Part shown: positions 1 through 64,000 of the stretch, piece after piece
How positions within the stretch are numbered: position 1 is the first letter of the stretch
Layout of the letters: every line of letters begins with the position of its first letter
Source: Kiritimatiellia bacterium
GTDB taxonomy: Bacteria; Verrucomicrobiota; Kiritimatiellia; RFP12; UBA1067
NCBI GenBank assembly: GCA_017447805.1
Contig: JAFSMR010000001.1
Coordinates: 36,371 to 100,370, forward strand
Length of the DNA: 64,000 bases
Reading direction: 5' to 3'
The notes under the pieces: model-generated
The model's input: only the letters and a program-made list of their open reading frames with translations
The model's database searches: none
Told to the model about the DNA's origin: nothing
Position numbers and translations under genes: made by a program

Positions 1-293
1 ATGCGCCGGGCAAGCAACGCTTGGCCGATCGTATTATTGATCTTATGCGCGCCAGTATGATTAAGGTCTTCCCTCTTCAAGATAATCTGCGCGCCGCCGA
101 GATGTTCGCTAAGACGCCGCGCGCAGGTAATCGGACTTTCCCTGCCTACGTAATCACGCAAAATTTCATGAAATTCGCGCTGGAAAGATTCGTCCCCCGT
201 AGCCTCTTCGTAAGCCGCCTCGAGTTCTTTAAGCGGCGCCATCAATGTTTCGGCGACATATTGTCCACCATATATTCCATAATGTGTATTCAT
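1..293 (-). CDS. trpB: tryptophan synthase beta chain (N-terminal part, truncated by window edge)
   Basis: Minus-strand translation from 293 downward gives [31 protein letters not shown]...[48 protein letters not shown], a canonical TrpB N-terminus. Start ATG overlaps the trpC stop (ATGA). Not in the ORF track because it runs off the window. Confidence 0.85.
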
Positions 294-1045
294 TGTTTTT
301 CGTTTTTTAGGTTTGAAAGAATTTTCGCGAGCGCTTCGCCGGGATTATCCGAGCGCATTAGAGCCGTGCCTACCAAAAACGCATCGGCGCCGGCGTCTCG
401 CGCTCGCGCAATCGCCGCGGCATCGTGCATACCGGATTCCGCGACCTTGAAAAAGCCGCAGGGAATTTTCGCGATGAGTTTTTCTAGCAGCGTTACATCG
501 CAAGAAAAATTCCGCAAGTTCCGGCAATTCACGCCGATTATACGCGCGCCGGAATCTATGGCGAGATCGATTTCTTTTTCCGAATGCGTCTCGACCAAGG
601 CGTCAAGTCCGATTTCATGCGCTAGCACAATTAGATTTTCGAGCTGCACTTTCTCTAGCGCGGCCGCAATCAACAGCACTGCGTTGGCGCCGGCGGCGAA
701 TGCTTCGGCTATTTGCCTAGGTGTCGAAATAAAATCTTTGTATAGAAGAGGCAACTTGGTATTGGCTCTTACAGCACGAAGATATTCTTCGCTTCCCATG
801 AAACGATGCGGCTCGCATAAAACGGAAAGCGCCGCGGCGCCAGCCTCTTCCAGAGATTTGGCAAGCTCCAAAGGCTTGAAATCGCCGCGAATCAAACCTT
901 CGGAAGGACTCGCCTTCTTGAGTTCCGCTATGATGGAAATTCCATCTTTCGCTATGGCCTTCCCAAAACGCCCTCCTTGCGAATTTTTGCGCTCAAGCGC
1001 ATCATTGCGCCTAATGGCAATCAATTCCTCGAGTATATCGCTCAT
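290..1045 (-). CDS. trpC: indole-3-glycerol phosphate synthase
   Basis: 251-aa ORF with a TrpC/IGPS-like sequence ([13 protein letters not shown]..., PLLYKDFI). Overlaps the trpG-D stop by 4 bp. Confidence 0.9.
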
Positions 1046-2652
1046 TTTACAGCCTCCAGCAAGCCCCTCAATTTTGTGAACGCGCGACCAGAATCAATCG
1101 ATTCGGCCGCGAGCATAAGCGCGTGACGGTAATCTTTGGCCTTGCCGCCAACAAGAATCGCCGCAGCTGCATTTTCTATCGCCGAAGCGCGATAGGCGCC
1201 GCGCAATTCTCCACGCAATACGCCTGTAAGGATTTTCGCGTTCTCTTTCGCGTCACCCCCTCTTATCGCTTCGACTCCGAATCGCTCGCCATATTCCTTG
1301 CCGACATCCAATAACTTGTTGCGCACAAGCCCCTCTTCCAGCGATGCGACAAACGTAAAACCTTCTGGGCTTACCTCGTCTATTCCGCCTGCGCCCGCGA
1401 CCACGAGCGAGCGCACCGAACCAAGCCTCAGTAGCGCATTTGCCAAAAGCCCGGAAAGCTTTTCGTCTGGAACGCCTATTACCTGCCTCTTCGCGCCTGC
1501 CGGATTCGTAAGCGGCCCGAGAAGATTAAAGAGAGTCCTGAAGCCAAGCGTACGCCTTACACCTGCGGCAAAACGCATTGCAGGATGCATCTCTTTGGCA
1601 AACAGAAAACCGATCCCGACTGTTCGTATAGCACGCTCGACGGCTAACCTGGAAGCCGAAAGATTAAGACCAAGCTCACGCAATACATCCGCCGAGCCGC
1701 ACTTTGAAGTAGAAGCCACATTGCCGTGCTTGGCAATGATTACCCCCGCACCTGCGGCGATAAAAGCAGCGGCCGTAGATACATTAAACGTATTGGCGCC
1801 ATCTCCGCCGGTTCCGACTATATCGACGACATCCAAATCAGCGACATCCAATTTAACTCCCGCGCCCGACATCGCCCGCGCCGCGCCAACAAGCATATCT
1901 ACGCAAACAGGCGCCTTGGCTAATGCCGTCAAAAAGGCAGCGAGCTCTACTTCGCCGACTTCGCCGGACATGATGGCAGAAAAATATCCTTCGCTATCCT
2001 CTTCGTTCAAGTTATCGCCTTCGAGCAAACATGAAAGCAACGCTTTGCGCTTTTCCAAGCCAAGCGAATTTACTATGCGTTTATGGGTAATGGATGAAAT
2101 GAAATTCGCGAGCTGCTTAGCACCCTCCGGCGTGCCAATCGATTCTGGATGATATTGAAGCGATTCTATCGGCATAGTCTTATGCCTTAGGCCCATTATT
2201 TCGCCATCATCGCTTTCTGCGCTTATTTCCAATTCTTCCGGCAAGCTTGAGCGATCGACCGCGAGCGAATGATAGCGCATGGCCGCGAAGCCTTGATCAA
2301 GACCACAGAACAATCCCTTGCCATCGTGCCTTATGCGGCTTGTCTTGCCGTGCATCAGAGATTTTGCATGAACGATTTTTGCGCCAAACGCCTGCGCGAT
2401 CGCTTGATGTCCAAGGCATATTCCGAGCAGCGGAATTTTCCCTGCGAATGCTTTGATCGCCTCGAGCGTCACTCCGGCGGAATCCGGCGTGCCGGGCCCT
2501 GGCGACAAAACGATCGCCTCGGGTTTTAACGCGGCTATTTCCTCTATTGTTATTTTGTCGTTTCGCGCGACTTTCACCTCTACTTCCAGCGCTCGCATCA
2601 TTTGCACCAGATTGTAGGTAAACGAATCGTAATTATCAATCATCAGTATCAT
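1042..2652 (-). CDS. trpGD: anthranilate synthase component II / anthranilate phosphoribosyltransferase fusion (TrpG-TrpD)
   Basis: 536 aa. N-terminus is a class-I glutamine amidotransferase (GICLGHQAIAQAFG). C-terminus is TrpD (GTGGDGANTFNVSTAAAFIAAGAGV...KHGN). Overlaps trpE by 4 bp. Confidence 0.9.
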   Translation of the reverse strand: MILMIDNYDSFTYNLVQMMRALEVEVKVARNDKITIEEIAALKPEAIVLSPGPGTPDSAGVTLEAIKAFAGKIPLLGICLGHQAIAQAFGAKIVHAKSLMHGKTSRIRHDGKGLFCGLDQGFAAMRYHSLAVDRSSLPEELEISAESDDGEIMGLRHKTMPIESLQYHPESIGTPEGAKQLANFISSITHKRIVNSLGLEKRKALLSCLLEGDNLNEEDSEGYFSAIMSGEVGEVELAAFLTALAKAPVCVDMLVGAARAMSGAGVKLDVADLDVVDIVGTGGDGANTFNVSTAAAFIAAGAGVIIAKHGNVASTSKCGSADVLRELGLNLSASRLAVERAIRTVGIGFLFAKEMHPAMRFAAGVRRTLGFRTLFNLLGPLTNPAGAKRQVIGVPDEKLSGLLANALLRLGSVRSLVVAGAGGIDEVSPEGFTFVASLEEGLVRNKLLDVGKEYGERFGVEAIRGGDAKENAKILTGVLRGELRGAYRASAIENAAAAILVGGKAKDYRHALMLAAESIDSGRAFTKLRGLLEAVK

Positions 2653-4070
2653 TGCAATTCCTCCGCGAATTTTACGGCCTCAAAAACGGCCTTTGCTTTA
2701 TTGATCGTCTCTTCATATTCTTTCTCGGCAATCGAATCTGCTACAATGCCGGCGCCTGCGCGAATAGAAAGAATCTCGCCCACCTTTACGAGAGTCCTGA
2801 TTACAATCGCCAAATCCATGTCGCCGGTGTACGAGAAATATCCTGCGGCGCCGCCATACACGCCTCTAGGGGATTTCTCGAACTCTGCAATAAGCTCCAT
2901 TGCTCTTACTTTCGGCGCGCCGGATAACGTGCCGGCCGGGAATGCCGCCTTGACAAGATCGAAAGCATCGTATCGCGAATCAAGTACGCCCTTTACATCG
3001 CTGACTAAATGCATTACATGCGAATAGCGCTCTATTCTCGCGAGGTTTTCTACGCGGACGCTTGCTGTTTCGCATACGCGCCCTAAATCGTTTCTTCCTA
3101 AATCCACAAGCATTACATGCTCGGCGTTTTCTTTTTCATCGCCTTTCAACTCGCGCTCGAGCGCCGCATCTTCGGCAATAGTCTTGCCTCTCGGACGAGT
3201 CCCGGCGATAGGCGAAGTGGAAGCCGTGCGCCCCGAAAGCTTGACGAGCTCTTCCGGCGACGAACCTATAAGAGTCTTATTGCCGATTCGCATGAAGAAG
3301 TTGTACGGCGAAGGATTTATCGCTCGCAATGAACGATACAAAGAAAGCGAAGATACGCTAGAGCGCGCAGTGAATTTCTGTGAAGGCACGATTTGTATAA
3401 CTTCGCCCGCACGGATTGCCGCCTTGCATTTTTCGACCATTTCGCAAAATTCTTCGCGCGTCATTTCAGAGCGGAAACTTTCCGATTCGCCTTTGGATTC
3501 TTCCCTCTCCCTCGCGACGGTGGAAGCAATAGATTCGGCGCTTAATATCTTTTTGTGGATTCTCGATATTTCCGACATCGCAAATTCGTATGCATCCGGC
3601 CGCGCTGTATCTGCGATTACGACAATTGTGACAGTTAGCGTTACATTATCGAAAATGAGGAATTTATCGCATACGAGAAAAGCCATATCCGGAGTATTGT
3701 TTTCCGGTTCCAGCTTTAGGCGCGGCTCGAAGATTCTGACCGCCTCATACGAAATATATCCAACCGCGCCGCCTTGAAATTCCGGCAGCTCGCTTGCTCT
3801 AACATATCTCAAATCAGAGAAAGCTTTCTTCATCCTTTCAAGCGCATCGCCGCCTTCTATGCGCAAGCCCGGCTCTATTCCCAAAAATGAATAGCGCCCG
3901 CGCGCCTCGCCTAACGCCACACTTTCCAAAAGGAACGCTTCTTCCTCTTCTTTTAGACGCGATAGCGCGGCGACGGGCGTCTCGCGGTCTGCGAGATACT
4001 CCTTGAATACGGCAACGCGATCGGCGTTTGCCGAGCGGCGCTCGTATTCCTCTTTCGTTAATAGCTTCAT
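2649..4070 (-). CDS. trpE: anthranilate synthase component I
   Basis: 473 aa with chorismate-binding enzyme signatures (LLESV...RYSF, GAAGYFSYTGDMDLAIVIRT). First gene of the trp operon. Confidence 0.9.
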   Translation of the reverse strand: MKLLTKEEYERRSANADRVAVFKEYLADRETPVAALSRLKEEEEAFLLESVALGEARGRYSFLGIEPGLRIEGGDALERMKKAFSDLRYVRASELPEFQGGAVGYISYEAVRIFEPRLKLEPENNTPDMAFLVCDKFLIFDNVTLTVTIVVIADTARPDAYEFAMSEISRIHKKILSAESIASTVAREREESKGESESFRSEMTREEFCEMVEKCKAAIRAGEVIQIVPSQKFTARSSVSSLSLYRSLRAINPSPYNFFMRIGNKTLIGSSPEELVKLSGRTASTSPIAGTRPRGKTIAEDAALERELKGDEKENAEHVMLVDLGRNDLGRVCETASVRVENLARIERYSHVMHLVSDVKGVLDSRYDAFDLVKAAFPAGTLSGAPKVRAMELIAEFEKSPRGVYGGAAGYFSYTGDMDLAIVIRTLVKVGEILSIRAGAGIVADSIAEKEYEETINKAKAVFEAVKFAEELQ

Positions 4071-4118
4071 CTTTATTCTTCCTTCTCGAGTTTAGTTTAT
4101 GTTGTTGAATTTCTTAAT

Positions 4119-4156
4119 ATGCTAAAAGACCGAATCCCTTGCTTTGGATTCGGTCC
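4119..4156 (-). terminator. trp attenuator intrinsic terminator (hairpin gaccgaatccc/ggattcggtcc followed by a U-run on the minus strand)
   Basis: 10-11 bp GC-rich inverted repeat 4128-4138 / 4146-4156. The minus-strand transcript continues with UUUUAGCAUAUU. It sits between the leader peptide stop and the trpE start. Confidence 0.6.
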
Positions 4157-4193
4157 TTACCCCTTTCAGGTTTGGCGTTGAATGTCTTTTTCT

Positions 4194-4274
4194 TTACGAA
4201 GCAATCATGCGCCATGCAGAACCGAATCCGCACGGCCACCACCAATACTTGTTCATAATGACTACTTCGTTCAT
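4194..4274 (-). CDS. trpL: trp operon leader peptide, 26 aa, MNEVVIMNKYWWWPCGFGSAWRMIAS
   Basis: Short minus-strand ORF about 15 nt downstream of a consensus promoter. It has three consecutive TGG codons plus a fourth Trp. It is followed by an intrinsic terminator upstream of trpE. Confidence 0.6.
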   Translation of the reverse strand: MNEVVIMNKYWWWPCGFGSAWRMIAS

Positions 4275-4284
4275 AACGCCGCGT

Positions 4285-4314
4285 ATTGTATCATATTTCC
4301 CCGCCCGCCGTCAA
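4285..4314 (-). promoter_or_regulatory. sigma70-type promoter of the trp operon (-35 TTGACG, 18-bp spacer, extended -10 TGaTACAAT)
   Basis: Read on the minus strand: ccccTTGACGgcgggcggggaaataTGaTACAATacgcggcg. The leader peptide ATG is 11 nt downstream of the -10. Confidence 0.6.
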
Positions 4315-4327
4315 GGGGGAAAATGAA

Positions 4328-4366
4328 GTTCAGATGTTCAGAAGTTCAGATGTTCAGAGGTTCAGG
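4328..4366. repeat. 5 tandem copies of an 8-bp unit (N)GTTCAGA immediately upstream of the trp promoter -35 and overlapping the dus stop
   Basis: gttcagaTgttcagaAgttcagaTgttcagaGgttcag seen directly in the sequence. Confidence 0.8.
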
Positions 4367-5208
4367 GCGATACGAAATTCGTCTAGCGTTCGGGCGAGTT
4401 TCACGATTGGCCAAAGACGGCGATAGCGCGGCAACTCTTTCCAATAGCTGGCGAGCTCTTTCATTCTGCCTAGAACAGCGCGTGGCGAACCAAGCTCCTT
4501 AAGCGAATTTTCTATATATTTTTCGACAAGCTCGTTTGAATTTTCCCTCTCTCCAAGCGAACGGATAAAGGAGCGGCCAATCATTAGATATTCTTTCGGC
4601 CAGTCGAAATCGTCGATTGGCGCGTCTCCATTATAGATTAGCGGCACTTTTGCATTGCTCGCTATTTCTTTGAATTCTTCGAGGTGAACATTGCCGCAAT
4701 ACATTTCTTTTGCGGTTCTCGAATGAACGGTAAGATAGCGAAGTGGGAAATCATTGATAAGCGGCATAAGAGCTTTCAGTTCATTCGGCGAATCTATTCC
4801 AAGACGAGTCTTGACGGAAAATCTTCCTTCGCCCATTATAGATACCCCAACGCTCATCATCTCCGCGAGGAGCTTCGGGTTTTTCAACAACCCCGAGCCG
4901 CGTCCTTTGTTTCTGACCATCGGGAAAGGACACCCCGCGTTCAAATCGGCGGTATCATAACCTTTTTCGCGAATTTTCTCTAAACAGAATTTCAGCGCAT
5001 CGGGGTCCTTGCCGATGAATTGCGGCGTAACTTTAATCGAGGGGATTTCCTCCCCTCGACCAAGTTCGCGATCTTTCAGCGGATTTACCCCGGCGTTCGC
5101 GGTTATGAAAGGCGTGATAGCCTCTGTAAAGCCCGCTTCGGCGATTTCATGCGAAAAGGTAGCTCTAAAGCACCTAATCGTAACACCCCTCAGCGGCGCG
5201 AGAATCAT
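4354..5208 (-). CDS. dus: tRNA-dihydrouridine synthase family protein
   Basis: 284 aa with the Dus-family flavin TIM-barrel motif LNAGCPFPMV. Start overlaps the accA stop by 4 bp. Confidence 0.8.
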   Translation of the reverse strand: MILAPLRGVTIRCFRATFSHEIAEAGFTEAITPFITANAGVNPLKDRELGRGEEIPSIKVTPQFIGKDPDALKFCLEKIREKGYDTADLNAGCPFPMVRNKGRGSGLLKNPKLLAEMMSVGVSIMGEGRFSVKTRLGIDSPNELKALMPLINDFPLRYLTVHSRTAKEMYCGNVHLEEFKEIASNAKVPLIYNGDAPIDDFDWPKEYLMIGRSFIRSLGERENSNELVEKYIENSLKELGSPRAVLGRMKELASYWKELPRYRRLWPIVKLARTLDEFRIALNL

Positions 5209-6077
5209 TCGTAGAAATTACCCATTTTGCGAAGTTTCGCGTAGCGCTTTTCGACGAGCTCGTCGACCGGTATAGCCGCAAGCTCCTTAAGCGCAACTTT
5301 AAGCGACTTCTTCACATATTCGCAAGCGGCCTTGATATTTTTCTGTGCGCCGCCGGCGGGTTCTTTTACGATTTCATCGATGATGCCGAGTTTTTCGAGA
5401 TCGCTCGCGGTAATCTTCAGGGCTTCTGCGGCTTCCGGCGCTTTCGTGCCATCGCGCCACAAAATTCCCGCGCACCCTTCCGGCGAAATCACGGAATAAA
5501 CAGCATTTTCCAGCATCAGCACTTTATCGCCGACGGCAATCGCGAGCGCACCGCCCGAGCCGCCTTCGCCCGTCACTACGATAATTACCGGGGTCTTCAA
5601 AAGCGCAAATACCTCGAGCGATTTCGCAATCGCCTCGGCTTGTCCGCGCTCCTCGGCTTCGCGCCCGGGATATGCGCCGGGGGTATCGACAAAAGTGATG
5701 ATTGGATTATGGAATTTCCCGGCAAGACGCGCTAAGCGCATGGCTTTACGATAGCCATCGGGATTCGCCATACCGAAATTCGCTTCCATATTTTCTTCGA
5801 CTGTCGCGCCCTTGTTGTGGCCGAGAATGAGTACATTCACGCCATCAAGCGAACCAAAGCCGCCGACAAGCGCTCTATCATCATTTACAAGCCTATCGCC
5901 ATGAAGCTCTTCGAAATCATCGAAAATATTTTCGATGAAATCTTTGAGGTGAGGTCTCTTCGGGTCGCGAGCGAGTTTAACGCGGTCCATCGCGGTGACT
6001 TTCACAGGCGCCTTAGCCGCCTTTGCCTCCGCTTTCTTAGGAGCTTTTGCCTTGGTTTTCGTATCGGTCTTTTTCAT
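5205..6077 (-). CDS. accA: acetyl-CoA carboxylase carboxyltransferase subunit alpha
   Basis: AccA signatures (GHNKG, GAYPGREAEERGQAEAIA, GEGGSGGALA). A Lys/Ala-rich 29-aa N-terminal extension precedes the conserved core. The true start may instead be the internal Met at aa 30. Confidence 0.85.
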   Translation of the reverse strand: MKKTDTKTKAKAPKKAEAKAAKAPVKVTAMDRVKLARDPKRPHLKDFIENIFDDFEELHGDRLVNDDRALVGGFGSLDGVNVLILGHNKGATVEENMEANFGMANPDGYRKAMRLARLAGKFHNPIITFVDTPGAYPGREAEERGQAEAIAKSLEVFALLKTPVIIVVTGEGGSGGALAIAVGDKVLMLENAVYSVISPEGCAGILWRDGTKAPEAAEALKITASDLEKLGIIDEIVKEPAGGAQKNIKAACEYVKKSLKVALKELAAIPVDELVEKRYAKLRKMGNFYE

Positions 6078-6098
6078 TTTTCGTTACTCCTAAATTTA

Positions 6099-6929
6099 TC
6101 AAAATCCCCAAAATGCGAGCATCTTCGCGATAAATCCCTTGAGGTTTTTGCGCTCGACGATCTTATCGATGAAGCCATGCTTTTCGAGATATTCGGCAGA
6201 TTGGAAATCGGCCGGCAATTTCTGATGAATCGTATTCTCGATGACGCGGCGGCCGGCAAAGCCGATTAGCGCCTTGGGTTCGGTTACATTGATATCGCCG
6301 AGCATTGCGTAAGAAGCAGAAACGCCGCCGGTCGTCGGGTCGGTGAGAACCGAGATATAAGGCAGCCCCGCCTCTTTCAGCTTGCCGATCGCCGCAGAAG
6401 TCTTGGCCATCTGCATTAGAGAGACAATTCCCTCATGCATTCTCGCGCCGCCAGAAGCCGAAAAGAGAATCAACGGCCGCCTCTCTTCAATCGCCTGCTC
6501 GCATGCACGCGCAATTCGCTCGCCCGTGCCGGAGCCAAGGCTGCCGCCCATGAATGCGAAATCCATGATTCCGAGCATCGCTTTATGACCGGAAATCTCG
6601 CAAGTTCCCATTACGATAGATTCTTTTTCGCCGGTCTTTGCAATCGTAGCTTCGACTTTTTCTTTGTAAGGACCGGTTGCATCGTGGAAATCGAGATGAT
6701 CGGAATAGCTTACTTCGCGGAATACTTCGGCAAACGAACCTTCATCGGCGATTTGCGCAATCCTCTCGCGTGCACTCAGGCGCCCGTGATAATTACACTT
6801 CGGGCAAATCGCGTTATTCGATTTCCACACGGCTTTCGGCATGTGGCTGGAGCACTTCGGGCATATCGCCCATAATGCCTTTGCCGGCGGAATCTTTGGC
6901 TTTTCTTCTTTCTTTACGAACCAACTCAT
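6099..6929 (-). CDS. accD: acetyl-CoA carboxylase carboxyltransferase subunit beta
   Basis: N-terminal C4 zinc ribbon (CPKCSSH...CPKCNYH) followed by the carboxyltransferase domain (GGSLGSGTGE). Confidence 0.9.
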   Translation of the reverse strand: MSWFVKKEEKPKIPPAKALWAICPKCSSHMPKAVWKSNNAICPKCNYHGRLSARERIAQIADEGSFAEVFREVSYSDHLDFHDATGPYKEKVEATIAKTGEKESIVMGTCEISGHKAMLGIMDFAFMGGSLGSGTGERIARACEQAIEERRPLILFSASGGARMHEGIVSLMQMAKTSAAIGKLKEAGLPYISVLTDPTTGGVSASYAMLGDINVTEPKALIGFAGRRVIENTIHQKLPADFQSAEYLEKHGFIDKIVERKNLKGFIAKMLAFWGF

Positions 6930-6965
6930 TTTTCGACTCCCCTTTTAGGTCCTTTATTCGTATTA

Positions 6966-7523
6966 TTACATCGGAATGAAAATTATTCCGTAAAGCGAGG
7001 CATCCTTGCCGCCATACGCTTTCACGCCGTGGGTCACGACCGAATTGTAGTAGGCCGTATCGCCAGGGTTCAGGATATATTTGTCGCGCCCGTACAAAAG
7101 CTCGATTTGGCCAGAGACGCAAATCAAGAATTCCTCGCCTTCATGGGCCGAGAACATATCTTCACCATCCGCAGGGAATTCATAGAAGAACGGCTCCATG
7201 TGACGATCGGGCTTGCCGAAGGCGAGCGAGCGACAGACATAGCCGTGGGATTTTACCGTATCAACCGGCGCGGTTTGATCTTCGCCCTTGCGCGAAATCA
7301 CGGGATCCGGCTTGAATTGGTCGTCCATAAACGTTCCAAGCCTCTGACCAAGCGCACGCGAAATTTTGATTAGAATACCTATTGCCGGTATTACTTCGCC
7401 GGCCTCGATTGCGACGAGGACTTTCTCATCGACGCCGCTCTTTTCCGAAAGATCCGCAAGCGTCAGGTTTTGCTCTTCACGATATTTCCTAACTCTCACT
7501 CCGACCTTTTTCTCGACTCCCAT
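6966..7523 (-). CDS. XRE-family HTH transcriptional regulator with C-terminal cupin domain
   Basis: N-terminal HTH_3-like sequence (VRKYREEQNLTLADLSEKSGV). C-terminal cupin-like beta region. Confidence 0.7.
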   Translation of the reverse strand: MGVEKKVGVRVRKYREEQNLTLADLSEKSGVDEKVLVAIEAGEVIPAIGILIKISRALGQRLGTFMDDQFKPDPVISRKGEDQTAPVDTVKSHGYVCRSLAFGKPDRHMEPFFYEFPADGEDMFSAHEGEEFLICVSGQIELLYGRDKYILNPGDTAYYNSVVTHGVKAYGGKDASLYGIIFIPM

Positions 7524-7569
7524 ATATTTACCTTTCTGCTTTGCCCACCGTGTGGACTTTGAAATTCTT

Positions 7570-10035
7570 TTAGTTCTTCTTCTCTTTTTGTTGCACTTTT
7601 GCGCCTTCGCCCGATTTTAGAGCTTCTTCCTTGGCGATTCTCGCATCTTCAAGCTGGCGCTTTGTTTCGAGAACCGCCGCCGAATCCGGTATAAGCTCGA
7701 GCGCGTGCTTTACATTGACTTCGGCCGCGTCGAATTTACCCTGTTCGATTTGGACCATTGCGAGATTGTTGTATATCGCCGCGGGCTGATCGTTGCGAAT
7801 CAGGCATTGCTTTAGATACGTCTCGCAAAGAGCAAGCTTGCCCTGGCGCTGATAATACATGGCCATGCACCAATTCGCATCCGGGTCGTCCGGGTCGCCT
7901 TCGAGAATCATGCGCGCGAATTCGCTGCCGACTTCGAAATCGGCCCTGACCAGCGCCAGATGCAGAATTTCGCGCGGCGTAGGCCTTGCTTTCATCTGAT
8001 CCATACGCCTGCGGACGACTTCCCTCAAGGCTTCTTGATATTTGGCGTTCAGTTTTTCGAGCTTGCGATATTTTTCGCGGTTGGCCAGCGAAATATCCAC
8101 GAGCCCTTGGTTCGCATACCAATCTGAACGGTATAGGCACATTCTGCCAAGGCGCCACATTACGTTGCAAAAAGCATCCTTCAACGATTTATCGGTGCAG
8201 TCGCCATAGCTGGAACTCGCGAGCACAATTGCGCGATCTTCAAAATCTTTCGCCCTCCTTTCGGCAGCGAGACGCTTTTCTTCATCTTTCGAAGTCGGCA
8301 ACGAAAGCATGCCGCCGACGGGTGGCAAGGGCTTGCCATCGCGAATCCAAAGATCGAAGCCGACCTGCACCGCGACATTGGTCAAATTTGCCGGCTTATC
8401 GTGAATCCACGTCCTTAGACCCATCGCGCTATCGAATTTGAAAGAATCGTAATCTTCGCGGTTCTTGGGGTCTAGACCGCGCGTCCTGAGATATTCGGCG
8501 TTCGGCTCCAGCGCGAAAAGCGAATAGCAATAGAGTTTTTTGCCGCGCGCGAGGCTTTCGATTTCGATTGCGTTATCGAGTTTGCCGTCGGAAAAGAGAA
8601 TCATCCGGTCTTCCGCCTCTTCAACCGTAGCGCGAACAGTATCGCCGACAAGCGCCAGCATCTGGCGAGTTTTTTCTTTCTTGCGCCCGGGGATAACCGC
8701 GGCGATAAGCATCAGCGGGACGATTACGACACCTAATTTTCTCAAGATTTCAGCAACCGTCAAGCTCATTACGTGCTCATCGGTACCATCATCCTCATCC
8801 TCTGCGACGCTGAAATATTTTTTTGCCAGCTTATTGTGGTCGCGGCAAAGCCCGTCTACGCCAAGAATCGTGACGGAGCAGGCGACCGTCAAGACGCACA
8901 TCAGCGAGCAGAGCGAAAGCAAGTAGCCCGAATTGACGTCTACATGGGTCCAAAACCAAAGTTGCGGAATAGAAGCGCACTGCGAAAACGCCAGAATGCC
9001 GCAGAACAGAAATACTATGCCCGTTGAATAGGATAGAAAACTCTCTTCATCCGCCGCAACGGAAAAGCGCACTATCGAAACGACGAAAGGACCGATTGCG
9101 AAGCCCAGGAGCAAAATCCAGCCCGCGAGGCTTGCCGCGCCGGTCGCGCCGGAGACATAATTTTGGGCGTATTTCAGCGGCAGATCGCCGACACTCAAGC
9201 CGCCGGGGATGAGGCCACCGCATTTTATGAACGTAACGCAGTTTATTCCCACGCCAAGGAGAATGGCGAACATCAAGAAGAATGTCATGTGCCACTTGCC
9301 GACTTCGATAAGCGCCGGCTTGAAGAATGGCGATTCGAGATTCGGCAAAACCTTGATTACGAAAAAGTTCAGGGCGATAAAGAGCAATGTAATGGCGATT
9401 CCTGCCGGAGAATCGGCGATAAGCAACCCGAGCAGCGCCGCGCAGATATAGGAATACCTAAGAAGCCCCTTGCGCAAAAAGGCGAAGAAAAATTCGATAG
9501 CGGCGACTGTAAGCGCGAGCAAAATTGTAGTCTCGCAGAAGAACTGGCCTGCGGCCCAAACGGGGTCGGATGCGGCAAAAGAAACAGCACCGATTGCTGC
9601 GGCTATTCTCATCACCAATTTGCGGCGCGGCGATCTCTGAGGCCTTGCGCGCATTACGAAGGTAAGCGCCTCGCGAAGGAACGAATAGACGAAAACCGTG
9701 ATTATCGCCAGCGTCACGTGCCCCATCAAGGCCAAAATCTTGTTCGCGTGAGCTACAGTAAAGATGGAATAAACCTGCGAAGCGATAGCCGTCCAAAGCC
9801 CTGGCACAATCGTGCTCGCAGGTCTTGCGCCCGATGCGACAGCCGCATCAGCCCATATTGACGGGCTCATTGCGGGGTAAGCCCAATATGTCTGGAAAAA
9901 CCAAACGCCAAAAGCGATTGCGCCGGCGAAGACAAAATCCAGCAAGCCGAGTTTCTCGGCTGCAGCGATTTCCTTCGCACGCTCCTTGTCTAAACTGTTC
10001 GTATCCTCGTCATCCCGGTCGTTCAACCTGCGCAT
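7570..10035 (-). CDS. large polytopic membrane protein with C-terminal TPR repeats (DUF2723/PMT-like putative glycosyltransferase)
   Basis: 821 aa. About 10 hydrophobic helices in the N-terminal 500 aa. C-terminal soluble TPR-like region (DPDANWCMAMYYQRQGKLALCETYLKQCL...). Confidence 0.5.
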   Translation of the reverse strand: MRRLNDRDDEDTNSLDKERAKEIAAAEKLGLLDFVFAGAIAFGVWFFQTYWAYPAMSPSIWADAAVASGARPASTIVPGLWTAIASQVYSIFTVAHANKILALMGHVTLAIITVFVYSFLREALTFVMRARPQRSPRRKLVMRIAAAIGAVSFAASDPVWAAGQFFCETTILLALTVAAIEFFFAFLRKGLLRYSYICAALLGLLIADSPAGIAITLLFIALNFFVIKVLPNLESPFFKPALIEVGKWHMTFFLMFAILLGVGINCVTFIKCGGLIPGGLSVGDLPLKYAQNYVSGATGAASLAGWILLLGFAIGPFVVSIVRFSVAADEESFLSYSTGIVFLFCGILAFSQCASIPQLWFWTHVDVNSGYLLSLCSLMCVLTVACSVTILGVDGLCRDHNKLAKKYFSVAEDEDDGTDEHVMSLTVAEILRKLGVVIVPLMLIAAVIPGRKKEKTRQMLALVGDTVRATVEEAEDRMILFSDGKLDNAIEIESLARGKKLYCYSLFALEPNAEYLRTRGLDPKNREDYDSFKFDSAMGLRTWIHDKPANLTNVAVQVGFDLWIRDGKPLPPVGGMLSLPTSKDEEKRLAAERRAKDFEDRAIVLASSSYGDCTDKSLKDAFCNVMWRLGRMCLYRSDWYANQGLVDISLANREKYRKLEKLNAKYQEALREVVRRRMDQMKARPTPREILHLALVRADFEVGSEFARMILEGDPDDPDANWCMAMYYQRQGKLALCETYLKQCLIRNDQPAAIYNNLAMVQIEQGKFDAAEVNVKHALELIPDSAAVLETKRQLEDARIAKEEALKSGEGAKVQQKEKKN

Positions 10036-10066
10036 AGTTTCTAATCCTTATATGGGTTGTCGGAAA

Positions 10067-12292
10067 TTATACTATAGAAATGGCGTCTATGTCAATCGTC
10101 AAGCGAATTTCCTTTGGTGAAGAGCGCTCCTCTAGAAGCCACGTCCAAGCGGCGCGAATCGCCGCTACGCTCTGGCTTCGGATGGTGATTTGCCATCTAA
10201 ACCAGCCATCCGCCTTTTCGATCGCGCTTGGATATGCCTCGCTCACGTCAAACCAAACGCCTCGATTCTTGGAGCTGGCGATGCGCCTGGCGAAAGTCGC
10301 GAGGCTTTTCGAATACATGGTCGCCCAATCGGTCGCGATCTTCGGGTCCTTAGAAGCGATAGTCGCCGCGGCTAGATGGGTATAGGGCGGCAAATTCTGT
10401 TCGCGCCGCTCAACAAGCTCGTCTTTGGCAAATGCGGTGAAATCGCCCTTCGCCGCCGCGCGGATTACGGGATCGTCCGCATTGTAGGTTTGAATATATA
10501 CTTCACCCGGCAGCTCTGCGCGTCCGGCGCGTCCCGATACTTGCGCGAGCAATTGAAAAGTTCGTTCAGTGGCGCGGAAATCCGGCATATTCAAAGAGCT
10601 ATCGGCGTTCAGGACTCCGACTAGAGTAACATTCGGGAAATCCAGGCCCTTGGCGATCATTTGCGTGCCTAGCAAAATTTGCGCTTCGCCTCTGCGAAAT
10701 GCGCCGAGTATATCATCATGGGAATTGCGGCGGCTTGTGGAATCGGCGTCCATCCTCAATATCTTCGAGTCGGGGAAACATTTTTTCAGGGCATCTTCCG
10801 CCCTCTGGGTTCCGATTCCCTTATAGACAAGACTAGACGAGCCGCACTTGGGGCATTTCATCGGCACTGGAGCCCAAGCGCCGCAGATATGGCACCTTAG
10901 GCAACTATCCGCGCGATGATAAGTATAGGCGAGCGAGCAATTCGGGCACATGATGCTCTCGGAGCAATTTTCACACATAACCGAACGCGAAAAACCACGA
11001 CGATTCAAGAAAAGTATCATCTGTTCGCCGCGATCGAGTCTAAGCCTAATTGCATCCAAGAGCTCGCGGGAATAGATTTTCCCCGCGCTTTCCCCTTCCA
11101 TATCTACTATATTGACATACGGCAAGGTGCCGGCGCCCGCCCTGATATTCATTTCGGCGAGTTGATATTTGCCGGTTTGCGCGTTCTTCCAACTTTCCAA
11201 TGAAGGGGTCGCCGAGCCTAATATTACTTTCGCGCCCTCCAGCGCGCCACGCATTACAGCTACATCCCTCGCATTGTAGCGCGGCATGGAATCTTGCTTG
11301 TAGCTGGTATCATGTTCTTCATCTACTACAATCAGTCCAAGATTTTGCACGGGCGCGAATACCGCGCTTCGCGGGCCGACGGCGACTCGCGCCTCGCCAG
11401 AGCGAATTCTATGCCATTCATCGAATCTCTCGCCATCGGAAAGCGCGGAATGCAATACCGCGATTTTTTCGCCGAAGCGCGATGCAAATCGCTGGACGGT
11501 CTGGGGAGTTAGCGCAATTTCTGGAACAAGCACAATCGCGCCCTTGCCTTGATTCAGAACTTCTTCAATCGCCTGAAGATAGACTTCCGTCTTTCCGCTG
11601 CCCGTTATGCCCTTTAGCAACAATGGTTTTGTAGCGTCATTTATCGCCGCAAGCGCCGCACTTTGTTCGCTGTTTAGTTTCAGCTTTCGCGATGGCAATA
11701 TCCGTTTATTCGCGAGAGGATTACGCCGCCGCGCGATTGGCGCGACTTTAACGAAGCCCGCCTTTTCCATTTGACGCAATGTAGCGGGGGTCGTAGACAA
11801 TTCATTGCAAAGCGAATTCAGCCAACCGCCACCAAGCCTTTCGATTTGCTCTAACAACCATTGCTGACGCTTTGTGAGCTTGATTTCGGCGCCGGCGGAT
11901 TGTGGGGCGGTGTTGCTCGCAATCGCCTCTACATATAACTGAAGCTTTTCGCTAGCGCCAGGTTTCATTACAGAAGAAGGCACGGCCGCTTTCAATACGC
12001 TCTCTATTGGCGAGATCGTATATTTCGCGATTTGTTCTGCGAGTATGAGCGTTTTAAACGAGAAAAATGGATTTTTATCGACTATTTTATTGATTTTCTT
12101 CAGTTTATACTTGCGCTCCTGCGCTTCGCGCGATGGATTTTCGGCGATTTTCATCGCAAAAGCGCGCGCTTCGCGTCCCGAAAATGGTACCGAAAGGAGC
12201 TGGCCTACAACCAGCTCCTTCTCTAGCGCCTCAGGGACTTCGTATTCGAATAACCTATCCAGCGCCAAGTCTATAGCAACTTGAACTACCAC
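10067..12292 (-). CDS. priA: primosomal protein N' (replication restart helicase PriA)
   Basis: 741 aa. Walker A GITGSGKT, DEEHD box, and a double Cys4 zinc-binding region (CENCSESIMCPNC...CHICG...CPKCGS). Confidence 0.9.
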   Translation of the reverse strand: MVVQVAIDLALDRLFEYEVPEALEKELVVGQLLSVPFSGREARAFAMKIAENPSREAQERKYKLKKINKIVDKNPFFSFKTLILAEQIAKYTISPIESVLKAAVPSSVMKPGASEKLQLYVEAIASNTAPQSAGAEIKLTKRQQWLLEQIERLGGGWLNSLCNELSTTPATLRQMEKAGFVKVAPIARRRNPLANKRILPSRKLKLNSEQSAALAAINDATKPLLLKGITGSGKTEVYLQAIEEVLNQGKGAIVLVPEIALTPQTVQRFASRFGEKIAVLHSALSDGERFDEWHRIRSGEARVAVGPRSAVFAPVQNLGLIVVDEEHDTSYKQDSMPRYNARDVAVMRGALEGAKVILGSATPSLESWKNAQTGKYQLAEMNIRAGAGTLPYVNIVDMEGESAGKIYSRELLDAIRLRLDRGEQMILFLNRRGFSRSVMCENCSESIMCPNCSLAYTYHRADSCLRCHICGAWAPVPMKCPKCGSSSLVYKGIGTQRAEDALKKCFPDSKILRMDADSTSRRNSHDDILGAFRRGEAQILLGTQMIAKGLDFPNVTLVGVLNADSSLNMPDFRATERTFQLLAQVSGRAGRAELPGEVYIQTYNADDPVIRAAAKGDFTAFAKDELVERREQNLPPYTHLAAATIASKDPKIATDWATMYSKSLATFARRIASSKNRGVWFDVSEAYPSAIEKADGWFRWQITIRSQSVAAIRAAWTWLLEERSSPKEIRLTIDIDAISIV

Positions 12293-12298
12293 TTTCTA

Positions 12299-13036
12299 TT
12301 AAGGAACGAGGTACTTCATCGTCACGCTCTCGGGAACCGTGAAGCTCTGACGCTTGTAGACATCGTTGACCTTGGCATCCTTCGCCTTGATTACATCCGT
12401 GCCGCCGCCCTTGCGAACGAGAACAAAGCCCTTGTTGCTGAACGGCTGAGAGTAGGTCTTGCCAAGCGTAATCTTCTCCTTGACCGTGCCCATGGAGTGG
12501 GTGCCGGAGCTTACGGGGAAGAAGCTTGGATCGGTCGTCGCGTTACGCGAGATGAAGACGGGAACAATATCTTCAAGACCATCATCAGGCATACCGCCGA
12601 GGACTGTCCAGCCGATATTCTTCTGATCGAACTTGCCGCTGCCGCTATGCGCAGGAACACCAGGTCCGCCGACTACCTTGACATCGACATCTACATAACG
12701 ATCTTGCGACCAATCGTCAGTTCCATATTCATCCATCTTGAATAGCTCGTTGAAGTATTCGGTCGAAGTTCCGAACGTCTTGCCGGCGATATCGTCGGAA
12801 TCCGAGGAGGGGTTTTCGACCTTCGGCCAAACAGAGGAACCGGTGGTGCTCTGACGGTCGAGGTTGGCTGTCGTAATCGCCTTGAAGAGGTTTGAACCGT
12901 TGATCGACATCGCCGAAGCGTTAGCCGAGAACATGGCCGCGCCAATCGCTGGGAATAGCGCACCCATCAAAATGCCGAGAATGCCGATTACTACCAGCAA
13001 CTCGACCAGCGTGAATCCTTTGGACTGTTTTTTCAT
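12299..13036 (-). CDS. prepilin-type N-terminal cleavage/methylation domain protein (type IV pilin / T2SS pseudopilin-like)
   Basis: N-terminus MKKQSKGFTLVELLVVIGILGIL is the class III signal peptide with methylation motif G/FTLVE. Confidence 0.8.
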   Translation of the reverse strand: MKKQSKGFTLVELLVVIGILGILMGALFPAIGAAMFSANASAMSINGSNLFKAITTANLDRQSTTGSSVWPKVENPSSDSDDIAGKTFGTSTEYFNELFKMDEYGTDDWSQDRYVDVDVKVVGGPGVPAHSGSGKFDQKNIGWTVLGGMPDDGLEDIVPVFISRNATTDPSFFPVSSGTHSMGTVKEKITLGKTYSQPFSNKGFVLVRKGGGTDVIKAKDAKVNDVYKRQSFTVPESVTMKYLVP

Positions 13037-13078
13037 ATAGCTACTTCTTCCTTTCTTGAGTTTTCACTTTGTATTATC

Positions 13079-13714
13079 TCAAATTTCCCGTTTCCTTTCA
13101 AGTGCCTTTTTTAAATAAGGTGCATAGGCCTTTGTATAGGAATAGAACGAAAAAGCGTTAAGACCAATCATCGCGGCCTCTGAAATATAGCATAAAACAA
13201 GCAATGTTCGCTCTAGCCAACAGGGCGAAATGGCGTTGAAAACGACATAGGCGTAGATGAGGCCTGCGGTAGGGAAGGTAAGAGCGGTGCGAACCTTTCC
13301 AAGCCACATCGCGGCCCCATCGCCGCCATAGAGCGACGCTACCGACCGCATGAAAGTAACCCATAGATCGCGCAGGGTATAGAGTATCGTAAAGCCTAGC
13401 AGCACAAGCGAATGCCATTCGCCGCCCGGCTGATGCATGACAAGCCATGTAAGGGACGGGAACACCACTACGTATACCGCCTTATCCATGAGAGGGTCGG
13501 CCATCTTGCCTAGAGGCGTCACTACATTCCAGCGCCTCGCGAGAAGCCCATCCGCCAAATCCGTAATGCCCGATAGAAACAGCGCGGTGCCGGCGAAGAA
13601 ACCCGGCCAAAAGCCGCCGGCGTATTCTTCATATAGCGCAAAGCCCAGCCACGCGAATATGATCGGCAGACGGGAAAACGTCAATGCGTTTACTATAAGC
13701 GGCCGTTTGCTCAC
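13079..13714 (-). CDS. CDP-alcohol phosphatidyltransferase family protein
   Basis: 211-aa membrane protein with the CDP-OH_P_transf motif DLADGLLARRWNVVTPLGKMADPLMDK. Confidence 0.75.
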   Translation of the reverse strand: MSKRPLIVNALTFSRLPIIFAWLGFALYEEYAGGFWPGFFAGTALFLSGITDLADGLLARRWNVVTPLGKMADPLMDKAVYVVVFPSLTWLVMHQPGGEWHSLVLLGFTILYTLRDLWVTFMRSVASLYGGDGAAMWLGKVRTALTFPTAGLIYAYVVFNAISPCWLERTLLVLCYISEAAMIGLNAFSFYSYTKAYAPYLKKALERKREI

Positions 13715-14055
13715 TCGGCGTTAAGCCCTTCCGCGATTACATCCTGTATTACGCTCATCGCTTCCTGGATATGCGTAAGACGCGATTTGAGCGCTTGAAT
13801 CTGCAATTCCGCCTTCTGATAATTGCGGCGCGTAGCAAACAGCTGTTGCAGAATTTCGCCCTTGTCCATATCAAGGTCGCCAAGCTCCATCCCCTCGGGA
13901 ATCGGCACGAGAATCGACTTGCCGCAGCTGGTGCAGTCTATCGAAAGCCCTGCCCCGCGGTAATCGATTACATGATTCATACCGCAATACGGACAATCGA
14001 AGCTGATATCCGTTGCTCTAATTTCGCCGGCGTCAGTAGGTTCTTTCTCGCTCAT
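13711..14055 (-). CDS. zinc-ribbon domain protein, unknown function
   Basis: 114 aa with CPYCGMNH...CTSCGKS. Start overlaps the upstream gene by 4 bp. Confidence 0.5.
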   Translation of the reverse strand: MSEKEPTDAGEIRATDISFDCPYCGMNHVIDYRGAGLSIDCTSCGKSILVPIPEGMELGDLDMDKGEILQQLFATRRNYQKAELQIQALKSRLTHIQEAMSVIQDVIAEGLNAE

Positions 14056-14165
14056 CTCGTGCTCCTTCTAATAAAGAGTCCTCATCTTTTGCCCTATATT
14101 ATAGCATATTCTCGCTCCTCGGTCTAGGGGGAAAATCGAGTTTCGAGTTCAAGGCCATTTGCTTT

Positions 14166-14390
14166 TCGATATCTGATTTTGGATATCGCAAAACGAGCGG
14201 TTGTTTTGGGTCAACGAGTTTCAGATATCCCAAAACAAGCGGTTGATTTCCTTCGGCTGGTTTTGATTATCGAAAAACAACCGGTCGTTTTGGCTCGGCG
14301 AGTTTCAGATATCGAAAAGCAAGCGGTCGTTTTGGCTCGCTCGGTTTTGAACGGAGGAAAGCAACCGATGGAAAGGATTTTCGGCCTTTA
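14166..14390. repeat. about 5 imperfect tandem copies of a roughly 40-bp unit, each containing an AAAAC-N8-GTTTT dyad
   Basis: aaaacgagcggttgttttgggtcaacgagtttcagatatc / aaaacaagcggttgatttcc... / aaaacaaccggtcgttttggctcggcgagtttcagatatcg / aaaagcaagcggtcgttttggctcg... read directly. Confidence 0.8.
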
Positions 14391-14501
14391 CGGGGAAAAA
14401 TCAGGCACCGGTTGTGAAATTTCTAGACACGATTTTTTAAAAAAAATCTGCGTTTCGCCCAATGTTTACGGGCATTTTTGCACAATCGGAAAAATAGTCT
14501 A

Positions 14502-14531
14502 TTGACAAAAATTTGTACCTCGTTATATAAT
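14502..14531 (+). promoter_or_regulatory. near-consensus sigma70 promoter (TTGACA, 16-18 bp spacer, TATATAAT)
   Basis: attgacaaaaatttgtacctcgttatataatatg. Followed at 14543 by AAGGAG and a short ORF. Confidence 0.6.
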
Positions 14532-14558
14532 ATGTCGCGTCAAAAGGAGTTAATGTAA

Positions 14559-14654
14559 ATGAAGAAATTTATAGTGATACCATTCGTAAGCGTAGCGGCG
14601 CGACAAGCGCGGCCCTCCCTATTAAACAACCTTTGCGCCTTGAGCGCGAGATAA
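14559..14654 (+). CDS. 31-aa small ORF (MKKFIVIPFVSVAARQARPSLLNNLCALSAR) driven by the strong promoter; may instead be the 5' end of a non-coding RNA
   Basis: AAGGAG RBS 10 nt upstream, preceded by a start-stop ATGTAA. Hydrophobic N-terminus. Confidence 0.3.
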   Translation: MKKFIVIPFVSVAARQARPSLLNNLCALSAR

Positions 14655-14700
14655 AAACCACTAACCACCAACCACTAACTACTAATTACTAACTAATCTA
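14655..14700. repeat. ACTAAC/ACCAAC hexamer microsatellite (aaccactaaccaccaaccactaactactaattactaactaatc)
   Basis: Seen directly. Located immediately downstream of the small ORF. Confidence 0.7.
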
Positions 14701-15060
14701 AAGGGAGACGTCCCGAAAAGACAACGAAATAACGAAAAACTGAAATTAACATAAAAACCTGCAAAAAACACCCCTCCCAAAGGGCAATCGGAGATAATAC
14801 GCATGACTAGCAGTGCAAATGAAAGAGAACAGAGAGAAAGTAGCAAAGAGAGAAAAGAGAAAGCAAAATCCCCCTCCCCCTCCCCAGCGCGCGGCGCGCG
14901 GCGCTATTTCGATAATGAAAAGCATCTCGAACGCACCGTTGAAGGTTTGAAGATTGAACGAATGGACGCTAGTTCTAGGCATTCTAGTTATTCTGGCTAT
15001 TCTAGACAATCTAGAATTTCTAGAGTTGCCAGAAAACCTAGAAACGCGATTTTAGCCGTC

Positions 15061-15669
15061 CTAGGCTTCGTAAGGGCGGATGCGCAAGGTGACGCCGAGG
15101 CGAGAACAAATTTCGCGGCAGCGTTGTTGCTTCTCGGGGGTAGTTACAGGTTCGCCGACAATTGTCATAACTACATTAGGAACATAGTACTTCGCTTCAG
15201 AGGCGAATTTGAGCATAGCGCTATAGGAATCGCGTCCGAATTTCGGGCGGCACATCACAAAATATTCATCTGCGTCATCGGTGTTGAGAGAAATAGAAAG
15301 AGTATCGACTTTCTTAGCGAAAAGCGCGGCGGTCGATTTGCCGTTAATCAAATCGGAAAGACCGTTTGTGTTTACTCTTATCGGGATTTCCGGGTGATGC
15401 TCCTTCATAAATGCGGCGGCGGCAAGAAGAGTATCAAGCCGCTCCGTCGGCTCGCCATACCCGCAAAATACTACTTCTTTATAGAGCGGCCAATTCCATT
15501 TTTCAAGGCTTTCGACGACTTCATCGAGCGCAGGTTCGCGCTCGAGCCAAAGGCTATCCGAACCATATACGCCCGGGCCATTTTGTCTTAGACAGAATTT
15601 GCATGCGCACGGGCATTTATTGGTAATGTTTACATAAACCGCATTTTTGACTTGGTAGGTAATAGTCAT
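15061..15669 (-). CDS. small radical SAM protein (TatD-associated radical SAM family-like)
   Basis: 202 aa. N-terminal CPCACKFC contains the CxxxCxxC radical SAM cluster motif. Size and N-terminus (VYVNITNKCP) resemble the roughly 200-aa TatD-associated radical SAM family. Confidence 0.6.
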   Translation of the reverse strand: MTITYQVKNAVYVNITNKCPCACKFCLRQNGPGVYGSDSLWLEREPALDEVVESLEKWNWPLYKEVVFCGYGEPTERLDTLLAAAAFMKEHHPEIPIRVNTNGLSDLINGKSTAALFAKKVDTLSISLNTDDADEYFVMCRPKFGRDSYSAMLKFASEAKYYVPNVVMTIVGEPVTTPEKQQRCREICSRLGVTLRIRPYEA

Positions 15670-15674
15670 GATTT

Positions 15675-15971
15675 TTATGATGGGAAGAGTTTATCTAAAA
15701 TCTGCTCGGCGGGAGTAAAGTATTTCTTTTCGTTATTGCAATCTTTGCAACACGGCACGCAATTTGCGCGAGTCGATTTTCCTCCGCGCGCGACGGGGAT
15801 TACATGGTCCATCGTCAAGTTTTCGCGTCCGACTTTTTTTCCGCAATAATGGCAAACGCCTTTATCCAATTTGGCGCGCCACCAATCCGTTGCGCGAAGC
15901 TCGCGCGCGCGCGCCCTTTCGCGTTTTGCGTGAGCCGGGTCAGATTGGATATCTAGCCACTCGTCGCTCAT
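15675..15971 (-). CDS. HNH endonuclease domain protein
   Basis: 98 aa with CHYCGKK...DHVIPVARGG...NCVPCCKDCNNEK, an HNH motif with zinc ligands. Stop overlaps the GT2 gene start (ATGA). Confidence 0.75.
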   Translation of the reverse strand: MSDEWLDIQSDPAHAKRERARARELRATDWWRAKLDKGVCHYCGKKVGRENLTMDHVIPVARGGKSTRANCVPCCKDCNNEKKYFTPAEQILDKLFPS

Positions 15972-17788
15972 TTCGCTTTATCCTTTCCGATAAATTCGCA
16001 AGGCGCTTTTTTGGCCAGCAGCCCTTGGATAAACCGAAGGCCGTATGTAATATGGGTCAAGAAAACCCCGACTGCGCCCAATATCCACGACGCGGGATTG
16101 AAGCTGAATACTGTAGCGAGCGTCAGCGCGAAATATACGAGTAGCGGCGCAACAGAAAGCCAAACGGAAAACGCCGGCAAGAGACCCGAAAACCCAAAAG
16201 GCAAAATCGCCAATAGCAATATGGAAATATACGCGACGAACAGCGACGGCACGAAATATGAAAGATGCAAAGAATTCGATGGGAAGCGTTTGCAAAAATA
16301 TCCGCGATGAAATGCGTAGCGCCCGAGCTGCCTTAAATGCGGCGCAAAAATCGCGCGGCGATGATGATAAACGATTACCCACGGGTCGTATACGATACGA
16401 TAGGAGCTATCGATAATATCTTTACAAAGAAGAGTATCTTCGCCCGGCCAAAAATCTATTCTGTAGCCGCCGATCTTATGGAGGATATCTTTTCTCACGA
16501 GCAAATTGCAGCTCGGGTAATCATCGACATCTCTTCTTACCCCGCCAGCTACATATCTATAGCGATAGTTGCCTGCAACGAGGAAGCTGGAATATATTCG
16601 CCCGCCGATTTTCGCGAGGAACGAATCGTTCGGCGGGGTCACACCCGGCCCCCCCACCGCGCCGATATCAGAAGCGCCGAAATAACGAATCGCATATTCG
16701 AGCCAGTGCGCATCAGGATAGGCGTCGTCATCGATAAACGCCACGATTTCGCCGCGAGAGAGGCGTATGCCTTCGTTGCGTTTTTCGGCTGGCCGAACCT
16801 TGCCCGTAGGCACTATCTTTATGCGAGAATCCGGCTCGCCAAATTCGAAATTTTCATCCGGCAATACAATCGCTTCCCAATTCGCATAGCTTTGTTCTTT
16901 GAGACCGGCGATACATTCGTTCAAAAGCGCGCTTGGACCAGGGCACGCAATCACGACCGAAACGAGAGGAGGAGTCGCCATCGGGCAAACAGGCTCTACA
17001 CGCTCGTAATACTTGAGAATCTTAAGACGATAAAAGACGGCAAGCGAATCGAGAGCCATCGAGTTGACCGTATTGGGCTTGAGCGCGCCGAATTTATTGC
17101 CGAATTTTATGACGACCGGCGCTTCTGCGATTCGCGCGCCGCGCGAATGCGCAATCGCGAGAAGCTCCAAATCGAATGCGTATGTTTTGACCAGCATCCT
17201 ATCAAGAGCCTCGCCCAGCACCTTGCGCCGGAATAGCTTCATGCCCGTCTGGGTATCGGTAATCGGTAGACCTATAAAAATTCTGACAAGCGTAAAATAA
17301 AACCAGCTGACGAGGCGCCTATGCCAAGGATATTGCACAACCGAGCGCCGATGACGCTTCGACCCGATTACGATATCGGCGTTTTTGTTCCGCATCTGCT
17401 CGAAGAAGAATGGCGTTTGTTTCGGTTTTATATCCAAGTCGCCATCTAACAGCATTACATATTCACCTTCGGCTTTTCCGAAACCGGCTCTAAGCGCACC
17501 GCCTTTGCCGCCGTTTTTTTCCAGCAAGACAGGCGTTATCTTCACATACTTCCAAGCGTCATGATTCGAGGAAAGGAATTTTTTGATTTCTTCCTGGGTT
17601 CCATCGCTCGACCCATCATCGACAGGGATAAGCTGAGTGCGTATTTCGTGCTCTTCGTATAGCTTCGCGGTCTCGGCAAGATTTTGCACGATGGAGGATG
17701 CGAGATTGTATACCGGCATTATTACGCTCAGCGTATCGGCGCCCAATATCTCGCGGGTCAAGACCCACCTCTCGGCATTTTTCGTCAT
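15968..17788 (-). CDS. membrane-anchored protein with two glycosyltransferase family 2 domains
   Basis: 606 aa. Two GT-A modules (SVIMPVYN...DDGSSDGT...DGD and VSVVIACPG...IDDDAYPD). C-terminal transmembrane helices. Confidence 0.75.
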   Translation of the reverse strand: MTKNAERWVLTREILGADTLSVIMPVYNLASSIVQNLAETAKLYEEHEIRTQLIPVDDGSSDGTQEEIKKFLSSNHDAWKYVKITPVLLEKNGGKGGALRAGFGKAEGEYVMLLDGDLDIKPKQTPFFFEQMRNKNADIVIGSKRHRRSVVQYPWHRRLVSWFYFTLVRIFIGLPITDTQTGMKLFRRKVLGEALDRMLVKTYAFDLELLAIAHSRGARIAEAPVVIKFGNKFGALKPNTVNSMALDSLAVFYRLKILKYYERVEPVCPMATPPLVSVVIACPGPSALLNECIAGLKEQSYANWEAIVLPDENFEFGEPDSRIKIVPTGKVRPAEKRNEGIRLSRGEIVAFIDDDAYPDAHWLEYAIRYFGASDIGAVGGPGVTPPNDSFLAKIGGRIYSSFLVAGNYRYRYVAGGVRRDVDDYPSCNLLVRKDILHKIGGYRIDFWPGEDTLLCKDIIDSSYRIVYDPWVIVYHHRRAIFAPHLRQLGRYAFHRGYFCKRFPSNSLHLSYFVPSLFVAYISILLLAILPFGFSGLLPAFSVWLSVAPLLVYFALTLATVFSFNPASWILGAVGVFLTHITYGLRFIQGLLAKKAPCEFIGKDKAK

Positions 17789-17790
17789 AC

Positions 17791-19005
17791 TTATCCGATT
17801 GAAGAAGAAACCTGGAACACTGCCATCAAGATAGAAACGGCGACAAATCCCACGGCGCCGGCGATGAGAACAATCAAGATTGGTTCAAGCGCATTTGTAA
17901 ACGCGGTGATATTGCGGTCCATATCTTTTTGATATCGCTTGCCGATATGTTCGAGCGAGCCTGCCATATCGCCAGCTTGCTCGCCGACCGAAAGCATATC
18001 GGTCATCATACGAGGGAATACGCCGCTCGAAGCAAGAGGACCGGAAATCGAAGTTCCATCTGTTACGCGCTGGCGAGCGGTCTTCAAAGCCGAGCCGATT
18101 ACGGCGTTGCCGCATGTTTCCTCGGCGATTTTCAGCGCCTGCAAAACATTGACGCCGTTCGTAAGAAGCGTCTTCAAAGTATAGGCCAGGGTAGAATACG
18201 CGCCAGTAGCAACGATGCCGGAAATCAGCGGCGCTTTAAGCTTCCATCCGTCGATTTTAAGTCTGCCCTTCTCGGTCTTGCTCCATCTCCTAAACCACCA
18301 AACGAAAAGTCCCAAGCCGATTGCCATAAGCCAGCCGTAATTTATAAGCCCGTCGCTCATTGCGATCAGCATACGCGTCGGCAAAGGCAAGGTGGCGTTC
18401 ATCGATTCAAAGACTTTCTGGAATTTCGGGATAATCCAGACAAGCGCGGCGATGACGGCGAACACGCCGAACACAAGAACGATAATCGGGTAGCTGAGCG
18501 CGCTCTTGATCTTACCTCTCATATTATCATAGCGCTCGTAGTGATCGCCAAGGCGACGCAATACTTCGACCATCGCGCCGGAAGCTTCAGCCGCGCGAAT
18601 CATATTCCCATAGAGAGGTTCGAAAGTCTTTGGATGATGGAAGCAAGCGTCGGAAAACGTTTCGCCGCGAACAATCCTATCGCACAGGTCTTGGCAGACG
18701 TATTTTTGTCCGCTCAATTCTTCGCCTTGATTTGCCAGCGCCTGCAAAGCTTGACCAAGCGTCATGCCCGCCTCGATGAGGTCTGCAAGTTCCGAAGTAA
18801 AGAGAAGGACTTCGAGGCGCGTCATGAAAGTTTTTGCTTTCGCGCCGCCGATCTGCATATTCCAGATCGATTCCTTCTTTTCTTTCTTACCGGAACTTTG
18901 CTTCGTGCGGGAAGTCGCCTCGCCAGAAGCCGAAGGCGCATCTGCTCGCGCGCCGGCAGTCTTGGCGCGCGATATCGAAGCAGAACTCTTTTTGGCGTAG
19001 CCCAT
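17791..19005 (-). CDS. type II secretion system F family protein (GspF/PilC-like platform protein)
   Basis: 404 aa with duplicated T2SSF domains and three TM segments. Confidence 0.8.
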   Translation of the reverse strand: MGYAKKSSASISRAKTAGARADAPSASGEATSRTKQSSGKKEKKESIWNMQIGGAKAKTFMTRLEVLLFTSELADLIEAGMTLGQALQALANQGEELSGQKYVCQDLCDRIVRGETFSDACFHHPKTFEPLYGNMIRAAEASGAMVEVLRRLGDHYERYDNMRGKIKSALSYPIIVLVFGVFAVIAALVWIIPKFQKVFESMNATLPLPTRMLIAMSDGLINYGWLMAIGLGLFVWWFRRWSKTEKGRLKIDGWKLKAPLISGIVATGAYSTLAYTLKTLLTNGVNVLQALKIAEETCGNAVIGSALKTARQRVTDGTSISGPLASSGVFPRMMTDMLSVGEQAGDMAGSLEHIGKRYQKDMDRNITAFTNALEPILIVLIAGAVGFVAVSILMAVFQVSSSIG

Positions 19006-19028
19006 GCGCTTTTCTATTATCCTTTATC

Positions 19029-20294
19029 TTAATTTGCCTTCAACAGGAAATTGTTTTTCTTGCCTTGCTTGAGAACGGCGATGCGCCCTTCGATGAGATC
19101 GCCTTCTTCGAAAACGCGATTCGCATCGATCTTGTCGCCGTTCAGCGCAAGCCCGCCTTGCTGCGCCATGCGGCGCGCTTCGCCATTCGATTTGAACATG
19201 CCAGCGCTCGCCGCTACGGCGAACACCGCCTTGCCTAAGATATCGCTCTTCGCCAGAGTTGCGGCTTTTACATCCTTAAAGATTTCCTCGAGCTGGGCGG
19301 CGGATTGTTCCTTGATATTCGCTGCGCCAAAGAGGGTCTTTGTTGCGCCGAGCGCCGTCTTCAAACCTTCCTCGCCGTGCACGAGAAGAGTAAGTTCCTC
19401 TGCGAGCGCCTTTTGCGGAATCCTCTCTTCCGGATGCGCCTTCATCGCTTCTTCGAGAGAAGCGATTTCATCGAGCGATTTCATCGAAAACACTTTCAGA
19501 TAACGAATGACATCGGCATCGGCCGCGCGCAAGAAATATTGATACCAATCATATACGCTCGTCATTTCGGCATTGAGGAAAAGCGCATTGCCTTCGGACT
19601 TCCCGAATTTCTTGCCGGTGGAATCGAGCAAGAGCGGGAATGTCAGCCCCCAAGCCGTCTCGCCGCGCATTCTATGAATCAGGTCCGTTCCGGCGGTGAT
19701 ATTGCCCCACTGGTCGGCGCCGCCGATTTCCATCCGGCAGCCATAATTATCCCAGAGATGCAAGAAGTCGTTGCCTTGCAAAATCTGATAGGAAAATTCT
19801 GTAAATGTAAGCGCGCCTTCGCTTGCTTCCAGCCTCTTCTTCACTGATTCCTTCGCGAGCATCTGCGGCACGCGGAAATTTATCGCGATATCGCGCAAAA
19901 ATTCGATAGCGCTCGTTCCCTTGTACCAATCATAGTTATCGACCATGATTGCCGGGTTGGTGCCGTCGAAATCGAGGATGCGCGATAAGTTTTCGCGAAT
20001 TCCTTCTTTATTCGCCGCGACTTGCTCGACCGTAAGCATGTTGCGCTCCTGGCTCTTGCCGGAAGGGTCGCCGATTAGACCCGTAGCGCCGCCGACGAGC
20101 GCTATAATTTTATGCCCCGCCTGCTGAAAGCGCTTGAGAACAATCATCGAAACAAGGTTGCCAGCCTGCAAGCTGCGTGCGCTTGGATCGAATCCGCAAT
20201 AAACCGTAGTCGGCTTCTCGAGAGCTTTTTCGATTTCAGGGTCGCTTAGCGCCTCGACGAGGCCGCGCGCTTTTAATTCTTCTATAAGTTTCAT
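19029..20294 (-). CDS. tyrS: tyrosine--tRNA ligase
   Basis: HIGH-region GFDPSARSLQAGN, KMSKS-like KFGKSEGN, C-terminal S4 domain. Confidence 0.9.
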   Translation of the reverse strand: MKLIEELKARGLVEALSDPEIEKALEKPTTVYCGFDPSARSLQAGNLVSMIVLKRFQQAGHKIIALVGGATGLIGDPSGKSQERNMLTVEQVAANKEGIRENLSRILDFDGTNPAIMVDNYDWYKGTSAIEFLRDIAINFRVPQMLAKESVKKRLEASEGALTFTEFSYQILQGNDFLHLWDNYGCRMEIGGADQWGNITAGTDLIHRMRGETAWGLTFPLLLDSTGKKFGKSEGNALFLNAEMTSVYDWYQYFLRAADADVIRYLKVFSMKSLDEIASLEEAMKAHPEERIPQKALAEELTLLVHGEEGLKTALGATKTLFGAANIKEQSAAQLEEIFKDVKAATLAKSDILGKAVFAVAASAGMFKSNGEARRMAQQGGLALNGDKIDANRVFEEGDLIEGRIAVLKQGKKNNFLLKAN

Positions 20295-21190
20295 TCGTAG
20301 ATCTTTATGTATGTTTCACGTTTCAAAAGGTCGAGCCAGCGAGAATACAGTTCCTTCGTTTTCGCAGTTCTGATATTCGCTTCGATATCTTCGTATGCCG
20401 CCTTGAAAGATTTCGCCTTTGTGTTGATTTCGGAATCTTTCCTGATAAGGAAACTCCAGCCATCGATATCGACCCAGTCTGAAATAGCGTCTTTTTCGAG
20501 CTTTGCGATCGCCGCGCAAATTTCTTCGCGAAAGATTTCTTCCGGGCGGATATCTTTCCAGAGTCCACCTTCTTTCGCATGGGTATCGGCGGAATATTCG
20601 CGCGCTACATCTGCGAAGGACTGCGTCTTGAGCGCTTCTTCGACAATTGCGCGCTTATCGTCTTCACCCGGCTTCAACAAGATTACGGATACCGAAATCG
20701 TATTGCCTTCCGTATAGCGTTCCGGGTGCGCCTTGTATTCTGCACGCATTTCCGCCGGCGACGCAGTCACATATTTATCGACGACATTCCACTTCATTGC
20801 CGCGACGATGAGGTCATCCTTGATTTTCTGGCGAAATTCCATGTAAGGCAGTTTTTCGCTCGCCAAAGCTGCCATAAGCTTATTGCGGTCGCCGCCAAAC
20901 GCTTCTTCGGTAATTTCACGAATGCGATTATCGACGACCCATTCCTGCATCGTCATTTTCGCATCGCTCGCAGATTTGAGAATAAGCTTGCGTTCGATTA
21001 TGCGATTGAGGACGGCGCGAAAATCTTCTTCGCTCTTCAATCCGGCGCGGCGCATTTCGCTAGCGACTTCGCTGCGCAAAATCGCGGCTTCCCCGACGCG
21101 AGCGACAATTCCATCTATTTCTTGTTCGCCCAAACCCCTGGTTGCGCAAATCAGCGCGGCGCTCAATAACAATAACTTTTGTGCTTTCAT
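20291..21190 (-). CDS. periplasmic SurA-N-domain chaperone-like protein
   Basis: 299 aa with a signal peptide. Helical SurA_N-like region. No obvious PPIase core. Confidence 0.45.
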   Translation of the reverse strand: MKAQKLLLLSAALICATRGLGEQEIDGIVARVGEAAILRSEVASEMRRAGLKSEEDFRAVLNRIIERKLILKSASDAKMTMQEWVVDNRIREITEEAFGGDRNKLMAALASEKLPYMEFRQKIKDDLIVAAMKWNVVDKYVTASPAEMRAEYKAHPERYTEGNTISVSVILLKPGEDDKRAIVEEALKTQSFADVAREYSADTHAKEGGLWKDIRPEEIFREEICAAIAKLEKDAISDWVDIDGWSFLIRKDSEINTKAKSFKAAYEDIEANIRTAKTKELYSRWLDLLKRETYIKIYE

Positions 21191-21217
21191 GATTTATTCC
21201 TTGAAATTGATTTTACT

Positions 21218-22504
21218 TTAGAGTAGCGCCGCAATCGCCGCGCCGACCATCGGCGCATCTTCAATTTGCGGCGTTAGTTCATAATGGATATTTCTGCGCT
21301 TTACCAAAATCTCATCTAGCAATTTCTTTACCGTATCGGCGAACGGAATCGCGCGAGTCTTGTAATAAGTAGATCCATCCGGATTAATCGCGATGGGAGA
21401 ATTCGTATCGAATCCTTCGCCTGATTTAATCGCGAACGCAGCCAAATGAAGCGCCGTCAAAAGGGCGGCGCGCTCGAAAATCGGAACGCCCAAACGGCGC
21501 GCAAGCTGCGCATCATCCGGCTCCGAGAATATTGTATCTAGCGGATTTTCGCGTCCTTCCTTCTTGAACGAAGCGCAGAAATTATCGAAATCCATCGTCT
21601 CGAGTTTGCCAAGCCCTCCTAGCGCGGCGCTCGCTTTCTTCGAGAACAGCCCTTCCTTCGCCGCCATGCGATATACCTCTAGACCTATCGCGCCGAGATA
21701 TGCGCCGGCAATCATCTTTTCGAGAAGGCCATTGCCCGGCTGCACGCTCTTTTGGTCGACGAGCTTATCGAAGTCGCTCATCGGCACCTTTGAGAAATTG
21801 CCGGATTCCGCGTTTATGATCATCGTGCCGGTGCCGCGCGCCTCGCCAAGCTTCGTTATATTTTCGCACTTCTCCACATACGCGCAATTCGTGCCGGTGC
21901 CGAGGATAAAGCCGACATACGCAGAATAATTCTTATCGCCTTCCGTCGCCTTTGCCGCGAGGAGCGTTGCTACAGTATCGTTGACAATTGCGATTTTGCC
22001 ACCGCCCAAGCGCTTTAGAAGCTCCTTGCCTACATACTGGTCGATAATCGCCGGCGCCTTGATGTTTTTCGACCACCTGACGAGCTTCGCATCAAGTTCT
22101 TGCGTCGCCTCGGCAGGATACGAAAAGCACCAGCCGATCTTTTCTGCGCTCGCGTGGGGTTTTAGACGGCGCACCTCGGATGCGAATGCTTCGTAAAATT
22201 CCTCCTCGCCAACCTCTTTCGACGTTCCTGGCATCGGACGATTCTCGCGAAATTCGATTTTCGGCGGAATTTCCACAATCGCGCCGCGGAAATTCGTTCC
22301 GCCGGCATCGAGGACGACGACTTTTTCGCCCTCCTTTATCTTGGAGGATGGCGATACGAAAGTCGGCACCATCATCAGCGATGAATCATCGCCATTAAGC
22401 CCCTTCTCCATTTCGCAGAGCATTTCACGCAAGAAAAGCGGTCTATCGATATCTTCTGCAGATACAAAACCGTGGTCTTTAAGGAAGTCTTCTGGGGTCT
22501 TCAT
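21218..22504 (-). CDS. hexokinase family sugar kinase
   Basis: 428 aa with the N-terminal hexokinase signature (LMMVPTFV...EGEKVVVLDAGGTNFR), sugar-binding and C-terminal ATP-binding regions. Confidence 0.8.
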   Translation of the reverse strand: MKTPEDFLKDHGFVSAEDIDRPLFLREMLCEMEKGLNGDDSSLMMVPTFVSPSSKIKEGEKVVVLDAGGTNFRGAIVEIPPKIEFRENRPMPGTSKEVGEEEFYEAFASEVRRLKPHASAEKIGWCFSYPAEATQELDAKLVRWSKNIKAPAIIDQYVGKELLKRLGGGKIAIVNDTVATLLAAKATEGDKNYSAYVGFILGTGTNCAYVEKCENITKLGEARGTGTMIINAESGNFSKVPMSDFDKLVDQKSVQPGNGLLEKMIAGAYLGAIGLEVYRMAAKEGLFSKKASAALGGLGKLETMDFDNFCASFKKEGRENPLDTIFSEPDDAQLARRLGVPIFERAALLTALHLAAFAIKSGEGFDTNSPIAINPDGSTYYKTRAIPFADTVKKLLDEILVKRRNIHYELTPQIEDAPMVGAAIAALL

Positions 22505-23321
22505 TGAGAAGTCCTTTCGTTAGCTGTTTCCATTCTTCAATACTTAGCGCCTCCGGGCGCTTAGTCGAAGAAACTAAATTCTTGAATATACTGGCGAGTT
22601 GCTTTCTGCGGTGCGCGAAAGCCGTCTTCACTAGCCGCCTGAAAAGCGCACGCTCGTTCTCGCCGAAATCGGCGTTTCTATCATGCCGCGTGAGTTTCGC
22701 GACCGCAGAATCGATTTCAGGCCTCGGCCAAAAGCAACTCGCCGAAACTTTCCTGACGATTTCGACATCGTAATCTAGTTGCGCGAAGACGCCTGCGAGC
22801 GAGCGAGCGCGAGAACCTTGCGGCGCGGCAAGCCGCTCGGCGACTTCCTTTTGCAACAAAACCGTCATCTCGCGCATCTCCCGGGTCTCGACCAAATCGA
22901 GGAGTATGCGCGTGCCGGCCTGATATGGCAGGTTGCTTACGAATATTTCGGCGCCTCGCAGGGCTTCATCATCGCGCGCGAGGATATCGAGCGCATCGCC
23001 CTCGATACAAACGAGTCTGGCGCGCGCCTCCTCGGTTTCGGCCACGCGCGAGGCCAAGCCTTCGGCCAAATAGGGGTCTTTTTCTATCGCTATTACCCGC
23101 CGCCCCCTATTCAGCAACGCTTCGGTAAGAACGCCAAGCCCTGGGCCAACTTCCAGGATTATGTCGTCTTCGCGCGCTCCTGAAAGCCCAGTATCGACTA
23201 TTGCCTCGACTATGTTGCGGTCGACGAGAAAGTTTTGCCCGAGTATTTTGTTCGGATGAAACTGCCTCTCTATGCACCACGCCTTGACCTGACTTGGACT
23301 AGTTAGGTTCATTTGCCCCAT
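22479..23321 (-). CDS. rsmA: 16S rRNA (adenine1518-N6/adenine1519-N6)-dimethyltransferase RsmA/KsgA
   Basis: LGQNFLVDRNIVEAIV...ILEVGPGLGVLTEAL. Start set at the internal ATG (MGQMNLTSP) because the longer ORF start at 23444 lies inside the divergent promoter region. Confidence 0.8.
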   Translation of the reverse strand: MGQMNLTSPSQVKAWCIERQFHPNKILGQNFLVDRNIVEAIVDTGLSGAREDDIILEVGPGLGVLTEALLNRGRRVIAIEKDPYLAEGLASRVAETEEARARLVCIEGDALDILARDDEALRGAEIFVSNLPYQAGTRILLDLVETREMREMTVLLQKEVAERLAAPQGSRARSLAGVFAQLDYDVEIVRKVSASCFWPRPEIDSAVAKLTRHDRNADFGENERALFRRLVKTAFAHRRKQLASIFKNLVSSTKRPEALSIEEWKQLTKGLLNEDPRRLP

Positions 23322-23380
23322 ATTATACCAAAATTTCGGGTCCTCGTGGGCGGAAATTTGAAAAAGTATTAAATACCCTA

Positions 23381-23410
23381 TTGCACCGGGTGGGCAAAAA
23401 ATGGTATAAT
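23381..23410 (+). promoter_or_regulatory. sigma70 promoter (TTGCAC, 18-bp spacer, extended -10 TGgTATAAT)
   Basis: ttgcaccgggtgggcaaaaaatggtataat, 13 nt upstream of the PAS gene ATG. Confidence 0.5.
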
Positions 23411-23422
23411 AGTGGTCAAGAT

Positions 23423-24145
23423 ATGGCACCATTATTCGTACCAAAAGATAGGAAGTCGCTATTCCGCCAGTTTTTGGCCGGAATGTATGATGCTGTTGTG
23501 ATAACAGACCCTAATGGGCACATCCTCGAAAGCAATCCTCGCGCCGAGGAACACTTCGGCTATACTCAGGATGAAACGCTCGATAGGCCAATCTCGATGC
23601 TGATTCCTGGTCTATCGCCAGAAATCGTGCAGAGAATCCGCCGCGGTCTGGATGAAGATCGCCACATGATGCTTGATGCCAACGGGCTGAACAAGTCTGG
23701 TTCGAAGTTTGCCTGTGAAGTAACTGTTTCTGTAATCGACCTGATGGACCCCGGCGACCTCGTCTTTACCGTGCGCAATGTCGAAAAGCGCCGCAAAGTA
23801 CGCGATACGCTCCGCGCGAAGGAAAGCGCATTCGAAATTTCCCCCTGCGCGCTCTTTTCGTGCGACCCCGATGGACGCTTCACGAACGTCAACGCCTCAT
23901 TCCTCGAAATGTTCTCGCTTGCCGATGAAGAAGAGGCCAAGAGCAAATTTTTCGCCGACCTCATGGACGATGAGCCCCTGCCGCAGAATTTCAAGAAGGC
24001 GCTGGAAGGCGAGACGAGCACCATCGGTATCGTCGCGGAGACCGATTCCGATGATGGCAACCAAGGCGAAATCGAAATCACCCTCGCGCCAAATCGCATT
24101 GGGCGCAAGATTCGCGGCGTCGTCGGCAGCGTAAACAAGGTCTAG
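23423..24145 (+). CDS. tandem PAS-domain protein
   Basis: Two PAS-like repeats (AVVITDPNGHILESNPRAEEHFGYTQDE... and CALFSCDPDGRFTNVNASFLEMFS...). Confidence 0.6.
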   Translation: MAPLFVPKDRKSLFRQFLAGMYDAVVITDPNGHILESNPRAEEHFGYTQDETLDRPISMLIPGLSPEIVQRIRRGLDEDRHMMLDANGLNKSGSKFACEVTVSVIDLMDPGDLVFTVRNVEKRRKVRDTLRAKESAFEISPCALFSCDPDGRFTNVNASFLEMFSLADEEEAKSKFFADLMDDEPLPQNFKKALEGETSTIGIVAETDSDDGNQGEIEITLAPNRIGRKIRGVVGSVNKV

Positions 24146-24161
24146 AACCCGAAAGTTCATC

Positions 24162-25139
24162 ATGCGCGCGGCTCCTCGGCACTCTGCAGGCATTCTTGAT
24201 CTAACTGTTGGAAGGGAAGATAAGAAGCTTCTTCAAGATTTTCTCGCCGATTCTCTTAAACTATCGCGCCGCAGCGCAAAGGCAATAATCGATGGACGCC
24301 ATGTGTGGGTGCAAAAGAAATGCGTATGGATCGCCCGTTTCGAATTGAAGACCGGTGATAAAATCGAAATTCCTTCACATGTGGTAAAGGCTGCCAAAGC
24401 CCAAAGCAAAACCCCCGTAAGAAATGATAGCGAGGTAAAGCAGGAAAAGCGCCACATTAGAGTTCTTTGGCAAGATGAAAACTACCTCGTTTGCGATAAA
24501 CCTTCGGGGCTAGTCAGCTGCGACGACCCTAAAAGCGTGGAATCGCTCTTGAGAGTTCAAGAAAACCAGCCTAATCTCGAAGCTGTCCATCGTCTCGATC
24601 GCGATACGACCGGCTGCCTGATGTTCGCCAAGCGCCATGCCGGGCTTGAAAAAGCGATTGAAATCTTTAAAACCCATAAAGTCCAAAAGACATATCACGC
24701 GATCGTCGCCAGCGTCTTCAAATTCGCCCATACTAGAATAAATTCGCCGCTAGATGGTCAAAACGCCCTATCTGATGTAGCGCGCGAAGCAGTAGGTGAA
24801 GATGCCTCGCTCTTAAGGGTAAAGATCGAGACGGGCCGCACGAATCAGATTCGCCGACATCTGGCATCGATTCGCGCGCCGATTTTAGGCGATAGGGTAT
24901 TCGGAATGAAGTCTGCGCGCGATCCTCGTCTTATGCAGGTGCCGCGTCAAATGTTGCACGCTTCTACCCTATCGATGCCTAATCCCATGGGCCAAAAGGG
25001 AGATGCTATATCTGTTCATGCCCCCTTGCCAGCGGATTTTCGCGCCGCGCTTAGACTTTTCGGCATGGCGAAAAATGATAGAAAACCACGAAATCCCTCC
25101 AAAAAGCCCCAATTAAAAGAAAAGCGCGGGAAATTTTAA
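24162..25139 (+). CDS. RluA-family pseudouridine synthase with N-terminal S4 domain
   Basis: HRLDRDTTGCLMFAKR catalytic-Asp motif. Confidence 0.8.
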   Translation: MRAAPRHSAGILDLTVGREDKKLLQDFLADSLKLSRRSAKAIIDGRHVWVQKKCVWIARFELKTGDKIEIPSHVVKAAKAQSKTPVRNDSEVKQEKRHIRVLWQDENYLVCDKPSGLVSCDDPKSVESLLRVQENQPNLEAVHRLDRDTTGCLMFAKRHAGLEKAIEIFKTHKVQKTYHAIVASVFKFAHTRINSPLDGQNALSDVAREAVGEDASLLRVKIETGRTNQIRRHLASIRAPILGDRVFGMKSARDPRLMQVPRQMLHASTLSMPNPMGQKGDAISVHAPLPADFRAALRLFGMAKNDRKPRNPSKKPQLKEKRGKF

Positions 25140-25214
25140 AAATTTTTGTCAGAAATAGCTTTTTATTTCTCCTAACTCTGCGTAAGCAACATAGAAGATG
25201 AAAGGAGCAAGAAA

Positions 25215-25658
25215 ATGAACAAGAAATTACTAGTATTGGTCGCGGTGGCAGCTGTGAGCATCGGAGCATTCGCGCGGCCTCATGGTGGTGGACACCATGG
25301 CGGGCCTAGAGGCGGACATCACTCCGCGCCTGCCATGCACCACGGCGGACCTCGTCATCACGGCGGCGGACATCATCACGGTCATCACGGCTACAGCTGG
25401 GGACATGGCGGCAGAAACTTCTGGCCCGGTTTCATCGGCGGCGCAGTAGGCGCTCTCGTTTATGACGCCGTTACGACCCCTTCTCCCGTTGTAGTTACAA
25501 CCCCCATAGTTACTACGCCTGTCGTCACTACCCCCATCGTCACCACTCAGAACATTTGGGTGGAAGGTCGCTATGTAGATCAGGTTCAGCCCAACGGCGT
25601 AATCATTCGCGTTTGGCAACCAGGTCACTACGAACAGCGAACTGTTTATGTGCAGTAA
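25215..25658 (+). CDS. secreted His/Gly-rich protein with TTP(I/V)V repeats
   Basis: Signal peptide MNKKLLVLVAVAAVSIGAFA. 21 His in about 60 aa (HGGGHHGGPRGGHH...HHGGGHHHGHHG). Then (VV)TTP(I/V)VTTP x4. Confidence 0.6.
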   Translation: MNKKLLVLVAVAAVSIGAFARPHGGGHHGGPRGGHHSAPAMHHGGPRHHGGGHHHGHHGYSWGHGGRNFWPGFIGGAVGALVYDAVTTPSPVVVTTPIVTTPVVTTPIVTTQNIWVEGRYVDQVQPNGVIIRVWQPGHYEQRTVYVQ

Positions 25659-25661
25659 CAA

Positions 25662-26726
25662 CTAGACTAGTTCGACTAAAATAGAATCGCAAACTTCGAC
25701 TCCGCGATTCGTGAGCCGATAAAAAGGCGCGGCGCCTTCGAGAAGCCCGACTTCGACGAAGGCGTCGAGTTTTTCTTTCCACTGCGGAAAATTTGTTATA
25801 TCCAGCCCTTCGCGCGTGCGAAGAGCGAATATCGCGCGCTCTTTCATATCTTCCTCGGCGCTTAAAATCTCTACCTGCACGCCATCGCTCGTTCTCGCGA
25901 GCCCAACTCTACCCTTTGCGCCTGTTCCCAGCCCTATGTAATCTTCGCCGCGCCAAACGGACATATTATAGCGGCATTCGCGCCCTTTTTTCGCCCAATT
26001 CGATATTTCATAGCGCCCAAGCCCCATCTCGCCCAATAATTTCGATATCTCGCCAATTTCATCTAAGACTTCATCATCGCCCGGCAAAACGAGCTTTCCT
26101 TCAGCGACTGATTTCGAAAGGATTGTCTTTTCCTCTAAAATCAGCGAATATACCGAACAATGCTCTAGTCCCCAGCCGGAAAGCGTTTCCAGCGACTTCG
26201 CCCTATCCTTTAGCCCTGGATAGCCAATTATCAAATCGATTCCTGCATTTTCGAAATATTTCTTTACTAGCTGAAAGGCTCTTGCGGCGTCAAGCGCAGT
26301 ATAACCTCGGCCCATTGCCGCAAGCGTTGCATCATCAAGCGATTGCACACCCATCGATATTCTGTTTACCCCGCCATCCACTAGACGCTTTAGCAATTCT
26401 TCGTCGACATCTAGTGGATGTAATTCTACAGAAAACTCGGCTCCCGGCGCGAGTCTATCCTTGAGAACGGCAAAAAGCGGCTGCAAATCACATAGACACG
26501 GCGTGCCGCCGCCAAAATATATCGTCTTGAAAATGCCGCTATTTTCTTCTTTCTCCAATTCCTTGATGAGCCTCGTGACATATTGCACTCTCTTTTCTTC
26601 GCTTTGGCCAGCACGCGAATATAGCGCGCAATATGTGCACTTCCTTCGGCAAAAAGGGAAATGTATATAAAGATTCTTCAGCGGAAATACTTCTTTAGCT
26701 CTTTTACCTTGTCGGTTTTCTCCCAC
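25662..26726 (-). CDS. hemW: radical SAM family heme chaperone HemW
   Basis: LYIHFPFCRRKCTYCA, HemN-like without the C-terminal catalytic extension. The annotated start overlaps metK by 49 bp, so the true start is probably an internal codon. Confidence 0.75.
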   Translation of the reverse strand: MGENRQGKRAKEVFPLKNLYIHFPFCRRKCTYCALYSRAGQSEEKRVQYVTRLIKELEKEENSGIFKTIYFGGGTPCLCDLQPLFAVLKDRLAPGAEFSVELHPLDVDEELLKRLVDGGVNRISMGVQSLDDATLAAMGRGYTALDAARAFQLVKKYFENAGIDLIIGYPGLKDRAKSLETLSGWGLEHCSVYSLILEEKTILSKSVAEGKLVLPGDDEVLDEIGEISKLLGEMGLGRYEISNWAKKGRECRYNMSVWRGEDYIGLGTGAKGRVGLARTSDGVQVEILSAEEDMKERAIFALRTREGLDITNFPQWKEKLDAFVEVGLLEGAAPFYRLTNRGVEVCDSILVELV

Positions 26727-27871
26727 GGGAAATTTTCACGCCCGAAGTGTCCATAGGCCGCAGTTTCTTCATAACTCCAGCCCTTTGGCTTTTCGAGCGC
26801 GAGGTCTTTCGTGAGCGCATAGGGGCGAAAATCGAATATTTCACCCGACGAGAGCATTTTTTCCAGTTCTTCGTTGCTCACGCCATTCGCCGTAGAAAAC
26901 GTCTTTACGCAGAAACTCACGGGTTTATCTATTCCAATAGCGTAAGCTACCTGGATTTGGCAACGCTCCGCGAGACCCGCCGCAACGATATTCTTCGCGG
27001 CATATCTCGCATAATATGCCGCAGAGCGGTCTACTTTCGAGGGGTCCTTGCCGGAAAAAGCTCCGCCGCCATGCGACGCCATGCCGCCGTAGGTATCGAC
27101 GATAATTTTGCGTCCTGTCAAACCGGAATCGCCGCAAGGTCCGCCGATTACAAATTTGCCTGTCGGGTTGACGAGGAATTTCGTCTTTTTGGTAATCAAC
27201 CCCGTTGGAGCCAAAAATTCCTTCGCGGTCTCTGCAAGGAGCTTGTAATTGGCCTTTTTCGCGCCCTTGGCGGTAGTCTGATGCGATAACACGACCGTAT
27301 CGATGGCGATAGGTTTGCCGTTTTCATACACTGCCGAAATCTGGCTTTTCGCATCTGGTCTAAGCCAGCCTAGCTCGCCTGAGCGACGCTTCTCGCTGAA
27401 CATCCTCAACAATGCATGCGAATAGACAATCGGCGCGGGCATAAACTGCGGCGTCTCGCGCGTCGCATAGCCAAACATCATCCCTTGGTCGCCGGCACCC
27501 TGACTTTCAGGCGCCGCGCGGTCTACTCCGCGCGATATATCTGCCGATTGCGAATGAAGCCAATTGAAATATTGAAAATTCTTTGCCGCAAAATGCTCTT
27601 CTTCGCTCGTGTAGCCAATTCTTTCCACTACCCGGCGCGCAATCTTTTCAGTATCGATTTCTTTCAATACTTCGGCCGTAATTTCACCCATATTCACTAC
27701 TACATCCGGCCCGACCATAGTTTCGCAAGCAACTCGCGCTTTAGGCTCGATTTTCAGGCACGCGTCAAGCACCGCATCGGATATCTGATCTGCCACTTTA
27801 TCGGGGTGCCCTTCCGATACTGATTCGGACGTAAATACATGGCGATGCGCCAAAACTTTATTCTCTTTCAT
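26678..27871 (-). CDS. metK: S-adenosylmethionine synthetase (host copy)
   Basis: GHPDKVADQISDAVLDA, GAGDQGMMFGYA, GGGAFSGKDPSKVDRSAAYYARY. Confidence 0.9.
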   Translation of the reverse strand: MKENKVLAHRHVFTSESVSEGHPDKVADQISDAVLDACLKIEPKARVACETMVGPDVVVNMGEITAEVLKEIDTEKIARRVVERIGYTSEEEHFAAKNFQYFNWLHSQSADISRGVDRAAPESQGAGDQGMMFGYATRETPQFMPAPIVYSHALLRMFSEKRRSGELGWLRPDAKSQISAVYENGKPIAIDTVVLSHQTTAKGAKKANYKLLAETAKEFLAPTGLITKKTKFLVNPTGKFVIGGPCGDSGLTGRKIIVDTYGGMASHGGGAFSGKDPSKVDRSAAYYARYAAKNIVAAGLAERCQIQVAYAIGIDKPVSFCVKTFSTANGVSNEELEKMLSSGEIFDFRPYALTKDLALEKPKGWSYEETAAYGHFGRENFPWEKTDKVKELKKYFR

Positions 27872-28012
27872 AATTCATTCCCTGTAAGTCACCAGCACTT
27901 ATCGCGAAACAGCTCGCCCATTTCGCCACAGACTGAAATGATTGGCCACTATTATACCACATCTCGCCCCCGCTTTCAATGGGGAATCTCGATTTATTGC
28001 ATCAAGAGGTGT

Positions 28013-28447
28013 TTATTTGCGCGCATCGAGTTTGAAGCCGAGGGCGGTGAAGATTGCGACTTCTTTGCCAAGCTCGTCTACGATATCGACGATTGCGACG
28101 GCCGAAGAGCGTCCGTCTTTGCGATATTGGGCTTTTGCAATCAGCTTTTTGCCCTTTGGCTGTGAGAGGTAGTTGATCGATACTTGCTGGGCGACGGTAA
28201 CATGTTTTTCATCGTTCGTGAGCGCTGCAAACGCAAAATCCGCGAGCGTAAAAATCGCGCCGCCCATAACGCCGCCCCACGCATTTTTATGGCGGGGGCC
28301 TATCATCATGCTCGCGACGGCGCGATCGGGCCCGACTTCGTCTAGGATAATGCCGTTTTCCGTAGCGAATTTATCTTGCGAAAAATATGCTCTCGCTTGC
28401 TCCAAAGAATTGAATAAACCCATACATTCTCCAATATTTACGCGCAA
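28013..28447 (-). CDS. PaaI/4HBT-family hotdog thioesterase
   Basis: 144-aa hotdog fold (GGAIFTLADFAFA). Confidence 0.7.
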   Translation of the reverse strand: MRVNIGECMGLFNSLEQARAYFSQDKFATENGIILDEVGPDRAVASMMIGPRHKNAWGGVMGGAIFTLADFAFAALTNDEKHVTVAQQVSINYLSQPKGKKLIAKAQYRKDGRSSAVAIVDIVDELGKEVAIFTALGFKLDARK

Positions 28448-28528
28448 TATTGTATCAAATTTCGCTTTCGGCGGCTAGGGGGAATTTAAATATAAAATTA
28501 TTGGACTCGAGGAATTTTTCGCGGGTTA

Positions 28529-28558
28529 TTGACGGAAGGCGGCAATGTATGGTATACT
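28529..28558 (+). promoter_or_regulatory. sigma70 promoter of the polyamine cluster (TTGACG, 18-bp spacer, TGgTATACT)
   Basis: ttgacggaaggcggcaatgtatggtatact. The in-frame ATG at 28549 lies inside the -10 element and cannot be the start. Confidence 0.5.
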
Positions 28559-28659
28559 TTACCCTTGTTCGTTCCGGACTGGTCGATTATCCGCCTGTGA
28601 GTGCATGTGCTGGATATCGCGGCCCTACGGAAAAACCGTTCTCGAGAGGATTGGAAAAA

Positions 28660-30105
28660 TTGCATCTTGAGCAGTCATCGGCGCCTCTAGCTGAGGCTTT
28701 AAACGCGCAACGGATTAACCGCCTGGCGCACTTCGACGTACCCGGCCATAAGGGCGGGCGCATGAATCCGGAGTTGCCTGAATATTTCGGCAAACTCTGC
28801 ATGGCGCTCGACGTGAATTCCATGAAGCCGCTAGACAACCTCGGCCACCCTGTCGGCGTTATTCGCGATGCGCAGATTTTGGCGGCCGAAGCTTTTGGCG
28901 CGGATCACGCGTTCTTTATGGTGAACGGAACGACTAGCGCCGTGCAGACGATGATTTGGGCGACTTGCGGACGCGGCGACAAGATAATAATGCCGCGCAA
29001 CGTGCACCGCAGCGCAATCAATGCGCTAGTCGTCAATGGCGCCGTACCGGTTTATGTAAACCCGGGAAGAAATTCTCGCCTCGGTATTCCGCTCGGCATG
29101 GGCGTTGAAGATGTGCAGCGGACAATCGAGATGAACCCCGATGCCAAGGCGATTTTGGTAAACAACCCTACATACTACGGAGTGTGCTCGGATTTGAAGA
29201 CGATCGTCTCTATCGCGCACGCCGCCGGCATGAAGGTCCTCGCCGATGAAGCGCACGGCACGCATTTCTATTTCCACGAAAAGCTGCCGATTTCCGGCAT
29301 GGAAGCAGGCTGCGACATGGCCGCCGTATCGCTCCATAAGACGGGCGGCTCGCTTACCCAAAGCTCTATCCTTCTTTGCCGCAATTCGGTGAACCCAGAC
29401 TATGTTCGCCAGATGATTACGCTTACGCAATCGACTAGCGCGAACTACCTTCTTCTTAGCTCGCTAGACCTCGCGCGCCGTCATCTCTATTTCCATGGCA
29501 AGGAAGTATACGGAAAAACAATCGCATTCGCGGAATACGCGCGCGATGAAATCAATAGGCTGGGCGGATATTATGCTTTCGGCGCCGAAACAGTAAACGG
29601 CGTAACGAGCTTCGATTTCGATACGACAAAGCTTTCGGTTCATACTAGAGATATCGGGCTTGCCGGTATCGAAGTATATGACCTCTTGCGCGACGACTAT
29701 GGTATACAAATAGAATTCGGCGATGTAGGCAATATACTCGCCATAATTTCCGCCGGCGACAGGCGCATGGATGTAGAGCGCTTGATTTCGGCGCTCGCGG
29801 AAATCAAGCGCCTTCACCGCAAAGACCCGGTAGGCCTCTTCGACCACGAATATGTAGACCCCGATGTCGTGATGAGCCCGGAAGCTGCGTTCGTGGCGAA
29901 TAAGGTAACCGTTCCTCTCAAGGCTTCGCTTGGCAGAATCGCCGGCGAATTCGTAATGAGCTATCCGCCGGGAATCCCGATTCTCGCGCCGGGCGAGCGC
30001 GTTACGCCGGATATCCTCGAGCACATCGAGTTCACCAAGGCCAAGGGGTGCTTCATGACAGGCCCTCTTGATATGAAAATCGATAATCTTCAAGTCGTGG
30101 GGTAG
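28660..30105 (+). CDS. speA: Orn/Lys/Arg decarboxylase family protein (likely arginine decarboxylase SpeA)
   Basis: PLP-dependent fold-I decarboxylase (FDVPGHKGG...SLHKTGGSLTQSS). Start assigned to an in-frame TTG preceded by GAGAGGA, 26 aa before PGHKGG as in Bacillus SpeA. The ORF track starts at 28450 with a TTG upstream of the promoter. Confidence 0.7.
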   Translation: MHLEQSSAPLAEALNAQRINRLAHFDVPGHKGGRMNPELPEYFGKLCMALDVNSMKPLDNLGHPVGVIRDAQILAAEAFGADHAFFMVNGTTSAVQTMIWATCGRGDKIIMPRNVHRSAINALVVNGAVPVYVNPGRNSRLGIPLGMGVEDVQRTIEMNPDAKAILVNNPTYYGVCSDLKTIVSIAHAAGMKVLADEAHGTHFYFHEKLPISGMEAGCDMAAVSLHKTGGSLTQSSILLCRNSVNPDYVRQMITLTQSTSANYLLLSSLDLARRHLYFHGKEVYGKTIAFAEYARDEINRLGGYYAFGAETVNGVTSFDFDTTKLSVHTRDIGLAGIEVYDLLRDDYGIQIEFGDVGNILAIISAGDRRMDVERLISALAEIKRLHRKDPVGLFDHEYVDPDVVMSPEAAFVANKVTVPLKASLGRIAGEFVMSYPPGIPILAPGERVTPDILEHIEFTKAKGCFMTGPLDMKIDNLQVVG

Positions 30106-30110
30106 AGAAA

Positions 30111-30956
30111 ATGGAACTTTGGTACACAGATAAACATACTGACGATGTTAGCTTTTCCGTCAAGGTAAAGCGTCAGCTCGCATCGCATAAAAGCGAAATT
30201 CAGCAAATCGATATTCTCGATACCTACGGCTATGGAAGAGTCTTGGTTCTCGATGGCGATTTGATGATTACCGAAAAAGATGAATTCATCTATCACGAAA
30301 TGCTTACACACGTTCCAATGGCGGTGCACCCCGATGTCAAAACTGTCCTTGTCGTCGGCGGCGGCGATGGCGGAACGGTGAGGGAGCTTGCGAAATACCC
30401 TAGCATAGAATCGATTGACCTAGTCGAGGCGGATAGAGATGTTGTAACTCTCTCGAGCATCCATATGCCCTTCACGGCATGCAAGCTACGCGATCCGAGA
30501 GTAAGAATACATTTTGAAGATGGACTTCGCTTTGTTCGCGGCCAGAACGACGCTTACGATTTGATTATCGTAGACTGTCCCGACCCTTACGGCCCGGCGG
30601 AAGGTTTGTTCACTCGCGAATTCTACGGCAACTGTTGCAATGCGCTGAAGGACGATGGAATTCTGATCAACCAGCACGAATCGCCCTTCTACGCCGCGCA
30701 CCAGACGAGCGTGAAGAATGCACATGCGCATATCGCGATCGAATTTCCGGTCTCGACCGTATATCAATGCCATATTCCGAGCTATCCTTCGGGGCACTGG
30801 CTATTCGGCTTTGCATCGCTGAAATACGACCCCGTGAAGGATTTGGCAGCCGACCGTTGGGAATCGCTGGGAATCCAGACGAGATATTACAACGCCGAAC
30901 TTCACCGCGGCGCGTTCGCTTTGCCAAATTATGTGAAAGATTTGTTGAACAAATGA
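30111..30956 (+). CDS. speE: spermidine synthase
   Basis: VLVVGGGDGGTVRELAKY, DLIIVDCPDP. Confidence 0.9.
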   Translation: MELWYTDKHTDDVSFSVKVKRQLASHKSEIQQIDILDTYGYGRVLVLDGDLMITEKDEFIYHEMLTHVPMAVHPDVKTVLVVGGGDGGTVRELAKYPSIESIDLVEADRDVVTLSSIHMPFTACKLRDPRVRIHFEDGLRFVRGQNDAYDLIIVDCPDPYGPAEGLFTREFYGNCCNALKDDGILINQHESPFYAAHQTSVKNAHAHIAIEFPVSTVYQCHIPSYPSGHWLFGFASLKYDPVKDLAADRWESLGIQTRYYNAELHRGAFALPNYVKDLLNK

Positions 30957-31816
30957 ACATTGTGAATTTCATTGGTGCCGATTCTCCGCTCGAAGAAGCT
31001 GATATCGTATTGTTCGGTGCACCCTTTGATTCTACTACGAGTTTTCGTCCTGGCACACGCTCGGGTCCCGCGGCGATTCGCTCGGAATCTTTTGGAATCG
31101 AAACCTATTCGCCATATCAAGATAAAGACCTGGAAGATGTAAAGGTCTGCGATGATGGCGATTTGGAATTGCCCTTTGGCTCGCCGGAACGCGCGCTCGA
31201 TATGATAGAAGAGGAGGCCGAAAAGATTCTTTCCGCCGGCAAAATCCCCTTCCTCCTCGGCGGCGAGCATCTCGTTACGCTGGGCGCGCTGAGAGCGGCG
31301 GCAAAGCGCTTCGAAAATTTAAGAATCATACATTTCGATGCACATGCGGATTTGCGCGAAGATTATCTTGGCGTCAAACTTTCGCACGCCTGCGTCATGC
31401 GCCGCTGTCATGATATTTTGGGCGATGGCAGAATATGGCAATTCGGAATCAGATCGGGAACAAAGGATGAATTCGCTTTCATGAAAGAAGGCCATGTTAC
31501 GACAGAACCTTTCTCTGTGAATACCTTGCCCTCGCTTGAATTCCCGGCTGGCACTCCGGTTTATCTAACGGTCGATTTAGATGTCCTTGATCCCGCGGAA
31601 TTTCCCGGCACGGGAACGCAGGAAGCAGGCGGTCTTAGATTCCCGGAGCTCCATTCTGCGCTTTGCGAAATTCTTTCGCGTTTCAATGTCGTGGCAATCG
31701 ATAACGTAGAACTCTCTCCTCATCTCGATTCCTCGGGCCGTTCAACAGCGCTCGCTTGCAAACTCTTGCGCGAAGAACTCCTCGCCATAAGAACAAATCC
31801 GTGTATTAAACAATAA
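30953..31816 (+). CDS. speB: agmatinase
   Basis: Ureohydrolase signatures (IHFDAHADL, TVDLDVLDPAEFPGTG). Start ATG overlaps the speE stop (ATGA). The longer upstream ORF in the track overlaps speE. Confidence 0.85.
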   Translation: MNIVNFIGADSPLEEADIVLFGAPFDSTTSFRPGTRSGPAAIRSESFGIETYSPYQDKDLEDVKVCDDGDLELPFGSPERALDMIEEEAEKILSAGKIPFLLGGEHLVTLGALRAAAKRFENLRIIHFDAHADLREDYLGVKLSHACVMRRCHDILGDGRIWQFGIRSGTKDEFAFMKEGHVTTEPFSVNTLPSLEFPAGTPVYLTVDLDVLDPAEFPGTGTQEAGGLRFPELHSALCEILSRFNVVAIDNVELSPHLDSSGRSTALACKLLREELLAIRTNPCIKQ

Positions 31817-31836
31817 ATCAAAAAAGGAATAAGATA

Positions 31837-33114
31837 ATGTCTAGAGTAATGTTGATTGGTGCTGGCGGGGTGGCGGGGGTCGCCGCCGCGAAGATGGCGC
31901 AAAACCCCGATGTATTCGGCGAACTTTTGATCGCCTCGCGCACGAAGTCGCGTTGCGATGCAATAAAAGACGATATCGAAAAGCGCGGTTTCGAAAAGAA
32001 TGGCCTAAAAACGAAAATCGAAACTGCCGAGCTCAATGCGATGAAAATCGCAGATACCGTCGCGATGATCAAAGCCTACAAGCCGGATCTCGTGATGAAT
32101 ATCGCTCTTCCTTACCAAGATCTCGCGATCATGGATGCATGCCTTGAAGCAGGTGTAAGCTATCTCGATACGGCGAACTACGAGCCGCCGGACGATGCCC
32201 ACTTCGAATATTCCTGGCAATGGGCCTATCGGGAAAAATTCGAAAAGGCGGGCCTTACCGCTATTCTCGGCTGCGGCTTCGACCCAGGCGTGACGCAAGT
32301 GTTTTCAGCCTTCGCGCAAAAGCACTATTTCGACACAATCGAGACGCTCGATATTCTCGATTGCAACGGCGGCGATCACGGCTACCCCTTCGCGACGAAT
32401 TTCAACCCCGAAATCAACATTCGCGAAGTCGCGGCAAAAGGCAGCTACTGGGTCGCCGACCCAGCTGAAGATAAACCCGAGGTCGCGGTAGAAAACCGCA
32501 AGGCTTTCGACAAAGGCTATTGGGTGGAAACTGCTCCCATGGCAATCAAGAGAGTCTATAATTTCGAAGGCGTCGGCGAAAAGGATATGTATCTTTTGCA
32601 CCACGAAGAACTCGAATCGCTCGGGTGCAACCTTAAAGGCATAAAGCGAATTCGTTTCTTCATGACTTTCGGGCAAAGCTATCTTACTCACCTCAAGTGC
32701 CTGGAAAATGTCGGCATGACGAGAATCGACCCCGTGAAATTCAATGGAGTCGAAATCGTGCCGATTCAATTCTTGCGCGCCCTGCTACCCGACCCCGCGA
32801 GCCTAGGTCCGCGCACGAAGGGCAAGACCAATATCGGATGCATTTTCCATGGTCTCAAGGATGGCAAACCGGTAGATTATTATGTATATAATATCTGCGA
32901 TCATCAGGAATGCTATAAAGAAGTCGGCTCGCAGGCGATTAGCTATACGACCGGCGTGCCTGCGATGATAGGCGCAAAGATGTTCCTCGAGGGCAAATGG
33001 GTAACCCCCGGCGTGCATACATGCGAAGAATTCGATCCCGACCCCTTCATGGCCGAACTCAATGTTCAAGGCCTGCCCTGGAAAGAAAATTTCGACCCCG
33101 TAAAAGTAGATTGA
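31837..33114 (+). CDS. saccharopine-dehydrogenase-family carboxynorspermidine/carboxyspermidine dehydrogenase
   Basis: N-terminal Rossmann motif LIGAGGVAGV. Same length as CANSDH. Lies immediately upstream of the CANS decarboxylase. Confidence 0.75.
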   Translation: MSRVMLIGAGGVAGVAAAKMAQNPDVFGELLIASRTKSRCDAIKDDIEKRGFEKNGLKTKIETAELNAMKIADTVAMIKAYKPDLVMNIALPYQDLAIMDACLEAGVSYLDTANYEPPDDAHFEYSWQWAYREKFEKAGLTAILGCGFDPGVTQVFSAFAQKHYFDTIETLDILDCNGGDHGYPFATNFNPEINIREVAAKGSYWVADPAEDKPEVAVENRKAFDKGYWVETAPMAIKRVYNFEGVGEKDMYLLHHEELESLGCNLKGIKRIRFFMTFGQSYLTHLKCLENVGMTRIDPVKFNGVEIVPIQFLRALLPDPASLGPRTKGKTNIGCIFHGLKDGKPVDYYVYNICDHQECYKEVGSQAISYTTGVPAMIGAKMFLEGKWVTPGVHTCEEFDPDPFMAELNVQGLPWKENFDPVKVD

Positions 33115-33124
33115 TTTTCCCGCC

Positions 33125-34258
33125 ATGCCTCGCTACATAATAGATGCCGCACGCCTGAGAAAGAATCTCGAAATTCTCAAGTGTATTTCGGATTCCACCG
33201 GCGCGAAAATTCTTCTCGCGCAAAAAGCATATTCTTGCGCGGCGACTTATCCTCTCTGCGCGAAATATTTGAACGGCACTACTGCAAGCTCGTTATTCGA
33301 AGCGAGGCATGGCAAAGAAAATTTCCCTGGCGAAACACATATCTTCGCGCCGGCTTTCGATGAGAGGGAAATTAATGAAATCTTTTCTCTCGTCGATTGC
33401 ATCGTATTCAATTCTCCGCGGCAGCTTGAGCTTTACGGCAAGGTTGCGCGCGAGAAATGTATCGAAGTCGGCCTTAGAGTAAACCCGGAGGTATCCGTAG
33501 CGACAACAGCCGCCTACGACCCTTGCCGCGCCTCATCGAGACTCGGCACGACGCTAAAGAATCTGCAAGATTATATCGCGAGCGGCGGTGAAGCTATCGA
33601 AAATCTGACCGGCCTCCACTTCCACTGCCTATGCGAACAAGGCGTCGAGGAGCTTGAAAAAGTCCTGAAAGGTTTTGAAGAAAAATTCTCGTTCCTCTTG
33701 CCGGAAATGAAATGGGTGAATTTCGGCGGCGGCCACCATATAACGCGCGATGATTACAATCGCGAGGCTCTCATCGCCTTGATAAACGATTTCCGTGCGC
33801 GTCATAATAACATAATCGTATATCTCGAACCTGGCGAGGCCATCGCCTTGAACGCCGGAACTCTAGAATCGCGTGTTCTAGAAATCCAACCGCCTTCGTC
33901 CGATGGCATAAGGAATGTAATTCTGGATACGAGCGCCGCGTGTCACATGCCGGATGTAATCGAGATGCCTTATACACCGCGCATAACTGGCGCGCGCATC
34001 GGCGCCGAAGGACCTTATATATATCGCTTTGGCGGGCCTACATGCCTAGCTGGTGACGAAATCGGAACATATTCCTTCCCTTCTTCCCTCAATGTCGGCG
34101 ACACTGTAATCTTCGAAGATATGGCAATCTATTCGATGGTGAAGAACAATACCTTCAATGGATTGAACTTGCCCGATATCGCGATTAAACGCGAAACCGG
34201 CGAGATTGAAATTCTTCGCCGGTTCGGATATTCTGATTTCGCTTATCGCCTTGCTTAA
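33125..34258 (+). CDS. nspC: carboxynorspermidine/carboxyspermidine decarboxylase
   Basis: 377-aa alanine-racemase-fold decarboxylase typical of NspC (MPRYIIDAARLRKNLEIL...). Confidence 0.8.
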   Translation: MPRYIIDAARLRKNLEILKCISDSTGAKILLAQKAYSCAATYPLCAKYLNGTTASSLFEARHGKENFPGETHIFAPAFDEREINEIFSLVDCIVFNSPRQLELYGKVAREKCIEVGLRVNPEVSVATTAAYDPCRASSRLGTTLKNLQDYIASGGEAIENLTGLHFHCLCEQGVEELEKVLKGFEEKFSFLLPEMKWVNFGGGHHITRDDYNREALIALINDFRARHNNIIVYLEPGEAIALNAGTLESRVLEIQPPSSDGIRNVILDTSAACHMPDVIEMPYTPRITGARIGAEGPYIYRFGGPTCLAGDEIGTYSFPSSLNVGDTVIFEDMAIYSMVKNNTFNGLNLPDIAIKRETGEIEILRRFGYSDFAYRLA

Positions 34259-34303
34259 AACGAGCTTACAACGACGCTGGCCGCTTTTCGGCTTTTCTCT
34301 CGT

Positions 34304-34879
34304 TCAATCGTCAGCCGCATCACGCTCTGCCATAATCATCAGCAGGTGCACTATTACGAATAGCCCGAATACTACAGAATGAAACACGACATACCCGGTA
34401 TAATGTCCGCCGATTTTCAAATCGTCTCCAAGAAGTCTGGATGATACGAATATCGGAACGATTATCGTAGTAAAAAGGAAATACAATAGACTGAGAATTG
34501 AATGCGGCGAAGCGGTCCATTCTTCCAATATGGAGGAATGGATCGCATTCTTAATGCCGATTGACATTGTCAAACCAAGGACAAAAAGGGAAATCACGCT
34601 AAACATTAAAGTAGTATCGAAAAGCCAAACATCTTCCGTCGGCCGCTCTATGCCGACAAACGAGACCAGACAGATTATGCCTAGCGCAATTAAAACAATG
34701 CAGGCAGTAATCAAATAATTCAGAAGGTTTTTAATATCCATACCAGCACATCTTTCTCTCTCGCGCCTAGCCTTAGGCGTTGCCTTTCGCATCGGCAAGC
34801 ACCCCCCGTCAAGTAGGCGAAGCAATTTATTATTCATTAACATAAAATCTTCCTCCATTCGTCGTTCGTCATTCTTCAT
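34304..34879 (-). CDS. membrane protein, unknown function
   Basis: 191 aa with 4 predicted TM helices. Confidence 0.4.
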   Translation of the reverse strand: MKNDERRMEEDFMLMNNKLLRLLDGGCLPMRKATPKARRERERCAGMDIKNLLNYLITACIVLIALGIICLVSFVGIERPTEDVWLFDTTLMFSVISLFVLGLTMSIGIKNAIHSSILEEWTASPHSILSLLYFLFTTIIVPIFVSSRLLGDDLKIGGHYTGYVVFHSVVFGLFVIVHLLMIMAERDAADD

Positions 34880-35261
34880 TCGTCATTGCGTGCCATCGGC
34901 ACACATGCCCCTCTATATCTCTACCACAGATTTTTGCGATTTATCACGCGAAAACGGTGAAAAGAAATGCTCCGAACATCGCTTTCACCCTTGATTTTAT
35001 TGGCTAAAAAACTTTTTTCGACTTTTTTTGGCGTGTCCATATTTTGGTCTTTAAAATGGCTTCTATTTTACCTTGCTTCGCGCAAAGCGCAGGTTTGCAA
35101 TTGCGTAAAGCGTGGCGTTCGCCTCGCGCGTACGCGCGTACGCTCGCGTGGTCTGATATAAAGCTAGTATATATATATACCCGTATGCGTATGTCATACC
35201 ACGCGCGCGCGCGAGGGAAGAAGGTTTTTGCATCGTCAGAATCAAAATCGATTCTGACAGA

Positions 35262-35440
35262 ACAAGCGCTTGCACGGTCGGAATCAAAATCAATTCCGGC
35301 AAAACAAGCGCTTGCACGGTCGGAATCAAAATCAATTCCGACAAAACAAGCGCTTGCACGGTCGGACCCAAGACCAATTCCGGCGAAACAAGCGCTTGCA
35401 CGGTCGGACCCAAGACCAATTCCGGCAAAGCGAAGCGGCC
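35262..35440. repeat. 4 tandem copies of a roughly 44-bp unit, ACAAGCGCTTGCACGGTCGGAATCAAAATCAATTCCGGCAAA
   Basis: Each unit carries two palindromes (CAAGCGCTTG and CGGAAT-N8-ATTCCG). The last two copies carry the variant CGGACCCAAGACCAATTCCG. Upstream at about 35140-35215 there are (CG)6 and (TA)5 tracts. Confidence 0.8.
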
Positions 35441-35582
35441 GTGGTAGGGCACGCCGCACCGCGGTCGCCGAGCTGGGCTCATCGCCGTTTCTGGCTATTC
35501 AAGAAATTCTAGGTTTCCTAGTAACCTAGAAAACCTAGAAAACGCCCATCTTACCATCAGACAATCAAACCATCAGACCATC

Positions 35583-37199
35583 TTACCATCTGAACGCTCC
35601 AAAACCGCCTTCCTTTTCTTCTTGCGCTGCGGGTTGCTGGCTAGCGGGGTCGCTCGAGCGCGATTTGATGCCGACGAGTTCTTCAACCTGCGAAAGATTA
35701 TACTCTATCTTCTGAAGTAATTCATCTTTCTTTTTCTTGTTCTCTGCCTCCCATTCTGCGGCGAATGCGGCTGATTTTTGCGCGAATAACTGCTTGTTTT
35801 CGGTCTTTTTAGTAGATATCTGTTCGTTGAGCGCGGCGATTTTCCGCTGATTTTCGTCTTTTAAGGCTTTGAGCTCGGATTCTTTGGCGGTGCGCTCTTG
35901 TCTAACCGCCTCTTCCTCGTCGGCGAGATCGCGAAGATGCGCTTCGCAATTCGCGATATTCAATTCGGTCTCCGCTATTCTCGCCTCAGTATCGGCCATG
36001 TTCCTTCTGATTCTTTCGGCGTTTCGGGGATTCTTGCCGAGCGAATTTTGCATGTTCGCGAGCGAACTTAAATCTTTATCCCTATTCTTCCGCGTCTTTT
36101 GGATTTTCGACTCTGTATTCTGCCTGTCTTTGGCAATTGCGCCGAGTTTCTCATCGTATGTATGCAGGGCGGAAATTTTCTGCACCCCTCTACGCCCGCG
36201 CACAAGCATAGGATCGGGGTCTATCGAGTTCAGCTGCTTTTCGAGTTCCTTTACGGGTGCTTCTAGTTCCTGTCGGCACTTCGCCTCGAATTGACGTTGT
36301 GCCTCGTTTCTGCGATTCTTCTCTCTATAGTTGAAATTCTCGATTTCGATCGAAAGTTTGTTTATTTCTTCCTCGCGCTCCTTAAGCTCGTCGAATTTCG
36401 AGTTGAATGTATCTACAGCGAGTCGCGCTTCTTGCGTGACGATTTCATTGCCGATAATATCTTTTCTCGTCACCTTGCGACCCCCTTTCTCTGCAGCGTT
36501 CAGCATCTCGCCAAGAACAGGCGCCTTATCCTCGCCAGAGAACGTAATCGCAACAATGTAGCCTTTCCTGCGGGCTGTCGATTCGCTCCAAATGCGTTCC
36601 TTGACTACAGCGCACGGTTTCTTGTAGATAATTTCATCGGCTTTTTCGGCCAACTTCGTCGGAACATATATTCCATCAGAATTCTTTGTTCTGTAGACTT
36701 CAACCGTTCCAGCCGCAAATTTAGGGGCGTTCATCATATTTCTCGCTATTTCAGGCAGTTCGCGCACGAGTTTCGGCGGCTTGTTGAGAAAATCTTTCGC
36801 ACCCTTTTGCAGGCGAAGGAATCTTTCTTCGTCGATTACGCTTCTCAAATTTGAAAAGTATCCGATTCCGTAGTTCTTCCGGATTACCAAATTGTTTTCT
36901 TCGAGAACCTTCGGGCTGGTATCCAGCGGATGGTAATATTTTTCGTTTGGATCAAACTCTGGATAATAGGTGCAGGTTATCTTTTCAAACGTTCCATGCA
37001 TAGGAAGCGCCTCCGTGGAAAGCTCGGCAGAGGCAATCTGGACACCTTTGAACCCGACGAAATCTCTCGAATATTTTCGCTCGATTTCGTCGAGCACGTA
37101 TTTTTCGGCAAATTCTCGCGGCTCTTTGTAGGTCTTTTTGCAGCCCGAAACAAGCGTCGTTGCGGCAATCAAGCTCAAAATCATATTCGAAATTTTCAT
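35583..37199 (-). CDS. lipoprotein with C-terminal coiled-coil region
   Basis: Lipobox LVSGC. C-terminal 250 aa are charged and heptad-rich (EEINKLSIEIENFNYREKNRRNEAQRQFEAK...). Confidence 0.5.
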   Translation of the reverse strand: MKISNMILSLIAATTLVSGCKKTYKEPREFAEKYVLDEIERKYSRDFVGFKGVQIASAELSTEALPMHGTFEKITCTYYPEFDPNEKYYHPLDTSPKVLEENNLVIRKNYGIGYFSNLRSVIDEERFLRLQKGAKDFLNKPPKLVRELPEIARNMMNAPKFAAGTVEVYRTKNSDGIYVPTKLAEKADEIIYKKPCAVVKERIWSESTARRKGYIVAITFSGEDKAPVLGEMLNAAEKGGRKVTRKDIIGNEIVTQEARLAVDTFNSKFDELKEREEEINKLSIEIENFNYREKNRRNEAQRQFEAKCRQELEAPVKELEKQLNSIDPDPMLVRGRRGVQKISALHTYDEKLGAIAKDRQNTESKIQKTRKNRDKDLSSLANMQNSLGKNPRNAERIRRNMADTEARIAETELNIANCEAHLRDLADEEEAVRQERTAKESELKALKDENQRKIAALNEQISTKKTENKQLFAQKSAAFAAEWEAENKKKKDELLQKIEYNLSQVEELVGIKSRSSDPASQQPAAQEEKEGGFGAFRW

Positions 37200-37299
37200 G
37201 TTTACGCCTTTCCTGCGATGTCCTTTTACAATTGCTTAGGAAACTTTGAAGGCAATTTCTGACAAAATTTTTCTTTTTTTATTTTTTTAACTTTCCCCC

Positions 37300-37329
37300 T
37301 TGACCTGGCACGGCGAAATATGGTATAAT
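37300..37329 (+). promoter_or_regulatory. tRNA operon promoter (TTGACC, 18-bp spacer, TGgTATAAT) with an upstream A/T-rich UP-like element
   Basis: ttttctttttttatttttttaactttcccccTTGACCtggcacggcgaaataTGgTATAATatg. Confidence 0.6.
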
Positions 37330-37351
37330 ATGTCCCGTTTTCGGCAAACAG

Positions 37352-37427
37352 GCGAGCTTAACTCAGTTGGTAGAGTGCCACCTTGCCAAGGTGGTTGTCG
37401 AGGGTTCGAGTCCCTTAGCTCGCTCCA
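37352..37427 (+). tRNA. tRNA-Gly (GCC)
   Basis: Cloverleaf folds: acceptor GCGAGCT/AGCTCGC; anticodon stem CCACC/GGTGG with loop TTGCCAA; T-loop GGTTCGAGTCC; encoded CCA. Confidence 0.9.
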
Positions 37428-37446
37428 ATCTCCGAAGCAGTGAAAT

Positions 37447-37523
37447 GGGGGCGTAGCTCAGCTGGCTAGAGCAAGTGACTCTTAATCACTGGGTCCAGGG
37501 TTCGAATCCCTGCGCCCCTACCA
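37447..37523 (+). tRNA. tRNA-Lys (CTT)
   Basis: Acceptor GGGGGCG/CGCCCCT; anticodon stem AGTGA/TCACT with loop CTCTTAA; T-loop GGTTCGAATCC; encoded CCA. Confidence 0.9.
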
Positions 37524-37531
37524 TTTAAACC

Positions 37532-37607
<76 letters not shown>

Positions 37608-37619
37608 AATCCAATCAAA

Positions 37620-37649
37620 CTCGGAGAGAACTCCGAGATTTTTTGTTTT
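37620..37649 (+). terminator. intrinsic terminator of the tRNA operon
   Basis: ctcggag-agaa-ctccgag followed by attttttgtttt. Confidence 0.8.
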
Positions 37650-37927
37650 ATGGATTTGCGCGTAAAGCCCAATTGTCGGGCTTGTTTTGATTTCTCCCAG
37701 TTCTCTTTCGTGTGTGCCACAGAATGCGTACCACGGCCTTTCTGGGGCTTTTCATCCCGCGAAGTATCTCCGCCGCGTGACTTTAGTCAACACGACGGTT
37801 TCAAGGGAAAACGCCCAATTCTTCCATTTTCTATGGAAACCACCTATCTGGTGTGCGCGTATCTTGTCATAGGCAGTTTGAGCCCAAAAGAGAACTCTGC
37901 GCCGCCAGAGTGTGCAAATGCACACAT

Positions 37928-37958
37928 TGCAAAATAGGCATGGCCGTAAGACCATGCC
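37928..37958 (-). terminator. intrinsic terminator at the end of the recombinase operon
   Basis: GGCATGG-ccgtaaga-CCATGCC. The minus-strand transcript continues with UAUUUUG. Confidence 0.5.
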
Positions 37959-37985
37959 TTGAGATGCTATGATTGTAGAATGAGG

Positions 37986-38420
37986 CTATGCCAGTCCAAT
38001 CTCCCGCTCCTGTTCGCTCCACAGGTCGCTCTTGATGTTGAAGAGCCTCTCCGTTGAGAAATCGTCGGGCAGCGTCTTGGCTATGACCGCCCGGAGGATC
38101 TTCGGCGAGAGGTTGGCGAGGCGCAGAACCCGAACCACATAGGGTCGATCCATCTTCAGCCCCTCTGCAAGCTCCTTCACGTCTCCAAACGCTCCGGTTT
38201 CAAGGAGTCGCGTCCACTCTCTGGCACGGGCGAAGAGCCGTATGAGCGTTCCTGATTCGTCTAGGTCGATGTCATTTACCTCTCCTTGTCCCGCAACAAC
38301 GAGTCGGCGGCGTCCGCAGACCGTCTGGAACCGGATTGGAATCGATACGAGAACATTCCCGTCCTCAGTTTCCATGATATTCATGCTTGAATTCCTCCAT
38401 GAGGCGTTTGTCGCCATCAA
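37986..38420 (-). CDS. hypothetical protein with ParB-like HTH segment
   Basis: 144 aa. DVKELAEGLKMDRPYVVRVLRLANLSPKILRAVI matches the spacing of the ParB/Noc HTH (ELAExLGxSRSxVxNxLRLLxLPxxV). Overlaps the recombinase 3' end by 56 nt in another frame. Confidence 0.4.
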   Translation of the reverse strand: MMATNASWRNSSMNIMETEDGNVLVSIPIRFQTVCGRRRLVVAGQGEVNDIDLDESGTLIRLFARAREWTRLLETGAFGDVKELAEGLKMDRPYVVRVLRLANLSPKILRAVIAKTLPDDFSTERLFNIKSDLWSEQEREIGLA

Positions 38421-39657
38421 TCTTGAACTTGATGTCGACGGATGATTCGTAGATTGTCACAGACTCGATAATCCTCGCCAGAAGATCGCGCTTGGCGACC
38501 GGTTCGAGGGATGTCCAGAACGTTTCCGGCGATTCGAGCTGCCGCCGCATCTCGAACGGCGAAATGCATCTTTCGGTCGCAAGCGCACGGAGCATCGTCG
38601 GCGTCTTCAGGAACTTGATCGCCTCCGCCTCCACAAGCGGTTCGATCAGCTGGGCGGGAACGGATTTCACCGTGCAGGTCGAGACGCCGCGCCTCATGTC
38701 CTTACGGCAGGAATAATAGCCGTAGCGGGTTCCGTTGCGGCTCTTGCCAGTCCAGGTGTATGAGAGCGCGTTGCCGCAGTGGCCGCAGCGGACGAGCCCC
38801 GTCAGGAGCGCCGGAGAGGAGATGCACCGCTCCGCCCTTGGCTTGACCTCGACGGCCTTAAGCCGCTCTGCTACCTTGTTCCACAGCTCCATGCTGACGA
38901 TAGGTTCGTGGACGCCCTTGAAGGATTCGCTCTTCAGCGGGACGCGTCCGATATACACGCAGTTGCGAAGCGCGGTTGCGACCATGACGGTGTCGAAAGG
39001 CTTGTCCCTCTCTGGGAAGCGCAGGATACCGTTTTCTGTTAGTCGCTTTGCGACGAGCTTTGGCGTTCCGAGTTCAAGATACCACTCGAATATCTTGATG
39101 ACATTGGGAGCTGTTTCGGGGTCGACCACCAGCCGCTTGTCGATGCGTTTGTAGCCGTATGGAACCGTACCGCCCGGCCAGAACCCCTTACGCCTTGTCG
39201 CGGCCATCTTGTCGTATGTGCGCTCGGAGGCAAGTTCCCGCTCGAACTGGGCAAAGGTCATGAGGAGGTTCATGCACATCCGCCCCATCGAGGTCGAGGT
39301 GTTCAGCTCCTGCGTTACGCACGAGAACGACACGTGGTGTTTCTCCAGCTCGTTGAAGACCTGGGTGAAGTCGAGGAGCGAACGCGAAAGACGGTCGATC
39401 TTGTAGCAGACAATCATGTCGATTTTGTCCGCTCTTACATCCTCCATCAGCCGCTGAAACGCCGGTCGCTTCAGATTGCCGCCGGAGTACCCTCCGTCAT
39501 CGTAATGGGTTTCAAGACAAACCCAACCCTCAAGGCGCTTCGCCGCGATGTACGACTCGCAGGCCATGCGCTGCGCGTCGAGGGTGTTGAACTCCTGTTC
39601 GAGGCCTTCTTCAACGCTCTTTCTCGTGTAGATTGCGCATCGAATCACTTGTTGCAT
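38365..39657 (-). CDS. large serine recombinase (resolvase-domain integrase)
   Basis: 430 aa. N-terminal catalytic domain with the nucleophile serine in AIYTRKS, followed by DRLSRS. Recombinase domain and C-terminal zinc ribbon (CGHCGNALSY...YYSCRK). Confidence 0.9.
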   Translation of the reverse strand: MQQVIRCAIYTRKSVEEGLEQEFNTLDAQRMACESYIAAKRLEGWVCLETHYDDGGYSGGNLKRPAFQRLMEDVRADKIDMIVCYKIDRLSRSLLDFTQVFNELEKHHVSFSCVTQELNTSTSMGRMCMNLLMTFAQFERELASERTYDKMAATRRKGFWPGGTVPYGYKRIDKRLVVDPETAPNVIKIFEWYLELGTPKLVAKRLTENGILRFPERDKPFDTVMVATALRNCVYIGRVPLKSESFKGVHEPIVSMELWNKVAERLKAVEVKPRAERCISSPALLTGLVRCGHCGNALSYTWTGKSRNGTRYGYYSCRKDMRRGVSTCTVKSVPAQLIEPLVEAEAIKFLKTPTMLRALATERCISPFEMRRQLESPETFWTSLEPVAKRDLLARIIESVTIYESSVDIKFKIDGDKRLMEEFKHEYHGN

Positions 39658-40097
39658 GGTGCGCCTCCCAGCCTGAAGAACTTGCGTCCTGAATAGTGCA
39701 TCCCCGTGATTTCCTTCACGCAGGCCGTGAGAGACGGGTAGAGCCGTCCTTCGTATTCAAACTGGTTGTACCCAGCCACCCTCACGGAAACAAGCCGCCC
39801 CTTGTACATCCGCGTGTAGGTTACCCCGCGTACTGCGGGGTTTGCCTTGCGCGATGCACGAGGGTTGGCTCTGGCGTCCTTGCGAATGACCCGCGAGAGG
39901 ATTTCGATTTCTGTAGGGGTAAGCCCGCCGAGGCGGTCTTCCTGCAGTTGCTGTGCAAGGCGGCGACGCATGAAGACGTCTCCGAATGTCGTTGAGCCGC
40001 CGAAACGGGAGAGATATTCGCTCTTCAGCGCTTCGTGGTCGAGCGCTGCAAGTCGGTCGATTGCCTGTCGAATATCGTCTTCCATTGGGCCTTTCAT
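39645..40097 (-). CDS. DUF2924 family protein (recombinase-associated)
   Basis: C-terminus VKEITGMHYSGRKFFRLGG matches the ITGxxWSGxxFFGL hallmark of DUF2924. Start set at the internal Met (MKGPMEDD) to avoid overlap with the upstream gene. The ORF track extends to 40289. Confidence 0.55.
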   Translation of the reverse strand: MKGPMEDDIRQAIDRLAALDHEALKSEYLSRFGGSTTFGDVFMRRRLAQQLQEDRLGGLTPTEIEILSRVIRKDARANPRASRKANPAVRGVTYTRMYKGRLVSVRVAGYNQFEYEGRLYPSLTACVKEITGMHYSGRKFFRLGGAPCNK

Positions 40098-40149
40098 ACG
40101 CTTCGACCGATATGATGCCGTAATCACGGGTGAATAGCAACCGGCTATT

Positions 40150-41226
40150 TCATCTTTTTTCATCGCTTTCACCTTCTTCTTGACGGTTTCTGCGCGGCGC
40201 GAATCCGAAATTCCGGCATATCTCGCGGAGTGGGCGCAACAAGTTGAACTTGAACGCCGAATAGGTAACGCCCATCTCCTTCGCGGCATCCTCTATGCTC
40301 AGCCCATCGAGGAAAAGCAAGTTGAACGCTTTTTCATATCGCTTCCCCCTGGGAGACGCAAGATAGTCCCTGAGAACCTGAATGTCCATGTTCTCGTCGC
40401 ACTCCCTGACGCTTTTCCGCCCGTCCTCTGCATGCTCGTCGAGATGCATCATGAACGATTCGGGGTCAAGTTCGCCGTCCGGCGTAACTGCGTAGATTGA
40501 AACGGTGAACAAATCGCCAAGCCGCTTGAGCGCATACCGCGAACGCTTCATGTCCAGCACCTTCATGCCAAGCGCGTTCTTGATGAACGTCAAAAGCGAA
40601 GCGGGTGAGCGTCCTTCATTGCCTGGGCGGGTCTCGTCGTATTTTGCCGCGAGAGACCAACAGGCATATTGCAGCGTGCGCTGGTAGTCATCGCGGTCAG
40701 CCTTGCAGTCCTGGATGCGTCCTTCCCGTATCGCGGACTGCGCCAGACAGTCGAACGTCTGCATCAGCTCTTTCTGGACTTCTTCGGAGAAGAGCATCTT
40801 CCTTACGGGCTTCTTTACCAGAGGAAAGAGCTTCTTGGCGAGTTCGCGGCGCTTTCGTGCCTCCTCCTCGGGCGAGAGATTCTCCTCCGGCTTGTGGAGC
40901 CACCACCTCTTCGACTGGTCCCTCCTGTTGGCTTTGTGTCCGTCTCCAAACAGCAGCAGCCATTCGGATAGATCTCTGACACCATTGGATGGATCGTCGT
41001 ATAGCTCCCGGTATGGATGCAGTGTTATCTTCTGCCCGTTGTCCTCGTAGGAGGATACCCATATGGATGAATGACTGCGCTTGCGATGGTTCTCGGTCAC
41101 TTTCGCTGGTGCCGGCATGAATCGCTTTGACGGCGAGACTATGACGCGATCAGGGAAATCGGCTTCCATCCGAAGCCGTCTCTGGTGATACGCTCGCCTT
41201 ATCTGGATAGGGATGGTGGTGGTCAT
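40150..41226 (-). CDS. sigma-70 region-4-like HTH protein (putative element regulator)
   Basis: 358 aa. C-terminal LDGLSIEDAAKEMGVTYSAFKFNLLR resembles sigma-70 region 4 / LuxR-type HTH. Acidic and basic helical N-terminal body. Confidence 0.45.
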   Translation of the reverse strand: MTTTIPIQIRRAYHQRRLRMEADFPDRVIVSPSKRFMPAPAKVTENHRKRSHSSIWVSSYEDNGQKITLHPYRELYDDPSNGVRDLSEWLLLFGDGHKANRRDQSKRWWLHKPEENLSPEEEARKRRELAKKLFPLVKKPVRKMLFSEEVQKELMQTFDCLAQSAIREGRIQDCKADRDDYQRTLQYACWSLAAKYDETRPGNEGRSPASLLTFIKNALGMKVLDMKRSRYALKRLGDLFTVSIYAVTPDGELDPESFMMHLDEHAEDGRKSVRECDENMDIQVLRDYLASPRGKRYEKAFNLLFLDGLSIEDAAKEMGVTYSAFKFNLLRPLREICRNFGFAPRRNRQEEGESDEKR

Positions 41227-41405
41227 ACCAGCACCGCCTTCCCGTTGACGATCCTGCAGGAGCGCTCGACGACCTCGTCGCGCAGAACCTTCTCCCCCGA
41301 ACCGTGCCGCAAGACAATGCGTTCACGGACTTTGATCGTCTTGTATTCATCACGCTTGCCGACGAAGTTAAGCTTCGCCGCCAGCTCATACATTGGCCAT
41401 GTCAT
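41223..41405 (-). CDS. small hypothetical protein (60 aa), translationally coupled to the sigma-like gene
   Basis: Stop overlaps the downstream start (ATGA). Confidence 0.3.
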   Translation of the reverse strand: MTWPMYELAAKLNFVGKRDEYKTIKVRERIVLRHGSGEKVLRDEVVERSCRIVNGKAVLV

Positions 41406-41540
41406 TTTCTTCCCTCCGCATTGCGCCGGGGGCGAATGCCCTCCATGTCGCGCTTGCGGAGAGAATTTTGCGGGTAATGAATCCGTTACCTAAATTTGCT
41501 TGTCATGGAATGCCAGAATGCGTCCAGTTGCCAAATGTCA

Positions 41541-41583
41541 AACAATGAGAAAGGCCGCTTGGATATTGTTCCAAGCGGCCTTT
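41541..41583 (-). terminator. 13-bp perfect inverted repeat hairpin (aaaggccgcttgg / ccaagcggccttt) downstream of the cargo operon
   Basis: Seen directly. Flanked by short direct repeats tccgttacct at 41488 and 41651. Confidence 0.45.
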
Positions 41584-41652
41584 CTGCCATCTGTGATGAT
41601 TATCTTGAAAAATGCGAAATCGCTATTGACACGGAAAATCGGTTACCATCCG

Positions 41653-42501
41653 TTACCTCTTTACGGGCTTAAGCGAAGCTGCTATCATGCGCTTCTTCTT
41701 TTTGATCTTAGTACGACGTGCGATGGTTTTCGACGATGTCCGATGTTGCCCCTCGACTTTTTGCCTAATGGTTGATATCTCGCGCCAGCCCCAATGGTTT
41801 GCAACTTCTCTAATCTTGAGGCATTCATCATACAAGGCACCTCCAGGCTTGGCATCCTTCATTATGTATTCCGCGACCGCAAAACGTCCGAACAGTTTGA
41901 GTTCTTTTCTGCGTTTCTTGAGAGCATTGCCTATCTCATGGGTAAACCGCTCGGCGGCGGAACGATCCTCAAAAATATCCTTTTCATCAAACAGATAGGA
42001 TGGGCGTCCGCATTTGTCTATGATTTCTCCCTTGGCATCGGCTATCGCCGCAATAATTCTGTCTTCAGGTGATGAGTGTGCGCCTGGGCAGGTGGCGTTG
42101 CTGTTACGACAATTGACTTCAGAGAGAGAAGGTACGCACTTTGTCGCCTCGTCCAAGTATTGACCTGAAATGGTCGTGTCGTTCAGCAAGAGCATGAAAC
42201 TGCGGTAGTTGAAGTCCAGCAGTTCTACGTCCTCCGGCTGGATTTCCCTGTCCTCCCACGGTTCGCAATGTCGGCAGAAGAAAGTGTACGACGGATTGTC
42301 TGCACTGCCATTTCTTGTGACGGATGCTCGCTCTCCGCATTCAGGGCAGCATATCTCGGACTTGAATTTGCCGTTGAACTTCAGCACGCCTCTTTCCACG
42401 AGCAGCAAGTCGTCTTTCTCAAGGAGATTGGCCGGGACTTGGAAGGCGCGGCAATTGCGCTCTTCCAGCTGGCATTTTATCAGTAGCAGGACACCGGTCA
42501 T
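41653..42501 (-). CDS. hypothetical protein with N-terminal C4 zinc ribbon and Lys/Arg-rich C-terminal tail (cargo gene 3)
   Basis: 282 aa. CCPECGERASVTRNGSADNPSYTFFCRHCEP. C-terminal KTIARRTKIKKKKRMIAASLKPVKR. No recognisable catalytic motif. GC about 51%. Confidence 0.5.
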   Translation of the reverse strand: MTGVLLLIKCQLEERNCRAFQVPANLLEKDDLLLVERGVLKFNGKFKSEICCPECGERASVTRNGSADNPSYTFFCRHCEPWEDREIQPEDVELLDFNYRSFMLLLNDTTISGQYLDEATKCVPSLSEVNCRNSNATCPGAHSSPEDRIIAAIADAKGEIIDKCGRPSYLFDEKDIFEDRSAAERFTHEIGNALKKRRKELKLFGRFAVAEYIMKDAKPGGALYDECLKIREVANHWGWREISTIRQKVEGQHRTSSKTIARRTKIKKKKRMIAASLKPVKR

Positions 42502-43784
42502 TTCCTGTACTCCCTGGCGAGGATTTCCTTCTTGTACTCGTTCTTGATCCCGTTCTCCGCCAGAAGATCCAGTATGAGCTTCTTGTGGCGCTCGTCGTTG
42601 CAGTTGTGGACAATGCTTCGCTCCGTGACCTTGGCAATGTATGTTTTCGTCTTGGCCTTGTCAGGCGTTGCGCCAATTTCAGTCATCACCTCCTGGACGA
42701 GACGACGTTCCTCAACATATATGTCTATCGTGAACTCCCACATTTTGGGCTTCCGCCACTCGATGGGGAATTTGGCGCATGACTCTTGGAGCCGGTCGAA
42801 GATATCGTCTGTCTTGCAGCGGTGTGTTAGTTCGTCTACGATTCCGCTGGAAGGGTTGGTGATTTCCAATGTCACACCACTAACTCTAGCGAGGGCTACT
42901 TGATTGGATGACACCTTCAACCGGAAATCGCGGGAGTACGTCGGATTGAACTTTGCTATTGGATACTCTTCAATTGGCTTGTCGATTATGTCGGTTGCCA
43001 GCATGAATTTCGCAAAGAGCTGGGCGATCCTCTTCGTCTGCGAGGCGCTGAAGAAGCACTTGATGCGGAAGAACGGCTGTGGTTCGCGGTAATAGATGAT
43101 TGTGAAGCCCTCGGCGTTGTGATCCAAGGCAAGCACGAACTTGCCTTCATCGTCGTACTGCTCCACGTTCTTTGGGAAAGCGTTTACATGAAACACGTAT
43201 CTGACGCAGTTTCCGAGGTCTTCCATGTCCGTGTGGACAAAGGACACCATCGTATGTTCGCGGGCCATGAACTTCAAGAACTCATCCTCGAACGCCTTTC
43301 GCTGGAGGTCGCTGGCTATGTCGCTGGGTGGTTGCGCCACATACTTCTTCTGCCCTCCAAGGCCGAAGGCAATCTTGATGATTGCGTTCTTTCGGAGGAA
43401 CTCCCACAGCTCTCGCATATTCAAGAACACCCATGAAACCATCTGGTGAATGTCGGGCCTCTCCGTTTGCCAGTCGCCAAACGCCTCCGAAAGCCGTCCG
43501 CTCTCCTTGATCTTGTCGATTATGTAGCGCCCTCTCTTCTGATCTCGGCAGACCGCATTGATATCGAACAGTAGCGTGCAGATTTCCGCAAAGCTCTTCT
43601 TGGCCGCTTCGTTTCCGTTTTTTGCAATGTTTGTCAATTCGACGCAAAGGTCGTCCTCGAACGTCTCCGAGAATTCAGACCAGTTGGTTTGAGTCTCGAC
43701 CTTGCAGACGTTGAACATCTGCTTGAGGTATTTTCTGCCAATAAGCTTCAGTAGTGTCTTTAACGCTGGTGCCGAATCTGCCAT
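42498..43784 (-). CDS. hypothetical 428-aa protein (cargo gene 2), no recognisable domain
   Basis: Overlaps the downstream gene by 4 bp (ATGA). GC about 49% against about 65% for the flanking phage genes. Confidence 0.5.
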   Translation of the reverse strand: MADSAPALKTLLKLIGRKYLKQMFNVCKVETQTNWSEFSETFEDDLCVELTNIAKNGNEAAKKSFAEICTLLFDINAVCRDQKRGRYIIDKIKESGRLSEAFGDWQTERPDIHQMVSWVFLNMRELWEFLRKNAIIKIAFGLGGQKKYVAQPPSDIASDLQRKAFEDEFLKFMAREHTMVSFVHTDMEDLGNCVRYVFHVNAFPKNVEQYDDEGKFVLALDHNAEGFTIIYYREPQPFFRIKCFFSASQTKRIAQLFAKFMLATDIIDKPIEEYPIAKFNPTYSRDFRLKVSSNQVALARVSGVTLEITNPSSGIVDELTHRCKTDDIFDRLQESCAKFPIEWRKPKMWEFTIDIYVEERRLVQEVMTEIGATPDKAKTKTYIAKVTERSIVHNCNDERHKKLILDLLAENGIKNEYKKEILAREYRK

Positions 43785-43814
43785 GCCCGCCTCCTGATTT
43801 TCATTGTTGCTTCA

Positions 43815-45116
43815 TCAGATTGCAGCCGGATCTAGCAGGAAGTCGTAGATGCTGATGTTCAGGACGCCGCTTTCGTCAAACCATTTCCGCCCGACGTCCT
43901 TTCGGACCACTACCTTGCGGAAGCTGTCGCCCGTTAGCGAGAACGGCTTGAGTTCCGACATGCGCTTCTCGTCCGTCGTCATTGCGTATGCCGACTGGAC
44001 GTACACCCGCTCGCCGGAACGGTTCACGACGAAGTCGATCTCGCGAACCTTGCGAACGGTCTTTCCCTGCGCGTCCTTTTCATATGACGTCACGACCCCC
44101 ACATCGACCGAGTACCCGCGCCGTACAAGTTCGTTGTAGATGATGTTCTCCATTATGTGCGTCTCCTCCTGCTGCCTGAAGCCGCACCTTGCGTTCCTCA
44201 AGCCGATGTCCTCGCAGTAGTACTTCTGCGGATAGTCGAAATAGGTGTGTCCCTTGACATCGTACCGCTTCGCCTCCGAGAACAGGAATGCGTCCTCAAG
44301 ATGGCCAATGTACGCCGCGACGGTCTTGACGGTCGCGGTCGCCCCCTGTTCTTCCGCAAGGGACTTTGCGATGTTGTTTGCGTTCGTGAGGGAACCTACG
44401 GACGAGCAGAGGAAGTCGAGTATGCGAGCCATCACATCGGGACGGTCGACGCGCTTGCGCTCTACGATGTCCTTGAGATAGACTTCGTCGAAAAGACGTT
44501 TCAGGTACTCCTCGCGGCTGGCATCGTTTGGGCGGGTGAGCGCAAAAGGCATGCCGCCGAAACGCATGTAGTCGTCAAGCGCGTCCCGCTTGTCCACGGA
44601 AACGGCCGAAAGATACTCGGCGAAGGATAGCGGATGGACTCGGATTTCGTCGCCCCGTCCGCGAAACTCCGTCTTGATGTCGGAAGAAAGCATCTTCGAG
44701 TTGGAACCCGTCACGTACACGTCAAGATTCTCCATGTGGAGAAAGCCGTTCAGGGCATCGTAGAACGTTATCTTCTCGCCCTCGGGAGAATGAGGGTTCG
44801 GAACCTTGTCGGACATCTGGATTTCGTCAATGAACAGGTAGCGCCTGTTGGTCGCGTTGCTCATCCATGAATCCACATGGGCGGAAAGCTCAAGAGGGTT
44901 CCTGAATCTTGCCGAATTGATGTCGTCGAGTTCTATCGTGAGAATGTCCTCTGGAAGAACACCGCTATCTATCAGGTGTCGCCGAAACAGGGTCTTCAGC
45001 AGATAAGACTTTCCACATCGCCTTATTCCCGTGATGACTTTGACCTGCCCGTTCCACATGAGTGAAATGAGCTTGTCGAGGTAGAAGTCTCTCTTTATCT
45101 CCTTGAAATTATCCAT
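43815..45116 (-). CDS. AAA+ ATPase (AAA_14) with C-terminal DUF4143 restriction-endonuclease-like domain (cargo gene 1)
   Basis: Walker A GIRRCGKS, Walker B LFIDEIQ. C-terminal EIDFVVNRSGERVYVQSAY is a PD-(D/E)XK-like core as in DUF4143. Confidence 0.75.
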   Translation of the reverse strand: MDNFKEIKRDFYLDKLISLMWNGQVKVITGIRRCGKSYLLKTLFRRHLIDSGVLPEDILTIELDDINSARFRNPLELSAHVDSWMSNATNRRYLFIDEIQMSDKVPNPHSPEGEKITFYDALNGFLHMENLDVYVTGSNSKMLSSDIKTEFRGRGDEIRVHPLSFAEYLSAVSVDKRDALDDYMRFGGMPFALTRPNDASREEYLKRLFDEVYLKDIVERKRVDRPDVMARILDFLCSSVGSLTNANNIAKSLAEEQGATATVKTVAAYIGHLEDAFLFSEAKRYDVKGHTYFDYPQKYYCEDIGLRNARCGFRQQEETHIMENIIYNELVRRGYSVDVGVVTSYEKDAQGKTVRKVREIDFVVNRSGERVYVQSAYAMTTDEKRMSELKPFSLTGDSFRKVVVRKDVGRKWFDESGVLNISIYDFLLDPAAI

Positions 45117-45128
45117 TCTTCGCTCCTA

Positions 45129-45230
45129 TTACACAGAAGTTTGGAGATATTATACCATATTCAAGGGTCGATAGTCAATGGGGGTAGTCGAAACTTGCTG
45201 CGTTTTACACAGAAGATTGGAAGATAATAA
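45129..45230. repeat. two 26-bp direct repeats (ttacacagaagNttggaNataNtaNa, 22/26 identical) in the divergent intergenic region between the cargo operon and the phage early genes
   Basis: 45129-45154 and 45205-45230, each followed by a cgaaacttgct-like motif. Confidence 0.7.
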
Positions 45231-45308
45231 ATTTAGATTTTTGCCACGCCGAACTTGCTCATGTTTCCCGTATATGATAGTAGCCACTCAAGTGGCGGAA
45301 AGGAAACC

Positions 45309-46133
45309 ATGAACAACATCCTCCCATTCTTTGCGGACATACCCGCAGACGAGTACCACCAGGCGGCGAGGGACGGGAAATTCCTGTCTAGCCACCTCCT
45401 CGGGGACTTCAGGAAAAGCCCGAGGCTCTACCGCAAGAAGATGACGGGCGAGATCGCGCCGGAGGACACGGCGGCTTTCCTTACTGGACGCGCCGTCCAT
45501 ACGCTCATCTTGGAAGGTCGCACCAAGTTCGACGAGGAGTTCCTCGTCTCGGACGGGCCGGTGAACCCCAAGACGGGCGAGTCGTTCGGCAAGCTCACGA
45601 AGGCATACAAGGAGTGGGCGGCGGCACAGACGAAGGACGTCGTTTCGGGCTCGGACTTCAACTTCATGTCGCAGCTCCAGCAGAGCGTCTGGACGCATCC
45701 CATCGCCAGCCTCCTGCTCGACGACGGCGTTGCCGAGCAGACCGTCCGCACGACCTATTTCGGCGTCGCCTGCCAAATCAGAATGGACTGGTTCCGCGCC
45801 GACTACGAGGGGCGTCCCGTCATCTGCGACCTAAAGACCTGCGAGACGCTCGACTGGTTCGAGAGCGACGCGAGACGCTTTGGCTATCCCGCACAGGCGG
45901 CGTTCTACCGCGAAGTCCTGCGCACGGCGAGCGACGGCGAGGTCGTCGCCGACTGCTATCTTCTGGCAATTGAAAAGCGCGAGCCGTTCCGCTGCGGAGT
46001 GTGGAAGCTCACGGACGGCATCCTCGAAGCGTGCGCCGTGGAGAACGAGCGCGCGATTGCGGAACTCGCCGAGTGCCGCCGGACGAACGTCTGGCCGACG
46101 AAGACTGAGGACTTGCGCTTCCTCGACGTGTAG
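45309..46133 (+). CDS. PD-(D/E)XK family phage nuclease (Cas4/RecB-like, DUF3799-type exonuclease)
   Basis: Motif VICDLKT in a typical D...(D/E)xK arrangement. Start at the internal ATG after GGAAAGGAAACC. The ORF track starts at 45255. Confidence 0.6.
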   Translation: MNNILPFFADIPADEYHQAARDGKFLSSHLLGDFRKSPRLYRKKMTGEIAPEDTAAFLTGRAVHTLILEGRTKFDEEFLVSDGPVNPKTGESFGKLTKAYKEWAAAQTKDVVSGSDFNFMSQLQQSVWTHPIASLLLDDGVAEQTVRTTYFGVACQIRMDWFRADYEGRPVICDLKTCETLDWFESDARRFGYPAQAAFYREVLRTASDGEVVADCYLLAIEKREPFRCGVWKLTDGILEACAVENERAIAELAECRRTNVWPTKTEDLRFLDV

Positions 46134-46226
46134 GACGCAAACGGCAATCCACTTCAAACTGGCGGGCGGTGCTTCACCGTCCGCCTTTTTCATGCACACA
46201 CAAAAACCGAAGAAAGGAAAAGAGAC

Positions 46227-46976
46227 ATGGGCAACCTGCTCGATTCGATAACAACGGGACGCCAGCCGCAACCGCCCCGCATCATGATCTACGGCTCAGA
46301 GGGAGTCGGAAAATCGACCTTTGCGGCATCCGCCCCGAAGCCCGTCTTCGTGCAAACCGAGGACGGGCTCTCAGAGATCGACACGGCGAAGTTCCCGCTC
46401 TGCGCGACATACGCGGACGTGGTGGAGCAGCTCAAGGCCGTCCGCGACGGCGAGCACGACTTCCAGACGCTGTGCCTCGACTCTTTGGACTGGCTTGAGC
46501 GTCTCATCTGGGACCGCGTCTGCCAGGACTATGGGGTCAAGTCCATCGAAAAGGCCGACGGCGGCTACGGCAAGGGCTACACCTACGCTCTCACCTACTG
46601 GCGCGAGATAGTGAAGCTCCTGAACGAGATCCGCGCCAAGCGCCAGATGGCGGTGATCCTCGTCGCCCACGCGAAGGTGGAGCGCTTCGAGGACCCGGAG
46701 CATCCAGCATACGACCGCTACCAGCCGCGTCTCCACAAGGCGGCGAACTCGCTGATCTGCGAGTGGGCGGACGCGGTACTCTTCGCGACCCGCAGGATGC
46801 GCGTCGACTCGACGACCGGCAAGGCCGCTCCAGTCGGCGCTGACGGCGGCGAGCGCGTCATCCGCACCAACGGCTCTCCCGCGTTCAACGCGAAGAACCG
46901 CTTTTCGCTTCCCACGGAGATGGCTCTCTCGTGGACGGCCTTCATGGACGGCATGAAGGTCGGCTCGAAGAAGTAA
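46227..46976 (+). CDS. Sak4-like (AAA_24) RecA-fold phage recombination ATPase
   Basis: Walker A GSEGVGKST, Walker B CLDSLD. Size and context (followed by DUF669 and RusA). Confidence 0.75.
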   Translation: MGNLLDSITTGRQPQPPRIMIYGSEGVGKSTFAASAPKPVFVQTEDGLSEIDTAKFPLCATYADVVEQLKAVRDGEHDFQTLCLDSLDWLERLIWDRVCQDYGVKSIEKADGGYGKGYTYALTYWREIVKLLNEIRAKRQMAVILVAHAKVERFEDPEHPAYDRYQPRLHKAANSLICEWADAVLFATRRMRVDSTTGKAAPVGADGGERVIRTNGSPAFNAKNRFSLPTEMALSWTAFMDGMKVGSKK

Positions 46977-47002
46977 CCCCCAAAACAGAAAGGAATCACA
47001 CA

Positions 47003-47455
47003 ATGGCACAACTGAACTTCAACGCGGCGGAGATCGACACGACCTCCCGCGACGCAATCCCGTCTGGCACCTACGAGGCGGTCGTCACCGACTCGGAGAT
47101 GAAGGCCACCAAGAACGGCCTCGGAATGGGCATCAACCTCACGTTCGAGATCCTCTCCGACGGCCCCGCCAAAGGCCGCAAGGTGTTCGTCTGGATCAAC
47201 TACGAGCATCCGAAGGCCGAGGCGCAGCGCATCGGGCGCGAGGAGCTGGCGAGCCTCTGCAAGGCGGTCGGCGTCGCCAACCTCACGGACACGAACCAGC
47301 TCCACAACCTCCCGCTGATGGTGACGGTGGGAGTGGACAGGAACGACCCGACGCGCAATGTCGTGAAGAAGTACGCGGCGAAGGCGGCGCAGCAGACGCC
47401 CGCCGCGCAGACGGCTCCGGCAACCGCATCGGGGACGCCCCCGTGGAGGCGCTAG
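47003..47455 (+). CDS. DUF669-like phage protein (putative ssDNA-binding partner of Sak4)
   Basis: 150 aa, MAQLNFNAAEIDT.... Conserved synteny Sak4-DUF669-RusA. Start set at the ATG following AGGAAT. Confidence 0.5.
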   Translation: MAQLNFNAAEIDTTSRDAIPSGTYEAVVTDSEMKATKNGLGMGINLTFEILSDGPAKGRKVFVWINYEHPKAEAQRIGREELASLCKAVGVANLTDTNQLHNLPLMVTVGVDRNDPTRNVVKKYAAKAAQQTPAAQTAPATASGTPPWRR

Positions 47456-47829
47456 AGTTCGACCTCCCCTGGCCGCCCAGCGTCAATAACTACTACCGCC
47501 ACGTCGGGCCGCGCGTCCTCATAAGCCGCGCCGGTCGCAAGTACCGCACGATGGTCGTAAGCCGCCTCGGAGGGCTCAAGAAGCTCTCCGGGGCGGTTTC
47601 GCTTTCGCTCGAGTGCTACCCGCCGGACAGACGGCGGCGCGACCTCGACAATCTGCTCAAGTGTTTGCAGGATTCCATAACCGCAGCGGGCGTCCTTGAC
47701 GACGATTCGCAGATAAGGCGTCTCCAAATGGAGATGCTCGAACCCATCGAAGGAGGACTCGTCCATGTACGACTTGAGACCTTACCAGAGCGACGCGGTC
47801 AAGGCCGTGTACGACCACCTTCGAGATAA
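47443..47829 (+). CDS. rusA: RusA-family Holliday junction resolvase
   Basis: LPWPPSVNNYYR...DLDNLLKCLQDSI matches the RusA catalytic Asp region. Confidence 0.75.
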   Translation: MEALEFDLPWPPSVNNYYRHVGPRVLISRAGRKYRTMVVSRLGGLKKLSGAVSLSLECYPPDRRRRDLDNLLKCLQDSITAAGVLDDDSQIRRLQMEMLEPIEGGLVHVRLETLPERRGQGRVRPPSR

Positions 47830-49492
47830 GGACACGAATCCGTGCGTAGTCATTCCGACAGCAGGCGGCAAGTCGCTCTGCATAGCCGAGGTCGCCAAGG
47901 ACGCGGTCGTGAAATGGCATGGACGTGTTCTCATCCTCGCCCATGTCAAGGAACTGGTCGAGCAGAACGCCGGGAAGATAAAGGCGATCCAGCCAGACCT
48001 TCCCGTCGGAATCTACTCCGCAGGGTTGGACAGCAGGGACATCGAGCAGCCGGTCATCGTTGCTGGCATTCAGTCGATCTACAACAAGGCCGACCTCTTC
48101 AAGCCGTTCGACCTTGTGATGATAGACGAATGCCACCTCATTCCGCCGGACGGAGAAGGACGCTACCAGACGTTCCTGAACGCCGCCAAGGAGAGGAATC
48201 CGAATGTCCGCCTCATCGGTTGGACGGCGATGCCCTACAGGACGCAAGGCGGGCTTATCTGCAAACCGGAGAACCTCTTGAACGAGGTCTGCTACGAAAT
48301 CGGCGTCAAGGAACTCATCAACCGAGGCTACATCTCGAACATCACCGCGAAGGCAGGGAAGTTCACGCCCGACACGGACGGTCTGCACATCCGCGCCGGC
48401 GAGTTCGTGTCCGAGGACGTGGAGAAGCTGATGGGCGAGGACGGGCTTGTCAACTCGGCTTGCAGGGAAATCGTGGAACTCACGAAGAACCGCAAGGCGT
48501 GTCTCATATTCTGTACGTCCGTCGCCCACTGCAAGAAGGTTGCAGACGCGATAAAGCGCTTCTCCGGCGAGGAGTGCGCCATCGTGACGGGCGACACGCC
48601 TGCGGACGAGCGCGAGGAGACGATCAAGCGGCTTCGCGGCGAATCGGTCAAGGCAGACCTATTCAGCGACAAGCCGCCGCTCAAGTACTGCTGCAACGTG
48701 TCCGTCCTCACGACGGGGACGGACATCCCGCGCCTTGACACAATCGCCTTGCTGCGTCCGACGAACAGCCCTGGGCTTCTCGTCCAGATGGTGGGACGCG
48801 GCTTCCGTTTGTCGCCCGAGACTGGCAAGACCGAGTGTCTCGTACTCGACTACGGGCGCAACATCGAGCGGCACGGGCCGATCGACATGATCAAGGTGAA
48901 GGAACCTGGTCAGGGCGGTGGCGGACCGCTTGCGAAGGTGTGTCCGCAGTGCCAGGCAATCGTGAACCTTCCCGTCATGCTCTGCCCCGACTGCGGCTAC
49001 CAATGGCCGCGCAAGGAGCCGGAGCGGAAGTCCCACGAGGCGACGGCGGCGAAGGTCGGCATCCTGTCTGGCGAGGTGACGGTCGAGAAGTTTCCTGTCC
49101 AGCACACATCCTACCAGGTCTGGGAGAAGCGTGGCGCACCGCCGGACGCCCCAAAGACCGTGCGCGTCACTTACGACATCGACTATCTCACGCACTATTC
49201 CGAATGGCTCTGCCCGGAACACACGGGCTACGCGAGGCGGAAGTTCGAGAAGTGGTGGCGGGAGCACGCGCACCCCGAGTGCTTCATGCCCCGCACCGCC
49301 GACGAGGTGTGCGAGTGCGAGTTCTCCGGGATGCTGCGCGAGGTGAAGGAGATAACCGTTCGGTTCGTCTCTGGGCAGAAGTACCCGGAGATAACAGGCT
49401 ATGAACTTGGCGACTTCCCGCTGGTACAGTCGGGGCAAGACGCACAGGGAGAGGAGGTTTCGGATGAAGACTGGGATGACATTCCCTTCTGA
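47765..49492 (+). CDS. SF2 DEAD/DEAH-box phage DNA helicase
   Basis: Motif I PTAGGKS, motif II DECH, motif VI QMVGRGFR. C-terminal zinc ribbon CPQCQ...CPDCG. Confidence 0.85.
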   Translation: MYDLRPYQSDAVKAVYDHLRDKDTNPCVVIPTAGGKSLCIAEVAKDAVVKWHGRVLILAHVKELVEQNAGKIKAIQPDLPVGIYSAGLDSRDIEQPVIVAGIQSIYNKADLFKPFDLVMIDECHLIPPDGEGRYQTFLNAAKERNPNVRLIGWTAMPYRTQGGLICKPENLLNEVCYEIGVKELINRGYISNITAKAGKFTPDTDGLHIRAGEFVSEDVEKLMGEDGLVNSACREIVELTKNRKACLIFCTSVAHCKKVADAIKRFSGEECAIVTGDTPADEREETIKRLRGESVKADLFSDKPPLKYCCNVSVLTTGTDIPRLDTIALLRPTNSPGLLVQMVGRGFRLSPETGKTECLVLDYGRNIERHGPIDMIKVKEPGQGGGGPLAKVCPQCQAIVNLPVMLCPDCGYQWPRKEPERKSHEATAAKVGILSGEVTVEKFPVQHTSYQVWEKRGAPPDAPKTVRVTYDIDYLTHYSEWLCPEHTGYARRKFEKWWREHAHPECFMPRTADEVCECEFSGMLREVKEITVRFVSGQKYPEITGYELGDFPLVQSGQDAQGEEVSDEDWDDIPF

Positions 49493-49691
49493 CGAGGACG
49501 AGTGGGCGTGGATCGAATGCATGGCTCGGCGGCGGGAGCGTCTGTATAACGCCGCCCGCTATGCCGCGCTCTTTGCGTTCGGGATCGCACTCGTTTTCGC
49601 CATGCTGTGGTTCTGCGTCCGCAACATGGGCGAGAAGCACTACGACCCGTGGCAGAACGCGATCCACAACGTCCGCTCGCAGAGCGGATGA
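49464..49691 (+). CDS. small membrane protein
   Basis: One TM helix (YAALFAFGIALVFAMLWFCV). Start at the internal ATG. Confidence 0.3.
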   Translation: MKTGMTFPSDEDEWAWIECMARRRERLYNAARYAALFAFGIALVFAMLWFCVRNMGEKHYDPWQNAIHNVRSQSG

Positions 49692-49727
49692 TGCACACTT
49701 GAACCTGAAGAAAACAAAGGAGGCCAC

Positions 49728-51791
49728 ATGGCTACAATACCCGTCGCGACGGCAATGGCGTATCTCGCCGCAGGCCTCTCGTGCCTTCCCGCTGCAAAGG
49801 CGAGGAAGCATCCCGCCATAGGCTCGTGGAAGAACTGGCAGACGCGGCTTCCGACGGAGGTCGAGGTCAGGGCGTGGTTCTCGAACGCGCACGACGCGAT
49901 ATGCGTTGTTTCGGGCGCGGTCTCCGGGAATCTCGAATGCCTCGACTTCGACAACGGCGGGGAGCTGTTCGCCGCGTGGATCGAGAAAGTCGATACAGGG
50001 CTTCTCGCGCAGCTTGTCATCGAGCAGACCCCGTCAGGCGGCTACCATGTGTGCTATCGCTGCGATGATCCGGTCGATGGCAACCTGAAGCTCGCCCGTG
50101 GCATCCGCGACGGCAAGCAGAAGACGCTTATCGAGACGCGGGGCGAGGGAGGCCTCTTCCTCTGCGCCCCCACGGAGGGCTACTCGCTCCAGCAGGGAGA
50201 CTTCGCCAATCTGCCGACAATCTCGCCGGACGCCCGACAAGCCCTCCTGGACGCCGCACGTTCGCTCGACGAACTCCCTGCGGCAAGTTGCCCGACCGCC
50301 CCCGTCGGAGCGAACGTGGGGCAACGTGGCGTGGATTCCGCCCCAACGGGCGGAAAGGACGCGTTCGACTTGGCTCCTGGGGACGATTTCAACGCCCGTG
50401 GCGACATACATCCGCTTCTTGAGGCGGCGGGCTGGCAGTTCTGCGGGAACAACCCCGACGGCAACGAACTCTGGACGCGTCCCGGCAAGGACCCTCGCAA
50501 CGGCATCTCGGCGACCTACAAGGACGGATCGTTCTATGTCTTTTCGTCGAACGCCGCACCGTTTGAGCCGAACGTCATGTACAGCCCGTTCGCCGTCTAC
50601 GCGACCCTGAACCACAACGGCGACTACACCGCCGCCGCGTCCGCCCTGCTCACGCAGGGCTACGGCAAGGCGAAGAGCGACCTCGGCGGCGTTACGCTCA
50701 ACCTGAAGCCGGTTGCCGCCGCAGGAACGACACAGGCCGAGGAAGGCCCGATACCGCTGGGGACGCTTAAAAAGCGATTCCCGGAGATGCGCCCCGTCCT
50801 CATCGACGGATTCCTGCGAATAGGAGAGACCATGAACATAATCGCCGCGCCGAAGACCGGCAAGAGCTGGCTCGTCACGCAGCTGTGCGTCTGCGTCGCG
50901 TCAGGGACAGACTGGTTCGGCCACGTCTGCACGCCCGGACGAGTCCTCATCATCGACAACGAGCTTCACGAGGAGACGTCCGCGAACCGCATCCCGCTCG
51001 TCGTGGAGGCGATGCGCAGGGCGAACCCGAGCCTCCCCAACGTGGACGACATGATCGACGTGTGGAACCTCCGTGGCAAGTGGAAGTCGATAGCCGACCT
51101 CTCCGCGTGGCTTCCGAGGTTCAAGGAGGCTGGGTACAGGATGATAGTCATCGACGCGTTCTACCGCGCGCTACCGAAGGACACGGACGAGAACGATAAC
51201 GGCTCTATCGCGAGCATCTACAACTTGATCGACACCTTCGCCAAGCAGGTCGGGTGTTCGTTTGTGTTGATTCATCACACGTCCAAGGGGAACCAGTCGC
51301 AGAAGTCCATCACCGATGTTGGCGCGGGCGCTGGCTCTCAGTCGAGAGCTGCGGACACGCACCTCATCCTGCGCGAACACAAGGACGATGGCTTCCTTGT
51401 ACTTGAGGCCGTGGTGCGTTCGTTTCCGAGGCAAGAGCCGATTGTCCTCCAGAAGGCCTTTCCGCTCATGCTGCCGGACTACGAGAGGAATCCCGACGAC
51501 CTCGCAGGGAAGTCGGAGGTCGGGGTCAAGAAGGACGATCCTCCTCCGTCGGAGATAGCGAAGCGTCTTGCGGAACTTGTCGAACCCGACCATCCACAGG
51601 CCAAGGGGGTGTTCATCGACACGGTGAAGACCGCCTATGGCCTCATGGAGAAGACGGCGAAGCTGGCCGTGGAACGCGCCATAACGGACGGCCTCATCGT
51701 CTGCGGGAGACTCCCGAACCAGCCCAAGGGGATGCAGGCGACGAAGTTCATAACGCTTCCCGGAGAGGAGGACGGCGATGACAGGAATTAG
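49728..51791 (+). CDS. bifunctional primase-polymerase (PrimPol N-terminal domain) fused to AAA_25 RecA-like helicase/ATPase
   Basis: 687 aa. N-terminal Prim-Pol region (AICVVSGAVSGNLECLDFD). C-terminal Walker A IIAAPKTGKSW, Walker B MIVIDAF. Confidence 0.75.
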   Translation: MATIPVATAMAYLAAGLSCLPAAKARKHPAIGSWKNWQTRLPTEVEVRAWFSNAHDAICVVSGAVSGNLECLDFDNGGELFAAWIEKVDTGLLAQLVIEQTPSGGYHVCYRCDDPVDGNLKLARGIRDGKQKTLIETRGEGGLFLCAPTEGYSLQQGDFANLPTISPDARQALLDAARSLDELPAASCPTAPVGANVGQRGVDSAPTGGKDAFDLAPGDDFNARGDIHPLLEAAGWQFCGNNPDGNELWTRPGKDPRNGISATYKDGSFYVFSSNAAPFEPNVMYSPFAVYATLNHNGDYTAAASALLTQGYGKAKSDLGGVTLNLKPVAAAGTTQAEEGPIPLGTLKKRFPEMRPVLIDGFLRIGETMNIIAAPKTGKSWLVTQLCVCVASGTDWFGHVCTPGRVLIIDNELHEETSANRIPLVVEAMRRANPSLPNVDDMIDVWNLRGKWKSIADLSAWLPRFKEAGYRMIVIDAFYRALPKDTDENDNGSIASIYNLIDTFAKQVGCSFVLIHHTSKGNQSQKSITDVGAGAGSQSRAADTHLILREHKDDGFLVLEAVVRSFPRQEPIVLQKAFPLMLPDYERNPDDLAGKSEVGVKKDDPPPSEIAKRLAELVEPDHPQAKGVFIDTVKTAYGLMEKTAKLAVERAITDGLIVCGRLPNQPKGMQATKFITLPGEEDGDDRN

Positions 51792-52010
51792 TTTTTCTTC
51801 GCGTGAAAAAACAAAAAGCAAAACTAATTCCAGGGTCGCTCCGAGGGCGGAATTAGTTTTGTTTTGCCTAGGAAAAACAAAACAAAAAACTACTTCCGGC
51901 CAGGGCGGAAACGGGTCGATTTAGTTTTGTTTTTTTGCGCTCCCTTTAGGGGCGCAGAAAAATCAAAACTAATCCGTGTCCGCCCAAGCTAAAATCGGCC
52001 TGTTTTGGCG
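51792..52010. repeat. repeat-rich region downstream of the primase: reiterated AAAACTAAT/TTAGTTTT elements in both orientations and GC hairpins (gcgctccctttaggggcgc); putative phage origin or terminator cluster
   Basis: ttagttttt...aaaactaattcc...ggaattagttttgtttt...atttagttttgttttttt...atcaaaactaatcc read directly. Confidence 0.6.
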
Positions 52011-52287
52011 TGGAGCGAAAAAGCCGACCGCTCGGGCAACCGAAAGAGGCCGATGACGAGGCCCCGAAAACCGCCCGAACGGTCGACGGCGGACATTGTG
52101 CCATAACCCGCACGACAAGTCAACCGCCCGAATCGGGAAATAACGGCTCGGGTCGGGCGGGGTGGGACGTAACGTCCCTGCGAGGCTACGGTTCCTCCCT
52201 GCCCCCTCTCAAAGGCAGGGCGCGGGAAGGAGCGCAACTCCAGGACAGACTTTCTTTCCCGACGACGTAATTTTCAAGGAGGTAAAA

Positions 52288-54516
52288 ATGCAAGGAAAAC
52301 AAGATGAAATGACCTATGCAACCGTGTGTTCGGGAATCGAGTGCATGAGCGCAGCGGTAGCGCCGCTCGGCGGCTGGAAGCCGGTGTTCTTCAGTGAGAT
52401 CGAGCCGTTCCCGTGTTCGCTACTGAAGCACCGGTACCCGACGGTTCCAAACCTTGGGGACATGACGAAAATCACAGCCGAGAAGATCGGCGAAGAGAAA
52501 TGGAGGATCACAAATGGAACAGATGTCATTGAACTTGCCGGGCGTCTCGGCTGTCTCGCCGGCGGCACGCCGTGCCAGGACGTGTCGGTCGCGGGGAAGC
52601 GCGCGGGCATGGCCGAAGGGAGCGGAACCCGCTCCAGCCTTGCCTTCCACTTTGCAAGGCTTTGTCGAGAGCTACAACCCAGATGGGTGCTTTGGGAGAA
52701 CGTTCCGGGAGTTCTCACCTCAAACGGAGGACGCGACTTCGCGCACTTCGTCAAGTCGATTGGGGAATGCGGGTATTCTCTTGCCTACAGGACTTTGGAC
52801 GCTCAATGGGTGCGAGTGGACGGGCTGCCCCGCGCAGTTCCACAGAGACGCCGGCGTGTGTGGCTTGTCGGACATCTTGGAGACAGTTGGCGAACACCTG
52901 CGGAAGTACTGTTTGAGCCTCAAGGCGTGCGCGGGGATACTCCGCCGTGCCGCATCGCGGGGCAAGGATTTACCAGCGAGACTGGCGGCGGCGCTGAAGG
53001 CGCAGATCGCCCGGTTCCAACGAACTCAAACGGCGGCGACGTGATGCCCGCCCTCACCGCGCGGGACTTGGAGGCGCGGATGACCGGGCAGGCTGATCGC
53101 TCGGGCGGATACGTCATGCAGCCGTCGGGCTTCGACCCCTACGAGCCTGGCGGCGTCAAGTCGGACAGTCCAGAAGTCTCGGGCGCTCTCGTCAATGGCT
53201 CTTCGCCGGGTTTCCACAACGCGGTGTGCTTTGAGAACCACCAGACGGATGCAAGGACGACGGAGGTTGATGTCGCCCCGACTATGGGTGCAACGCACAA
53301 CGCGCAGGCGGCGAACAACAACCCGCTTGTCGTTGTGCCGACCGACGTGTTCGGCAAGGTCGCGCACGCCATGAACAAGAACGGCGACGGCGAGAAATAC
53401 GCGAAGATCGAGGTCGCCGAGACGAGAAACACATTCTCGAATTCGGAGGCGCGGACACAGGAAGTTGTCGTGCAGCCCAAGGACGGCGTAGTAGCCATCG
53501 ACATGGACAAGAACAAGCCGACGAACGCCGACAAGCCTGTCCGCAAGGGCGGCGCTGGATTTGGCGTCTCGGAGAAAGGCGCGTCCTACACGCTCACGGC
53601 GAGAGACCAGCACGCGGTCGCATACGCCATCGACTCTATGGGGTCCAACGCGATGAAGTCGAAGAACCCGAAGAGCGGATGTCGGGAGGTTGAGTGTGCG
53701 CCGACTCTGACGACGGTCGATTCCGCGCCGGTCAAGCACCAGGGCGGCACAGCGGTCGTGGCGTTCCTTCCGGGCAACTCCAAGAAGGCTCGTTCCATCG
53801 CCGCCGACGAGGAGGTTTCGCCTACGCTCATGCGGACGCAGGGCGAGAGCGGCAACAAGGTCGCTGTAGCGACGGAGTGCGTCGGCGTGTTCGACATGGA
53901 GGCAGGGAAGTCGAGCGGTCGGGCGGACACGTCCGGCGTTTCGCCCACGATCCTCGCGTTGCACGGCACAGACCCGCACGCGGTGTGCATCGGCTTCAAC
54001 GCGGAACCGGGAACGCACGTCCAGACCCCGCACGACAACCTTGGCGACACCCTCGCTGTGAGCCACAAGTGCGGCGTCGCAATCGGCCTCGACCGCGCCT
54101 CGTTCAACCAGGGGAAGAACGCGAAGTTCGGCTTCTCGGTCGAAGAGGAATGTGCGCCCACGGTCGTGTCCAAGGGACCTGGCGCGGTCTCGTTCGAGCC
54201 GGGGATCGCCAAGCGCGAGGGAGCGTCGCACCGCTTCTCGGACGAGGTGACGTCGACGCTGCGCTCCGACATGGGCGACAACCTCCCGGCGGTCGCCGTG
54301 GACTACATCGTCCGCCGCCTGACCCCGCTCGAGTGCGAAAGGCTCCAGGGGCTGCCGGACGGATACACGCTGATTCCGCATCGCGGGAAGCCTGCGGAGG
54401 AGTGTCCCGACACGCCAAGGTACAAGGCGCTGGGCAACGGCTGGGCGGTCAACTGCGCCCGCTGGATATGCCAGCGAATCCAGAAACACGAACAGGAGAA
54501 CACACATGGAAACTAA
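52288..54516 (+). CDS. DNA (cytosine-5)-methyltransferase with an exceptionally long (about 470 aa) reiterated variable region; candidate multispecific MTase
   Basis: Motif I CSGIE, motif IV GGTPCQDVSVAG, motif VI ENVPG, motif VIII QRRRRVWLVG, C-terminal motifs IX/X (RRLTPLECERLQGLPDGYT, GNGWAVN). Start at the ATG after AAGGAGG. Confidence 0.85.
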   Translation: MQGKQDEMTYATVCSGIECMSAAVAPLGGWKPVFFSEIEPFPCSLLKHRYPTVPNLGDMTKITAEKIGEEKWRITNGTDVIELAGRLGCLAGGTPCQDVSVAGKRAGMAEGSGTRSSLAFHFARLCRELQPRWVLWENVPGVLTSNGGRDFAHFVKSIGECGYSLAYRTLDAQWVRVDGLPRAVPQRRRRVWLVGHLGDSWRTPAEVLFEPQGVRGDTPPCRIAGQGFTSETGGGAEGADRPVPTNSNGGDVMPALTARDLEARMTGQADRSGGYVMQPSGFDPYEPGGVKSDSPEVSGALVNGSSPGFHNAVCFENHQTDARTTEVDVAPTMGATHNAQAANNNPLVVVPTDVFGKVAHAMNKNGDGEKYAKIEVAETRNTFSNSEARTQEVVVQPKDGVVAIDMDKNKPTNADKPVRKGGAGFGVSEKGASYTLTARDQHAVAYAIDSMGSNAMKSKNPKSGCREVECAPTLTTVDSAPVKHQGGTAVVAFLPGNSKKARSIAADEEVSPTLMRTQGESGNKVAVATECVGVFDMEAGKSSGRADTSGVSPTILALHGTDPHAVCIGFNAEPGTHVQTPHDNLGDTLAVSHKCGVAIGLDRASFNQGKNAKFGFSVEEECAPTVVSKGPGAVSFEPGIAKREGASHRFSDEVTSTLRSDMGDNLPAVAVDYIVRRLTPLECERLQGLPDGYTLIPHRGKPAEECPDTPRYKALGNGWAVNCARWICQRIQKHEQENTHGN

Positions 54517-55765
54517 CAGGATGAAGGTCGTGAACGTCCCCGTCTCGGAGATCATTCCCTACGAGAACAACCCGCGTATCAACGAGGGCGCGGTCGAGCA
54601 GCTGGCGAACATAATCGCCACCCTCGGCTTCAGGAATCCCGCCGTCCTCAACAAGGACAAGGTCATCATCGAGGGTCACACGCGCCTTCTCGCCGTGAAG
54701 AAGCTCGGCTGGGAGACGATGCCCTGCATCATCGCCACCGACCTGACGCCGGAGCAGGAACAGGCCTTGCGCATCGCCGACAACAAGATTGCTGAAATCG
54801 CGGAGTGGGACGAGGACAAGCTCAAGGTCGAACTCGCCGCGTTGCAGGAGGCGGGGTTCGACCTTTCGCTTCTCGCCTTTGGCGACGACGAGCTGGACGA
54901 CCTTTTGGGCGGCGAGGCGGGGACGCACGGCGAGACGGAGCCTGACGCGGTTCCCGAGACGCCGGAGATTCCCGTCTCGACCCCTGGCGAAGTCTACCAG
55001 CTCGGAAAGCACCTCCTCGTCTGCGGAGACTCGACGAAGCCCAACGACGTCGACAAGGTGTGCAAGGCGGACGAGGCGAACCTCTGGCTCACGGACCCGC
55101 CGTACAACGTGGACTACCACGGCTCGGACGGACAGTCGATCCAGAACGACTCGATGGAGGACACGAAGTTCCGCGAGTTCCTTCGCGCGGCGTTCGGCTG
55201 CGCGGAGAAGCGCCTCAAGCCGGGCGGCTCGTTCTACATCTTCCACGCGGATTCCGAGGGCTACAACTTCCGGGGAGCGTGCTTTGACGTGGGGCTTAGC
55301 GTGAGGCAATGCCTCGTCTGGAAGAAGAATTCGCTCGTCCTCGGACGGCAGGACTACAAGTGGATTCACGAACCCTGCCTCTACGGTTGGCGCGAGGGGG
55401 CGGCGCACGACTGGTACTCCGACTGTTCGCAGACGACAGTTATGGAGTTCAACAAGCCGAAGAAGAACGACCTCCACCCGACGATGAAGCCCGTCGAGAT
55501 GCTGTGCTACCTGATCGGCAATTCGTCGAAGCGCGGCGACATCGTCCTCGACACGTTCTGCGGTAGTGGCTCGACGCTCATCGCCTGCGAGAGGACGGGT
55601 CGCGTGTGTAGGGCCGTCGAACTCGACCCGAAATACTGCGACGTAATCCGCAAGAGGTGGGCGGAGTTCGTGCATGGGGAGGGATGCGATTGGCAATCGC
55701 TGACTCCCGTCGTCGGCACATCACCGGCGCCAGAAGCGGAGGATGCACACGATGAAGGTGCTTGA
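54506..55765 (+). CDS. ParB/Srx-like nuclease domain fused to N6-adenine/N4-cytosine DNA methyltransferase
   Basis: N-terminal ParB-like region (IIEGHTRLLAVKKLGW). MTase motif IV DPPY (LWLTDPPYNVDYHG). C-terminal FxGxG-type AdoMet motif DTFCGSGST. Confidence 0.8.
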   Translation: METNRMKVVNVPVSEIIPYENNPRINEGAVEQLANIIATLGFRNPAVLNKDKVIIEGHTRLLAVKKLGWETMPCIIATDLTPEQEQALRIADNKIAEIAEWDEDKLKVELAALQEAGFDLSLLAFGDDELDDLLGGEAGTHGETEPDAVPETPEIPVSTPGEVYQLGKHLLVCGDSTKPNDVDKVCKADEANLWLTDPPYNVDYHGSDGQSIQNDSMEDTKFREFLRAAFGCAEKRLKPGGSFYIFHADSEGYNFRGACFDVGLSVRQCLVWKKNSLVLGRQDYKWIHEPCLYGWREGAAHDWYSDCSQTTVMEFNKPKKNDLHPTMKPVEMLCYLIGNSSKRGDIVLDTFCGSGSTLIACERTGRVCRAVELDPKYCDVIRKRWAEFVHGEGCDWQSLTPVVGTSPAPEAEDAHDEGA

Positions 55766-56390
55766 ACTCTTCTCCGGGACGGGCGTCCTGTCGGCTGCGT
55801 TCAGGGAGCGCGGCCACAGGACGCTGACGGTTGATTGGGAGGAGTCGCACAAGCCCGACCTCAAGGCTGACATTGGAGCGCTGACTGCCGATGACATCGT
55901 TCGGCTGTTCGGCCGCCCCGACATCGTATGGGCAAGTCCCGACTGCACGACGTATTCCGTCATGTGCATCTCGCGCCACCGCGACGGCGTGAAGCCAAAG
56001 TCGGAGTACGCCGCGCAATGCGACAGGACAAACGCCCACGTGTGCGCCCTCATCTGCGAACTGAAGCCAAAGGCGTGGTTCATCGAGAACCCTGTCGGGA
56101 TGCTGCGGAAGATGCCGTTCATCCAGAAGCTGATGGAAGACACCGGTGGTCGCCGCCATACGGTGACGTACTGCCAGTACGGCGAGAGGCGGCAGAAGCC
56201 GACCGACATCTTCACGAACCACCCCGACCCGAAGTTCCGTCCGCCGTGCAGACGCGGCGACAAGTGCCACGATGCCGCGCCTCGCGGCTCCAGGACGGGG
56301 ACGCAGGGACTGAAAGGCAAGGCTCTGCGGGCGAAGCTCCCGGCGGAACTCTGTAGGCACGTCGTCCGCATCTGCGAGAGCCTCGTGTAA
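55752..56390 (+). CDS. minimal C5-MTase-like protein (about 212 aa) lacking a target-recognition domain
   Basis: Motif I ELFSGTG; motif IV-like SPDCTTYS (Cys retained, Pro to Asp); motif VI FIENPVG; motif VIII-like QYGERRQ. No TRD-length insertion. Confidence 0.6.
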   Translation: MKVLELFSGTGVLSAAFRERGHRTLTVDWEESHKPDLKADIGALTADDIVRLFGRPDIVWASPDCTTYSVMCISRHRDGVKPKSEYAAQCDRTNAHVCALICELKPKAWFIENPVGMLRKMPFIQKLMEDTGGRRHTVTYCQYGERRQKPTDIFTNHPDPKFRPPCRRGDKCHDAAPRGSRTGTQGLKGKALRAKLPAELCRHVVRICESLV

Positions 56391-56570
56391 GTGCGGAAAG
56401 TGTGCAAACTCCGCGATTGTGTCGTGTAGACGTTTTCCACTTCACGACACAACTGTGCAGGAAACACACTCCCATATGCGGCGCAATTGGGCCATATAAG
56501 CCCGATTTACGCCGTATCTTCTTGAAAATCCAAGTAATACAGCCCGACAGAGGTGTGAGAGATCTATACG

Positions 56571-56588
56571 TCGACATTGACATGTCGA
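56571..56588. promoter_or_regulatory. operator-like palindrome TCGACAT-tgac-ATGTCGA upstream of the phage metK
   Basis: Seen directly. Overlaps a TTGACA hexamer. Confidence 0.3.
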
Positions 56589-56663
56589 GGATCCACACTA
56601 TCGGGCGACACTCTACGACAAACCAGCAAACCGCCCCGCAAAATCGGGGCAGAAAGGCGAAAA

Positions 56664-57689
56664 ATGGCAAAGAAAATCCAATCTTCGGAATACTGCACGC
56701 TCGGGCATCCCGACAGGACGTGCGACTATATCGCGAGCTATATCCTGGATCGCTACATGGCGGCCGATAGGAACTCGAGAGTCGCGCTGGAGGTTCAGCT
56801 CAAGGACGAGTTCTGCACGATATCGGGCGAGGTTACGAGCAACGCACGGTTCGGAACCGACGAAATCGCGGCATTTGCGCGCGAGGCGGTCGAGAAGATC
56901 GGCTACACGCCGGAGTACCAGGCGAAGTTCGGAGCTGCGAATGTCGTGGCGGGCCAAGAACTCGTCGTGGAGACACACATATCCCACCAGTCCGGCGACA
57001 TCGCGCAGGGAGTGAACCGCGACAGCTGGGGCGACCAGGGGATATTCTGGGGACTTGCGGTGGACGAGCCGAAAATGGGCTACCTTCCGAAGGACTACTG
57101 GCTCGCCCGCAAGTTGGGGCAGGGAATCGCCGGGAAGCTGGGCGGGCTGGACGTGAAGACGCTTGTCACGCTGGAGGACGGCAAGCCCGTCGAGTGCTAT
57201 GTCGCCATCCCGCTTACGCCGGGAGACGACGACGCTCCCGTCTTCGCGGCGGCAAAGGCGATGGTCGGCGAGGATTGCCGCATCGTTGTGAACGGGACGG
57301 GGCGGTACGTGACGCACGGCTCTGTCGGCGACTGCGGAACGACGGGCAGGAAGCTCGTCGTGGACTTCTACGGCGGGAACTCCCGCATCGGCGGCGGCTC
57401 TCCCTGGGGCAAAGACCCGACGAAGGCGGACGTCACATTGAACGTCTACGCCCGCAGGTGCGCGCTTGAGGGGATGAAGCGGTACGGACTTCCCGAGATG
57501 CGCTGCGCGATATCGTGCTGCATCGGCCGCCGCGACATCCGCGTCTCGCTGTTCGACAGGGAGATGAACCTCGTCGAGGAGCGGATCGAGTCCGATCCCG
57601 CGAGCCACGTCATCGAGCTTCTCGGACTCGACAAGCCCGTCTATGCCGACACGTGCGCTCGCGGCCTCTTCGGATACGAGACGCTTTAG
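56664..57689 (+). CDS. metK: phage-encoded S-adenosylmethionine synthetase homologue (divergent, 341 aa)
   Basis: GHPDRTCDYIASYILD, GDQGIFWGLA, GGGSPWGKDPTKADVT align with the host MetK motifs at 26678-27871 but are strongly diverged. Confidence 0.75.
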   Translation: MAKKIQSSEYCTLGHPDRTCDYIASYILDRYMAADRNSRVALEVQLKDEFCTISGEVTSNARFGTDEIAAFAREAVEKIGYTPEYQAKFGAANVVAGQELVVETHISHQSGDIAQGVNRDSWGDQGIFWGLAVDEPKMGYLPKDYWLARKLGQGIAGKLGGLDVKTLVTLEDGKPVECYVAIPLTPGDDDAPVFAAAKAMVGEDCRIVVNGTGRYVTHGSVGDCGTTGRKLVVDFYGGNSRIGGGSPWGKDPTKADVTLNVYARRCALEGMKRYGLPEMRCAISCCIGRRDIRVSLFDREMNLVEERIESDPASHVIELLGLDKPVYADTCARGLFGYETL

Positions 57690-58147
57690 CGGACGGAGGC
57701 GAAGAGCCCGCGACCGGCCTTGCGGAAGCGCGAGGCGTCGCCCTTGTCCTTGATCTCGCGGATGATCGCGGAATAGAGTGTCTGTTCCGGCGTCTTGCCG
57801 CCCTTGGGCGTCCAGAGGCCGGACTCCTTCGCCTTTTCGATCATCGCCCTGACCGCCAGCGGCTCGTCGGACTGTTCCAGTACGGCGGCTGCGGCGTTCA
57901 GGAGCGAGAGTCCTTTCTCGGGCGAGGTCGCCGCAGGCTTCACCGCCTTTGGCTTCGCGGCCTTGGGCGCGGCAGTCGCGGCAGCGGTCTCGCCGTCCCG
58001 CGATTTGAGCGACTTGACTGTGAGCGTCTTGCCGCTCCTCGTCTCGACCGTCCAGCCGTTCTCGGCCTTCGCATTGACGCGAACCTCGACGAGGTTGCGT
58101 CCGACCTTGGTGAATGCGCGGTCGCCCGCCTTGTATTCCTTGCTCAT
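57686..58147 (-). CDS. HARE-HTH (HB1/ASXL/RpoE-delta-type winged helix) domain protein
   Basis: C-terminal SLLNAAAAVLEQSDEPLAVRAMIEKAKESGLWTPKGGKTPEQTLYSAIIREIKDKGDASRFRKAGRGLFA. Lys/Ala-rich linker. Confidence 0.6.
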   Translation of the reverse strand: MSKEYKAGDRAFTKVGRNLVEVRVNAKAENGWTVETRSGKTLTVKSLKSRDGETAAATAAPKAAKPKAVKPAATSPEKGLSLLNAAAAVLEQSDEPLAVRAMIEKAKESGLWTPKGGKTPEQTLYSAIIREIKDKGDASRFRKAGRGLFASVR

Positions 58148-58287
58148 TGCATCGTTCCTTTCTCATTCTTTTGCGTCCGAGTTCCCCATGAACCCGGAAC
58201 GGCGCACATATTCGCTCTTATTCCGAGACAAGTCAACGGGGTATCGGAAAGTATTTCAACAAACTTCAAAAAAAAAGGAGGCCAGCC

Positions 58288-58488
58288 ATGCCAGAACAGA
58301 GCCGCGACCACATTACGAGGGAGAACTTCGTGACTGCCATGCGGAGGTCGGGGTCACGCACCCTGACGCTCGAACGGCTCGAAGCCGACATCGCCGCCGG
58401 CGCTCCCGTCAACGCGGACGGGACGATCAACATCCTGAAGTACGTCGCGTGGATTGCAAAGGAGCTTGGAGATGACGGTCAACGTTAA
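58288..58488 (+). CDS. small hypothetical protein (66 aa) preceding the terminase; possible small-terminase-like accessory
   Basis: AAAGGAGG RBS. Position immediately 5' of TerL. Confidence 0.3.
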   Translation: MPEQSRDHITRENFVTAMRRSGSRTLTLERLEADIAAGAPVNADGTINILKYVAWIAKELGDDGQR

Positions 58489-60760
58489 GAAGATGAAGCC
58501 CGTGGAGATGGTGCGCTTCCTGAACTCCACGGAGCTTGGGACGGTTCTCTCCGCCGCGATGGTGTACAGGCACTTCTCCGAGGCGGGCTACCGCATCGCC
58601 TCGACGGAGGATTCGCGTTGTCTGAGCTTCTACCGCTACGCGGCGTGGCTCATCGACAAGCGCAACACGCCGCCACCGGCCATCGAGACCGATCCAGGGG
58701 CGTACACGGCCCATCGCGAGGCTGCGGCGCAGCGGCAGGCAGACCTCTCCCTTGCGGGACGCGACATCGGCGAACTTCCCGAAGTCGCCGATCCGGAAAG
58801 GAAGGAGGCGTGCCGTTTCGACTTCCGCAAGTTCTGCGAGACATACTTTCCCGAAGTGTACAACCTCGAATGGTCGGACGACCACCTGCGGGCAATCGAG
58901 AAGCTTCAGAAGGCAGTCCTCGAAGGCGGGCTCTTCGCACTTGCGATGGCGCGCGGAAGCGGCAAGTCGAGCCTGACGGAAACAGCCGCTATTTGGGCTA
59001 TGGCCTACGGACACCGCGAGTTCATCGTCATAATCGGCGCAAGCGAGGGTGCGGCGCTCGAAATGCTCGACTCCATCAAGACGGAGCTTGAGGTCAACGA
59101 GCATCTCCAGGAGGACTTCCCGGAGATGGTGTATCCTATCGCAAGACTTGAGGGAATCGCCAACCGCTGCGCGGGGCAGCTCTACAAGGGCGAGCGGACG
59201 CGCATTGCGTGGACTGCGAGCGAGATCGTCCTTCCTACAATCGCTGGCGCGGCATCGTCTGGCGCAATCGTCCGCGTCGCCGGCATCACGGGCCGCATTC
59301 GCGGCATGAAGTACAAGCGCCCCGACGGGCGGACTATCCGCCCGGAGTTCGTCATTGTCGATGACCCGCAGACGAGCGAATCCGCCGGCTCCGCCGAGCA
59401 GACGAGAAAGCGCGTCCGCGTCCTCGCGGGCGACGTCCTCGGCTTGGCCGGCCCCGGTCGCAAGATCGCGGGCGTCATGCCCTGCACGGTTATCCGCCCA
59501 GGCGACATGGCCGAGCAGATGCTCGACCGCTCGAAGCATCCCGAATGGAACGGAGAGCGTTGCCGGATGCTCTACAAGTTCCCGAAGAACGAGGAGTTGT
59601 GGAACCGCTACGCAGACCTCCGCGCAGACGAACTGCGGGAGAAAGGCACGTTCGCAAAGGCCACGGCGTTCTACGCCGCGTACAGGAAGGAGATGGACGA
59701 GGGCGCTGTCGTGGCGTGGCCCGCCCGCTATAACCACGACGAAATCTCCGCCGTGCAGCACGCGATGGACCTGAAGCTCACCGACGAGGCCGCGTTCTGG
59801 GCGGAGTACCAGAACGAGCCGTTGGCGGAGGACTTGGGGACGGAGGAGCAGTTGACGCTGGACGGTGTGTCCTCTCGCGTAAACGGACACTCCCGTCTCG
59901 GCGTTCCCGTCCAGGCGACGCACGTGACGGCCTTCATCGACGTCCAGAAGACGATGCTGTTCTACTGCATCGTCGCGTGGGACGATGACTTCACGGGACG
60001 CGTCATCGACTACGGCGAGTGGCCCGACCAGAAGCGTCGGTTCTTCACGCTGAACGACGCGAACGTCACGCTCCAGCAGAAGTTCCCTCGAAGCGGACTC
60101 GAAGGATGCCTGTACGAGGGGCTGAAAAGCCTTACGGGGGAAATCCTCGGACGCGAGTATTTCCGCGATGACGGCGCTGCTATGCGGATCGAGAAGTGCC
60201 TCATCGACGCGAACTGGGGACAATCGACGGACACCGTGTACCAGTTTTGCCGCGAGTCGGAGTACGCAAGCGTCCTCACGCCTTCGCACGGCAAGTACAT
60301 CGGCGCAAGTTCCAAGCCGATGGGCGAGTACAAGAAGGCAATCGGCGACAGAGTCGGTCTCAACTGGCGGATGCCGAACGTCAGGGGCAAACGGGCGATA
60401 CGGCACGTCGTCTATGACACGAACTTCTGGAAGTCGTTTGTGGCGACGAGGCTTCTCACCTCGACTGGCGACCGAGGGGCTTTGACGCTCTTCGGGAGAA
60501 GCCCGGCTGACCATCTGCTCTTCGCGGAACATCTCACCGCCGAGTACCGGGTCAAGACCGAGGGGCGCGGACGCCGCGTGGACGAGTGGAAGATGCGCCC
60601 CGACGCCAAGGACAACCACTGGTGGGACTGCGTCGTCGGAAGCGCGGTCGCGGCTTCGATGTGCGGATGCGTCCTCGCGGGGACTATGACGGACGGAAAA
60701 CCGAAAGCTGCGAAACCCAAGGTGAAACTTTCGGAACTTCGGCGATTGAAAAATTTTTAA
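58472..60760 (+). CDS. phage terminase large subunit (lambda gpA-like)
   Basis: Walker A MARGSGKSS. Size and position upstream of gpW and portal. C-terminal nuclease region with acidic residues. Confidence 0.8.
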   Translation: MTVNVKKMKPVEMVRFLNSTELGTVLSAAMVYRHFSEAGYRIASTEDSRCLSFYRYAAWLIDKRNTPPPAIETDPGAYTAHREAAAQRQADLSLAGRDIGELPEVADPERKEACRFDFRKFCETYFPEVYNLEWSDDHLRAIEKLQKAVLEGGLFALAMARGSGKSSLTETAAIWAMAYGHREFIVIIGASEGAALEMLDSIKTELEVNEHLQEDFPEMVYPIARLEGIANRCAGQLYKGERTRIAWTASEIVLPTIAGAASSGAIVRVAGITGRIRGMKYKRPDGRTIRPEFVIVDDPQTSESAGSAEQTRKRVRVLAGDVLGLAGPGRKIAGVMPCTVIRPGDMAEQMLDRSKHPEWNGERCRMLYKFPKNEELWNRYADLRADELREKGTFAKATAFYAAYRKEMDEGAVVAWPARYNHDEISAVQHAMDLKLTDEAAFWAEYQNEPLAEDLGTEEQLTLDGVSSRVNGHSRLGVPVQATHVTAFIDVQKTMLFYCIVAWDDDFTGRVIDYGEWPDQKRRFFTLNDANVTLQQKFPRSGLEGCLYEGLKSLTGEILGREYFRDDGAAMRIEKCLIDANWGQSTDTVYQFCRESEYASVLTPSHGKYIGASSKPMGEYKKAIGDRVGLNWRMPNVRGKRAIRHVVYDTNFWKSFVATRLLTSTGDRGALTLFGRSPADHLLFAEHLTAEYRVKTEGRGRRVDEWKMRPDAKDNHWWDCVVGSAVAASMCGCVLAGTMTDGKPKAAKPKVKLSELRRLKNF

Positions 60761-60821
60761 TGAAAGTCACGCCGAAGTTGCTCATGTTTTTCGTATAAGA
60801 CATCAGAGAGGAGATGATGCT

Positions 60822-61913
60822 ATGCGATACGGAAGCGTGTGCAGCGGAATCGAGGCTGCGAGTGTCGCATGGCGGCCCCTCGGCTGGCGTTGCGCGTTCG
60901 TCTCCGAAGTAGAGCCGTTCGCGTCGGAAGTGCTGAAACACCGTCTGCCGAGGGTGCCTAACCTCGGAGATTTTACGAAAATTGAGAAAGGAGGATATGA
61001 TGGAGACATCGACCTCCTTGTCGGCGGGACGCCCTGCCAATCCTTCTCAACGGGAGGAAAACGTGGCGGAATCGCCGACCCTCGCGGCAACCTCGCCATC
61101 GAGTTTGTCCGACTGGCTGAAAGGACGGATGCGAGGTGGGTGGTCTGGGAGAACGTTCCAGCCGTGCTTGCCATCAATGGGGGACGAGACTTCGCCGCGT
61201 TTCTCTCCGAACTCGTCGGATGGGACGTCAAAGTCCCGGACGACGGGTGGGGAAACTCTGGCGTCGTCACCAACGCCCCCGGACGCTTCGGCGTTTCGTG
61301 GCGAGTGCTGGACGCTCGATATACCCGAGTTTCCGCATTTCCAAGGGCGGTGCCGCAGCGAAGGCGTCGTGTCATCCTTGTCGGATGCCGTGATCGCTGG
61401 CAGAGCGCCGCAGAGGTACTGCTTGGCGGCGAACTATGCGGAGGCGATGCTTGCCCGAGCCGCGAGGCTGGGGTACGCGCTGCCGCCGACGCTGGAGAAT
61501 GTGCTTCGGGAGAGTGCTTCCCGATAGATATGATGAACATCGAGGGACGCACCAAGTGCCTCAAGACGAAGTGCTACGACGAGGCGGGAACGGCGATGTA
61601 TACGCTCCGCTCCAGCCACGTGAATGCGGTCTGCACACCATGCCAGCTGCGGCGGCTTCTGCCGGTCGAATCGGAGCGGCTCATGGGCTTTTCTGACGGC
61701 TGGACGGACATTCCGTGGAAAGGCAAGGCGCACGCACCCGACGGATTCCGCCACAGGGTGTGCGGGAACTCGATGTGCGTAAACGTCATGCGCTGGATCG
61801 GCGAGAGGATATCCGCCGTCGCAGCGGGAAAGGAATTTGAAGACTATGGACGAGAAGTCTCTCGAAGAGGCGATGGAGCGGCTGCTCACTTCGCCCAAGG
61901 AGGTGGAGGTTGA
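60822..61913 (+). CDS. DNA (cytosine-5)-methyltransferase (fourth MTase, monospecific-size)
   Basis: CSGIE, GGTPCQSFSTGGKRGG, ENVPAV, QRRRRVILVG, GNSMCVNVMRW. The 3' end overlaps the gpW-like ORF, so the true stop is uncertain. Confidence 0.8.
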   Translation: MRYGSVCSGIEAASVAWRPLGWRCAFVSEVEPFASEVLKHRLPRVPNLGDFTKIEKGGYDGDIDLLVGGTPCQSFSTGGKRGGIADPRGNLAIEFVRLAERTDARWVVWENVPAVLAINGGRDFAAFLSELVGWDVKVPDDGWGNSGVVTNAPGRFGVSWRVLDARYTRVSAFPRAVPQRRRRVILVGCRDRWQSAAEVLLGGELCGGDACPSREAGVRAAADAGECASGECFPIDMMNIEGRTKCLKTKCYDEAGTAMYTLRSSHVNAVCTPCQLRRLLPVESERLMGFSDGWTDIPWKGKAHAPDGFRHRVCGNSMCVNVMRWIGERISAVAAGKEFEDYGREVSRRGDGAAAHFAQGGGG

Positions 61914-62049
61914 CGGACAGCGGGTGACGAACCAGTCGGTCGGCGACCTCATCAAGGTTGCCAACTACCTCGCCTCCAAGAACGCCCTCAAAGGCAAAAG
62001 GCTGCCGATTCGCATCACGAAGATGGCGGCGGGAGGAGGCGCAATATGA
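61837..62049 (+). CDS. gpW-like head-tail joining protein
   Basis: 70 aa. Lambda gene order A-W-B. LEEAMERLLTSPKEVEVDGQRVTNQSVGDLIKVANYL parallels the lambda gpW core. Confidence 0.6.
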   Translation: MKTMDEKSLEEAMERLLTSPKEVEVDGQRVTNQSVGDLIKVANYLASKNALKGKRLPIRITKMAAGGGAI

Positions 62050-63464
62050 GACTGTGGCCATCGAAGAAGAAGGACGGGAAAGCGAGGTCATCGCTCCTTG
62101 CGAGGTTTCTCCGCGCAAGGTTCGACGCCGCGCAGACGACGAAAGACAACGCGAAGCACTGGGGCGCGGCGGAGTTCCTTTCAGCGGACGCGGAGGCGGA
62201 CTCGAACGTCCGCAAGATTCTCCGCACCCGCGCCCGCTACGAAGTGCAGAACAACTCCTACGCTCGCGGCATCGTGAAGACGCTTGCCGAGGACACGATA
62301 GGGACAGGGCCAAGACTCCAGATGCTCCTCGAAGACGAGGAGACGAACAGGAAGATAGAGCACGACTTCCAGGTGTGGGCGAAGAAGACGCACCTCCCCG
62401 CCAAGCTGCGCACTATACGCATGGCGCGCTGCCAGGACGGAGAGGCGTTTATTCTGCTTGCGCGGAATCCTCTGCTCAAAACGAACGTGACGCTCGACAT
62501 GCAGCTCATCGAAGCCGACCGGGTTACGGATGATGAACTTACAGTCGATCCGAACTGCATAGACGGCGTCACGTTCGACCAATTTGGCAACCCCAAGTCC
62601 TACAAGGTGCTGAAGAAGCATCCGGGCGGGACGGACTCGTTCGACACGGAGTTCGTGGCAATCAAGGCCGAGAACATGATCCACGTGTTCCGGCAGGATC
62701 GCCCCGAACAGCATCGCGGCATCCCGGAGATTACCGCTGCGCTTCCCTTGTTTGCACACCTCCGCCGGTTCACGCTGGCGGTGGTGAGCGCGGCGGAGGC
62801 CGCCGCCGACTTCGCGGGCATCCTGTACACGGACTCGCCGGCGAACGGCGAGGCCGACAGCGTTGAGGCGATGGACACGATCCAGCTTGAGCGGAACATG
62901 CTCCTCACGATGCCAGGCGGCTGGAAGATGAGCCAGGTCGATCCGAAGCAGCCCGTCACGACATACGGCGAGTTCAAGCACGAGATACTGAACGAAATTG
63001 CAAGGTGTCTTTCGATGCCCTACAACATCGCTGCGGGGAACTCGTCGGGCTACAACTACGCTTCGGGACGGCTCGACCACCAGACGTACTACAAGTCGCT
63101 CAAGGTGGACCGGGCGTTCATGGAGGCGGAGATACTCGACCGCGTGTTCGATGCGTGGATGCGCGAGTGGTCGCTTGCGACCGCTACGCAGCTTGACGCC
63201 TGCGACTGCCGCCACGTGTGGTTCTGGGACGGACAGGAACACGTCGATCCCGCGAAGGAGGCGAACGCACAGGAGAAGCGGCTTCTCAACAAGACCACTA
63301 CTTTGGCGGCGGAATACGCCCGCCAAGGCAAGGACTGGGAGACTGAGCTTCGGCAGATAGCCAAGGAAAGGACGCTCATGAAGGAACTCGGCATAGACGA
63401 TGTTCCGAAGAAGAACGAATCTCAAGACGAAAACGAAGGAGAAGAAGATGGGAAAGACGAGTGA
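62046..63464 (+). CDS. phage portal protein, lambda family
   Basis: 472 aa. Lambda-type portal N-terminus. Position after gpW. Acidic C-terminal tail (ESQDENEGEEDGKDE). Confidence 0.8.
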   Translation: MRLWPSKKKDGKARSSLLARFLRARFDAAQTTKDNAKHWGAAEFLSADAEADSNVRKILRTRARYEVQNNSYARGIVKTLAEDTIGTGPRLQMLLEDEETNRKIEHDFQVWAKKTHLPAKLRTIRMARCQDGEAFILLARNPLLKTNVTLDMQLIEADRVTDDELTVDPNCIDGVTFDQFGNPKSYKVLKKHPGGTDSFDTEFVAIKAENMIHVFRQDRPEQHRGIPEITAALPLFAHLRRFTLAVVSAAEAAADFAGILYTDSPANGEADSVEAMDTIQLERNMLLTMPGGWKMSQVDPKQPVTTYGEFKHEILNEIARCLSMPYNIAAGNSSGYNYASGRLDHQTYYKSLKVDRAFMEAEILDRVFDAWMREWSLATATQLDACDCRHVWFWDGQEHVDPAKEANAQEKRLLNKTTTLAAEYARQGKDWETELRQIAKERTLMKELGIDDVPKKNESQDENEGEEDGKDE

Positions 63465-64000
63465 ATATCTCGAAATAACCGCCGCGAAAGACGGCGGAGA
63501 CGGAAAGCACAAGGTGGCCGGACTCGCCTACGGAGGCGGCAAGATGAGGCTCTTCGGATGGTCGAAGCCGGTGGTCGTAGACCTCTCCGGCATGACGGTT
63601 CCGGAATCCGTGCCGCTTCTCGCGAACCACGAGAACCACACGCTTGGGCGCGTGGGCGTGGTGAACGCCAAGGCGGAGAACGGGCACCTCGCAATCGCCG
63701 GCGAAATCGTCGCCGGAGGCGAACTCGCCGAGGCGATAGTCGCCCAGGGCAAGGCGGGCGCGGACTGGCAGCTCTCGATAGGAGCGGAGGTCGAAGCCGC
63801 CGAGCTTGTGCGGGAAGGCAAGCGGAAGGTGAACGGAACGGAACACGAAGCGCCGTTCTACCACGTCACGAAATCGACATTGCGGGAGGTCAGCGTAGTC
63901 GCCGTGGGCGCAGACCGCTCGACGCACATGACAGTCACGGCACAACTGCAACTGAAAGGAAACTCCATAATGGAACCTGAAGTGACCAACAAGGAGACGA
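63448..64000 (+). CDS. HK97-family prohead protease (N-terminal part, continues beyond window)
   Basis: Open frame from the ATG at 63448 with no stop in the window: MGKTSEYLEITAAK...KVAGLAYGGGKMRLFGWSKPVVVDLSGM...PLLANHENHTLGRVGVV...ENGHLAIAGEI matches the HK97 protease pattern G-F-W...PLLxxHD...G. Not in the ORF track because it is unterminated. Confidence 0.55.
   Translation, partial: MGKTSEYLEITAAKDGGDGKHKVAGLAYGGGKMRLFGWSKPVVVDLSGMTVPESVPLLANHENHTLGRVGVVNAKAENGHLAIAGEIVAGGELAEAIVAQGKAGADWQLSIGAEVEAAELVREGKRKVNGTEHEAPFYHVTKSTLREVSVVAVGADRSTHMTVTAQLQLKGNSIMEPEVTNKET

Follow-up and report, generated by a model that had tools for sequence, protein, structure and literature searches.

Do three adjacent genes carried by a temperate prophage make up one defence system, or do the two among them that match no described family form a module of their own, and what would such a module do? 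The block encodes proteins of 433, 428 and 282 aa, all on the minus strand, and lies in a window of 64,000 nucleotides, the whole stretch of DNA analysed in this study. It is composed of two evolutionarily independent cassettes, co-transcribed, in a variable slot of the phage. One is a putative single-gene defence candidate. The other is a pair of coupled genes, which we tentatively propose, at somewhat less than an even chance, to be an accessory, non-enzymatic, Rex-like DNA-binding exclusion module.

The cargo block and its slot

The features of the locus are as follows, with positions counted from the first letter of the window.

40150-41226, minus strand: 358-aa sigma-70 region-4-like protein (Sigma70_r4_2 E 1.8e-5; Sigma70_ECF E 1.7e-4)
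41223-41405, minus strand: 60-aa backbone gene, left border of the variable slot, conserved whatever the cargo
41548-41585, minus strand: intrinsic-terminator-like hairpin at the operon end (16-bp perfect stem, 9 G-C pairs, then CATTGTTTGA)
41653-42501, minus strand: 282-aa gene, whole ORF
41653-42111, minus strand: C-terminal module of the 282-aa protein, about aa 131-282, basic, swappable, with a lysine/arginine tail
42112-42501, minus strand: N-terminal domain of the 282-aa protein, about aa 1-130, predicted acidic C4 zinc ribbon, boundary approximate
42498-43784, minus strand: 428-aa gene, an ORF whose product is placed in the RdgC/CENP-N/CENP-L/Chl4 fold class by its AlphaFold model
43815-45116, minus strand: 433-aa ATPase gene (AAA_14 + DUF4143; PADLOC PDC-S01), from ORF, Pfam and PADLOC
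45129-45145, minus strand: operator-like repeat, copy 1 (TCCAAACTTCTGTGTAA), just downstream of the -10
45149-45178, minus strand: putative operon promoter, TTGACT, 18 nt, TG-n-TATAAT (11/12 consensus matches plus the extended -10 TG)
45205-45221, minus strand: operator-like repeat, copy 2 (TCCAATCTTCTGTGTAA), upstream of the -35 and overlapping a weak rightward promoter-like site
45255-46133, plus strand: DUF3799 PD-(D/E)XK-like early gene, right border of the variable slot (Pfam E 3.8e-28)

The ORFs and the flanking domains confirm the first-pass annotation in placing three co-directional minus-strand genes between the integration module and the early genes. A serine recombinase/DUF2924/sigma-like module lies to the left, and on the other side are early genes encoding DUF3799, AAA_24, helicase and primase, with terminase and portal further right. 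The spacings given there can be read in the sequence as well: 30 nt separate the 433-aa and 428-aa genes, with an AGGAGG ribosome-binding site before the latter, and the 428-aa and 282-aa genes share a 4-bp ATGA stop/start overlap (...AGG AAA TGA / ATG ACC). Judged by dN/dS against the relative L007, all three genes are under purifying selection (0.05 for the ATPase, 0.085 for the 428-aa and 0.16 for the 282-aa gene). Their GC contents are 54.8%, 51.1% and 50.4% for the 433-aa, 428-aa and 282-aa genes, and that of the host is 50.7%. The contrast claimed before, about 50% against about 65%, is thus approached on the right flank (62-64%), but the left flank reaches just 55-57%; the pair, at 50-51%, is unlike either.

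The near-consensus sequence upstream of the ATPase gene probably acts as the operon promoter. The ATPase and pair genes share this promoter and one strong terminator, with no internal terminator, and the terminator stands between the pair and the 60-aa and sigma-like genes. Operator-like repeats (TCCAANCTTNTGTGTAA repeats) bracket the promoter and occur in exactly two copies in the 64-kb window, against 0.02 expected. Both copies and their spacing of ~75 bp are kept in L007 and L031, and the motif was not found in the listed intergenic regions of relatives with other first genes.

Similarity to other prophages by blastn resumes at 41223-41492 on the left edge (L010-L014) and at about 45297-45338 on the right edge (L008, L010-L012, L014 and L018). 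The 60-aa backbone gene is 58-59% identical in L010 and L018, their cargo notwithstanding. The sister prophages L010-L014 share both flanks, with DUF3799 to the right and the 60-aa, sigma-like, DUF2924 and recombinase genes to the left, and carry LmuA, LmuC and LmuB in the same slot (PADLOC E 6.8e-12, 1.1e-4 and 2.4e-106). This complete Lamassu bears out the suggestion that the block is accessory cargo in a prophage defence hotspot. The pair is dispensable for the prophage backbone, because L010-L014 lack it and retain the sigma-like, 60-aa, DUF2924 and recombinase genes. We rejected the window block itself as a Lamassu since both the LmuB SMC-like ATPase and the LmuA effector are missing: PADLOC models of LmuA, LmuB and LmuC, which do match the sister-phage proteins, matched none of the three window proteins. 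The interval from the DUF3799 gene to the 60-aa and sigma-like genes is a usable hotspot for mining more cargo in this prophage family.

The first gene was proposed to be an AAA_14 ATPase with a DUF4143 C-terminus, and both Pfam domains were found (PF13173, E 3.6e-28; PF13635, E 1.2e-17), together with a Walker A motif (GIRRCGKS, residue 30) and a Walker B motif (YLFIDE, residue 93). No PADLOC match had been expected for the block; this holds for the 428-aa and 282-aa proteins, but the 433-aa protein matches the PDC-S01 model PDLC04787 (E 5.6e-112, residues 5-429 on profile positions 9-408 of 412) and six further PDC-S01 models. These profile matches assign it to PDC-S01, an AAA_14 ATPase fused to a DUF4143 PD-(D/E)XK-like domain (COG1373). 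The literature describes PDC-S01 as a single-gene defence candidate from 'guilt-by-embedding' that ranks fourth in frequency among prokaryotic defence calls, with validation of its anti-phage activity reported as still pending. A homolog with 62% identity stands alone on a Vescimonas plasmid, and 230 plasmid records carry a match. Five homologs share invariant E323, E359-I-D361-F, Y372-x-Q374 and E388, with no conserved lysine after the third motif; of these, EIDF and YxQ stay unchanged in homologs as distant as 31% identity. By the motif positions usual for the PD-(D/E)XK superfamily, the third nuclease motif of this subfamily reads YxQ-x-A with no evident (D/E)xK, and nuclease activity should therefore not be assumed.

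The 428-aa/zinc-ribbon pair

The conserved unit is the 428-aa/zinc-ribbon pair and not the three-gene set. Twelve pair loci were examined (window, L001, L007, L008, L015, L018, L019, L023, L024, L026, L027 and L031), and an overlapping downstream partner is kept in every one, even where the 428-aa homologs share just 18-21% identity or so. The two genes overlap by 4 bp in 11 loci and by 11 bp in L019. The N-domains of the partners are homologous between loci (E 2e-10 to 1e-34; window against L024 E 2e-10, L001 against L024 E 2e-15), except in L019, whose partner shows only a degenerate Cys pattern and was not matched by BLAST to any other N-domain. The pair is a rare, patchy and tightly coupled gene family, hitherto undescribed.

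Neither protein matches a family in Pfam, NCBIfam, PHROG or PADLOC. The description 'no recognisable domains' is accurate at that level, but the AlphaFold model of the 428-aa protein (pLDDT 87.7), with an N-terminal helical domain and two alpha/beta domains, predicts membership of the RdgC/CENP-N/CENP-L/Chl4 fold class. RexA has a DNA-binding fold in common with RdgC, IML3 and CHL4, and is described as an exclusion protein of the prophage with non-specific DNA binding (PMC11077077). The RexA structure paper also reports that RexA modulates the lambda switch, calls its mechanism still unsettled, and describes RdgC as lowering RecA strand exchange and RecA-dependent LexA cleavage (PMC11077077).

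Membership of the RdgC family by sequence was rejected, since the window protein has no RdgC match in Pfam or NCBIfam and finds nothing among PDB sequences at E up to 10; the 32 family members gave one chance-level, unrelated Pfam match (E 0.006). The profile of these 32 sequences aligned to lambda RexA by hhalign with a probability of 0.3%, hence no sequence link, and RexA is not among the top structural matches listed for the model. Across the wide 428-aa family only W118, R195, P204 and F257 are near-invariant. No acidic or histidine residue is invariant, so the protein is without a catalytic signature. It is soluble. A RexB-like membrane partner was not found (Kyte-Doolittle 19-residue maxima 0.49-1.06); the maximum of the 282-aa protein is 0.49, which therefore has no transmembrane segment.

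The C4 zinc ribbon and basic tail noticed in the 282-aa protein were confirmed: C52, C55, C76 and C79 are conserved in its close family, as is the VELLDFNYR motif in the N-domain family, and the tail has a pI of 12, with 4.65 for the N-domain and 9.9 for the C-terminal module. Sequence comparison shows the protein to be a mosaic, its acidic zinc-ribbon N-domain being joined to one of at least four basic C-terminal domains that are swapped like cassettes. The C-terminal module of the window protein shares 47% identity (E 7e-46) with the 340-aa product of the last gene in the L010-L014 Lamassu operon, and has no family or structure match and no detectable HTH. A different module takes its place in L015 and L016, relatives that are otherwise about 90-95% identical, with an adjacent backbone at ~95%. 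The L024 partner has a C-terminal HTH (HTH_23, 26.9 bits, above cut-off), and the L019 partner a weak HTH match.

The ribbon had also been likened to those of IS1/IS1595 transposases, a resemblance that was not sustained. Zn_ribbon_InsA stayed below threshold (E 0.071, 13.3 bits, cut-off 26.1), a PHROG transposase match (E 0.008) covers residues 49-80 only, and neither Pfam nor NCBIfam found a transposase domain. The 282-aa protein was thus rejected as an IS1/IS1595-type transposase, its ribbon being sub-threshold and a DDE transposase domain missing.

Neighbouring genes and rival explanations

The genes next to the pair differ between elements. In L001-L006, a different element, the pair directly follows a DNA methylase and HNH_2 pair, and L002 has a further HNH/methylase pair, as well as AbiEi/AbiEii, no more than 7 kb away from it. 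UmuD/UmuC adjoin the pair in L024, and an XRE repressor and an ImmA-like M78 peptidase precede it in L019; both kinds of module respond to DNA damage. In three, possibly four, of five lineages the gene after the pair is sigma-like, a recurrence that escaped the first-pass annotation.

This recurring gene makes a regulatory role a serious rival. The pair would then be the element's own DNA-binding complex, acting with the sigma-like factor in the control of lysogeny, excision or late transcription, much as lambda RexA biases the CI/Cro switch; we regard this as possible but on balance unlikely. A sigma-like gene lies directly after the pair in window-type and L008-type prophages (Sigma70_r4_2/ECF), in L019 (Sigma70_r2, E 8.9e-9) and in L024 (Sigma70_r4_2). 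The window-type and L024 proteins align (hhalign E 5.6e-4 over 125 columns) despite ~21% identity of their 428-aa homologs, and the L026 protein of 189 aa weakly matches region 2 of two sigma factors (E 0.014 and 0.007). The L019 pair between repressor, peptidase and sigma gene, the HTH of the L024 partner with the weaker one in L019, the lack of an enzymatic domain in both pair proteins and the reported effect of RexA on the lambda switch (PMC11077077) all conform to regulation. However, L010-L014 keep the sigma-like gene in a backbone that lacks the pair, and therefore has no need of it. The exchanged C-terminal domain of L015/L016 beside a ~95% identical backbone would be odd for a regulator of backbone promoters, the pair ends in a terminator ahead of the 60-aa and sigma-like genes, no sigma similarity was found in the 258-aa protein downstream of the L001 pair, and the window module has no detectable HTH. 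Regulation of the element via the sigma-like factor, if this is what the pair does, would make it a module of a new kind for the control of lysogeny or excision. Whether the pair defends or regulates, the ATPase part is nothing unusual.

It is improbable that the three genes are one defence system, an NTPase with two partners as first supposed, in which the ATPase/nuclease-like protein would serve as motor or effector and the two unknowns as sensor or adaptor subunits. The common promoter and terminator, the 30-nt spacer, the lack of an internal terminator, an arrangement kept in L007, L015, L016 and L031, and purifying selection on every gene would suit such a system. Nevertheless, co-occurrence is confined to one shallow clade, the closest, whose 428-aa proteins are at least 87% identical. 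An unknown protein of 148-160 aa takes the ATPase's place in the 64-66% clade (L008, L009, L018 and L027), and all more distant contexts (L001-L006, L019-L022, L024 and L026) have neighbours other than the ATPase, whose family, a catalogued single-gene candidate, is found on its own in great abundance. The neighbourhood conservation to be checked for the three genes is seen for the pair, in 12/12 loci, and not for its link to the ATPase.

Tuning of host recombination or SOS, by an RdgC-like clamp that damps RecA-dependent processes such as prophage induction, is equally hard to credit: the fold class of the 428-aa protein, the described limiting of RecA activity by RdgC (PMC11077077) and the DNA-damage modules of L024 and L019 point to it, but such neighbours occur in only two contexts, Pfam and PDB sequences give no RdgC similarity, and the swappable C-terminal domains of the partner are left unexplained.

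Phage exclusion and comparison with known systems

In the Rex-like exclusion reading, which we favour, the 428-aa protein would bind DNA as a horseshoe or clamp, with no sequence specificity, in the manner of RdgC, RexA and Iml3-Chl4. The zinc-ribbon domain of the partner would dock onto it, and the variable basic C-terminal domain, an HTH in two distant subfamilies, would choose the nucleic-acid target. The complex may then occupy or sequester DNA of a superinfecting phage, or that of replication or recombination intermediates, with no catalysis, and the prophage would carry the pair to the benefit of its lysogen. The data show the gene structure, the coupling, purifying selection, the fold class, the modularity, the occupation of the hotspot and the independence of the ATPase; DNA binding, complex formation and exclusion are inferred. 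We favour the reading because Lamassu fills the slot in sister prophages and PDC-S01 shares the operon, because the pair lies near methylase/HNH and AbiEi/AbiEii genes in another element and persists as a unit in all 12 loci, and because it is accessory: dispensable, of a GC content unlike its flanks, with promoter and terminator shared with the ATPase. Its variation is of the conflict type, a patchy rare family with a C-terminal cassette swapped between relatives about 90% identical, and it has no catalytic signature; RexA, of the same fold class, excludes phage and binds DNA (PMC11077077). On the other hand, the pair contains no recognisable effector or toxin domain, a sequence link to RexA and a RexB-like partner are missing, and operator-like repeats bracket the promoter. 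The sigma-like neighbour and the XRE/M78 context of L019 also count here, and they suit a regulatory module at least as well.

A stronger version, that the pair is an undescribed two-gene anti-phage system interchangeable with Lamassu in a prophage hotspot, with a RexA/RdgC-fold clamp directed by an adaptor whose C-terminal domain, for targeting or as effector, is exchanged through recombination, seems to us rather doubtful. If true, this would make the pair a relative of the lambda Rex principle that is soluble and independent of the membrane, and a second tractable entry to the sensing or blocking of phage DNA by RdgC-type folds. Should the pair exclude phages at all, it would be an enzyme-free defence module on the fold class of RexA, and would extend the use of this fold in phage-host conflict beyond Proteobacteria, to gut Clostridia. 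With its swappable C-terminal domains, the partner would offer a natural experiment on the exchange of target specificity.

Among known systems, RdgC and YejK/NdpA, which are DNA-binding proteins of bacteria associated with recombination or the nucleoid, and the eukaryotic pair CENP-N/CENP-L (Chl4/Iml3) resemble the 428-aa protein by fold only, with 3-9% sequence identity, no shared Pfam family and low global TM-scores, and have no counterpart to its obligate zinc-ribbon partner. PDC-S01 has the two-domain architecture of the 433-aa protein and matches it nearly end to end; all that sets the 433-aa protein apart is that its gene leads an operon which also holds the pair. Lamassu (ABC-3C systems), unlike the window block, has an SMC-like ATPase, but it fills exactly the same prophage slot in L010-L014, where its operon ends in the 340-aa protein whose C-terminal half is homologous to the 282-aa C-terminal module. 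Lambda Rex differs in that RexA has 279 aa rather than 428, is without the extra N-terminal helical domain and shows no sequence similarity, and in that RexB is a polytopic membrane protein whereas the partner here is a soluble zinc-ribbon protein. Like Rex, the pair is a prophage-borne two-gene accessory module encoded divergently from the early lytic genes, and its larger protein is predicted to fall in the fold class to which RexA has been assigned (PMC11077077).

Architecture of the cargo block and its prophage

The cargo block consists of three minus-strand ORFs, found at exactly the places given by the first-pass annotation and framed by a promoter and a hairpin:

43815-45116, minus strand, ORF of the 433-aa ATPase
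42498-43784, minus strand, ORF of the 428-aa protein
41653-42501, minus strand, ORF of the 282-aa zinc-ribbon protein
45178-45149, minus strand, near-consensus cargo promoter, TTGACT / 18 nt / TG-n-TATAAT, with 11/12 consensus matches
41585-41548, minus strand, terminator-like hairpin with a 16-bp perfect stem, 3' of the third gene

The junction between the first two genes has a spacer of 30 nt with AGGAGG 6 bases ahead of the ATG, and the ATGA overlap proposed earlier for the second junction was confirmed (...AGG AAA TGA over ATG ACC). These junctions, together with the promoter upstream and the hairpin downstream, therefore define the block as one transcription unit. The dN/dS values against L007, a locus with an 81%-identical relative, are 0.05, 0.085 and 0.16 for the 433-, 428- and 282-aa genes, respectively, the last being alike in the two halves of the gene; such low values indicate that the block genes are functional. 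The GC content of the three genes is 54.8%, 51.1% and 50.4% in the same order, and 50.7% in the host part of the window. The earlier contrast of 50 versus 65 thus applies to the early genes on the right (62-64%), but not to the recombinase module on the left (55-57%).

A 17-nt direct repeat, TCCAA[A/T]CTTCTGTGTAA (the TCCAANCTTNTGTGTAA repeats), is located at 45129-45145 and 45205-45221 on the minus strand. There are exactly two copies in the window, 76 bp apart, versus 0.02 expected; they flank the leftward cargo promoter and overlap with a weak rightward promoter-like site. Both copies and their spacing are kept in L007 and L031, and the repeat was not found in relatives with other cargo. 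The repeats are candidate operators. Their membership of an ATPase cassette elsewhere was rejected, as they are absent at the ATPase locus of Vescimonas. The extended -10 of the cargo promoter (AATATGGTATAATATCTCC, 45143-45161, minus strand) is 18/19 identical to 37317-37335 on the plus strand, a site 17 nt upstream of the host tRNA-Gly gene, with 0.007 such pairs expected by chance in the 8.1-kb stretch. This may reflect two strong consensus promoters, or a cargo promoter copied from the host one.

The surroundings of the block are those of a prophage. On the left are tRNA-Gly/Lys/Phe, then a large serine recombinase, a DUF2924 protein, a 358-aa sigma-70 region 4 protein and a 60-aa gene. The right flank carries a DUF3799 nuclease-like gene, an AAA_24 gene, a helicase ORF (its counterpart in L007 is a DEAD/ResIII helicase), a Prim-Pol primase and three DNA methylases, and further genes for a SAM synthetase, a large terminase and a lambda-type portal. 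Rfam detected the three tRNAs and nothing else over 37000-46500. A close relative of the phage backbone was not found in the phage collection, where the matches were methylase fragments only, and metagenomes and a single Clostridiales MAG are the only known sources of relatives of the prophage. The recombinase has 430 aa (38365-39657, minus strand) and is followed by an overlapping 144-aa ORF (37986-38420, minus strand), whose sequence by eye is similar to that of the C-terminal extension in the 580-aa recombinases of L008 and L018. L007 and L031 show this split too (431 + 132 aa), which would point to a split gene that has been conserved or to a programmed frameshift. Among the early and middle genes, the three DNA methyltransferases (two C5, one N6/N4) and the S-adenosylmethionine synthetase (52162-54516, 54506-55765, 56577-57689 and 60822-61913, plus strand) may form an anti-restriction self-methylation package.

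An independent ATPase and a conserved gene pair

The 433-aa protein possesses AAA_14 and DUF4143 domains and matches the PADLOC model PDC-S01 from end to end (E 5.6e-112), so the earlier expectation of no PADLOC hit was wrong for the ATPase. PDCs are single-gene candidates derived from 'guilt-by-embedding', most of them still unvalidated, and PDC-S01, an ATPase fused to a PD-(D/E)XK domain, is the fourth commonest defence call in prokaryotes (PMC12988326). DUF4143 is listed within the PD-(D/E)XK superfamily (PMC3424549). On a plasmid of Vescimonas fastidiosa, a copy with 62% identity occurs by itself, with pilin/sortase genes on one side and conjugation-type genes on the other; the ATPase is a known, independent element. 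A zinc-finger/sigma pair of Vescimonas was rejected on comparison as kin of the window genes. Walker A/B, EIDF and YxQ are invariant in five ATPase homologs, down to 31% identity; no (D/E)xK lysine was seen in them at the third motif, and nuclease activity is therefore not certain. In this PDC-S01 subfamily the nuclease-like motifs (EIDF ... YxQ-x-A) occupy residues 359-374, and the PD-(D/E)XK domain may be non-canonical or inactive.

The 428-aa protein is rare. Its relatives amount to 16 at 90% clustering among 5.8 billion proteins and 39 among 1.84 billion representatives. A third search with the wide family alignment added only one protein, and the genome collection yielded a single locus, in a Clostridiales MAG. 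No match was found by tblastn against deposited phages and plasmids, or in IMG/VR with three alignments. The 428-aa gene and its downstream partner (the pair) were followed through twelve loci (the window and L001, L007, L008, L015, L018, L019, L023, L024, L026, L027 and L031), and their neighbourhoods were sorted into five lineages.

Gene neighbourhoods of the pair by lineage
(a) window clade, >=87% identity: ATPase, 428-aa gene, partner of 282/286 or 413 aa, 60-aa gene, sigma-like gene, DUF2924, recombinase
(b) 64-66% clade, same prophage slot: 148-160-aa protein instead of the ATPase; partner of 409 aa
(c) 50% clade, different small element: DNA methylase and HNH_2 protein directly before the pair, DUF3987 gene after it; one variant with a second HNH/methylase pair and AbiEi/AbiEii nearby
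(d) further context at 50% identity: ParB_N gene downstream of the pair
(e) very distant subfamilies, 18-21% identity: L019 and L024

The 428-type gene is overlapped by the next gene in every locus; the overlap is 4 bp long in eleven of them, and in L019 it is 11 bp. The N-terminal ~125 residues of the partner are homologous across loci (window versus L024, E 2e-10; L001 versus L024, E 2e-15), with the exception of L019, whose partner N-domain has no detectable match to the others. The ATPase is next to the pair in lineage (a) only. The conserved unit is thus the pair, and the single three-gene unit proposed by the first-pass annotation does not hold across these neighbourhoods.

The 148-160-aa protein, which lacks a family match, is encoded by the first gene in the place of the ATPase (L008, 3273-3719; L018, 481-963; L027, 443-919) and overlaps the 428-type gene by 4 bp in L027; in the 64-66% clade it may belong to the pair as a third component. 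In alignments A1, A4 and A5, most full-length members of the 428-aa family, very distant ones included, end in R-K-stop (EYRK, VIRK, LTRK, KVRK and similar), and in most of the loci examined the stop overlaps the ATG of the partner. Such a conserved tail may stem from a translational-coupling constraint or from a functional C-terminal motif.

A mosaic partner in a variable cargo slot

The 282-aa partner is a mosaic protein. An acidic N-domain (pI 4.65) is joined to a basic C-terminal part (pI 9.9, with a tail of pI 12). The identity of L015 and L016 to the window is ~90% from the ATPase gene through the 428-aa gene to about codon 127 of the partner, and ~95% again from the 60-aa gene on; the unrelated sequence in between gives a 413-aa partner. 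At least four C-terminal types were distinguished: the window type, an 'EGW...WRII' type (the 409/413-aa partners and L026), the L001 type and a helix-turn-helix type (HTH_23 in L024, 26.9 bits, above the cut-off; weak in L019). No family assignment was found for the window C-terminal module. A helix-turn-helix plausible there by eye was rejected, without support from Pfam (E up to 5), the PDB profile search or hhalign against the L024 partner. Within the close family the Cys pairs 52/55 and 76/79 are conserved; distant subfamilies have His at part of these positions, and in L019 the pairs are degenerate. An IS transposase was ruled out by family searches, and a ZAS-type anti-sigma motif (HxxxCxxC) is absent by eye.

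The strongest support for the proposed hotspot, which was borne out, comes from sister prophages L010-L014, where LmuA, LmuC and LmuB of Lamassu (Pfam CTD7/MC3/LmuB_C; PADLOC) lie between shared flanks. Their nucleotide identity to the window is ~69-73% on the DUF3799 side, where this flank is on the contig, and ~71% on the side of the 60-aa gene. Real cargo thus occupies a real hotspot, but the single system suggested there is a composite of the catalogued candidate PDC-S01 and a separate, new, rare and tightly coupled pair.

The Lamassu operon in these sisters (e.g. L011, 2931-7403) closes with an extra 340-aa gene, overlapping by 4 bp and outside the PADLOC Lamassu gene set. The C-terminal half of its product is the module of the window 282-aa protein (47% identity), and its N-terminal 190 aa are different and have no assignment. 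The common module may be an accessory or regulatory domain tying varied cargo to the phage backbone.

Predicted fold and possible role of the pair

A first AF2 model of the 428-aa protein from 15 close sequences was poor (pLDDT 64.5) and was replaced by one from 32 sequences with distant members (pLDDT 87.7, pTM 0.69). In the predicted structure, two alpha/beta domains come after a helical domain at the N-terminus (~residues 8-141). Foldseek ranked Chl4 first in the PDB, with RdgC among the matches. Among viral models, the best matches were unnamed or uncharacterised phage proteins, with a 'Recombination-associated protein' of Hafnia phage Enc34 at rank 5. Lambda RexA shares a fold with RdgC, IML3 and CHL4, shows non-specific DNA binding, has a part in exclusion and biases the switch between lysis and lysogeny (PMC11077077). 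The model places the 428-aa protein in this fold class, the scores denoting fold resemblance, not demonstrated homology. Pfam gave no credible domain on 32 family members (one chance-level, unrelated match), and the family profile had 0 matches to PDB sequences. Only W118, R195, P204 and F257 are nearly invariant across the wide family, which argues against an enzyme. No membrane segments were found in the three block proteins. Our best, tentative reading is that the pair is a putative non-enzymatic, Rex-like DNA-binding exclusion module.

The main rival, a putative element-regulatory module tied to the sigma-like factor, is somewhat less likely. In window-type and L008-type prophages the pair has a sigma-like gene after it, as it does in L019 (Sigma70_r2) and L024 (Sigma70_r4_2). 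The sigma-like proteins of the window type and of L024 could be aligned over 125 columns (E 5.6e-4), and a 189-aa protein of L026 has two weak region-2 matches. The conservation of this neighbour despite strong divergence of the pair suggests a functional link, and a regulatory role has to be taken seriously. However, the Lamassu-bearing sisters lack the pair but retain the sigma-like gene, a terminator lies between the two, and the partner C-terminal domain varies between near-identical backbones. A 258-aa downstream protein of L001 was rejected as sigma-like, no similarity being found. In L019 the pair comes after an XRE repressor and an M78 peptidase, and in L024 its neighbours include UmuD and UmuC. 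A putative RecA/SOS modulator and the putative three-component system first proposed are both unlikely.

For the pair as a Rex-like exclusion module, the likeness to lambda RexA is one of fold class in the predicted model; sequence-level homology was rejected, as no relation was found. No description of the pair family was found in the family libraries or literature searched. The family counts as new on this basis; the fold class it belongs to and the kind of genomic setting it occupies are already known.

Follow-up and report, generated by a model that had tools for sequence, protein, structure and literature searches.

A temperate-phage C5-cytosine methyltransferase of a ruminant-gut bacterium with an array of 7–11 putative target-recognition modules

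The stretch of DNA analysed here (the window) covers 64,000 nucleotides of a Kiritimatiellia bacterium contig (JAFSMR010000001.1, positions 36,371 to 100,370). It contains a gene for a predicted C5-cytosine DNA methyltransferase (C5-MTase), which is encoded by a temperate phage or prophage of a ruminant-gut bacterium. We consider it probable that this is a multispecific enzyme, in which one catalytic core is interrupted by 7–11 short target-recognition modules. Judging from its sequence, it is apparently a much-expanded, widespread and undescribed version of the multispecific methyltransferases of Bacillus phages. The coordinates of the gene, its parts and its neighbours are collected in Table 1.

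Table 1. Features of the C5-MTase gene and its surroundings (positions in the window)
Feature	Position	Strand	Details
Large serine recombinase	38365..39657	-	Resolvase, Recombinase, Zn_ribbon_recom domains
Shine-Dalgarno AAGGAGG	52276..52282	+	5-nt spacer to ATG at 52288; read from sequence
C5-cytosine DNA methyltransferase gene	52288..54516	+	742 aa plus stop; PF00145 121 bits
N-terminal catalytic part, residues 1-204	52288..52899	+	motifs I, II, III, IV, VI, VIII
M0, residues 205-274	52900..53109	+	conserved post-motif-VIII segment, then degenerate core MPALTARD
M1, residues 275-311	53110..53220	+	degenerate core VSGALVNG; dN/dS 0.08
M2, residues 312-346	53221..53325	+	core VDVAPTMGATH; core HMM 13.0 bits; dN/dS 0.05
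M3, residues 347-392	53326..53463	+	atypical core VAETRNTFSN; optional cassette
M4, residues 393-442	53464..53613	+	core GASYTLTARDQH; core HMM 12.9 bits; dN/dS 0.07
M5, residues 443-488	53614..53751	+	core ECAPTLTTVD; core HMM 14.9 bits; dN/dS 0.02
M6, residues 489-524	53752..53859	+	core EEVSPTLMRT; core HMM 10.0 bits; dN/dS 0.29
M7, residues 525-564	53860..53979	+	core SGVSPTILALHG; core HMM 9.9 bits
M8, residues 565-596	53980..54075	+	core LGDTLAVSHKCG; variability hot spot; dN/dS 0.37
M9, residues 597-632	54076..54183	+	core EECAPTVVSK; core HMM 8.9 bits
M10, residues 633-667	54184..54288	+	core DEVTSTLRSDMGDN; core HMM 10.4 bits
C-terminal catalytic part, residues 668-742	54289..54513	+	motif IX RRLTPLECERLQG, motif X LGNGWAVN
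ParB-N domain fused to N6/N4 DNA methyltransferase	54506..55765	+	PF01555 6.4e-26, weak ParB_N match, phrog_498 6.9e-163
215-aa C5-MTase-like protein	55743..56390	+	PF00145 N-terminal half only, 4.5e-05; phrog_757 5.5e-40
S-adenosylmethionine synthetase, 341 aa	56664..57689	+	PF00438, PF02773; gene call in L003
Second full-length C5-MTase, 363 aa, ordinary size	60822..61913	+	PF00145 4.8e-35; phrog_116 3.4e-67

The start residue of the open reading frame agrees with homologues and public gene calls. A longer reading frame with a GTG start at 52162 was dropped in favour of the ATG at 52288 on the strength of the perfect Shine-Dalgarno sequence, the starts of homologues and the public gene calls; an identical 742-aa gene is called on three public contigs. 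The PF00145 profile matches the protein with 121.1 bits (cut-off 22) in two stretches located on either side of the variable region, and phrog_116 (“DNA methyltransferase”) matches at 1.2e-80. A motif scan, with motifs II and III read from the translation, found the canonical order: I (CSGIE, residue 14), II (FFSEIE), III (GDMTKI), IV (TPCQ, residues 94–97, with the catalytic Cys96), VI (ENV, residue 137), VIII (QRRRR, residue 186, nt 52843), IX (RRLTPLE, residue 676, nt 54313) and X (GNG, residue 716). The original prediction had counted all ten C5-MTase motifs; eight are thus placed, while V and VII were not individually located. Motif I is a variant in which Glu replaces the second Gly, and it is invariant in the family. 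The N-terminal catalytic part aligns with residues 74–170 of M.HhaI and the C-terminal part with residues 268–317. The catalytic core fold was predicted by AlphaFold with a pLDDT of about 85–95 when a diverse alignment was used (79–91 for residues 680–730), and the best Foldseek matches of this core are M.HhaI (3.5e-13) and M.HaeIII (9.3e-12). The Pfam score, the motif order and the M.HhaI-like core fold all agree with the initial assignment, and the gene can be regarded as encoding a genuine C5-MTase with predicted enzymatic activity.

The distance between motifs VIII and IX is 490 residues; alignments give about 111 for M.HhaI and about 190 for MtbP of SPbeta. This bears out the oversized region (about 470 aa) initially claimed. 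In the nearest relatives, of which 108 representatives could be parsed, this distance ranges from 130 to 653 residues with a median of 284. All six reiterated motifs listed in the original prediction are present: APTMGA (residue 330), CAPTLTT (470), SPTLMRT (511), SPTILAL (552), CAPTVVS (622) and TSTLRS (655). More TL-type cores were found beyond that list, namely MPALTARD (253), SYTLTARD (433) and GDTLAVS (586). Target-recognition domains (TRDs) of C5-MTases have a published TL signature, ...P(STCA)PT(ILV)(TASV)..., located 10–50 aa before motif IX (PMC2413257), and the reiterated (A/S)-P-T-(L/I/V/M) motif conforms to it. Within the variable region, [AS]PT[LIVM] was observed five times against 0.07 expected (~70-fold enrichment) and [CV][AST][PS]T[LIVM] six times against 0.03 expected; none of 20,000 shuffles of the region matched either observed count. 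The bare T[LIVM] is not enriched there (9 against 6.3 expected). The region has a Shannon entropy of 4.01 bits, with every 20-aa window at 2.8 bits or more.

The variable region divides into 11 modules of 32–70 aa each (9–11 by inspection), built on a common pattern: a hydrophobic strand (AV.F or VAIG), a loop and a TL-type core (E/D)-x-(A/S)-P-T-(L/I/V/M). A profile HMM trained on the cores of this methyltransferase family alone finds seven cores in the protein and none of at least 4 bits in shuffled sequences. It does not detect M0, M1 and M3 (3 of the 11 modules), the cores of which are degenerate. The reiteration noticed initially is therefore real, but the proposed five to six cores were an undercount (seven by the core HMM, 11 modules). 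Outside the core of about seven residues the likeness between modules is weak: the Smith-Waterman shuffle z exceeds 3 in only 5 of 55 pairs, and hhalign averages 10.7 between modules and 7.8 with reversed decoys. When the variable region is compared with itself by BLASTP, only the diagonal appears. By Smith-Waterman shuffles and hhalign the internal repeat signal is real but weak, centred on M2 and M5–M9, with M5 being the closest internal match of M9 (z 7.5, hhalign 22.4). The M10 core lies 19 residues before motif IX, which is the TL loop position of monospecific enzymes.

The family is abundant, with more than 7,900 database matches mainly in ruminant and other gut samples. Close homologues (669–816 aa) differ from one another by entire modules. 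M6, M8 and M9 are each missing in 7–8 of 120 aligned close-family sequences (M6 and M9 in 7 each), and M3 is carried by only 30 of these, its absence marking the 690-aa form that predominates; M8 can be duplicated, replaced or missing. Longer homologues possess extra cassettes of 31–34 aa with cores of their own (SGTLAAR, SETLAVA, VAATLAS), including 31-aa paralogous cassettes inserted adjoining M8; the 816-aa form is one that has extra cassettes. Relatives with about 50% identity have the same module types in a shuffled order, e.g., M0-M6-M5-M3-M2 in P0138 and M5-M0-M2 in P0140. The first part of M0 is common to 65 of 150 relatives, and M2 occurs at other positions in 14 relatives. Overall, 124 distinct cores below 60% identity were found among only 344 proteins.

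Purifying selection acts on the array as strongly as on the catalytic core (dN/dS 0.16 versus 0.19 and 0.13). The lowest values, 0.02–0.09, belong to M1, M2, M4, M5 and M9, and the highest one, 0.45, to M0. The array has a column entropy of 0.33 and the catalytic core one of 0.26; two modules, M4 (0.12) and M5 (0.08, the most conserved one), lie below the catalytic-core value, and variability clusters around the M8 core (0.81 for this module). The TL cores of the conserved internal modules are invariant across 62 sequences. A low-complexity or composition artefact is excluded by the motif shuffles, dN/dS and entropy, and the null model of a disordered or low-complexity linker was rejected as there is neither biased composition nor relaxed selection (dN/dS 0.16). 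Since homologues differ by whole modules and in module order, while the array is under purifying selection and of normal complexity, natural variation indicates that the modules are real units which come, go and move as cassettes.

A similar arrangement is found in the multispecific C5-MTases of Bacillus temperate phages: M.SPRI, M.Phi3TI, M.SPbetaI (MtbP), M.H2I and M.Rho11sI. They share with the array methyltransferase the temperate phage origin, a single C5 core, an enlarged VIII–IX variable region and several contiguous short segments with one TL-type core apiece. MtbP contains two TRDs, and up to three active specificities occur in the best-studied multispecific enzymes; the SPR methylase is reported to have a “triple sequence specificity”. 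Pseudo-TRDs, i.e., inactive domains, have also been described in these enzymes. The presumed role of the Bacillus-phage enzymes, as of the array methyltransferase, is to protect phage DNA from several restriction systems (PMC12707154). Our core HMM scores the MtbP core YSPEGLSPTLTTMGGG (GLSPTLTTMGGG) at 12.8 bits, and in the MtbP control all 2,000 shuffles stay below 4 bits. M5 and M7 align in register, weakly, with the MtbP segment around SPTLTT (E 2.5 and 3.8, respectively), so that, taken alone, no single module is significantly similar by BLASTP to the variable region of MtbP. BLASTP matches only the MtbP core (23% identity, 2e-14) and motifs IX–X (5e-05), leaving common descent of the arrays unsupported, and the protein is not assigned to the Bacillus-phage lineage. 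The array methyltransferase may be expected to work like the Bacillus-phage enzymes while forming a separate lineage. It also differs from them in having 7–11 modules in a VIII–IX region much longer than that of MtbP, in the variant motif I, and in its hosts, which are ruminant or gut MAGs labelled variously Kiritimatiellae or Oscillospiraceae rather than Bacillus; the Bacillus-phage enzymes were studied experimentally, whereas the array methyltransferase is known from sequence. The structural part of the initial multispecific-type reading is upheld by the TL signature, the MtbP match of the HMM, module gain, loss and shuffling, and purifying selection.

M.BssHII and M.phiBssHII are likewise single C5-MTases reported to methylate several different targets. 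Five targets are attributed to M.BssHII, and the TRDs of the phage enzyme reportedly occupy separate locations. Unlike the array methyltransferase, both are of ordinary size with few TRDs, and neither is known to have an array of 7–11 modules. The monospecific M.HhaI and M.HaeIII, whose structures are solved, share the catalytic fold and motif order with our protein but have one TRD of about 100 aa, whereas here ten more modules precede M10. Searches with the variable region and with the module profile found no sequence match of the array to the TRDs of these two enzymes, and full-text literature searches turned up no C5-MTase to which more than a few TRDs are ascribed.

In the PDB, neither the variable region nor the 124-sequence module profile retrieved any methyltransferase by sequence, and Pfam has no match over the region. 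The first AlphaFold run used a shallow alignment (62 sequences, 79–98% identity) and gave a mean pLDDT of 37.7; the second one, with a diverse alignment (77 sequences, 40–98% identity), resolved the core but kept residues 212–675 below 40. Neither run produced a confident fold for this part (pLDDT 20–40). Because of this low array pLDDT and since the Foldseek match covers the core only, the modules could not be compared by fold. Artificial “core + one module + C-terminus” constructs scored 124.9–128.4 bits against Pfam, only 1–3 bits apart and without controls; this scoring was dropped because the Pfam model holds too little TRD information. Counts of 4-bp palindromes in the prophage versus the host flank showed a mild depletion of GGCC, CCGG and GATC and a strong one of CTAG, but methylation targets cannot be deduced from so short a region and so ambiguous a result.

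The prophage surrounding the gene also contains replication genes, TerL and portal. The large serine recombinase is probably its integrase, and the gene is adjoined by a tRNA-Gly/Lys/Phe cluster at 37352–37607. GC content is about 0.47–0.53 in the flank as far as about 38 kb, then climbs irregularly and is 0.61–0.63 from about 46 kb. In total, the prophage codes for four methyltransferases and a SAM synthetase. The gene for the ParB-N6/N4 methyltransferase overlaps the stop of the array C5-MTase by 11 nt, the 215-aa C5-MTase-like protein has no visible TRD, and the gene for the 363-aa C5-MTase sits between the terminase and portal genes.

We infer that the modules function as TRDs, each with a specificity of its own, and that the enzyme has an anti-restriction role. 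At each DNA site, one module would dock in the major groove next to the flipped-out cytosine, as the single TL recognition loop does in M.HhaI or M.HaeIII. Different modules would read different short sequences, allowing one enzyme to methylate many motifs. During prophage replication it would presumably be co-expressed with the overlapping ParB-N6/N4 methyltransferase gene and two more C5-type methyltransferases, with the phage SAM synthetase, expressed alongside, supplying the cofactor. Progeny DNA methylated at many motifs would in this way be shielded in advance from many Type II restriction systems that the hosts possess, and the repertoire could evolve through gain, loss, duplication and shuffling of entire modules. 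With 7 to 11 swappable modules a single enzyme could probably hide phage DNA from many restriction enzymes. That most of these modules are active, independent TRDs, giving seven or more unrelated motifs per enzyme, is a stronger proposition which we put forward tentatively, as a serious possibility somewhat short of an even chance.

An enzyme with one or few specificities seems rather unlikely to us. In such an enzyme M10 and maybe one or two other modules would be active, and the rest would be pseudo-TRDs or scaffold, retained to space the catalytic halves or to aid non-specific DNA binding. The position of M10, placed relative to motif IX exactly as the TL loop of M.HhaI, would fit this arrangement, as would the degenerate cores of M0, M1 and M3, the array without an AlphaFold fold and the precedent of inactive pseudo-domains in Bacillus-phage enzymes. 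However, M4 and M5 are more conserved than the catalytic core in column entropy and have dN/dS of just 0.07 and 0.02, the internal TL cores are invariant across the 62 sequences, and modules are exchanged among relatives as whole units, in rearranged order. Such mobility is to be expected of self-contained functional cassettes, not of scaffold. We find it very hard to credit that the ~470-aa insert should be a disordered linker or serve some other purpose as a domain (protein-protein contacts, capsid packaging), the motif being incidental. The pLDDT below 40 throughout residues 212–675 in both AlphaFold runs and the lack of PDB or Pfam matches over the region could be read this way, but the motif is ~70-fold above chance and equals the TRD signature, sequence complexity is normal and the core is selected no more strongly than the insert. 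Besides, the insert sits exactly at the TRD position between motifs VIII and IX, and a catalytic core deprived of a TRD would have no means of binding its target.

Relaxed or nearly non-specific activity is improbable, if somewhat less so than a linker. Here, the modules would jointly wrap or slide on DNA, and cytosines would be methylated in very short contexts (GC, CG, CC), making the enzyme a C5 counterpart of M.EcoGII and similar non-specific adenine methylases from phages and plasmids. Very relaxed methyltransferases do serve phages and plasmids as anti-restriction devices (PMC12707154), the array is long and treated by AlphaFold as flexible, and the adjoining SAM synthetase suggests a heavy cofactor demand. 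Yet module gain, loss and shuffling and a variability hot spot at a single core fit discrete specificities better. The same prophage also encodes a further full-length C5-MTase and the 215-aa C5-MTase-like protein, and such genes would be redundant if nearly all cytosines were methylated by one enzyme.

The idea of multispecific C5-MTases is classic but has seldom been revisited, and we know of no solved structure of such an enzyme. A natural enzyme with about ten modules offers a test system for the use of alternative TRDs by one core, with ready-made natural deletion variants (without M3, M6, M8 or M9) and variants with one or two extra cassettes. Seven or more motifs from one enzyme would, to our knowledge, exceed any characterised C5-MTase. 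If most modules are indeed active, independent TRDs, the family (thousands of variants of 365–980 aa) would constitute a natural combinatorial library of ~35-aa DNA-reading cassettes whose shuffling keeps pace with the restriction repertoire found in gut bacteria, and some mechanism must let one core choose among about ten alternative modules. If the modules are active, one gene would let temperate phages of gut and rumen cross many restriction barriers; it would also produce many 5mC motifs, affecting metagenomic methylome binning, and engineering could draw on the family for a large set of compact and portable DNA-recognition cassettes.

The same architecture is present, at only 27–29% identity to ours, in large C5-MTase-like proteins of Ca. 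Heliusvirales gut phages. An example is the 768-aa protein XPP58087.1 of PV036458, with 485 aa between QRRKR and RRLTPTE and eight cores of the type (E/D)xxx(S/P)TL. Heliusvirales proteins differ from the array methyltransferase in belonging to another phage order with other hosts, and their modules are not alignable with ours one-to-one; were most modules active TRDs, this analogous array would belong to the same cassette library. Heliusvirales phages commonly carry SAM synthetase, and the paper on these phages notes merely that a C5-MTase is present (PMC11283538). Some such proteins are labelled “hypothetical protein” in deposited phage genomes, XPP58087.1 among them.

The gene of the array-bearing methyltransferase starts at ATG 52288. 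A longer GTG-initiated reading from 52162 was rejected because a perfect AAGGAGG ends 5 nt before this ATG, the start residue is equivalent in all homologues and the 742-aa product is identical in public gene calls on three contigs. PF00145 (Pfam) matches the product with 121 bits in two stretches flanking a large insert, and the M.HhaI alignment covers residues 89-195 and 672-730 only. Ten C5-MTase motifs had been claimed for this protein; motifs I (CSGIE), IV (TPCQ), VI (ENV), VIII (QRRRR), IX (RRLTPLE) and X (GNG) are present in canonical order, while V and VII were not singled out. The catalytic core was modelled by AlphaFold (diverse alignment) with pLDDT of about 85-95, its best Foldseek matches being the monospecific enzymes M.HhaI and M.HaeIII.

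The variable region is overlong, as originally predicted: motifs VIII and IX are 490 residues apart, versus about 111 in M.HhaI and about 190 in MtbP (M.SPbetaI) of Bacillus phage SPbeta (distances from alignments). Among representatives of the nearest relatives, 108 could be parsed, and in these the distance is 130-653 residues (median 284). All the short motifs listed in the original prediction were found where it had placed them. In the 480-residue variable region (A/S)-P-T-(L/I/V/M) occurs five times (0.07 expected) and the extended (C/V)(A/S/T)(P/S)T(L/I/V/M) six times (0.03 expected); neither count was attained in 20,000 shuffles, so the reiteration exceeds chance. It is not a low-complexity or composition artefact, as the region has a normal composition (entropy 4.01 bits) and no low-entropy windows were found in it.

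The C-terminal part of C5-MTase target-recognition domains (TRDs) carries the “TL motif”, (YFW)X(RK)X5P(STCA)PT(ILV)(TASV)X5-16H(PFYWL), located 10-50 aa upstream of motif IX and flanked by residues touching DNA (PMC2413257). The cores of the array fit the centre of this consensus, (STCA)PT(ILV). A His follows the core within or near the published spacing in modules M4 and M5, and a nearby downstream His is also present in M2, M7 and M8. An HMM built on the eight cores of the protein and iterated on relatives, with no Bacillus sequence included, has the consensus GGVAEEEVSPTLTARHGGG. It detects seven cores in the protein (8.9-14.9 bits) and gave no match of at least 4 bits in shuffled proteins. 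In the variable region of MtbP (AF020713) it assigns 12.8 bits to YSPEGLSPTLTTMGGG, and none of 2,000 MtbP shuffles reached 4 bits. Since the second TL-like core of MtbP, EPAFTVNT, is missed, the HMM undercounts.

With the core Thr as reference point, the array can be read as a row of 11 modules (M0-M10), each 32-70 aa in length. A module begins with a hydrophobic stretch (AVCFEN, AVAYAI, AVVAFL, VAVATE, AVCIGF, VAIGLD, AVSFEP) and ends shortly past its TL-type core. Cores are clear in eight modules (M2, M4-M10) and degenerate in three (M0 MPALTARD, M1 VSGALVNG, M3 VAETRNTF), which exceeds the at least five repeats counted previously. Likeness between modules is weak beyond the core, so what defines the repeat is chiefly the core motif together with the periodic layout. 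Smith-Waterman z is above 3 in five out of 55 pairs (top M5-M9, 7.5; M6-M10, 5.4); the hhalign mean is 10.7 versus 7.8 ± 1.8 for reversed decoys, with scores above 15 in 6/55 real pairs and 0/110 decoys. Such divergence would be expected of TRDs differing in specificity.

More than 7,900 relatives were found in databases. The best 120 of them share 72-98% identity and are 669-816 aa long, except for one intein-bearing form of 1150 aa; their length differences correspond to whole modules. Of the 120 close-family sequences aligned, just 30 have M3, which is lacking in the common 690-aa form, and M6, M8 and M9 are each absent in 7-8. Longer forms contain extra cassettes of 31-34 aa with cores of their own (...PEVSGTLAARHKCG, ...ISETLAVAHQCG, ...EVAATLASNDF). 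When the modules were sought (i-E <1e-3) in 150 representatives of 50%-identity clusters, other orders and combinations were found: M0-M6-M5-M3-M2 in relative P0138, M5-M0-M2 in P0140, as well as M9-M6 and M10-M5. From 344 related proteins, 124 distinct 30-aa cores with mutual identity below 60% were gathered. HMM-detectable cores are most numerous in the family described here (7), other representative clusters having at most 5-6.

Selection was estimated (Nei-Gojobori) on five homologous genes from genome assemblies (L006, L007, L008, L010, L013) with 68-88% identity. dN/dS is 0.16 for the whole array, 0.19 for the N-terminal and 0.13 for the C-terminal core, and 0.02, 0.05, 0.07, 0.08 and 0.09 for M5, M2, M4, M1 and M9, respectively. 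Across the family, the array has a column entropy of 0.33 versus 0.26 for the core; M4 (0.12) and M5 (0.08) are conserved more tightly than the catalytic domain. M8 is a variability hot spot (0.81), its variable positions flanking the TL core. These values show that the array is functional protein and not a drifting linker.

If the Bacillus-phage enzymes are a guide, each module would be a self-contained TRD presenting recognition loops to DNA beside the flipped cytosine, and different modules may read different motifs. Residues 212-675 were modelled with low confidence in both AlphaFold runs, which fits a flexible beads-on-a-string array ordering only on DNA and, equally well, an alignment that module shuffling has scrambled beyond usefulness. 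It is conceivable, though rather doubtful, that few modules are active and the remainder are pseudo-TRDs or scaffold, as the internal modules are strongly conserved and mobile as units. Cooperative binding with relaxed specificity appears improbable, and it is very unlikely that the insert is not a recognition array at all, which its position, motif identity and selection contradict. Of the original interpretation, the multi-TRD architecture is well supported at the sequence level by the TL signature, modular indels and shuffling, and purifying selection, while multispecificity is plausible by analogy.

The mode of action is predicted to resemble that of the multispecific C5-MTases from SPR, phi3T and SPbeta, but the enzyme lies outside their lineage. 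Two TRDs are present in M.SPbetaI, and three specificities in the best-studied multispecific enzymes; the protein described here differs in scale, with 7-11 modules. Its identity to MtbP (23%) is limited to the core, and aligning its sub-segments to the TRDs of MtbP gave no significant match. This architecture recurs at 27-29% identity in gut phages of Ca. Heliusvirales. In an Oscillospirales phage of this group (PV036458.1, L001 5932-8238) a 768-aa C5-MTase is annotated as “hypothetical protein”. It has 485 aa between QRRKR and RRLTPTE with eight cores (E/D)xxx(S/P/A/Q)TL, so the multi-module design exists in a distant gut-phage lineage. C5-MTase and SAM synthetase were reported to be common in Heliusvirales, with nothing further on the C5-MTase (PMC11283538). 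No description of such many-module arrays was found in the literature searched, and the family is abundant yet apparently unrecognised. MAGs from the rumen and other ruminant guts are the source of the close homologues; their labels vary between Kiritimatiellae, Oscillospiraceae and “uncultured bacterium RUG...”.

Features of the prophage region (window positions)
Feature	Position	Strand	Remarks
tRNA-Gly/Lys/Phe cluster	37352-37607		3 tRNA genes
Large serine recombinase	38365-39657	-	after tRNA cluster, alongside DUF2924 protein
Array-bearing C5-MTase	52288-54516	+	742 residues
Site equivalent to intein insertion	52570-52575		no intein in this copy
ParB-N domain fused to N6/N4 DNA MTase	54506-55765	+	11-nt overlap with stop of array-bearing gene
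215-aa C5-MTase-like protein	55743-56390	+	phrog_757 at 5.5e-40
Phage SAM synthetase	56664-57689	+	
Second C5-MTase, ordinary size, 363 aa	60822-61913	+	PF00145 4.8e-35, phrog_116 3.4e-67; terminase-portal interval

The window belongs to a 128.6-kb metagenome scaffold (ENA ERZ28654336). The tRNA cluster and the recombinase probably mark the left prophage end. GC content stays at about 0.47-0.53 until about 38 kb, then climbs irregularly and lies at 0.61-0.63 beyond about 46 kb; the difference between the phage part (about 62%) and the flanking chromosome (about 51%) is unusually large for a resident prophage. From about 45.2 kb the genes code for DUF3799 nuclease, AAA_24 ATPase, DUF669 protein, helicase, Prim-Pol/AAA_25 primase, the array-bearing MTase, ParB-N6/N4 MTase, the 215-aa protein, SAM synthetase, HARE-HTH protein (minus strand), TerL, the second C5-MTase and portal. 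Judged by gene content, the element is a temperate phage predicted to carry a set of DNA methylases and to supply their cofactor itself, four MTase genes and the cofactor-supply gene lying within 10 kb.

The 215-aa protein has, by eye, motif I FSGTG, PDC for PC and ENP for ENV; no recognisable TRD or motif IX was found in it, and it may represent either a miniature methyltransferase or a relative without activity. In public calls on an identical contig, the place of the 363-aa C5-MTase is taken by an ORF of 175 aa read in a different frame (L003 18713-19240), so that annotation probably lacks the enzyme. The tetranucleotide CTAG is far rarer than expected in the prophage (window 38300-64000; 5 observed, 28 expected) and not depleted in the host flank (77 observed, 67 expected); GGCC, CCGG and GATC are mildly depleted in the prophage.

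A homologue with 81% identity (L014; RUG11483, CACXPT010000083.1, 3001-5078) has a stop after residue 230 and may be either a pseudogene or misassembled. An intein of about 330 aa sits exactly at catalytic motif IV in many relatives (P0082, P0126, P0153, P0222; genome loci L011, L012), with precomputed Hint and LAGLIDADG domains in P0082 and P0132. The junctions in the four named proteins are GGTP|CF.AGT... and N|CQ (...HN|CQ in three), and P0132, P0152 and P0243 share the N-terminal one. Therefore, the catalytic Cys of the PCQ motif is at extein position +1 once the intein is spliced out.

Follow-up and report, generated by a model that had tools for sequence, protein, structure and literature searches.

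The DNA analysed here, a 64,000-nucleotide stretch from a Kiritimatiellia bacterium (the window), raises the question of why a phage should encode several different DNA methyltransferases (MTases) together with its own S-adenosylmethionine (SAM) synthetase. Between positions 52288 and 57689, four genes on the + strand encode a 742-aa C5-MTase, a ParB_N-fused MTase, a 215-aa C5-MTase and a 341-aa MetK homologue, and a further C5-MTase gene (60822-61913, +) is located between the terminase and portal genes. All of these had been described in an initial annotation, and all are found where it placed them, on the + strand. The features of the locus and its surroundings are as follows.

38365-39657: serine integrase, adjoining tRNAs
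52288-54516 (+): giant orphan C5-cytosine DNA methyltransferase, 742 aa (PF00145, TIGR00675)
54506-55765 (+): ParB_N-fused β-class N6-adenine/N4-cytosine DNA methyltransferase, 419 aa (PF01555, phrog_498)
55743-56390 (+): minimal C5-MTase-like protein, 215 aa (phrog_757, PF00145, AF2/Foldseek)
56664-57689 (+): compact phage-type S-adenosylmethionine synthetase (MetK/MAT) homologue, 341 aa (PF00438, PF02773)
57686-58147 (-): HARE-HTH protein, 153 aa (PF05066, 48 bits)
58288-58488: putative small terminase, 66 aa, preceding the large terminase
58454-60760 (+): large terminase, gpA type (PF20454, 84 bits; synteny)
60822-61913 (+): fourth MTase, a standard-size orphan C5-MTase, 363 aa, single TRD (PF00145, 122 bits)

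The reading that we prefer, to which we assign a probability of about 0.55 as a whole, is that a temperate phage residing in a PVC-group (Kiritimatiellia-like) chromosome carries the locus as its DNA-modification cassette, placed where the replication genes meet the packaging genes, and that self-methylation by this cassette is fed by the phage's own active MetK. The four orphan MTases would mark new phage DNA before packaging, so that the progeny survive the restriction enzymes of the next host. The giant MTase, with one C5 core and about 10-11 shuffled modules, probably methylates many short sequences, like the SPR, phi3T and H2 enzymes, the ParB-fused β-class enzyme would contribute N6-methyladenine or N4-methylcytosine, and the 215-aa and 363-aa enzymes would contribute further m5C specificities. 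The compact MetK would act as a methionine adenosyltransferase, converting methionine and ATP into SAM in lytic growth, and would thereby stop the methyl-donor pool from limiting a methylation burst that might run to around 10^3 methyl groups for each genome copy. The analysis establishes which genes are present, that the MTases are orphans, that the catalytic motifs are intact, that the TRD region is modular, that synteny is conserved and that the phage is under restriction pressure; we infer the activities of these enzymes, the number of their specificities, the timing of their expression and that MetK exists to feed the MTases. Self-methylation combined with an own methyl-donor supply is plausible; counting against the whole explanation are the sub-cutoff score, the deletions and the R273V change of MetK, the existence of MetK-less loci, the one-clade pattern in the TerL tree, the persistence of palindrome avoidance in MTase-rich genomes, the modules that do not score above chance, the low-confidence AF2 model of the giant MTase and the uncoupled translation of metK.

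Prophage setting and the ParB-fused methyltransferase

The left flank of the prophage is chromosomal, and the host is a gut or rumen PVC-group bacterium. The MTase genes are surrounded by replication and packaging genes (PrimPol/helicase, MetK, HARE-HTH, terminase and portal), the large terminase being a marker of the packaging module. No nuclease of restriction-modification type was found near the MTases, either among the neighbourhood genes or by PADLOC, and because a cognate restriction endonuclease is absent from the neighbourhood the MTases are orphans. The conserved order ParB-MTase, MetK, HARE-HTH, TerS/TerL, C5-MTase and portal recurs in dozens of related contigs, and the arrangement is therefore not a matter of chance. 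The genes for the giant MTase and the ParB-MTase overlap by 11 nt, and those for the ParB-MTase and the mini-MTase by 23 nt, so that the tight spacing described initially applies to the three MTase genes; it does not extend to metK, which follows a structured gap of 273 nt. The HARE-HTH gene is convergent with metK, the two stop codons overlapping by 4 nt, and is a constant partner of the ParB-MTase/terminase junction, occupying the same position in loci with and without MetK.

The ParB-MTase matches PF01555 (92 bits), phrog_498 (544 bits), phrog_620 (175 bits) and the PADLOC model MTase_II PDLC03229 (439 bits), and its ParB_N domain, which lies under the Pfam cutoff (19.3 versus 26.3 bits), is strong in phrog_620 and phrog_498. 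The motif TDPPYN at around residue 196 precedes FCGSGST near residue 345, and this order, with motif IV before motif I, is that of the β class; the gene at 54506-55765 thus encodes a β-class N6A/N4C MTase with a ParB_N fusion, the target base being A or C. The enzyme is a conserved backbone gene of the phage lineage: with or without MetK, it is detected in all 59 assessable related loci, which are those with the upstream region covered and in which its presence is by construction.

In these 59 of 59 loci the ParB-MTase, HARE-HTH and terminase form an invariant backbone to which the C5-MTases and MetK are accessory, and this favours the alternative that some or all of the MTases, especially the ParB-MTase, serve phage-internal roles, such as a packaging mark or the timing of replication or expression. 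A precedent cited in the review literature is Dam methylation at the pac site of phage P1 (dmt). The short palindromes of the phage bear on the same point. Palindromes of 6 bp are rarer than expected (observed/expected 0.39, versus 1.01 ± 0.03 for control hexamer sets), an extreme avoidance that indicates strong restriction pressure; about 1000 C-containing 4-bp palindromes are present in 18.8 kb. Genomes with the most MTases show the strongest avoidance (0.45, versus 0.54 and 0.63), and methylation therefore evidently gives no relief from selection against 6-bp sites. Such strong avoidance despite many MTases can also be taken in favour of phage-internal roles. However, rapid module turnover in a multi-TRD array typically marks diversifying selection under a variety of restriction systems and not a fixed regulatory site, and four MTases exceed any regulatory need, so that we consider phage-internal roles unlikely. 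The presumed broad anti-restriction self-methylation proposed initially is in keeping with the orphan MTases and with the extreme palindrome avoidance.

MetK and its pairing with methyltransferases

MetK is recognized by PF00438 (74 bits) and PF02773 (60 bits) and matches MetK structures in the PDB at E values of around 1e-33. Its start is the ATG at 56664, from which MAKKIQSSEY aligns with MAKHLFTSES of the E. coli enzyme. The score against TIGR01034 is 160 bits, short of the equivalog cutoff of 309, and the Pfam central domain PF02772 has no match in this MetK; many family members have one, which is weak in some. The match to phrog_1569 is full-length (226 bits; residues 5-338 on profile positions 2-339 of 346). 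The protein shows around 33-38% identity to cellular MetKs and around 31% to streptococcal phage MetKs, and is without about 43 residues of E. coli MetK; the phage enzyme represents a long-diverged compact clade (phrog_1569). Among 119 family members with 59-93% identity, His14, Asp16, Glu42, Glu55, Gln98, Asp118, Lys165, Asp238, Arg244, Lys245, Lys265, Lys269 and Asp271 (E. coli mature numbering), which we take to be the catalytic and ligand-binding residues, are invariant, as is an R273V change; the present MetK conserves all thirteen and has Tyr in place of Phe230. The enzyme looks catalytically intact, and the possibility raised initially that it is dead is not borne out, as every canonical catalytic residue is kept. 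To our knowledge, the function of a phage-encoded MetK has never been directly tested, and the locus offers a clean system for asking whether the SAM supply limits phage self-methylation.

The C5-MTase slot between terminase and portal is filled in 26 of the 31 loci with MetK and in one of the 28 without it, the exceptions being five loci with MetK and no extra C5-MTase and a single locus with the C5-MTase and no MetK; the ParB-MTase occurs without MetK in 27 related loci. The Fisher p of 1e-10 for this co-occurrence is calculated across loci that are not independent, and is itself not independent evidence because the MetK-less loci form one clade in the TerL tree; within the lineage, the co-occurrence reflects roughly one evolutionary transition. 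At every MetK locus of the lineage at least one MTase gene lies directly upstream of metK, and MetK-MTase adjacency is also found in separate phage lineages, namely Javan3, Phi1207.3, Heliusvirales phages and Baikal VP_139.

These patterns have to be weighed against the alternative that MetK is a lysogenic-conversion gene that raises host SAM and thereby affects polyamine synthesis, AI-2 signalling or further traits that depend on methylation, its site beside the MTases being merely a permissive insertion point between modules. The five loci in which MetK occurs without the extra C5-MTase are in its favour, but metK is co-directional within the lytic replication and packaging stream and not in a lysogeny or moron region, the MTase immediately upstream is constant in the lineage, the adjacency recurs in unrelated phages and the GBS complementation was partial and, according to its authors, confounded by secondary mutations; lysogenic conversion is therefore an improbable explanation. 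More doubtful still is a counter-defence or competition role, in which MetK would refill SAM under attack by a rival phage enzyme or a host system, or resist inhibitors of host MetK: warfare of phages over SAM is exemplified by the T3 SAMase, and the phage MetK is diverged (phrog_1569), with deletions and the R273V change, but the literature searched ties no phage MetK to counter-defence, MetK has no PADLOC match, no SAM-targeting system was found in the neighbourhood and the recurrent MTase adjacency would be left unexplained.

The arrangement had initially been regarded as unusual, but the concept of a SAM synthetase gene accompanying MTase genes in a phage has already been published for Phi1207.3 (PMC4260502), Heliusvirales (PMC11283538) and Baikal phages (PMC7678222). 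The pairing is thus not new, and the hypothesis preferred here is that of the Phi1207.3 authors, who proposed the SAM synthetase of the orf29-orf33 cassette in this Streptococcus pyogenes prophage as the source of the methyl donor (Iannelli et al., 2014; PMC4260502). The two cassettes share a SAM synthetase of around 350 aa, a ParB-domain plus N6/N4 methylase of around 410 aa and a C5-cytosine methylase, all co-directional, and both are located just 5' of the small and large terminase and portal genes; Phi1207.3 also carries a serine recombinase, a primase and an SNF2 helicase (PMC4260502). They differ in gene order, MetK being first in Phi1207.3 and last here, and in host (Firmicutes versus PVC), and Phi1207.3 is without the giant multi-TRD MTase, the 215-aa mini-MTase and the terminase-portal C5-MTase. 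Phage MetK is very common: homologues are held by 131 phage records, and among 1032 genomes of Ca. Heliusvirales gut phages a SAM synthetase is encoded by 58.9% and a C5-MTase by 67% (PMC11283538). As in the present phage, MetK of Heliusvirales lies near MTases and 5' of the terminase, and several of their long C5-MTases have modules in common with the giant MTase (24-35% identity), whereas the terminase and structural module are different and the predicted hosts are mainly Firmicutes; these genes were reported as 'auxiliary metabolic genes' only, without an analysis of TRDs or coupling (PMC11283538). The Lake Baikal methylotroph phage VP_139 encodes a methionine adenosyltransferase and three methyltransferases, which were read as modulating the SAM cycle; it adds an SAH nucleosidase, absent here, and was interpreted through host methylotrophy and PQQ and not through anti-restriction (PMC7678222). 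The T3 SAM lyase, which had been put forward as a related precedent, is not a close one. The T3 SAMase breaks down SAM and, through the formation of heteropolymers, also inactivates host MetK, and it likewise acts on the SAM pool in a restriction-modification/BREX context; the strategy is nevertheless the opposite, since SAM is destroyed, the DNA is left unmethylated and SAM-dependent defences are disabled, whereas the present phage appears to make SAM for the methylation of its own DNA.

The C5-methyltransferases and the module array

The giant MTase matches PF00145 in two pieces (121 bits) and TIGR00675 (123 bits), and its best PADLOC match is the orphan MTase model PDLC03715. Motifs I-VIII occupy residues 1-195 (CSGIE, PCQ, ENV, QRRRR) and motifs IX-X residues ~666-742 (RRLTPLE, GNGWAV). 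The C5-MTase motifs I, IV (PC), VI (ENV), VIII (QxRxR), IX and X are therefore intact and in canonical order, and the alignment with M.HhaI covers motifs IV-VIII and IX-X (PCQ, ENV, QRRRR, RRLTPLE, GN). Motifs VIII and IX are separated by about 470 aa, with the following composition.

52873-54282 (+): variable region, residues 196-665, ~10-11 tandem TRD-like modules
52999-53076: module m1
53077-53208: module m2
53209-53307: module m3
53308-53463: module m4
53464-53616: module m5
53617-53730: module m6
53731-53850: module m7
53851-53973: module m8
53974-54072: module m9
54073-54186: module m10
54187-54282: module m11

Each module ends in (A/S)-(P/S/Y)-T-(L/I/V/M), a motif defined post hoc for which eight matches are present versus 0.5 expected, and 17 aa separate the last TL from motif IX, a spacing shared with M.HhaI. 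In a leave-one-out HMM analysis, m3, m6, m7 and m10 (p ≤ 0.002) and m8 (p = 0.03) were above chance, that is five of about ten modules, and the other five were not. Homologues with 74-98% identity differ by indels of whole modules, and long runs of invariant columns span m5-m7. The variable region alone is matched by 1294 representative proteins, with a median matched stretch of 57 aa; their coverage drops in step-like blocks, the order is non-colinear (permuted) in 66 of 129 multi-stretch matches and PF00145 is present in nine of ten matches tested. Several tandem TRDs thus appear to be carried between motifs VIII and IX of a single core, making the giant MTase a candidate highly multispecific enzyme, and the long array of about 10-11 shuffled TRD-like modules on one phage C5-MTase is new here, together with the metK leader and the strong palindrome avoidance.

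Multispecific C5-MTases are known: M.SPRI, M.Phi3TI, M.H2I and M.Rho11sI of Bacillus phages, and also M.(phi)BssHII, carry several tandem TRDs on one core, so that one enzyme evades many restriction-modification systems. They share with the giant MTase the location of the TRDs between motifs VIII and IX, the nature of a phage-encoded orphan and a variable TRD order. These enzymes hold about 2-5 TRDs in about 440-500 aa, fewer than the ~10-11 modules in 742 aa of the giant MTase, and the TRD regions are without detectable similarity; when 50,697 phage records were searched with the variable region by tblastn, Bacillus phages were not among the matches. Some of the Bacillus TRDs are said, in the literature of the Trautner laboratory, to be inactive 'pseudo' TRDs, which would agree with the alternative that the insert does not consist of functional TRDs but is a disordered repetitive spacer or a decayed remnant, the enzyme being monospecific (through the last module) or inactive. 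The five modules not above chance point the same way, as do the failure of any module to match a TRD of known specificity and the AF2 model, with a pLDDT of 33 overall and ~20-30 across the insert. This low confidence is, however, uninformative because the alignment is shallow (48 near-identical sequences), and the modules are strongly conserved in homologues, including the invariant runs over m5-m7, and reused between motifs VIII and IX in hundreds of C5-MTases, which argues for selection on each module; a non-functional insert is accordingly quite unlikely.

The fourth MTase has a core 44% identical to that of the giant MTase (blastp). The mini-MTase, whose homologues begin with MKVLELF (nt 55752), scores only 23.5 bits with PF00145 (cutoff 22) and 138 bits with phrog_757. 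It contains motif I (FSGTG), a IV-like SPDC, motif VI (ENP), a VIII-like QYGERRQK and a conserved Cys/His cluster (C144, C169, C175 and H176). The S-P-D-C sequence (Cys68), with an Asp between Pro and Cys, is invariant in the family and lies in a loop modelled at low confidence. The AF2 model (pLDDT 76, pTM 0.79) predicts a C5-type class I MTase fold; in Foldseek, its 50 best PDB matches all belong to the Dnmt/C5-MTase family, headed by M.HaeIII (E = 2e-7), Dnmt2, M.HhaI and DNMT3. The protein is 53-57% identical to 'C-5 cytosine methylase I' of Bacillus Bcp1-like phages and Xanthomonas phage Xoo-sp15. Its earlier description as a minimal C5-MTase-like protein was right as to the enzyme family but needs correction, as it is not a fragment: its family, which comprises thousands of proteins, is stable at ~212 aa, and the mini-MTase has the full length.

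The metK leader

The gap between the mini-MTase gene and metK contains two features.

56391-56663 (+): structured 273-nt leader 5' of metK (folding, conservation)
56398-56471: conserved 74-nt element in the leader, with a GUGUG/CACAC closing stem, a variable hairpin and an invariant 10-mer

The minimum free energy of the leader is -99.6 kcal/mol (z = -5.15), and none of 200 shuffled sequences was as stable. The flanking pair of the closing stem covaries, and about 24 loci have the invariant 10-mer GGAAACACAC (56460-56469) ahead of metK; all of the MetK-less relatives lack it. Searches of 56250-56750 for SAM riboswitches (SAM-I to VI, SAM/SAH) or any other Rfam family gave none (cmscan, E ≤ 10), a chance match to Parecho_CRE being the only one returned. 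The leader is thus a candidate new cis-regulatory RNA. There is no translational coupling between metK and the MTase genes, and with a structured leader of its own metK may be under separate control.

Taken jointly, the giant MTase could be hyper-multispecific, with about ten modules that each have their own site, and MetK could be under the control of a conserved leader RNA of an undescribed kind, a combination that we regard as possible but tentative. If it holds, the giant MTase would have two to three times more specificities than any characterized multispecific MTase, an exchangeable pool of TRD modules would be common to phages of PVC bacteria, gut Firmicutes and marine Vibrio, and the leader could act as a new type of RNA, either sensing a metabolite (SAM or SAH) or working by antitermination. 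With about ten TRD modules on a single catalytic core, the giant MTase is also a natural library, suited to the study of how specificity evolves by shuffling, and a possible source of new specificities for epigenetic tools. The basic picture is unchanged, phage self-methylation against restriction being long established. Downstream of the 74-nt element, the leader forms further hairpins, including one of GCCCCG with CGGGGC directly before the ribosome-binding site.

The methyltransferase/metK cassette, its setting and its precedents

The window consists of bacterial chromosome and a prophage. Its left 37 kb (~51% GC) carries the housekeeping genes for TrpE, TrpG/D, PriA, TyrRS, hexokinase and an Orn/Lys/Arg decarboxylase, whereas from ~45 kb on the GC content rises to 62% and phage replication genes appear; these are followed in order by the MTase/metK cassette, a gpA-type terminase and a lambda-type portal.

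Features of the prophage and its cassette
37352–37607, three tRNA genes
38365–39657, minus strand, serine integrase, next to the tRNA genes
From ~45 kb, phage replication functions: PDDEXK nuclease, AAA_24, DUF669, RusA, SNF2-type helicase, PrimPol/AAA_25 primase-helicase
52288–54516, 742-amino-acid C5-MTase (giant MTase); PF00145, 121 bits, two-piece match
54506–55765, ParB_N-fused β-class MTase (ParB-MTase); PF01555, 92 bits; phrog_498, 544 bits; TDPPYN motif
55743–56390, 215-amino-acid C5-MTase-like protein (mini MTase); PF00145, marginal, 23.5 bits; phrog_757, 138 bits
56664–57689, MetK homologue (SAM synthetase)
60822–61913, 363-amino-acid C5-MTase

Every gene named in the initial annotation proved to be real and correctly placed. 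The tight spacing claimed there holds for the first three genes, which overlap by 11 and 23 nt, but not for metK, the real start of which is the ATG at 56664, 273 nt past the end of the mini MTase coding sequence. No restriction endonuclease gene was found among the neighbouring genes, and the MTases are therefore orphans. The mini MTase belongs at full length to a stable ~212-amino-acid family, and its AF2 model (pLDDT 76) matched exclusively C5-MTase-family structures in the PDB. It is unusually well conserved between very distant phages, sharing 53–57% identity with genes from Bacillus Bcp1/Deep Blue/BM15-type myophages and from Xanthomonas phage Xoo-sp15, and has an invariant S-P-D-C where the P-C motif is expected, as well as a conserved Cys/His cluster (C144, C169, C175 and H176) which, as a candidate site, could bind zinc.

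Homologues of the cassette genes are mostly found in gut and rumen MAGs labelled Kiritimatiellia, Lentisphaeria/Victivallales or Verrucomicrobiota, and the host is therefore most likely to be a PVC-group bacterium. A DNA-level search of 52000–58200 against 50,697 phage records gave just short matches to MTase genes with 64–71% identity, so that none of the deposited phages is a close relative. The prophage also contains a lower-GC island (~52% GC, ~40–45 kb) encoding an AAA_14/DUF4143 ATPase (43815–45116, minus strand) with a match (E = 5.6e-112) to PDC-S01, a candidate defence family of PADLOC, and two proteins without a family match (41653–42501 and 42498–43784); the three are possibly prophage-borne defence cargo.

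The pairing of MTases with metK and the hypothesis that the phage enzyme supplies SAM are both already known. Upstream of the terminase and portal genes, the S. pyogenes prophage Phi1207.3 encodes a SAM synthetase of 353 amino acids (orf29), an HNH protein (orf30), a protein with a ParB-like nuclease domain and a DNA methylase (orf32, 410 amino acids) and a C5 methylase (orf33, 388 amino acids) (Iannelli et al. 2014, PMC4260502), and among 1032 Heliusvirales genomes K00558 (C5-MTase) is present in 67% and K00789 (SAM synthetase) in 58.9% (PMC11283538). In the literature searched, the only experiments on a phage MetK concern aggregation and biofilm formation of the S. agalactiae host (PMC8223999), and no paper on phage MetK as counter-defence was found. 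The initial interpretation, in which heavy self-methylation against restriction is coupled to the phage's own methyl-donor supply, is thus plausible and partly supported, and was already in the literature. The present locus adds the PVC bacteria, a host group in which such a cassette has not yet been described, together with two features that merit follow-up: the long shuffled TRD array of the giant MTase and the conserved structured leader that precedes the phage metK.

MetK, its methyltransferase partners and restriction pressure

A catalytically dead MetK would have refuted the initial interpretation; at the sequence level no sign of one was found. MetK shows ~33–38% identity to structurally solved bacterial MetKs (E ~1e-33), scores 160 bits on TIGR01034, far under the equivalog cutoff of 309, and has no Pfam central-domain match; its better fit is to phrog_1569 (226 bits), a phage family that is also compact (profile length 346). 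Compared with E. coli MetK, it has ~43 fewer internal residues, distributed over eight short gaps, and lacks the final 18 residues, a compact size that is common to the window phage, Phi1207.3 (353 amino acids) and the streptococcal Javan prophages. The residues His14, Asp16, Glu42, Glu55, Gln98, Asp118, Lys165, Asp238, Arg244, Lys245, Lys265, Lys269 and Asp271 (numbered as in the mature E. coli protein), which have roles in catalysis or ligand binding, are all retained and are invariant in 119 family members with 59–93% identity, and MetK is predicted to be catalytically active.

Related loci were fetched via the terminase (80 loci) and via MetK (43 loci), and long contigs bearing MetK homologues were consulted in three further look-ups. 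PrimPol, ParB-MTase, HARE-HTH (minus strand), TerS, TerL and portal form a backbone that does not vary across the lineage. MetK, in the loci that have it, is invariably placed between the genes for the ParB-MTase and the HARE-HTH protein; the 363-amino-acid type of C5-MTase, where it occurs, lies between TerL and the portal, and the giant and mini MTases are confined to a subclade. Of 59 assessable loci, 26 had both MetK and the extra C5-MTase, 27 had neither, five had MetK alone and one the C5-MTase alone (Fisher p = 1e-10; p = 1.5e-5 for TerL-anchored loci alone), as detected with the window phage's own proteins as seeds, by which other MTase classes in MetK-less relatives could be missed. 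This association was rejected as independent support: in a neighbour-joining tree of TerL every MetK-less locus falls in one clade, so that it amounts to about one gain or loss with a few decouplings. The presence of the ParB-MTase in loci without MetK means that this enzyme works without a phage MetK. The recurrence of MetK beside MTases in unrelated phages is a stronger argument than the within-lineage counts: in Streptococcus phage Javan3, MetK precedes an adenine MTase, a C5-MTase and then the terminase; in an Anaerosphaera Heliusvirales phage it precedes a ParB-like protein of 413 amino acids; in an Evtepia phage MetK occurs with a DNA MTase and an HNH gene; and Baikal phage VP_139 encodes a MAT and three MTases.

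The HARE-HTH gene (57686–58147, minus strand) is convergent with metK, their stop codons overlapping by 4 nt, and it accompanies the ParB-MTase/terminase junction in every relative, MetK-less ones included. A link between HARE-HTH domains and DNA-modification systems has been noted, and this protein may serve as a reader of the modification or as a regulator of the cassette. Just past the portal gene of a close relative (L002/L003, 17576–18120) lies a RelB/YafQ toxin–antitoxin pair; relB–yafQ also adjoins metK in the S. agalactiae prophage 12/111phiA (PMC8223999), a likeness that may be coincidental.

For the phage part (45.2–64 kb), a maximum-order Markov model predicts 289 six-base palindromes and 114 were observed (ratio 0.39), compared with 1.01 ± 0.03 for random sets of 64 non-palindromic hexamers and 0.92 for the chromosomal flank; CCGCGG (18.8 expected), ATCGAT, CTGCAG, GAGCTC and TTCGAA are absent from this part, and CTAG occurs three times in the prophage against 21.6 expected. 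The counts covered 45200–64000 and 37600–45200 of the window and the related loci L010–L113, among which the ratio was 0.45 in relatives with the giant MTase, 0.54 where MetK occurs and the giant MTase does not, and 0.63 in the clade lacking MetK. Relaxation of site avoidance by methylation was rejected, as the genomes richest in MTases show the strongest avoidance. Such extreme avoidance, common to the relatives, indicates that Type II restriction weighs heavily on the lineage, which pairs avoidance with methylation. Four-base palindromes are too common to be avoided, with ~1000 C-containing sites in 18.8 kb, and it can reasonably be inferred that short sites are the main targets of the MTases, in which case methylating each genome copy could take of the order of 10^3 methyl groups. 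The SAM pool of a bacterial cell is roughly 10^5 molecules; by this estimate the demand, multiplied by the burst, would be comparable to the pool, which would provide a quantitative rationale for a phage MetK.

The TRD array of the giant methyltransferase

In the giant MTase, motif VIII (QRRRRVWLVG, residues ~186–195) and motif IX (RRLTPLE, ~676) are separated by ~470 residues, whereas in a blastp comparison the 363-amino-acid MTase left fewer than 20 residues uncovered in this interval, the standard enzyme being far shorter there. Within the variable region the motif (A/S/T/G)(P/S/Y/D)T(L/I/V/M), defined post hoc, was matched eight times against 0.5 expected, in addition to looser copies, and the last TL copy precedes motif IX by 17 residues, the same spacing as that of Thr250-Leu251 in the TRD of M.HhaI. 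When each module was scored with an HMM of the remaining modules, four were recognized at p ≤ 0.002 and a fifth at p = 0.03, and the other five were not significant. Close homologues (74–98% identity, 669–816 amino acids) differ by insertions and deletions of whole modules, each with its own TL-type motif. Across 118 close homologues, protein length showed no correlation with the strict motif count (Spearman −0.01), a test that is uninformative because the gained or lost modules have looser motifs (ATL, GTL and NTF).

A search of the variable region alone against 1.84 billion representative proteins gave 1294 matches (E ≤ 1e-3) with lengths from ~100 to 1236 amino acids. Query coverage was step-like, with blocks ~436–495 and ~596–635 common to ~100–140 representatives, and the matched stretches had a median length of 57 amino acids, with start and end peaks falling on module boundaries. 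In matches with recognizable motifs, 37 of 42 stretches lay between motifs VIII and IX; the order was non-colinear with the query in 66 of 129 multi-stretch matches (for example P0373, P0454 and P0457), and PF00145 was confirmed in nine of ten matches tested. In P0429, a PF00145 enzyme of normal length (454 amino acids), residues 421–517 of the giant MTase were matched inside its own TRD region. Judged from sequence, the giant MTase is thus a C5-MTase in which shuffled TRD modules form an exceptionally long array, a feature that deserves follow-up; an AF2 model from a 48-sequence alignment was unusable (mean pLDDT 33).

In its tandem TRD architecture the giant MTase is similar to the multispecific MTases of Bacillus phages, in which several tandem TRDs lead to methylation of several targets (summarized in PMC8936443 and PMC12707154). 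No sequence relationship to these enzymes was detectable, and the giant MTase has more modules than they do. Instead, Heliusvirales gut phages, in their long MTases, and Vibrio phages, in theirs, share modules with the giant MTase, and its match to the PADLOC orphan-MTase model of 719 positions means that long orphan C5-MTases were already present in databases.

Some relatives of the giant MTase (P0082, P0380 and P0418; 1097–1236 amino acids) contain inteins with Hint/LAGLIDADG domains. In two related loci (L002, 10850–14209; L112, 5050–8412) TerL is ~1120 amino acids long rather than the usual ~768, the extra length probably being an intein. The C5-MTase slot between terminase and portal likewise holds much longer versions in some relatives, with stop-to-stop ORFs of ~550–900 amino acids (L110, 14674–17010; L111, 12212–14956; L115, 4957–7476; also L094, L112, L103, L104, L020 and L022), and TRD-array expansion may have occurred in both MTase slots of the lineage.

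The leader of the phage metK

The 273-nt gap upstream of metK (56391–56663) folds with far greater stability than shuffled controls (−99.6 kcal/mol, z = −5.15), and an Rfam scan of it gave no riboswitch or other family match. Its core element (56398–56471) includes an invariant 10-mer, GGAAACACAC (56460–56469), which is found on the coding strand 100–250 nt upstream of metK in ~24 loci, with MetK identity down to ~60%, and is absent from the MetK-less relatives. In 18 distinct leader sequences GGAAACACAC pairs with an upstream GTGTG around a stable hairpin of locus-dependent sequence, and the pair flanking the closing stem covaries (A–T, C–G and T·G); RNAalifold over the two leader subtypes gave a poor alignment with a covariation term of just −0.42, and the argument from covariation is confined to the closing stem. 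The leader is a candidate for a new cis-regulatory RNA or promoter element, and may act as a riboswitch-like element, as an attenuator or processing site, or as part of a promoter. With regard to the last of these, the leader contains GGAAAC, which resembles an ECF-type −35 box, and the prophage itself encodes an ECF-like sigma factor: an ORF of 358 amino acids (40150–41226, minus strand) with sigma-70 region 4/ECF-like matches, which could direct phage transcription.
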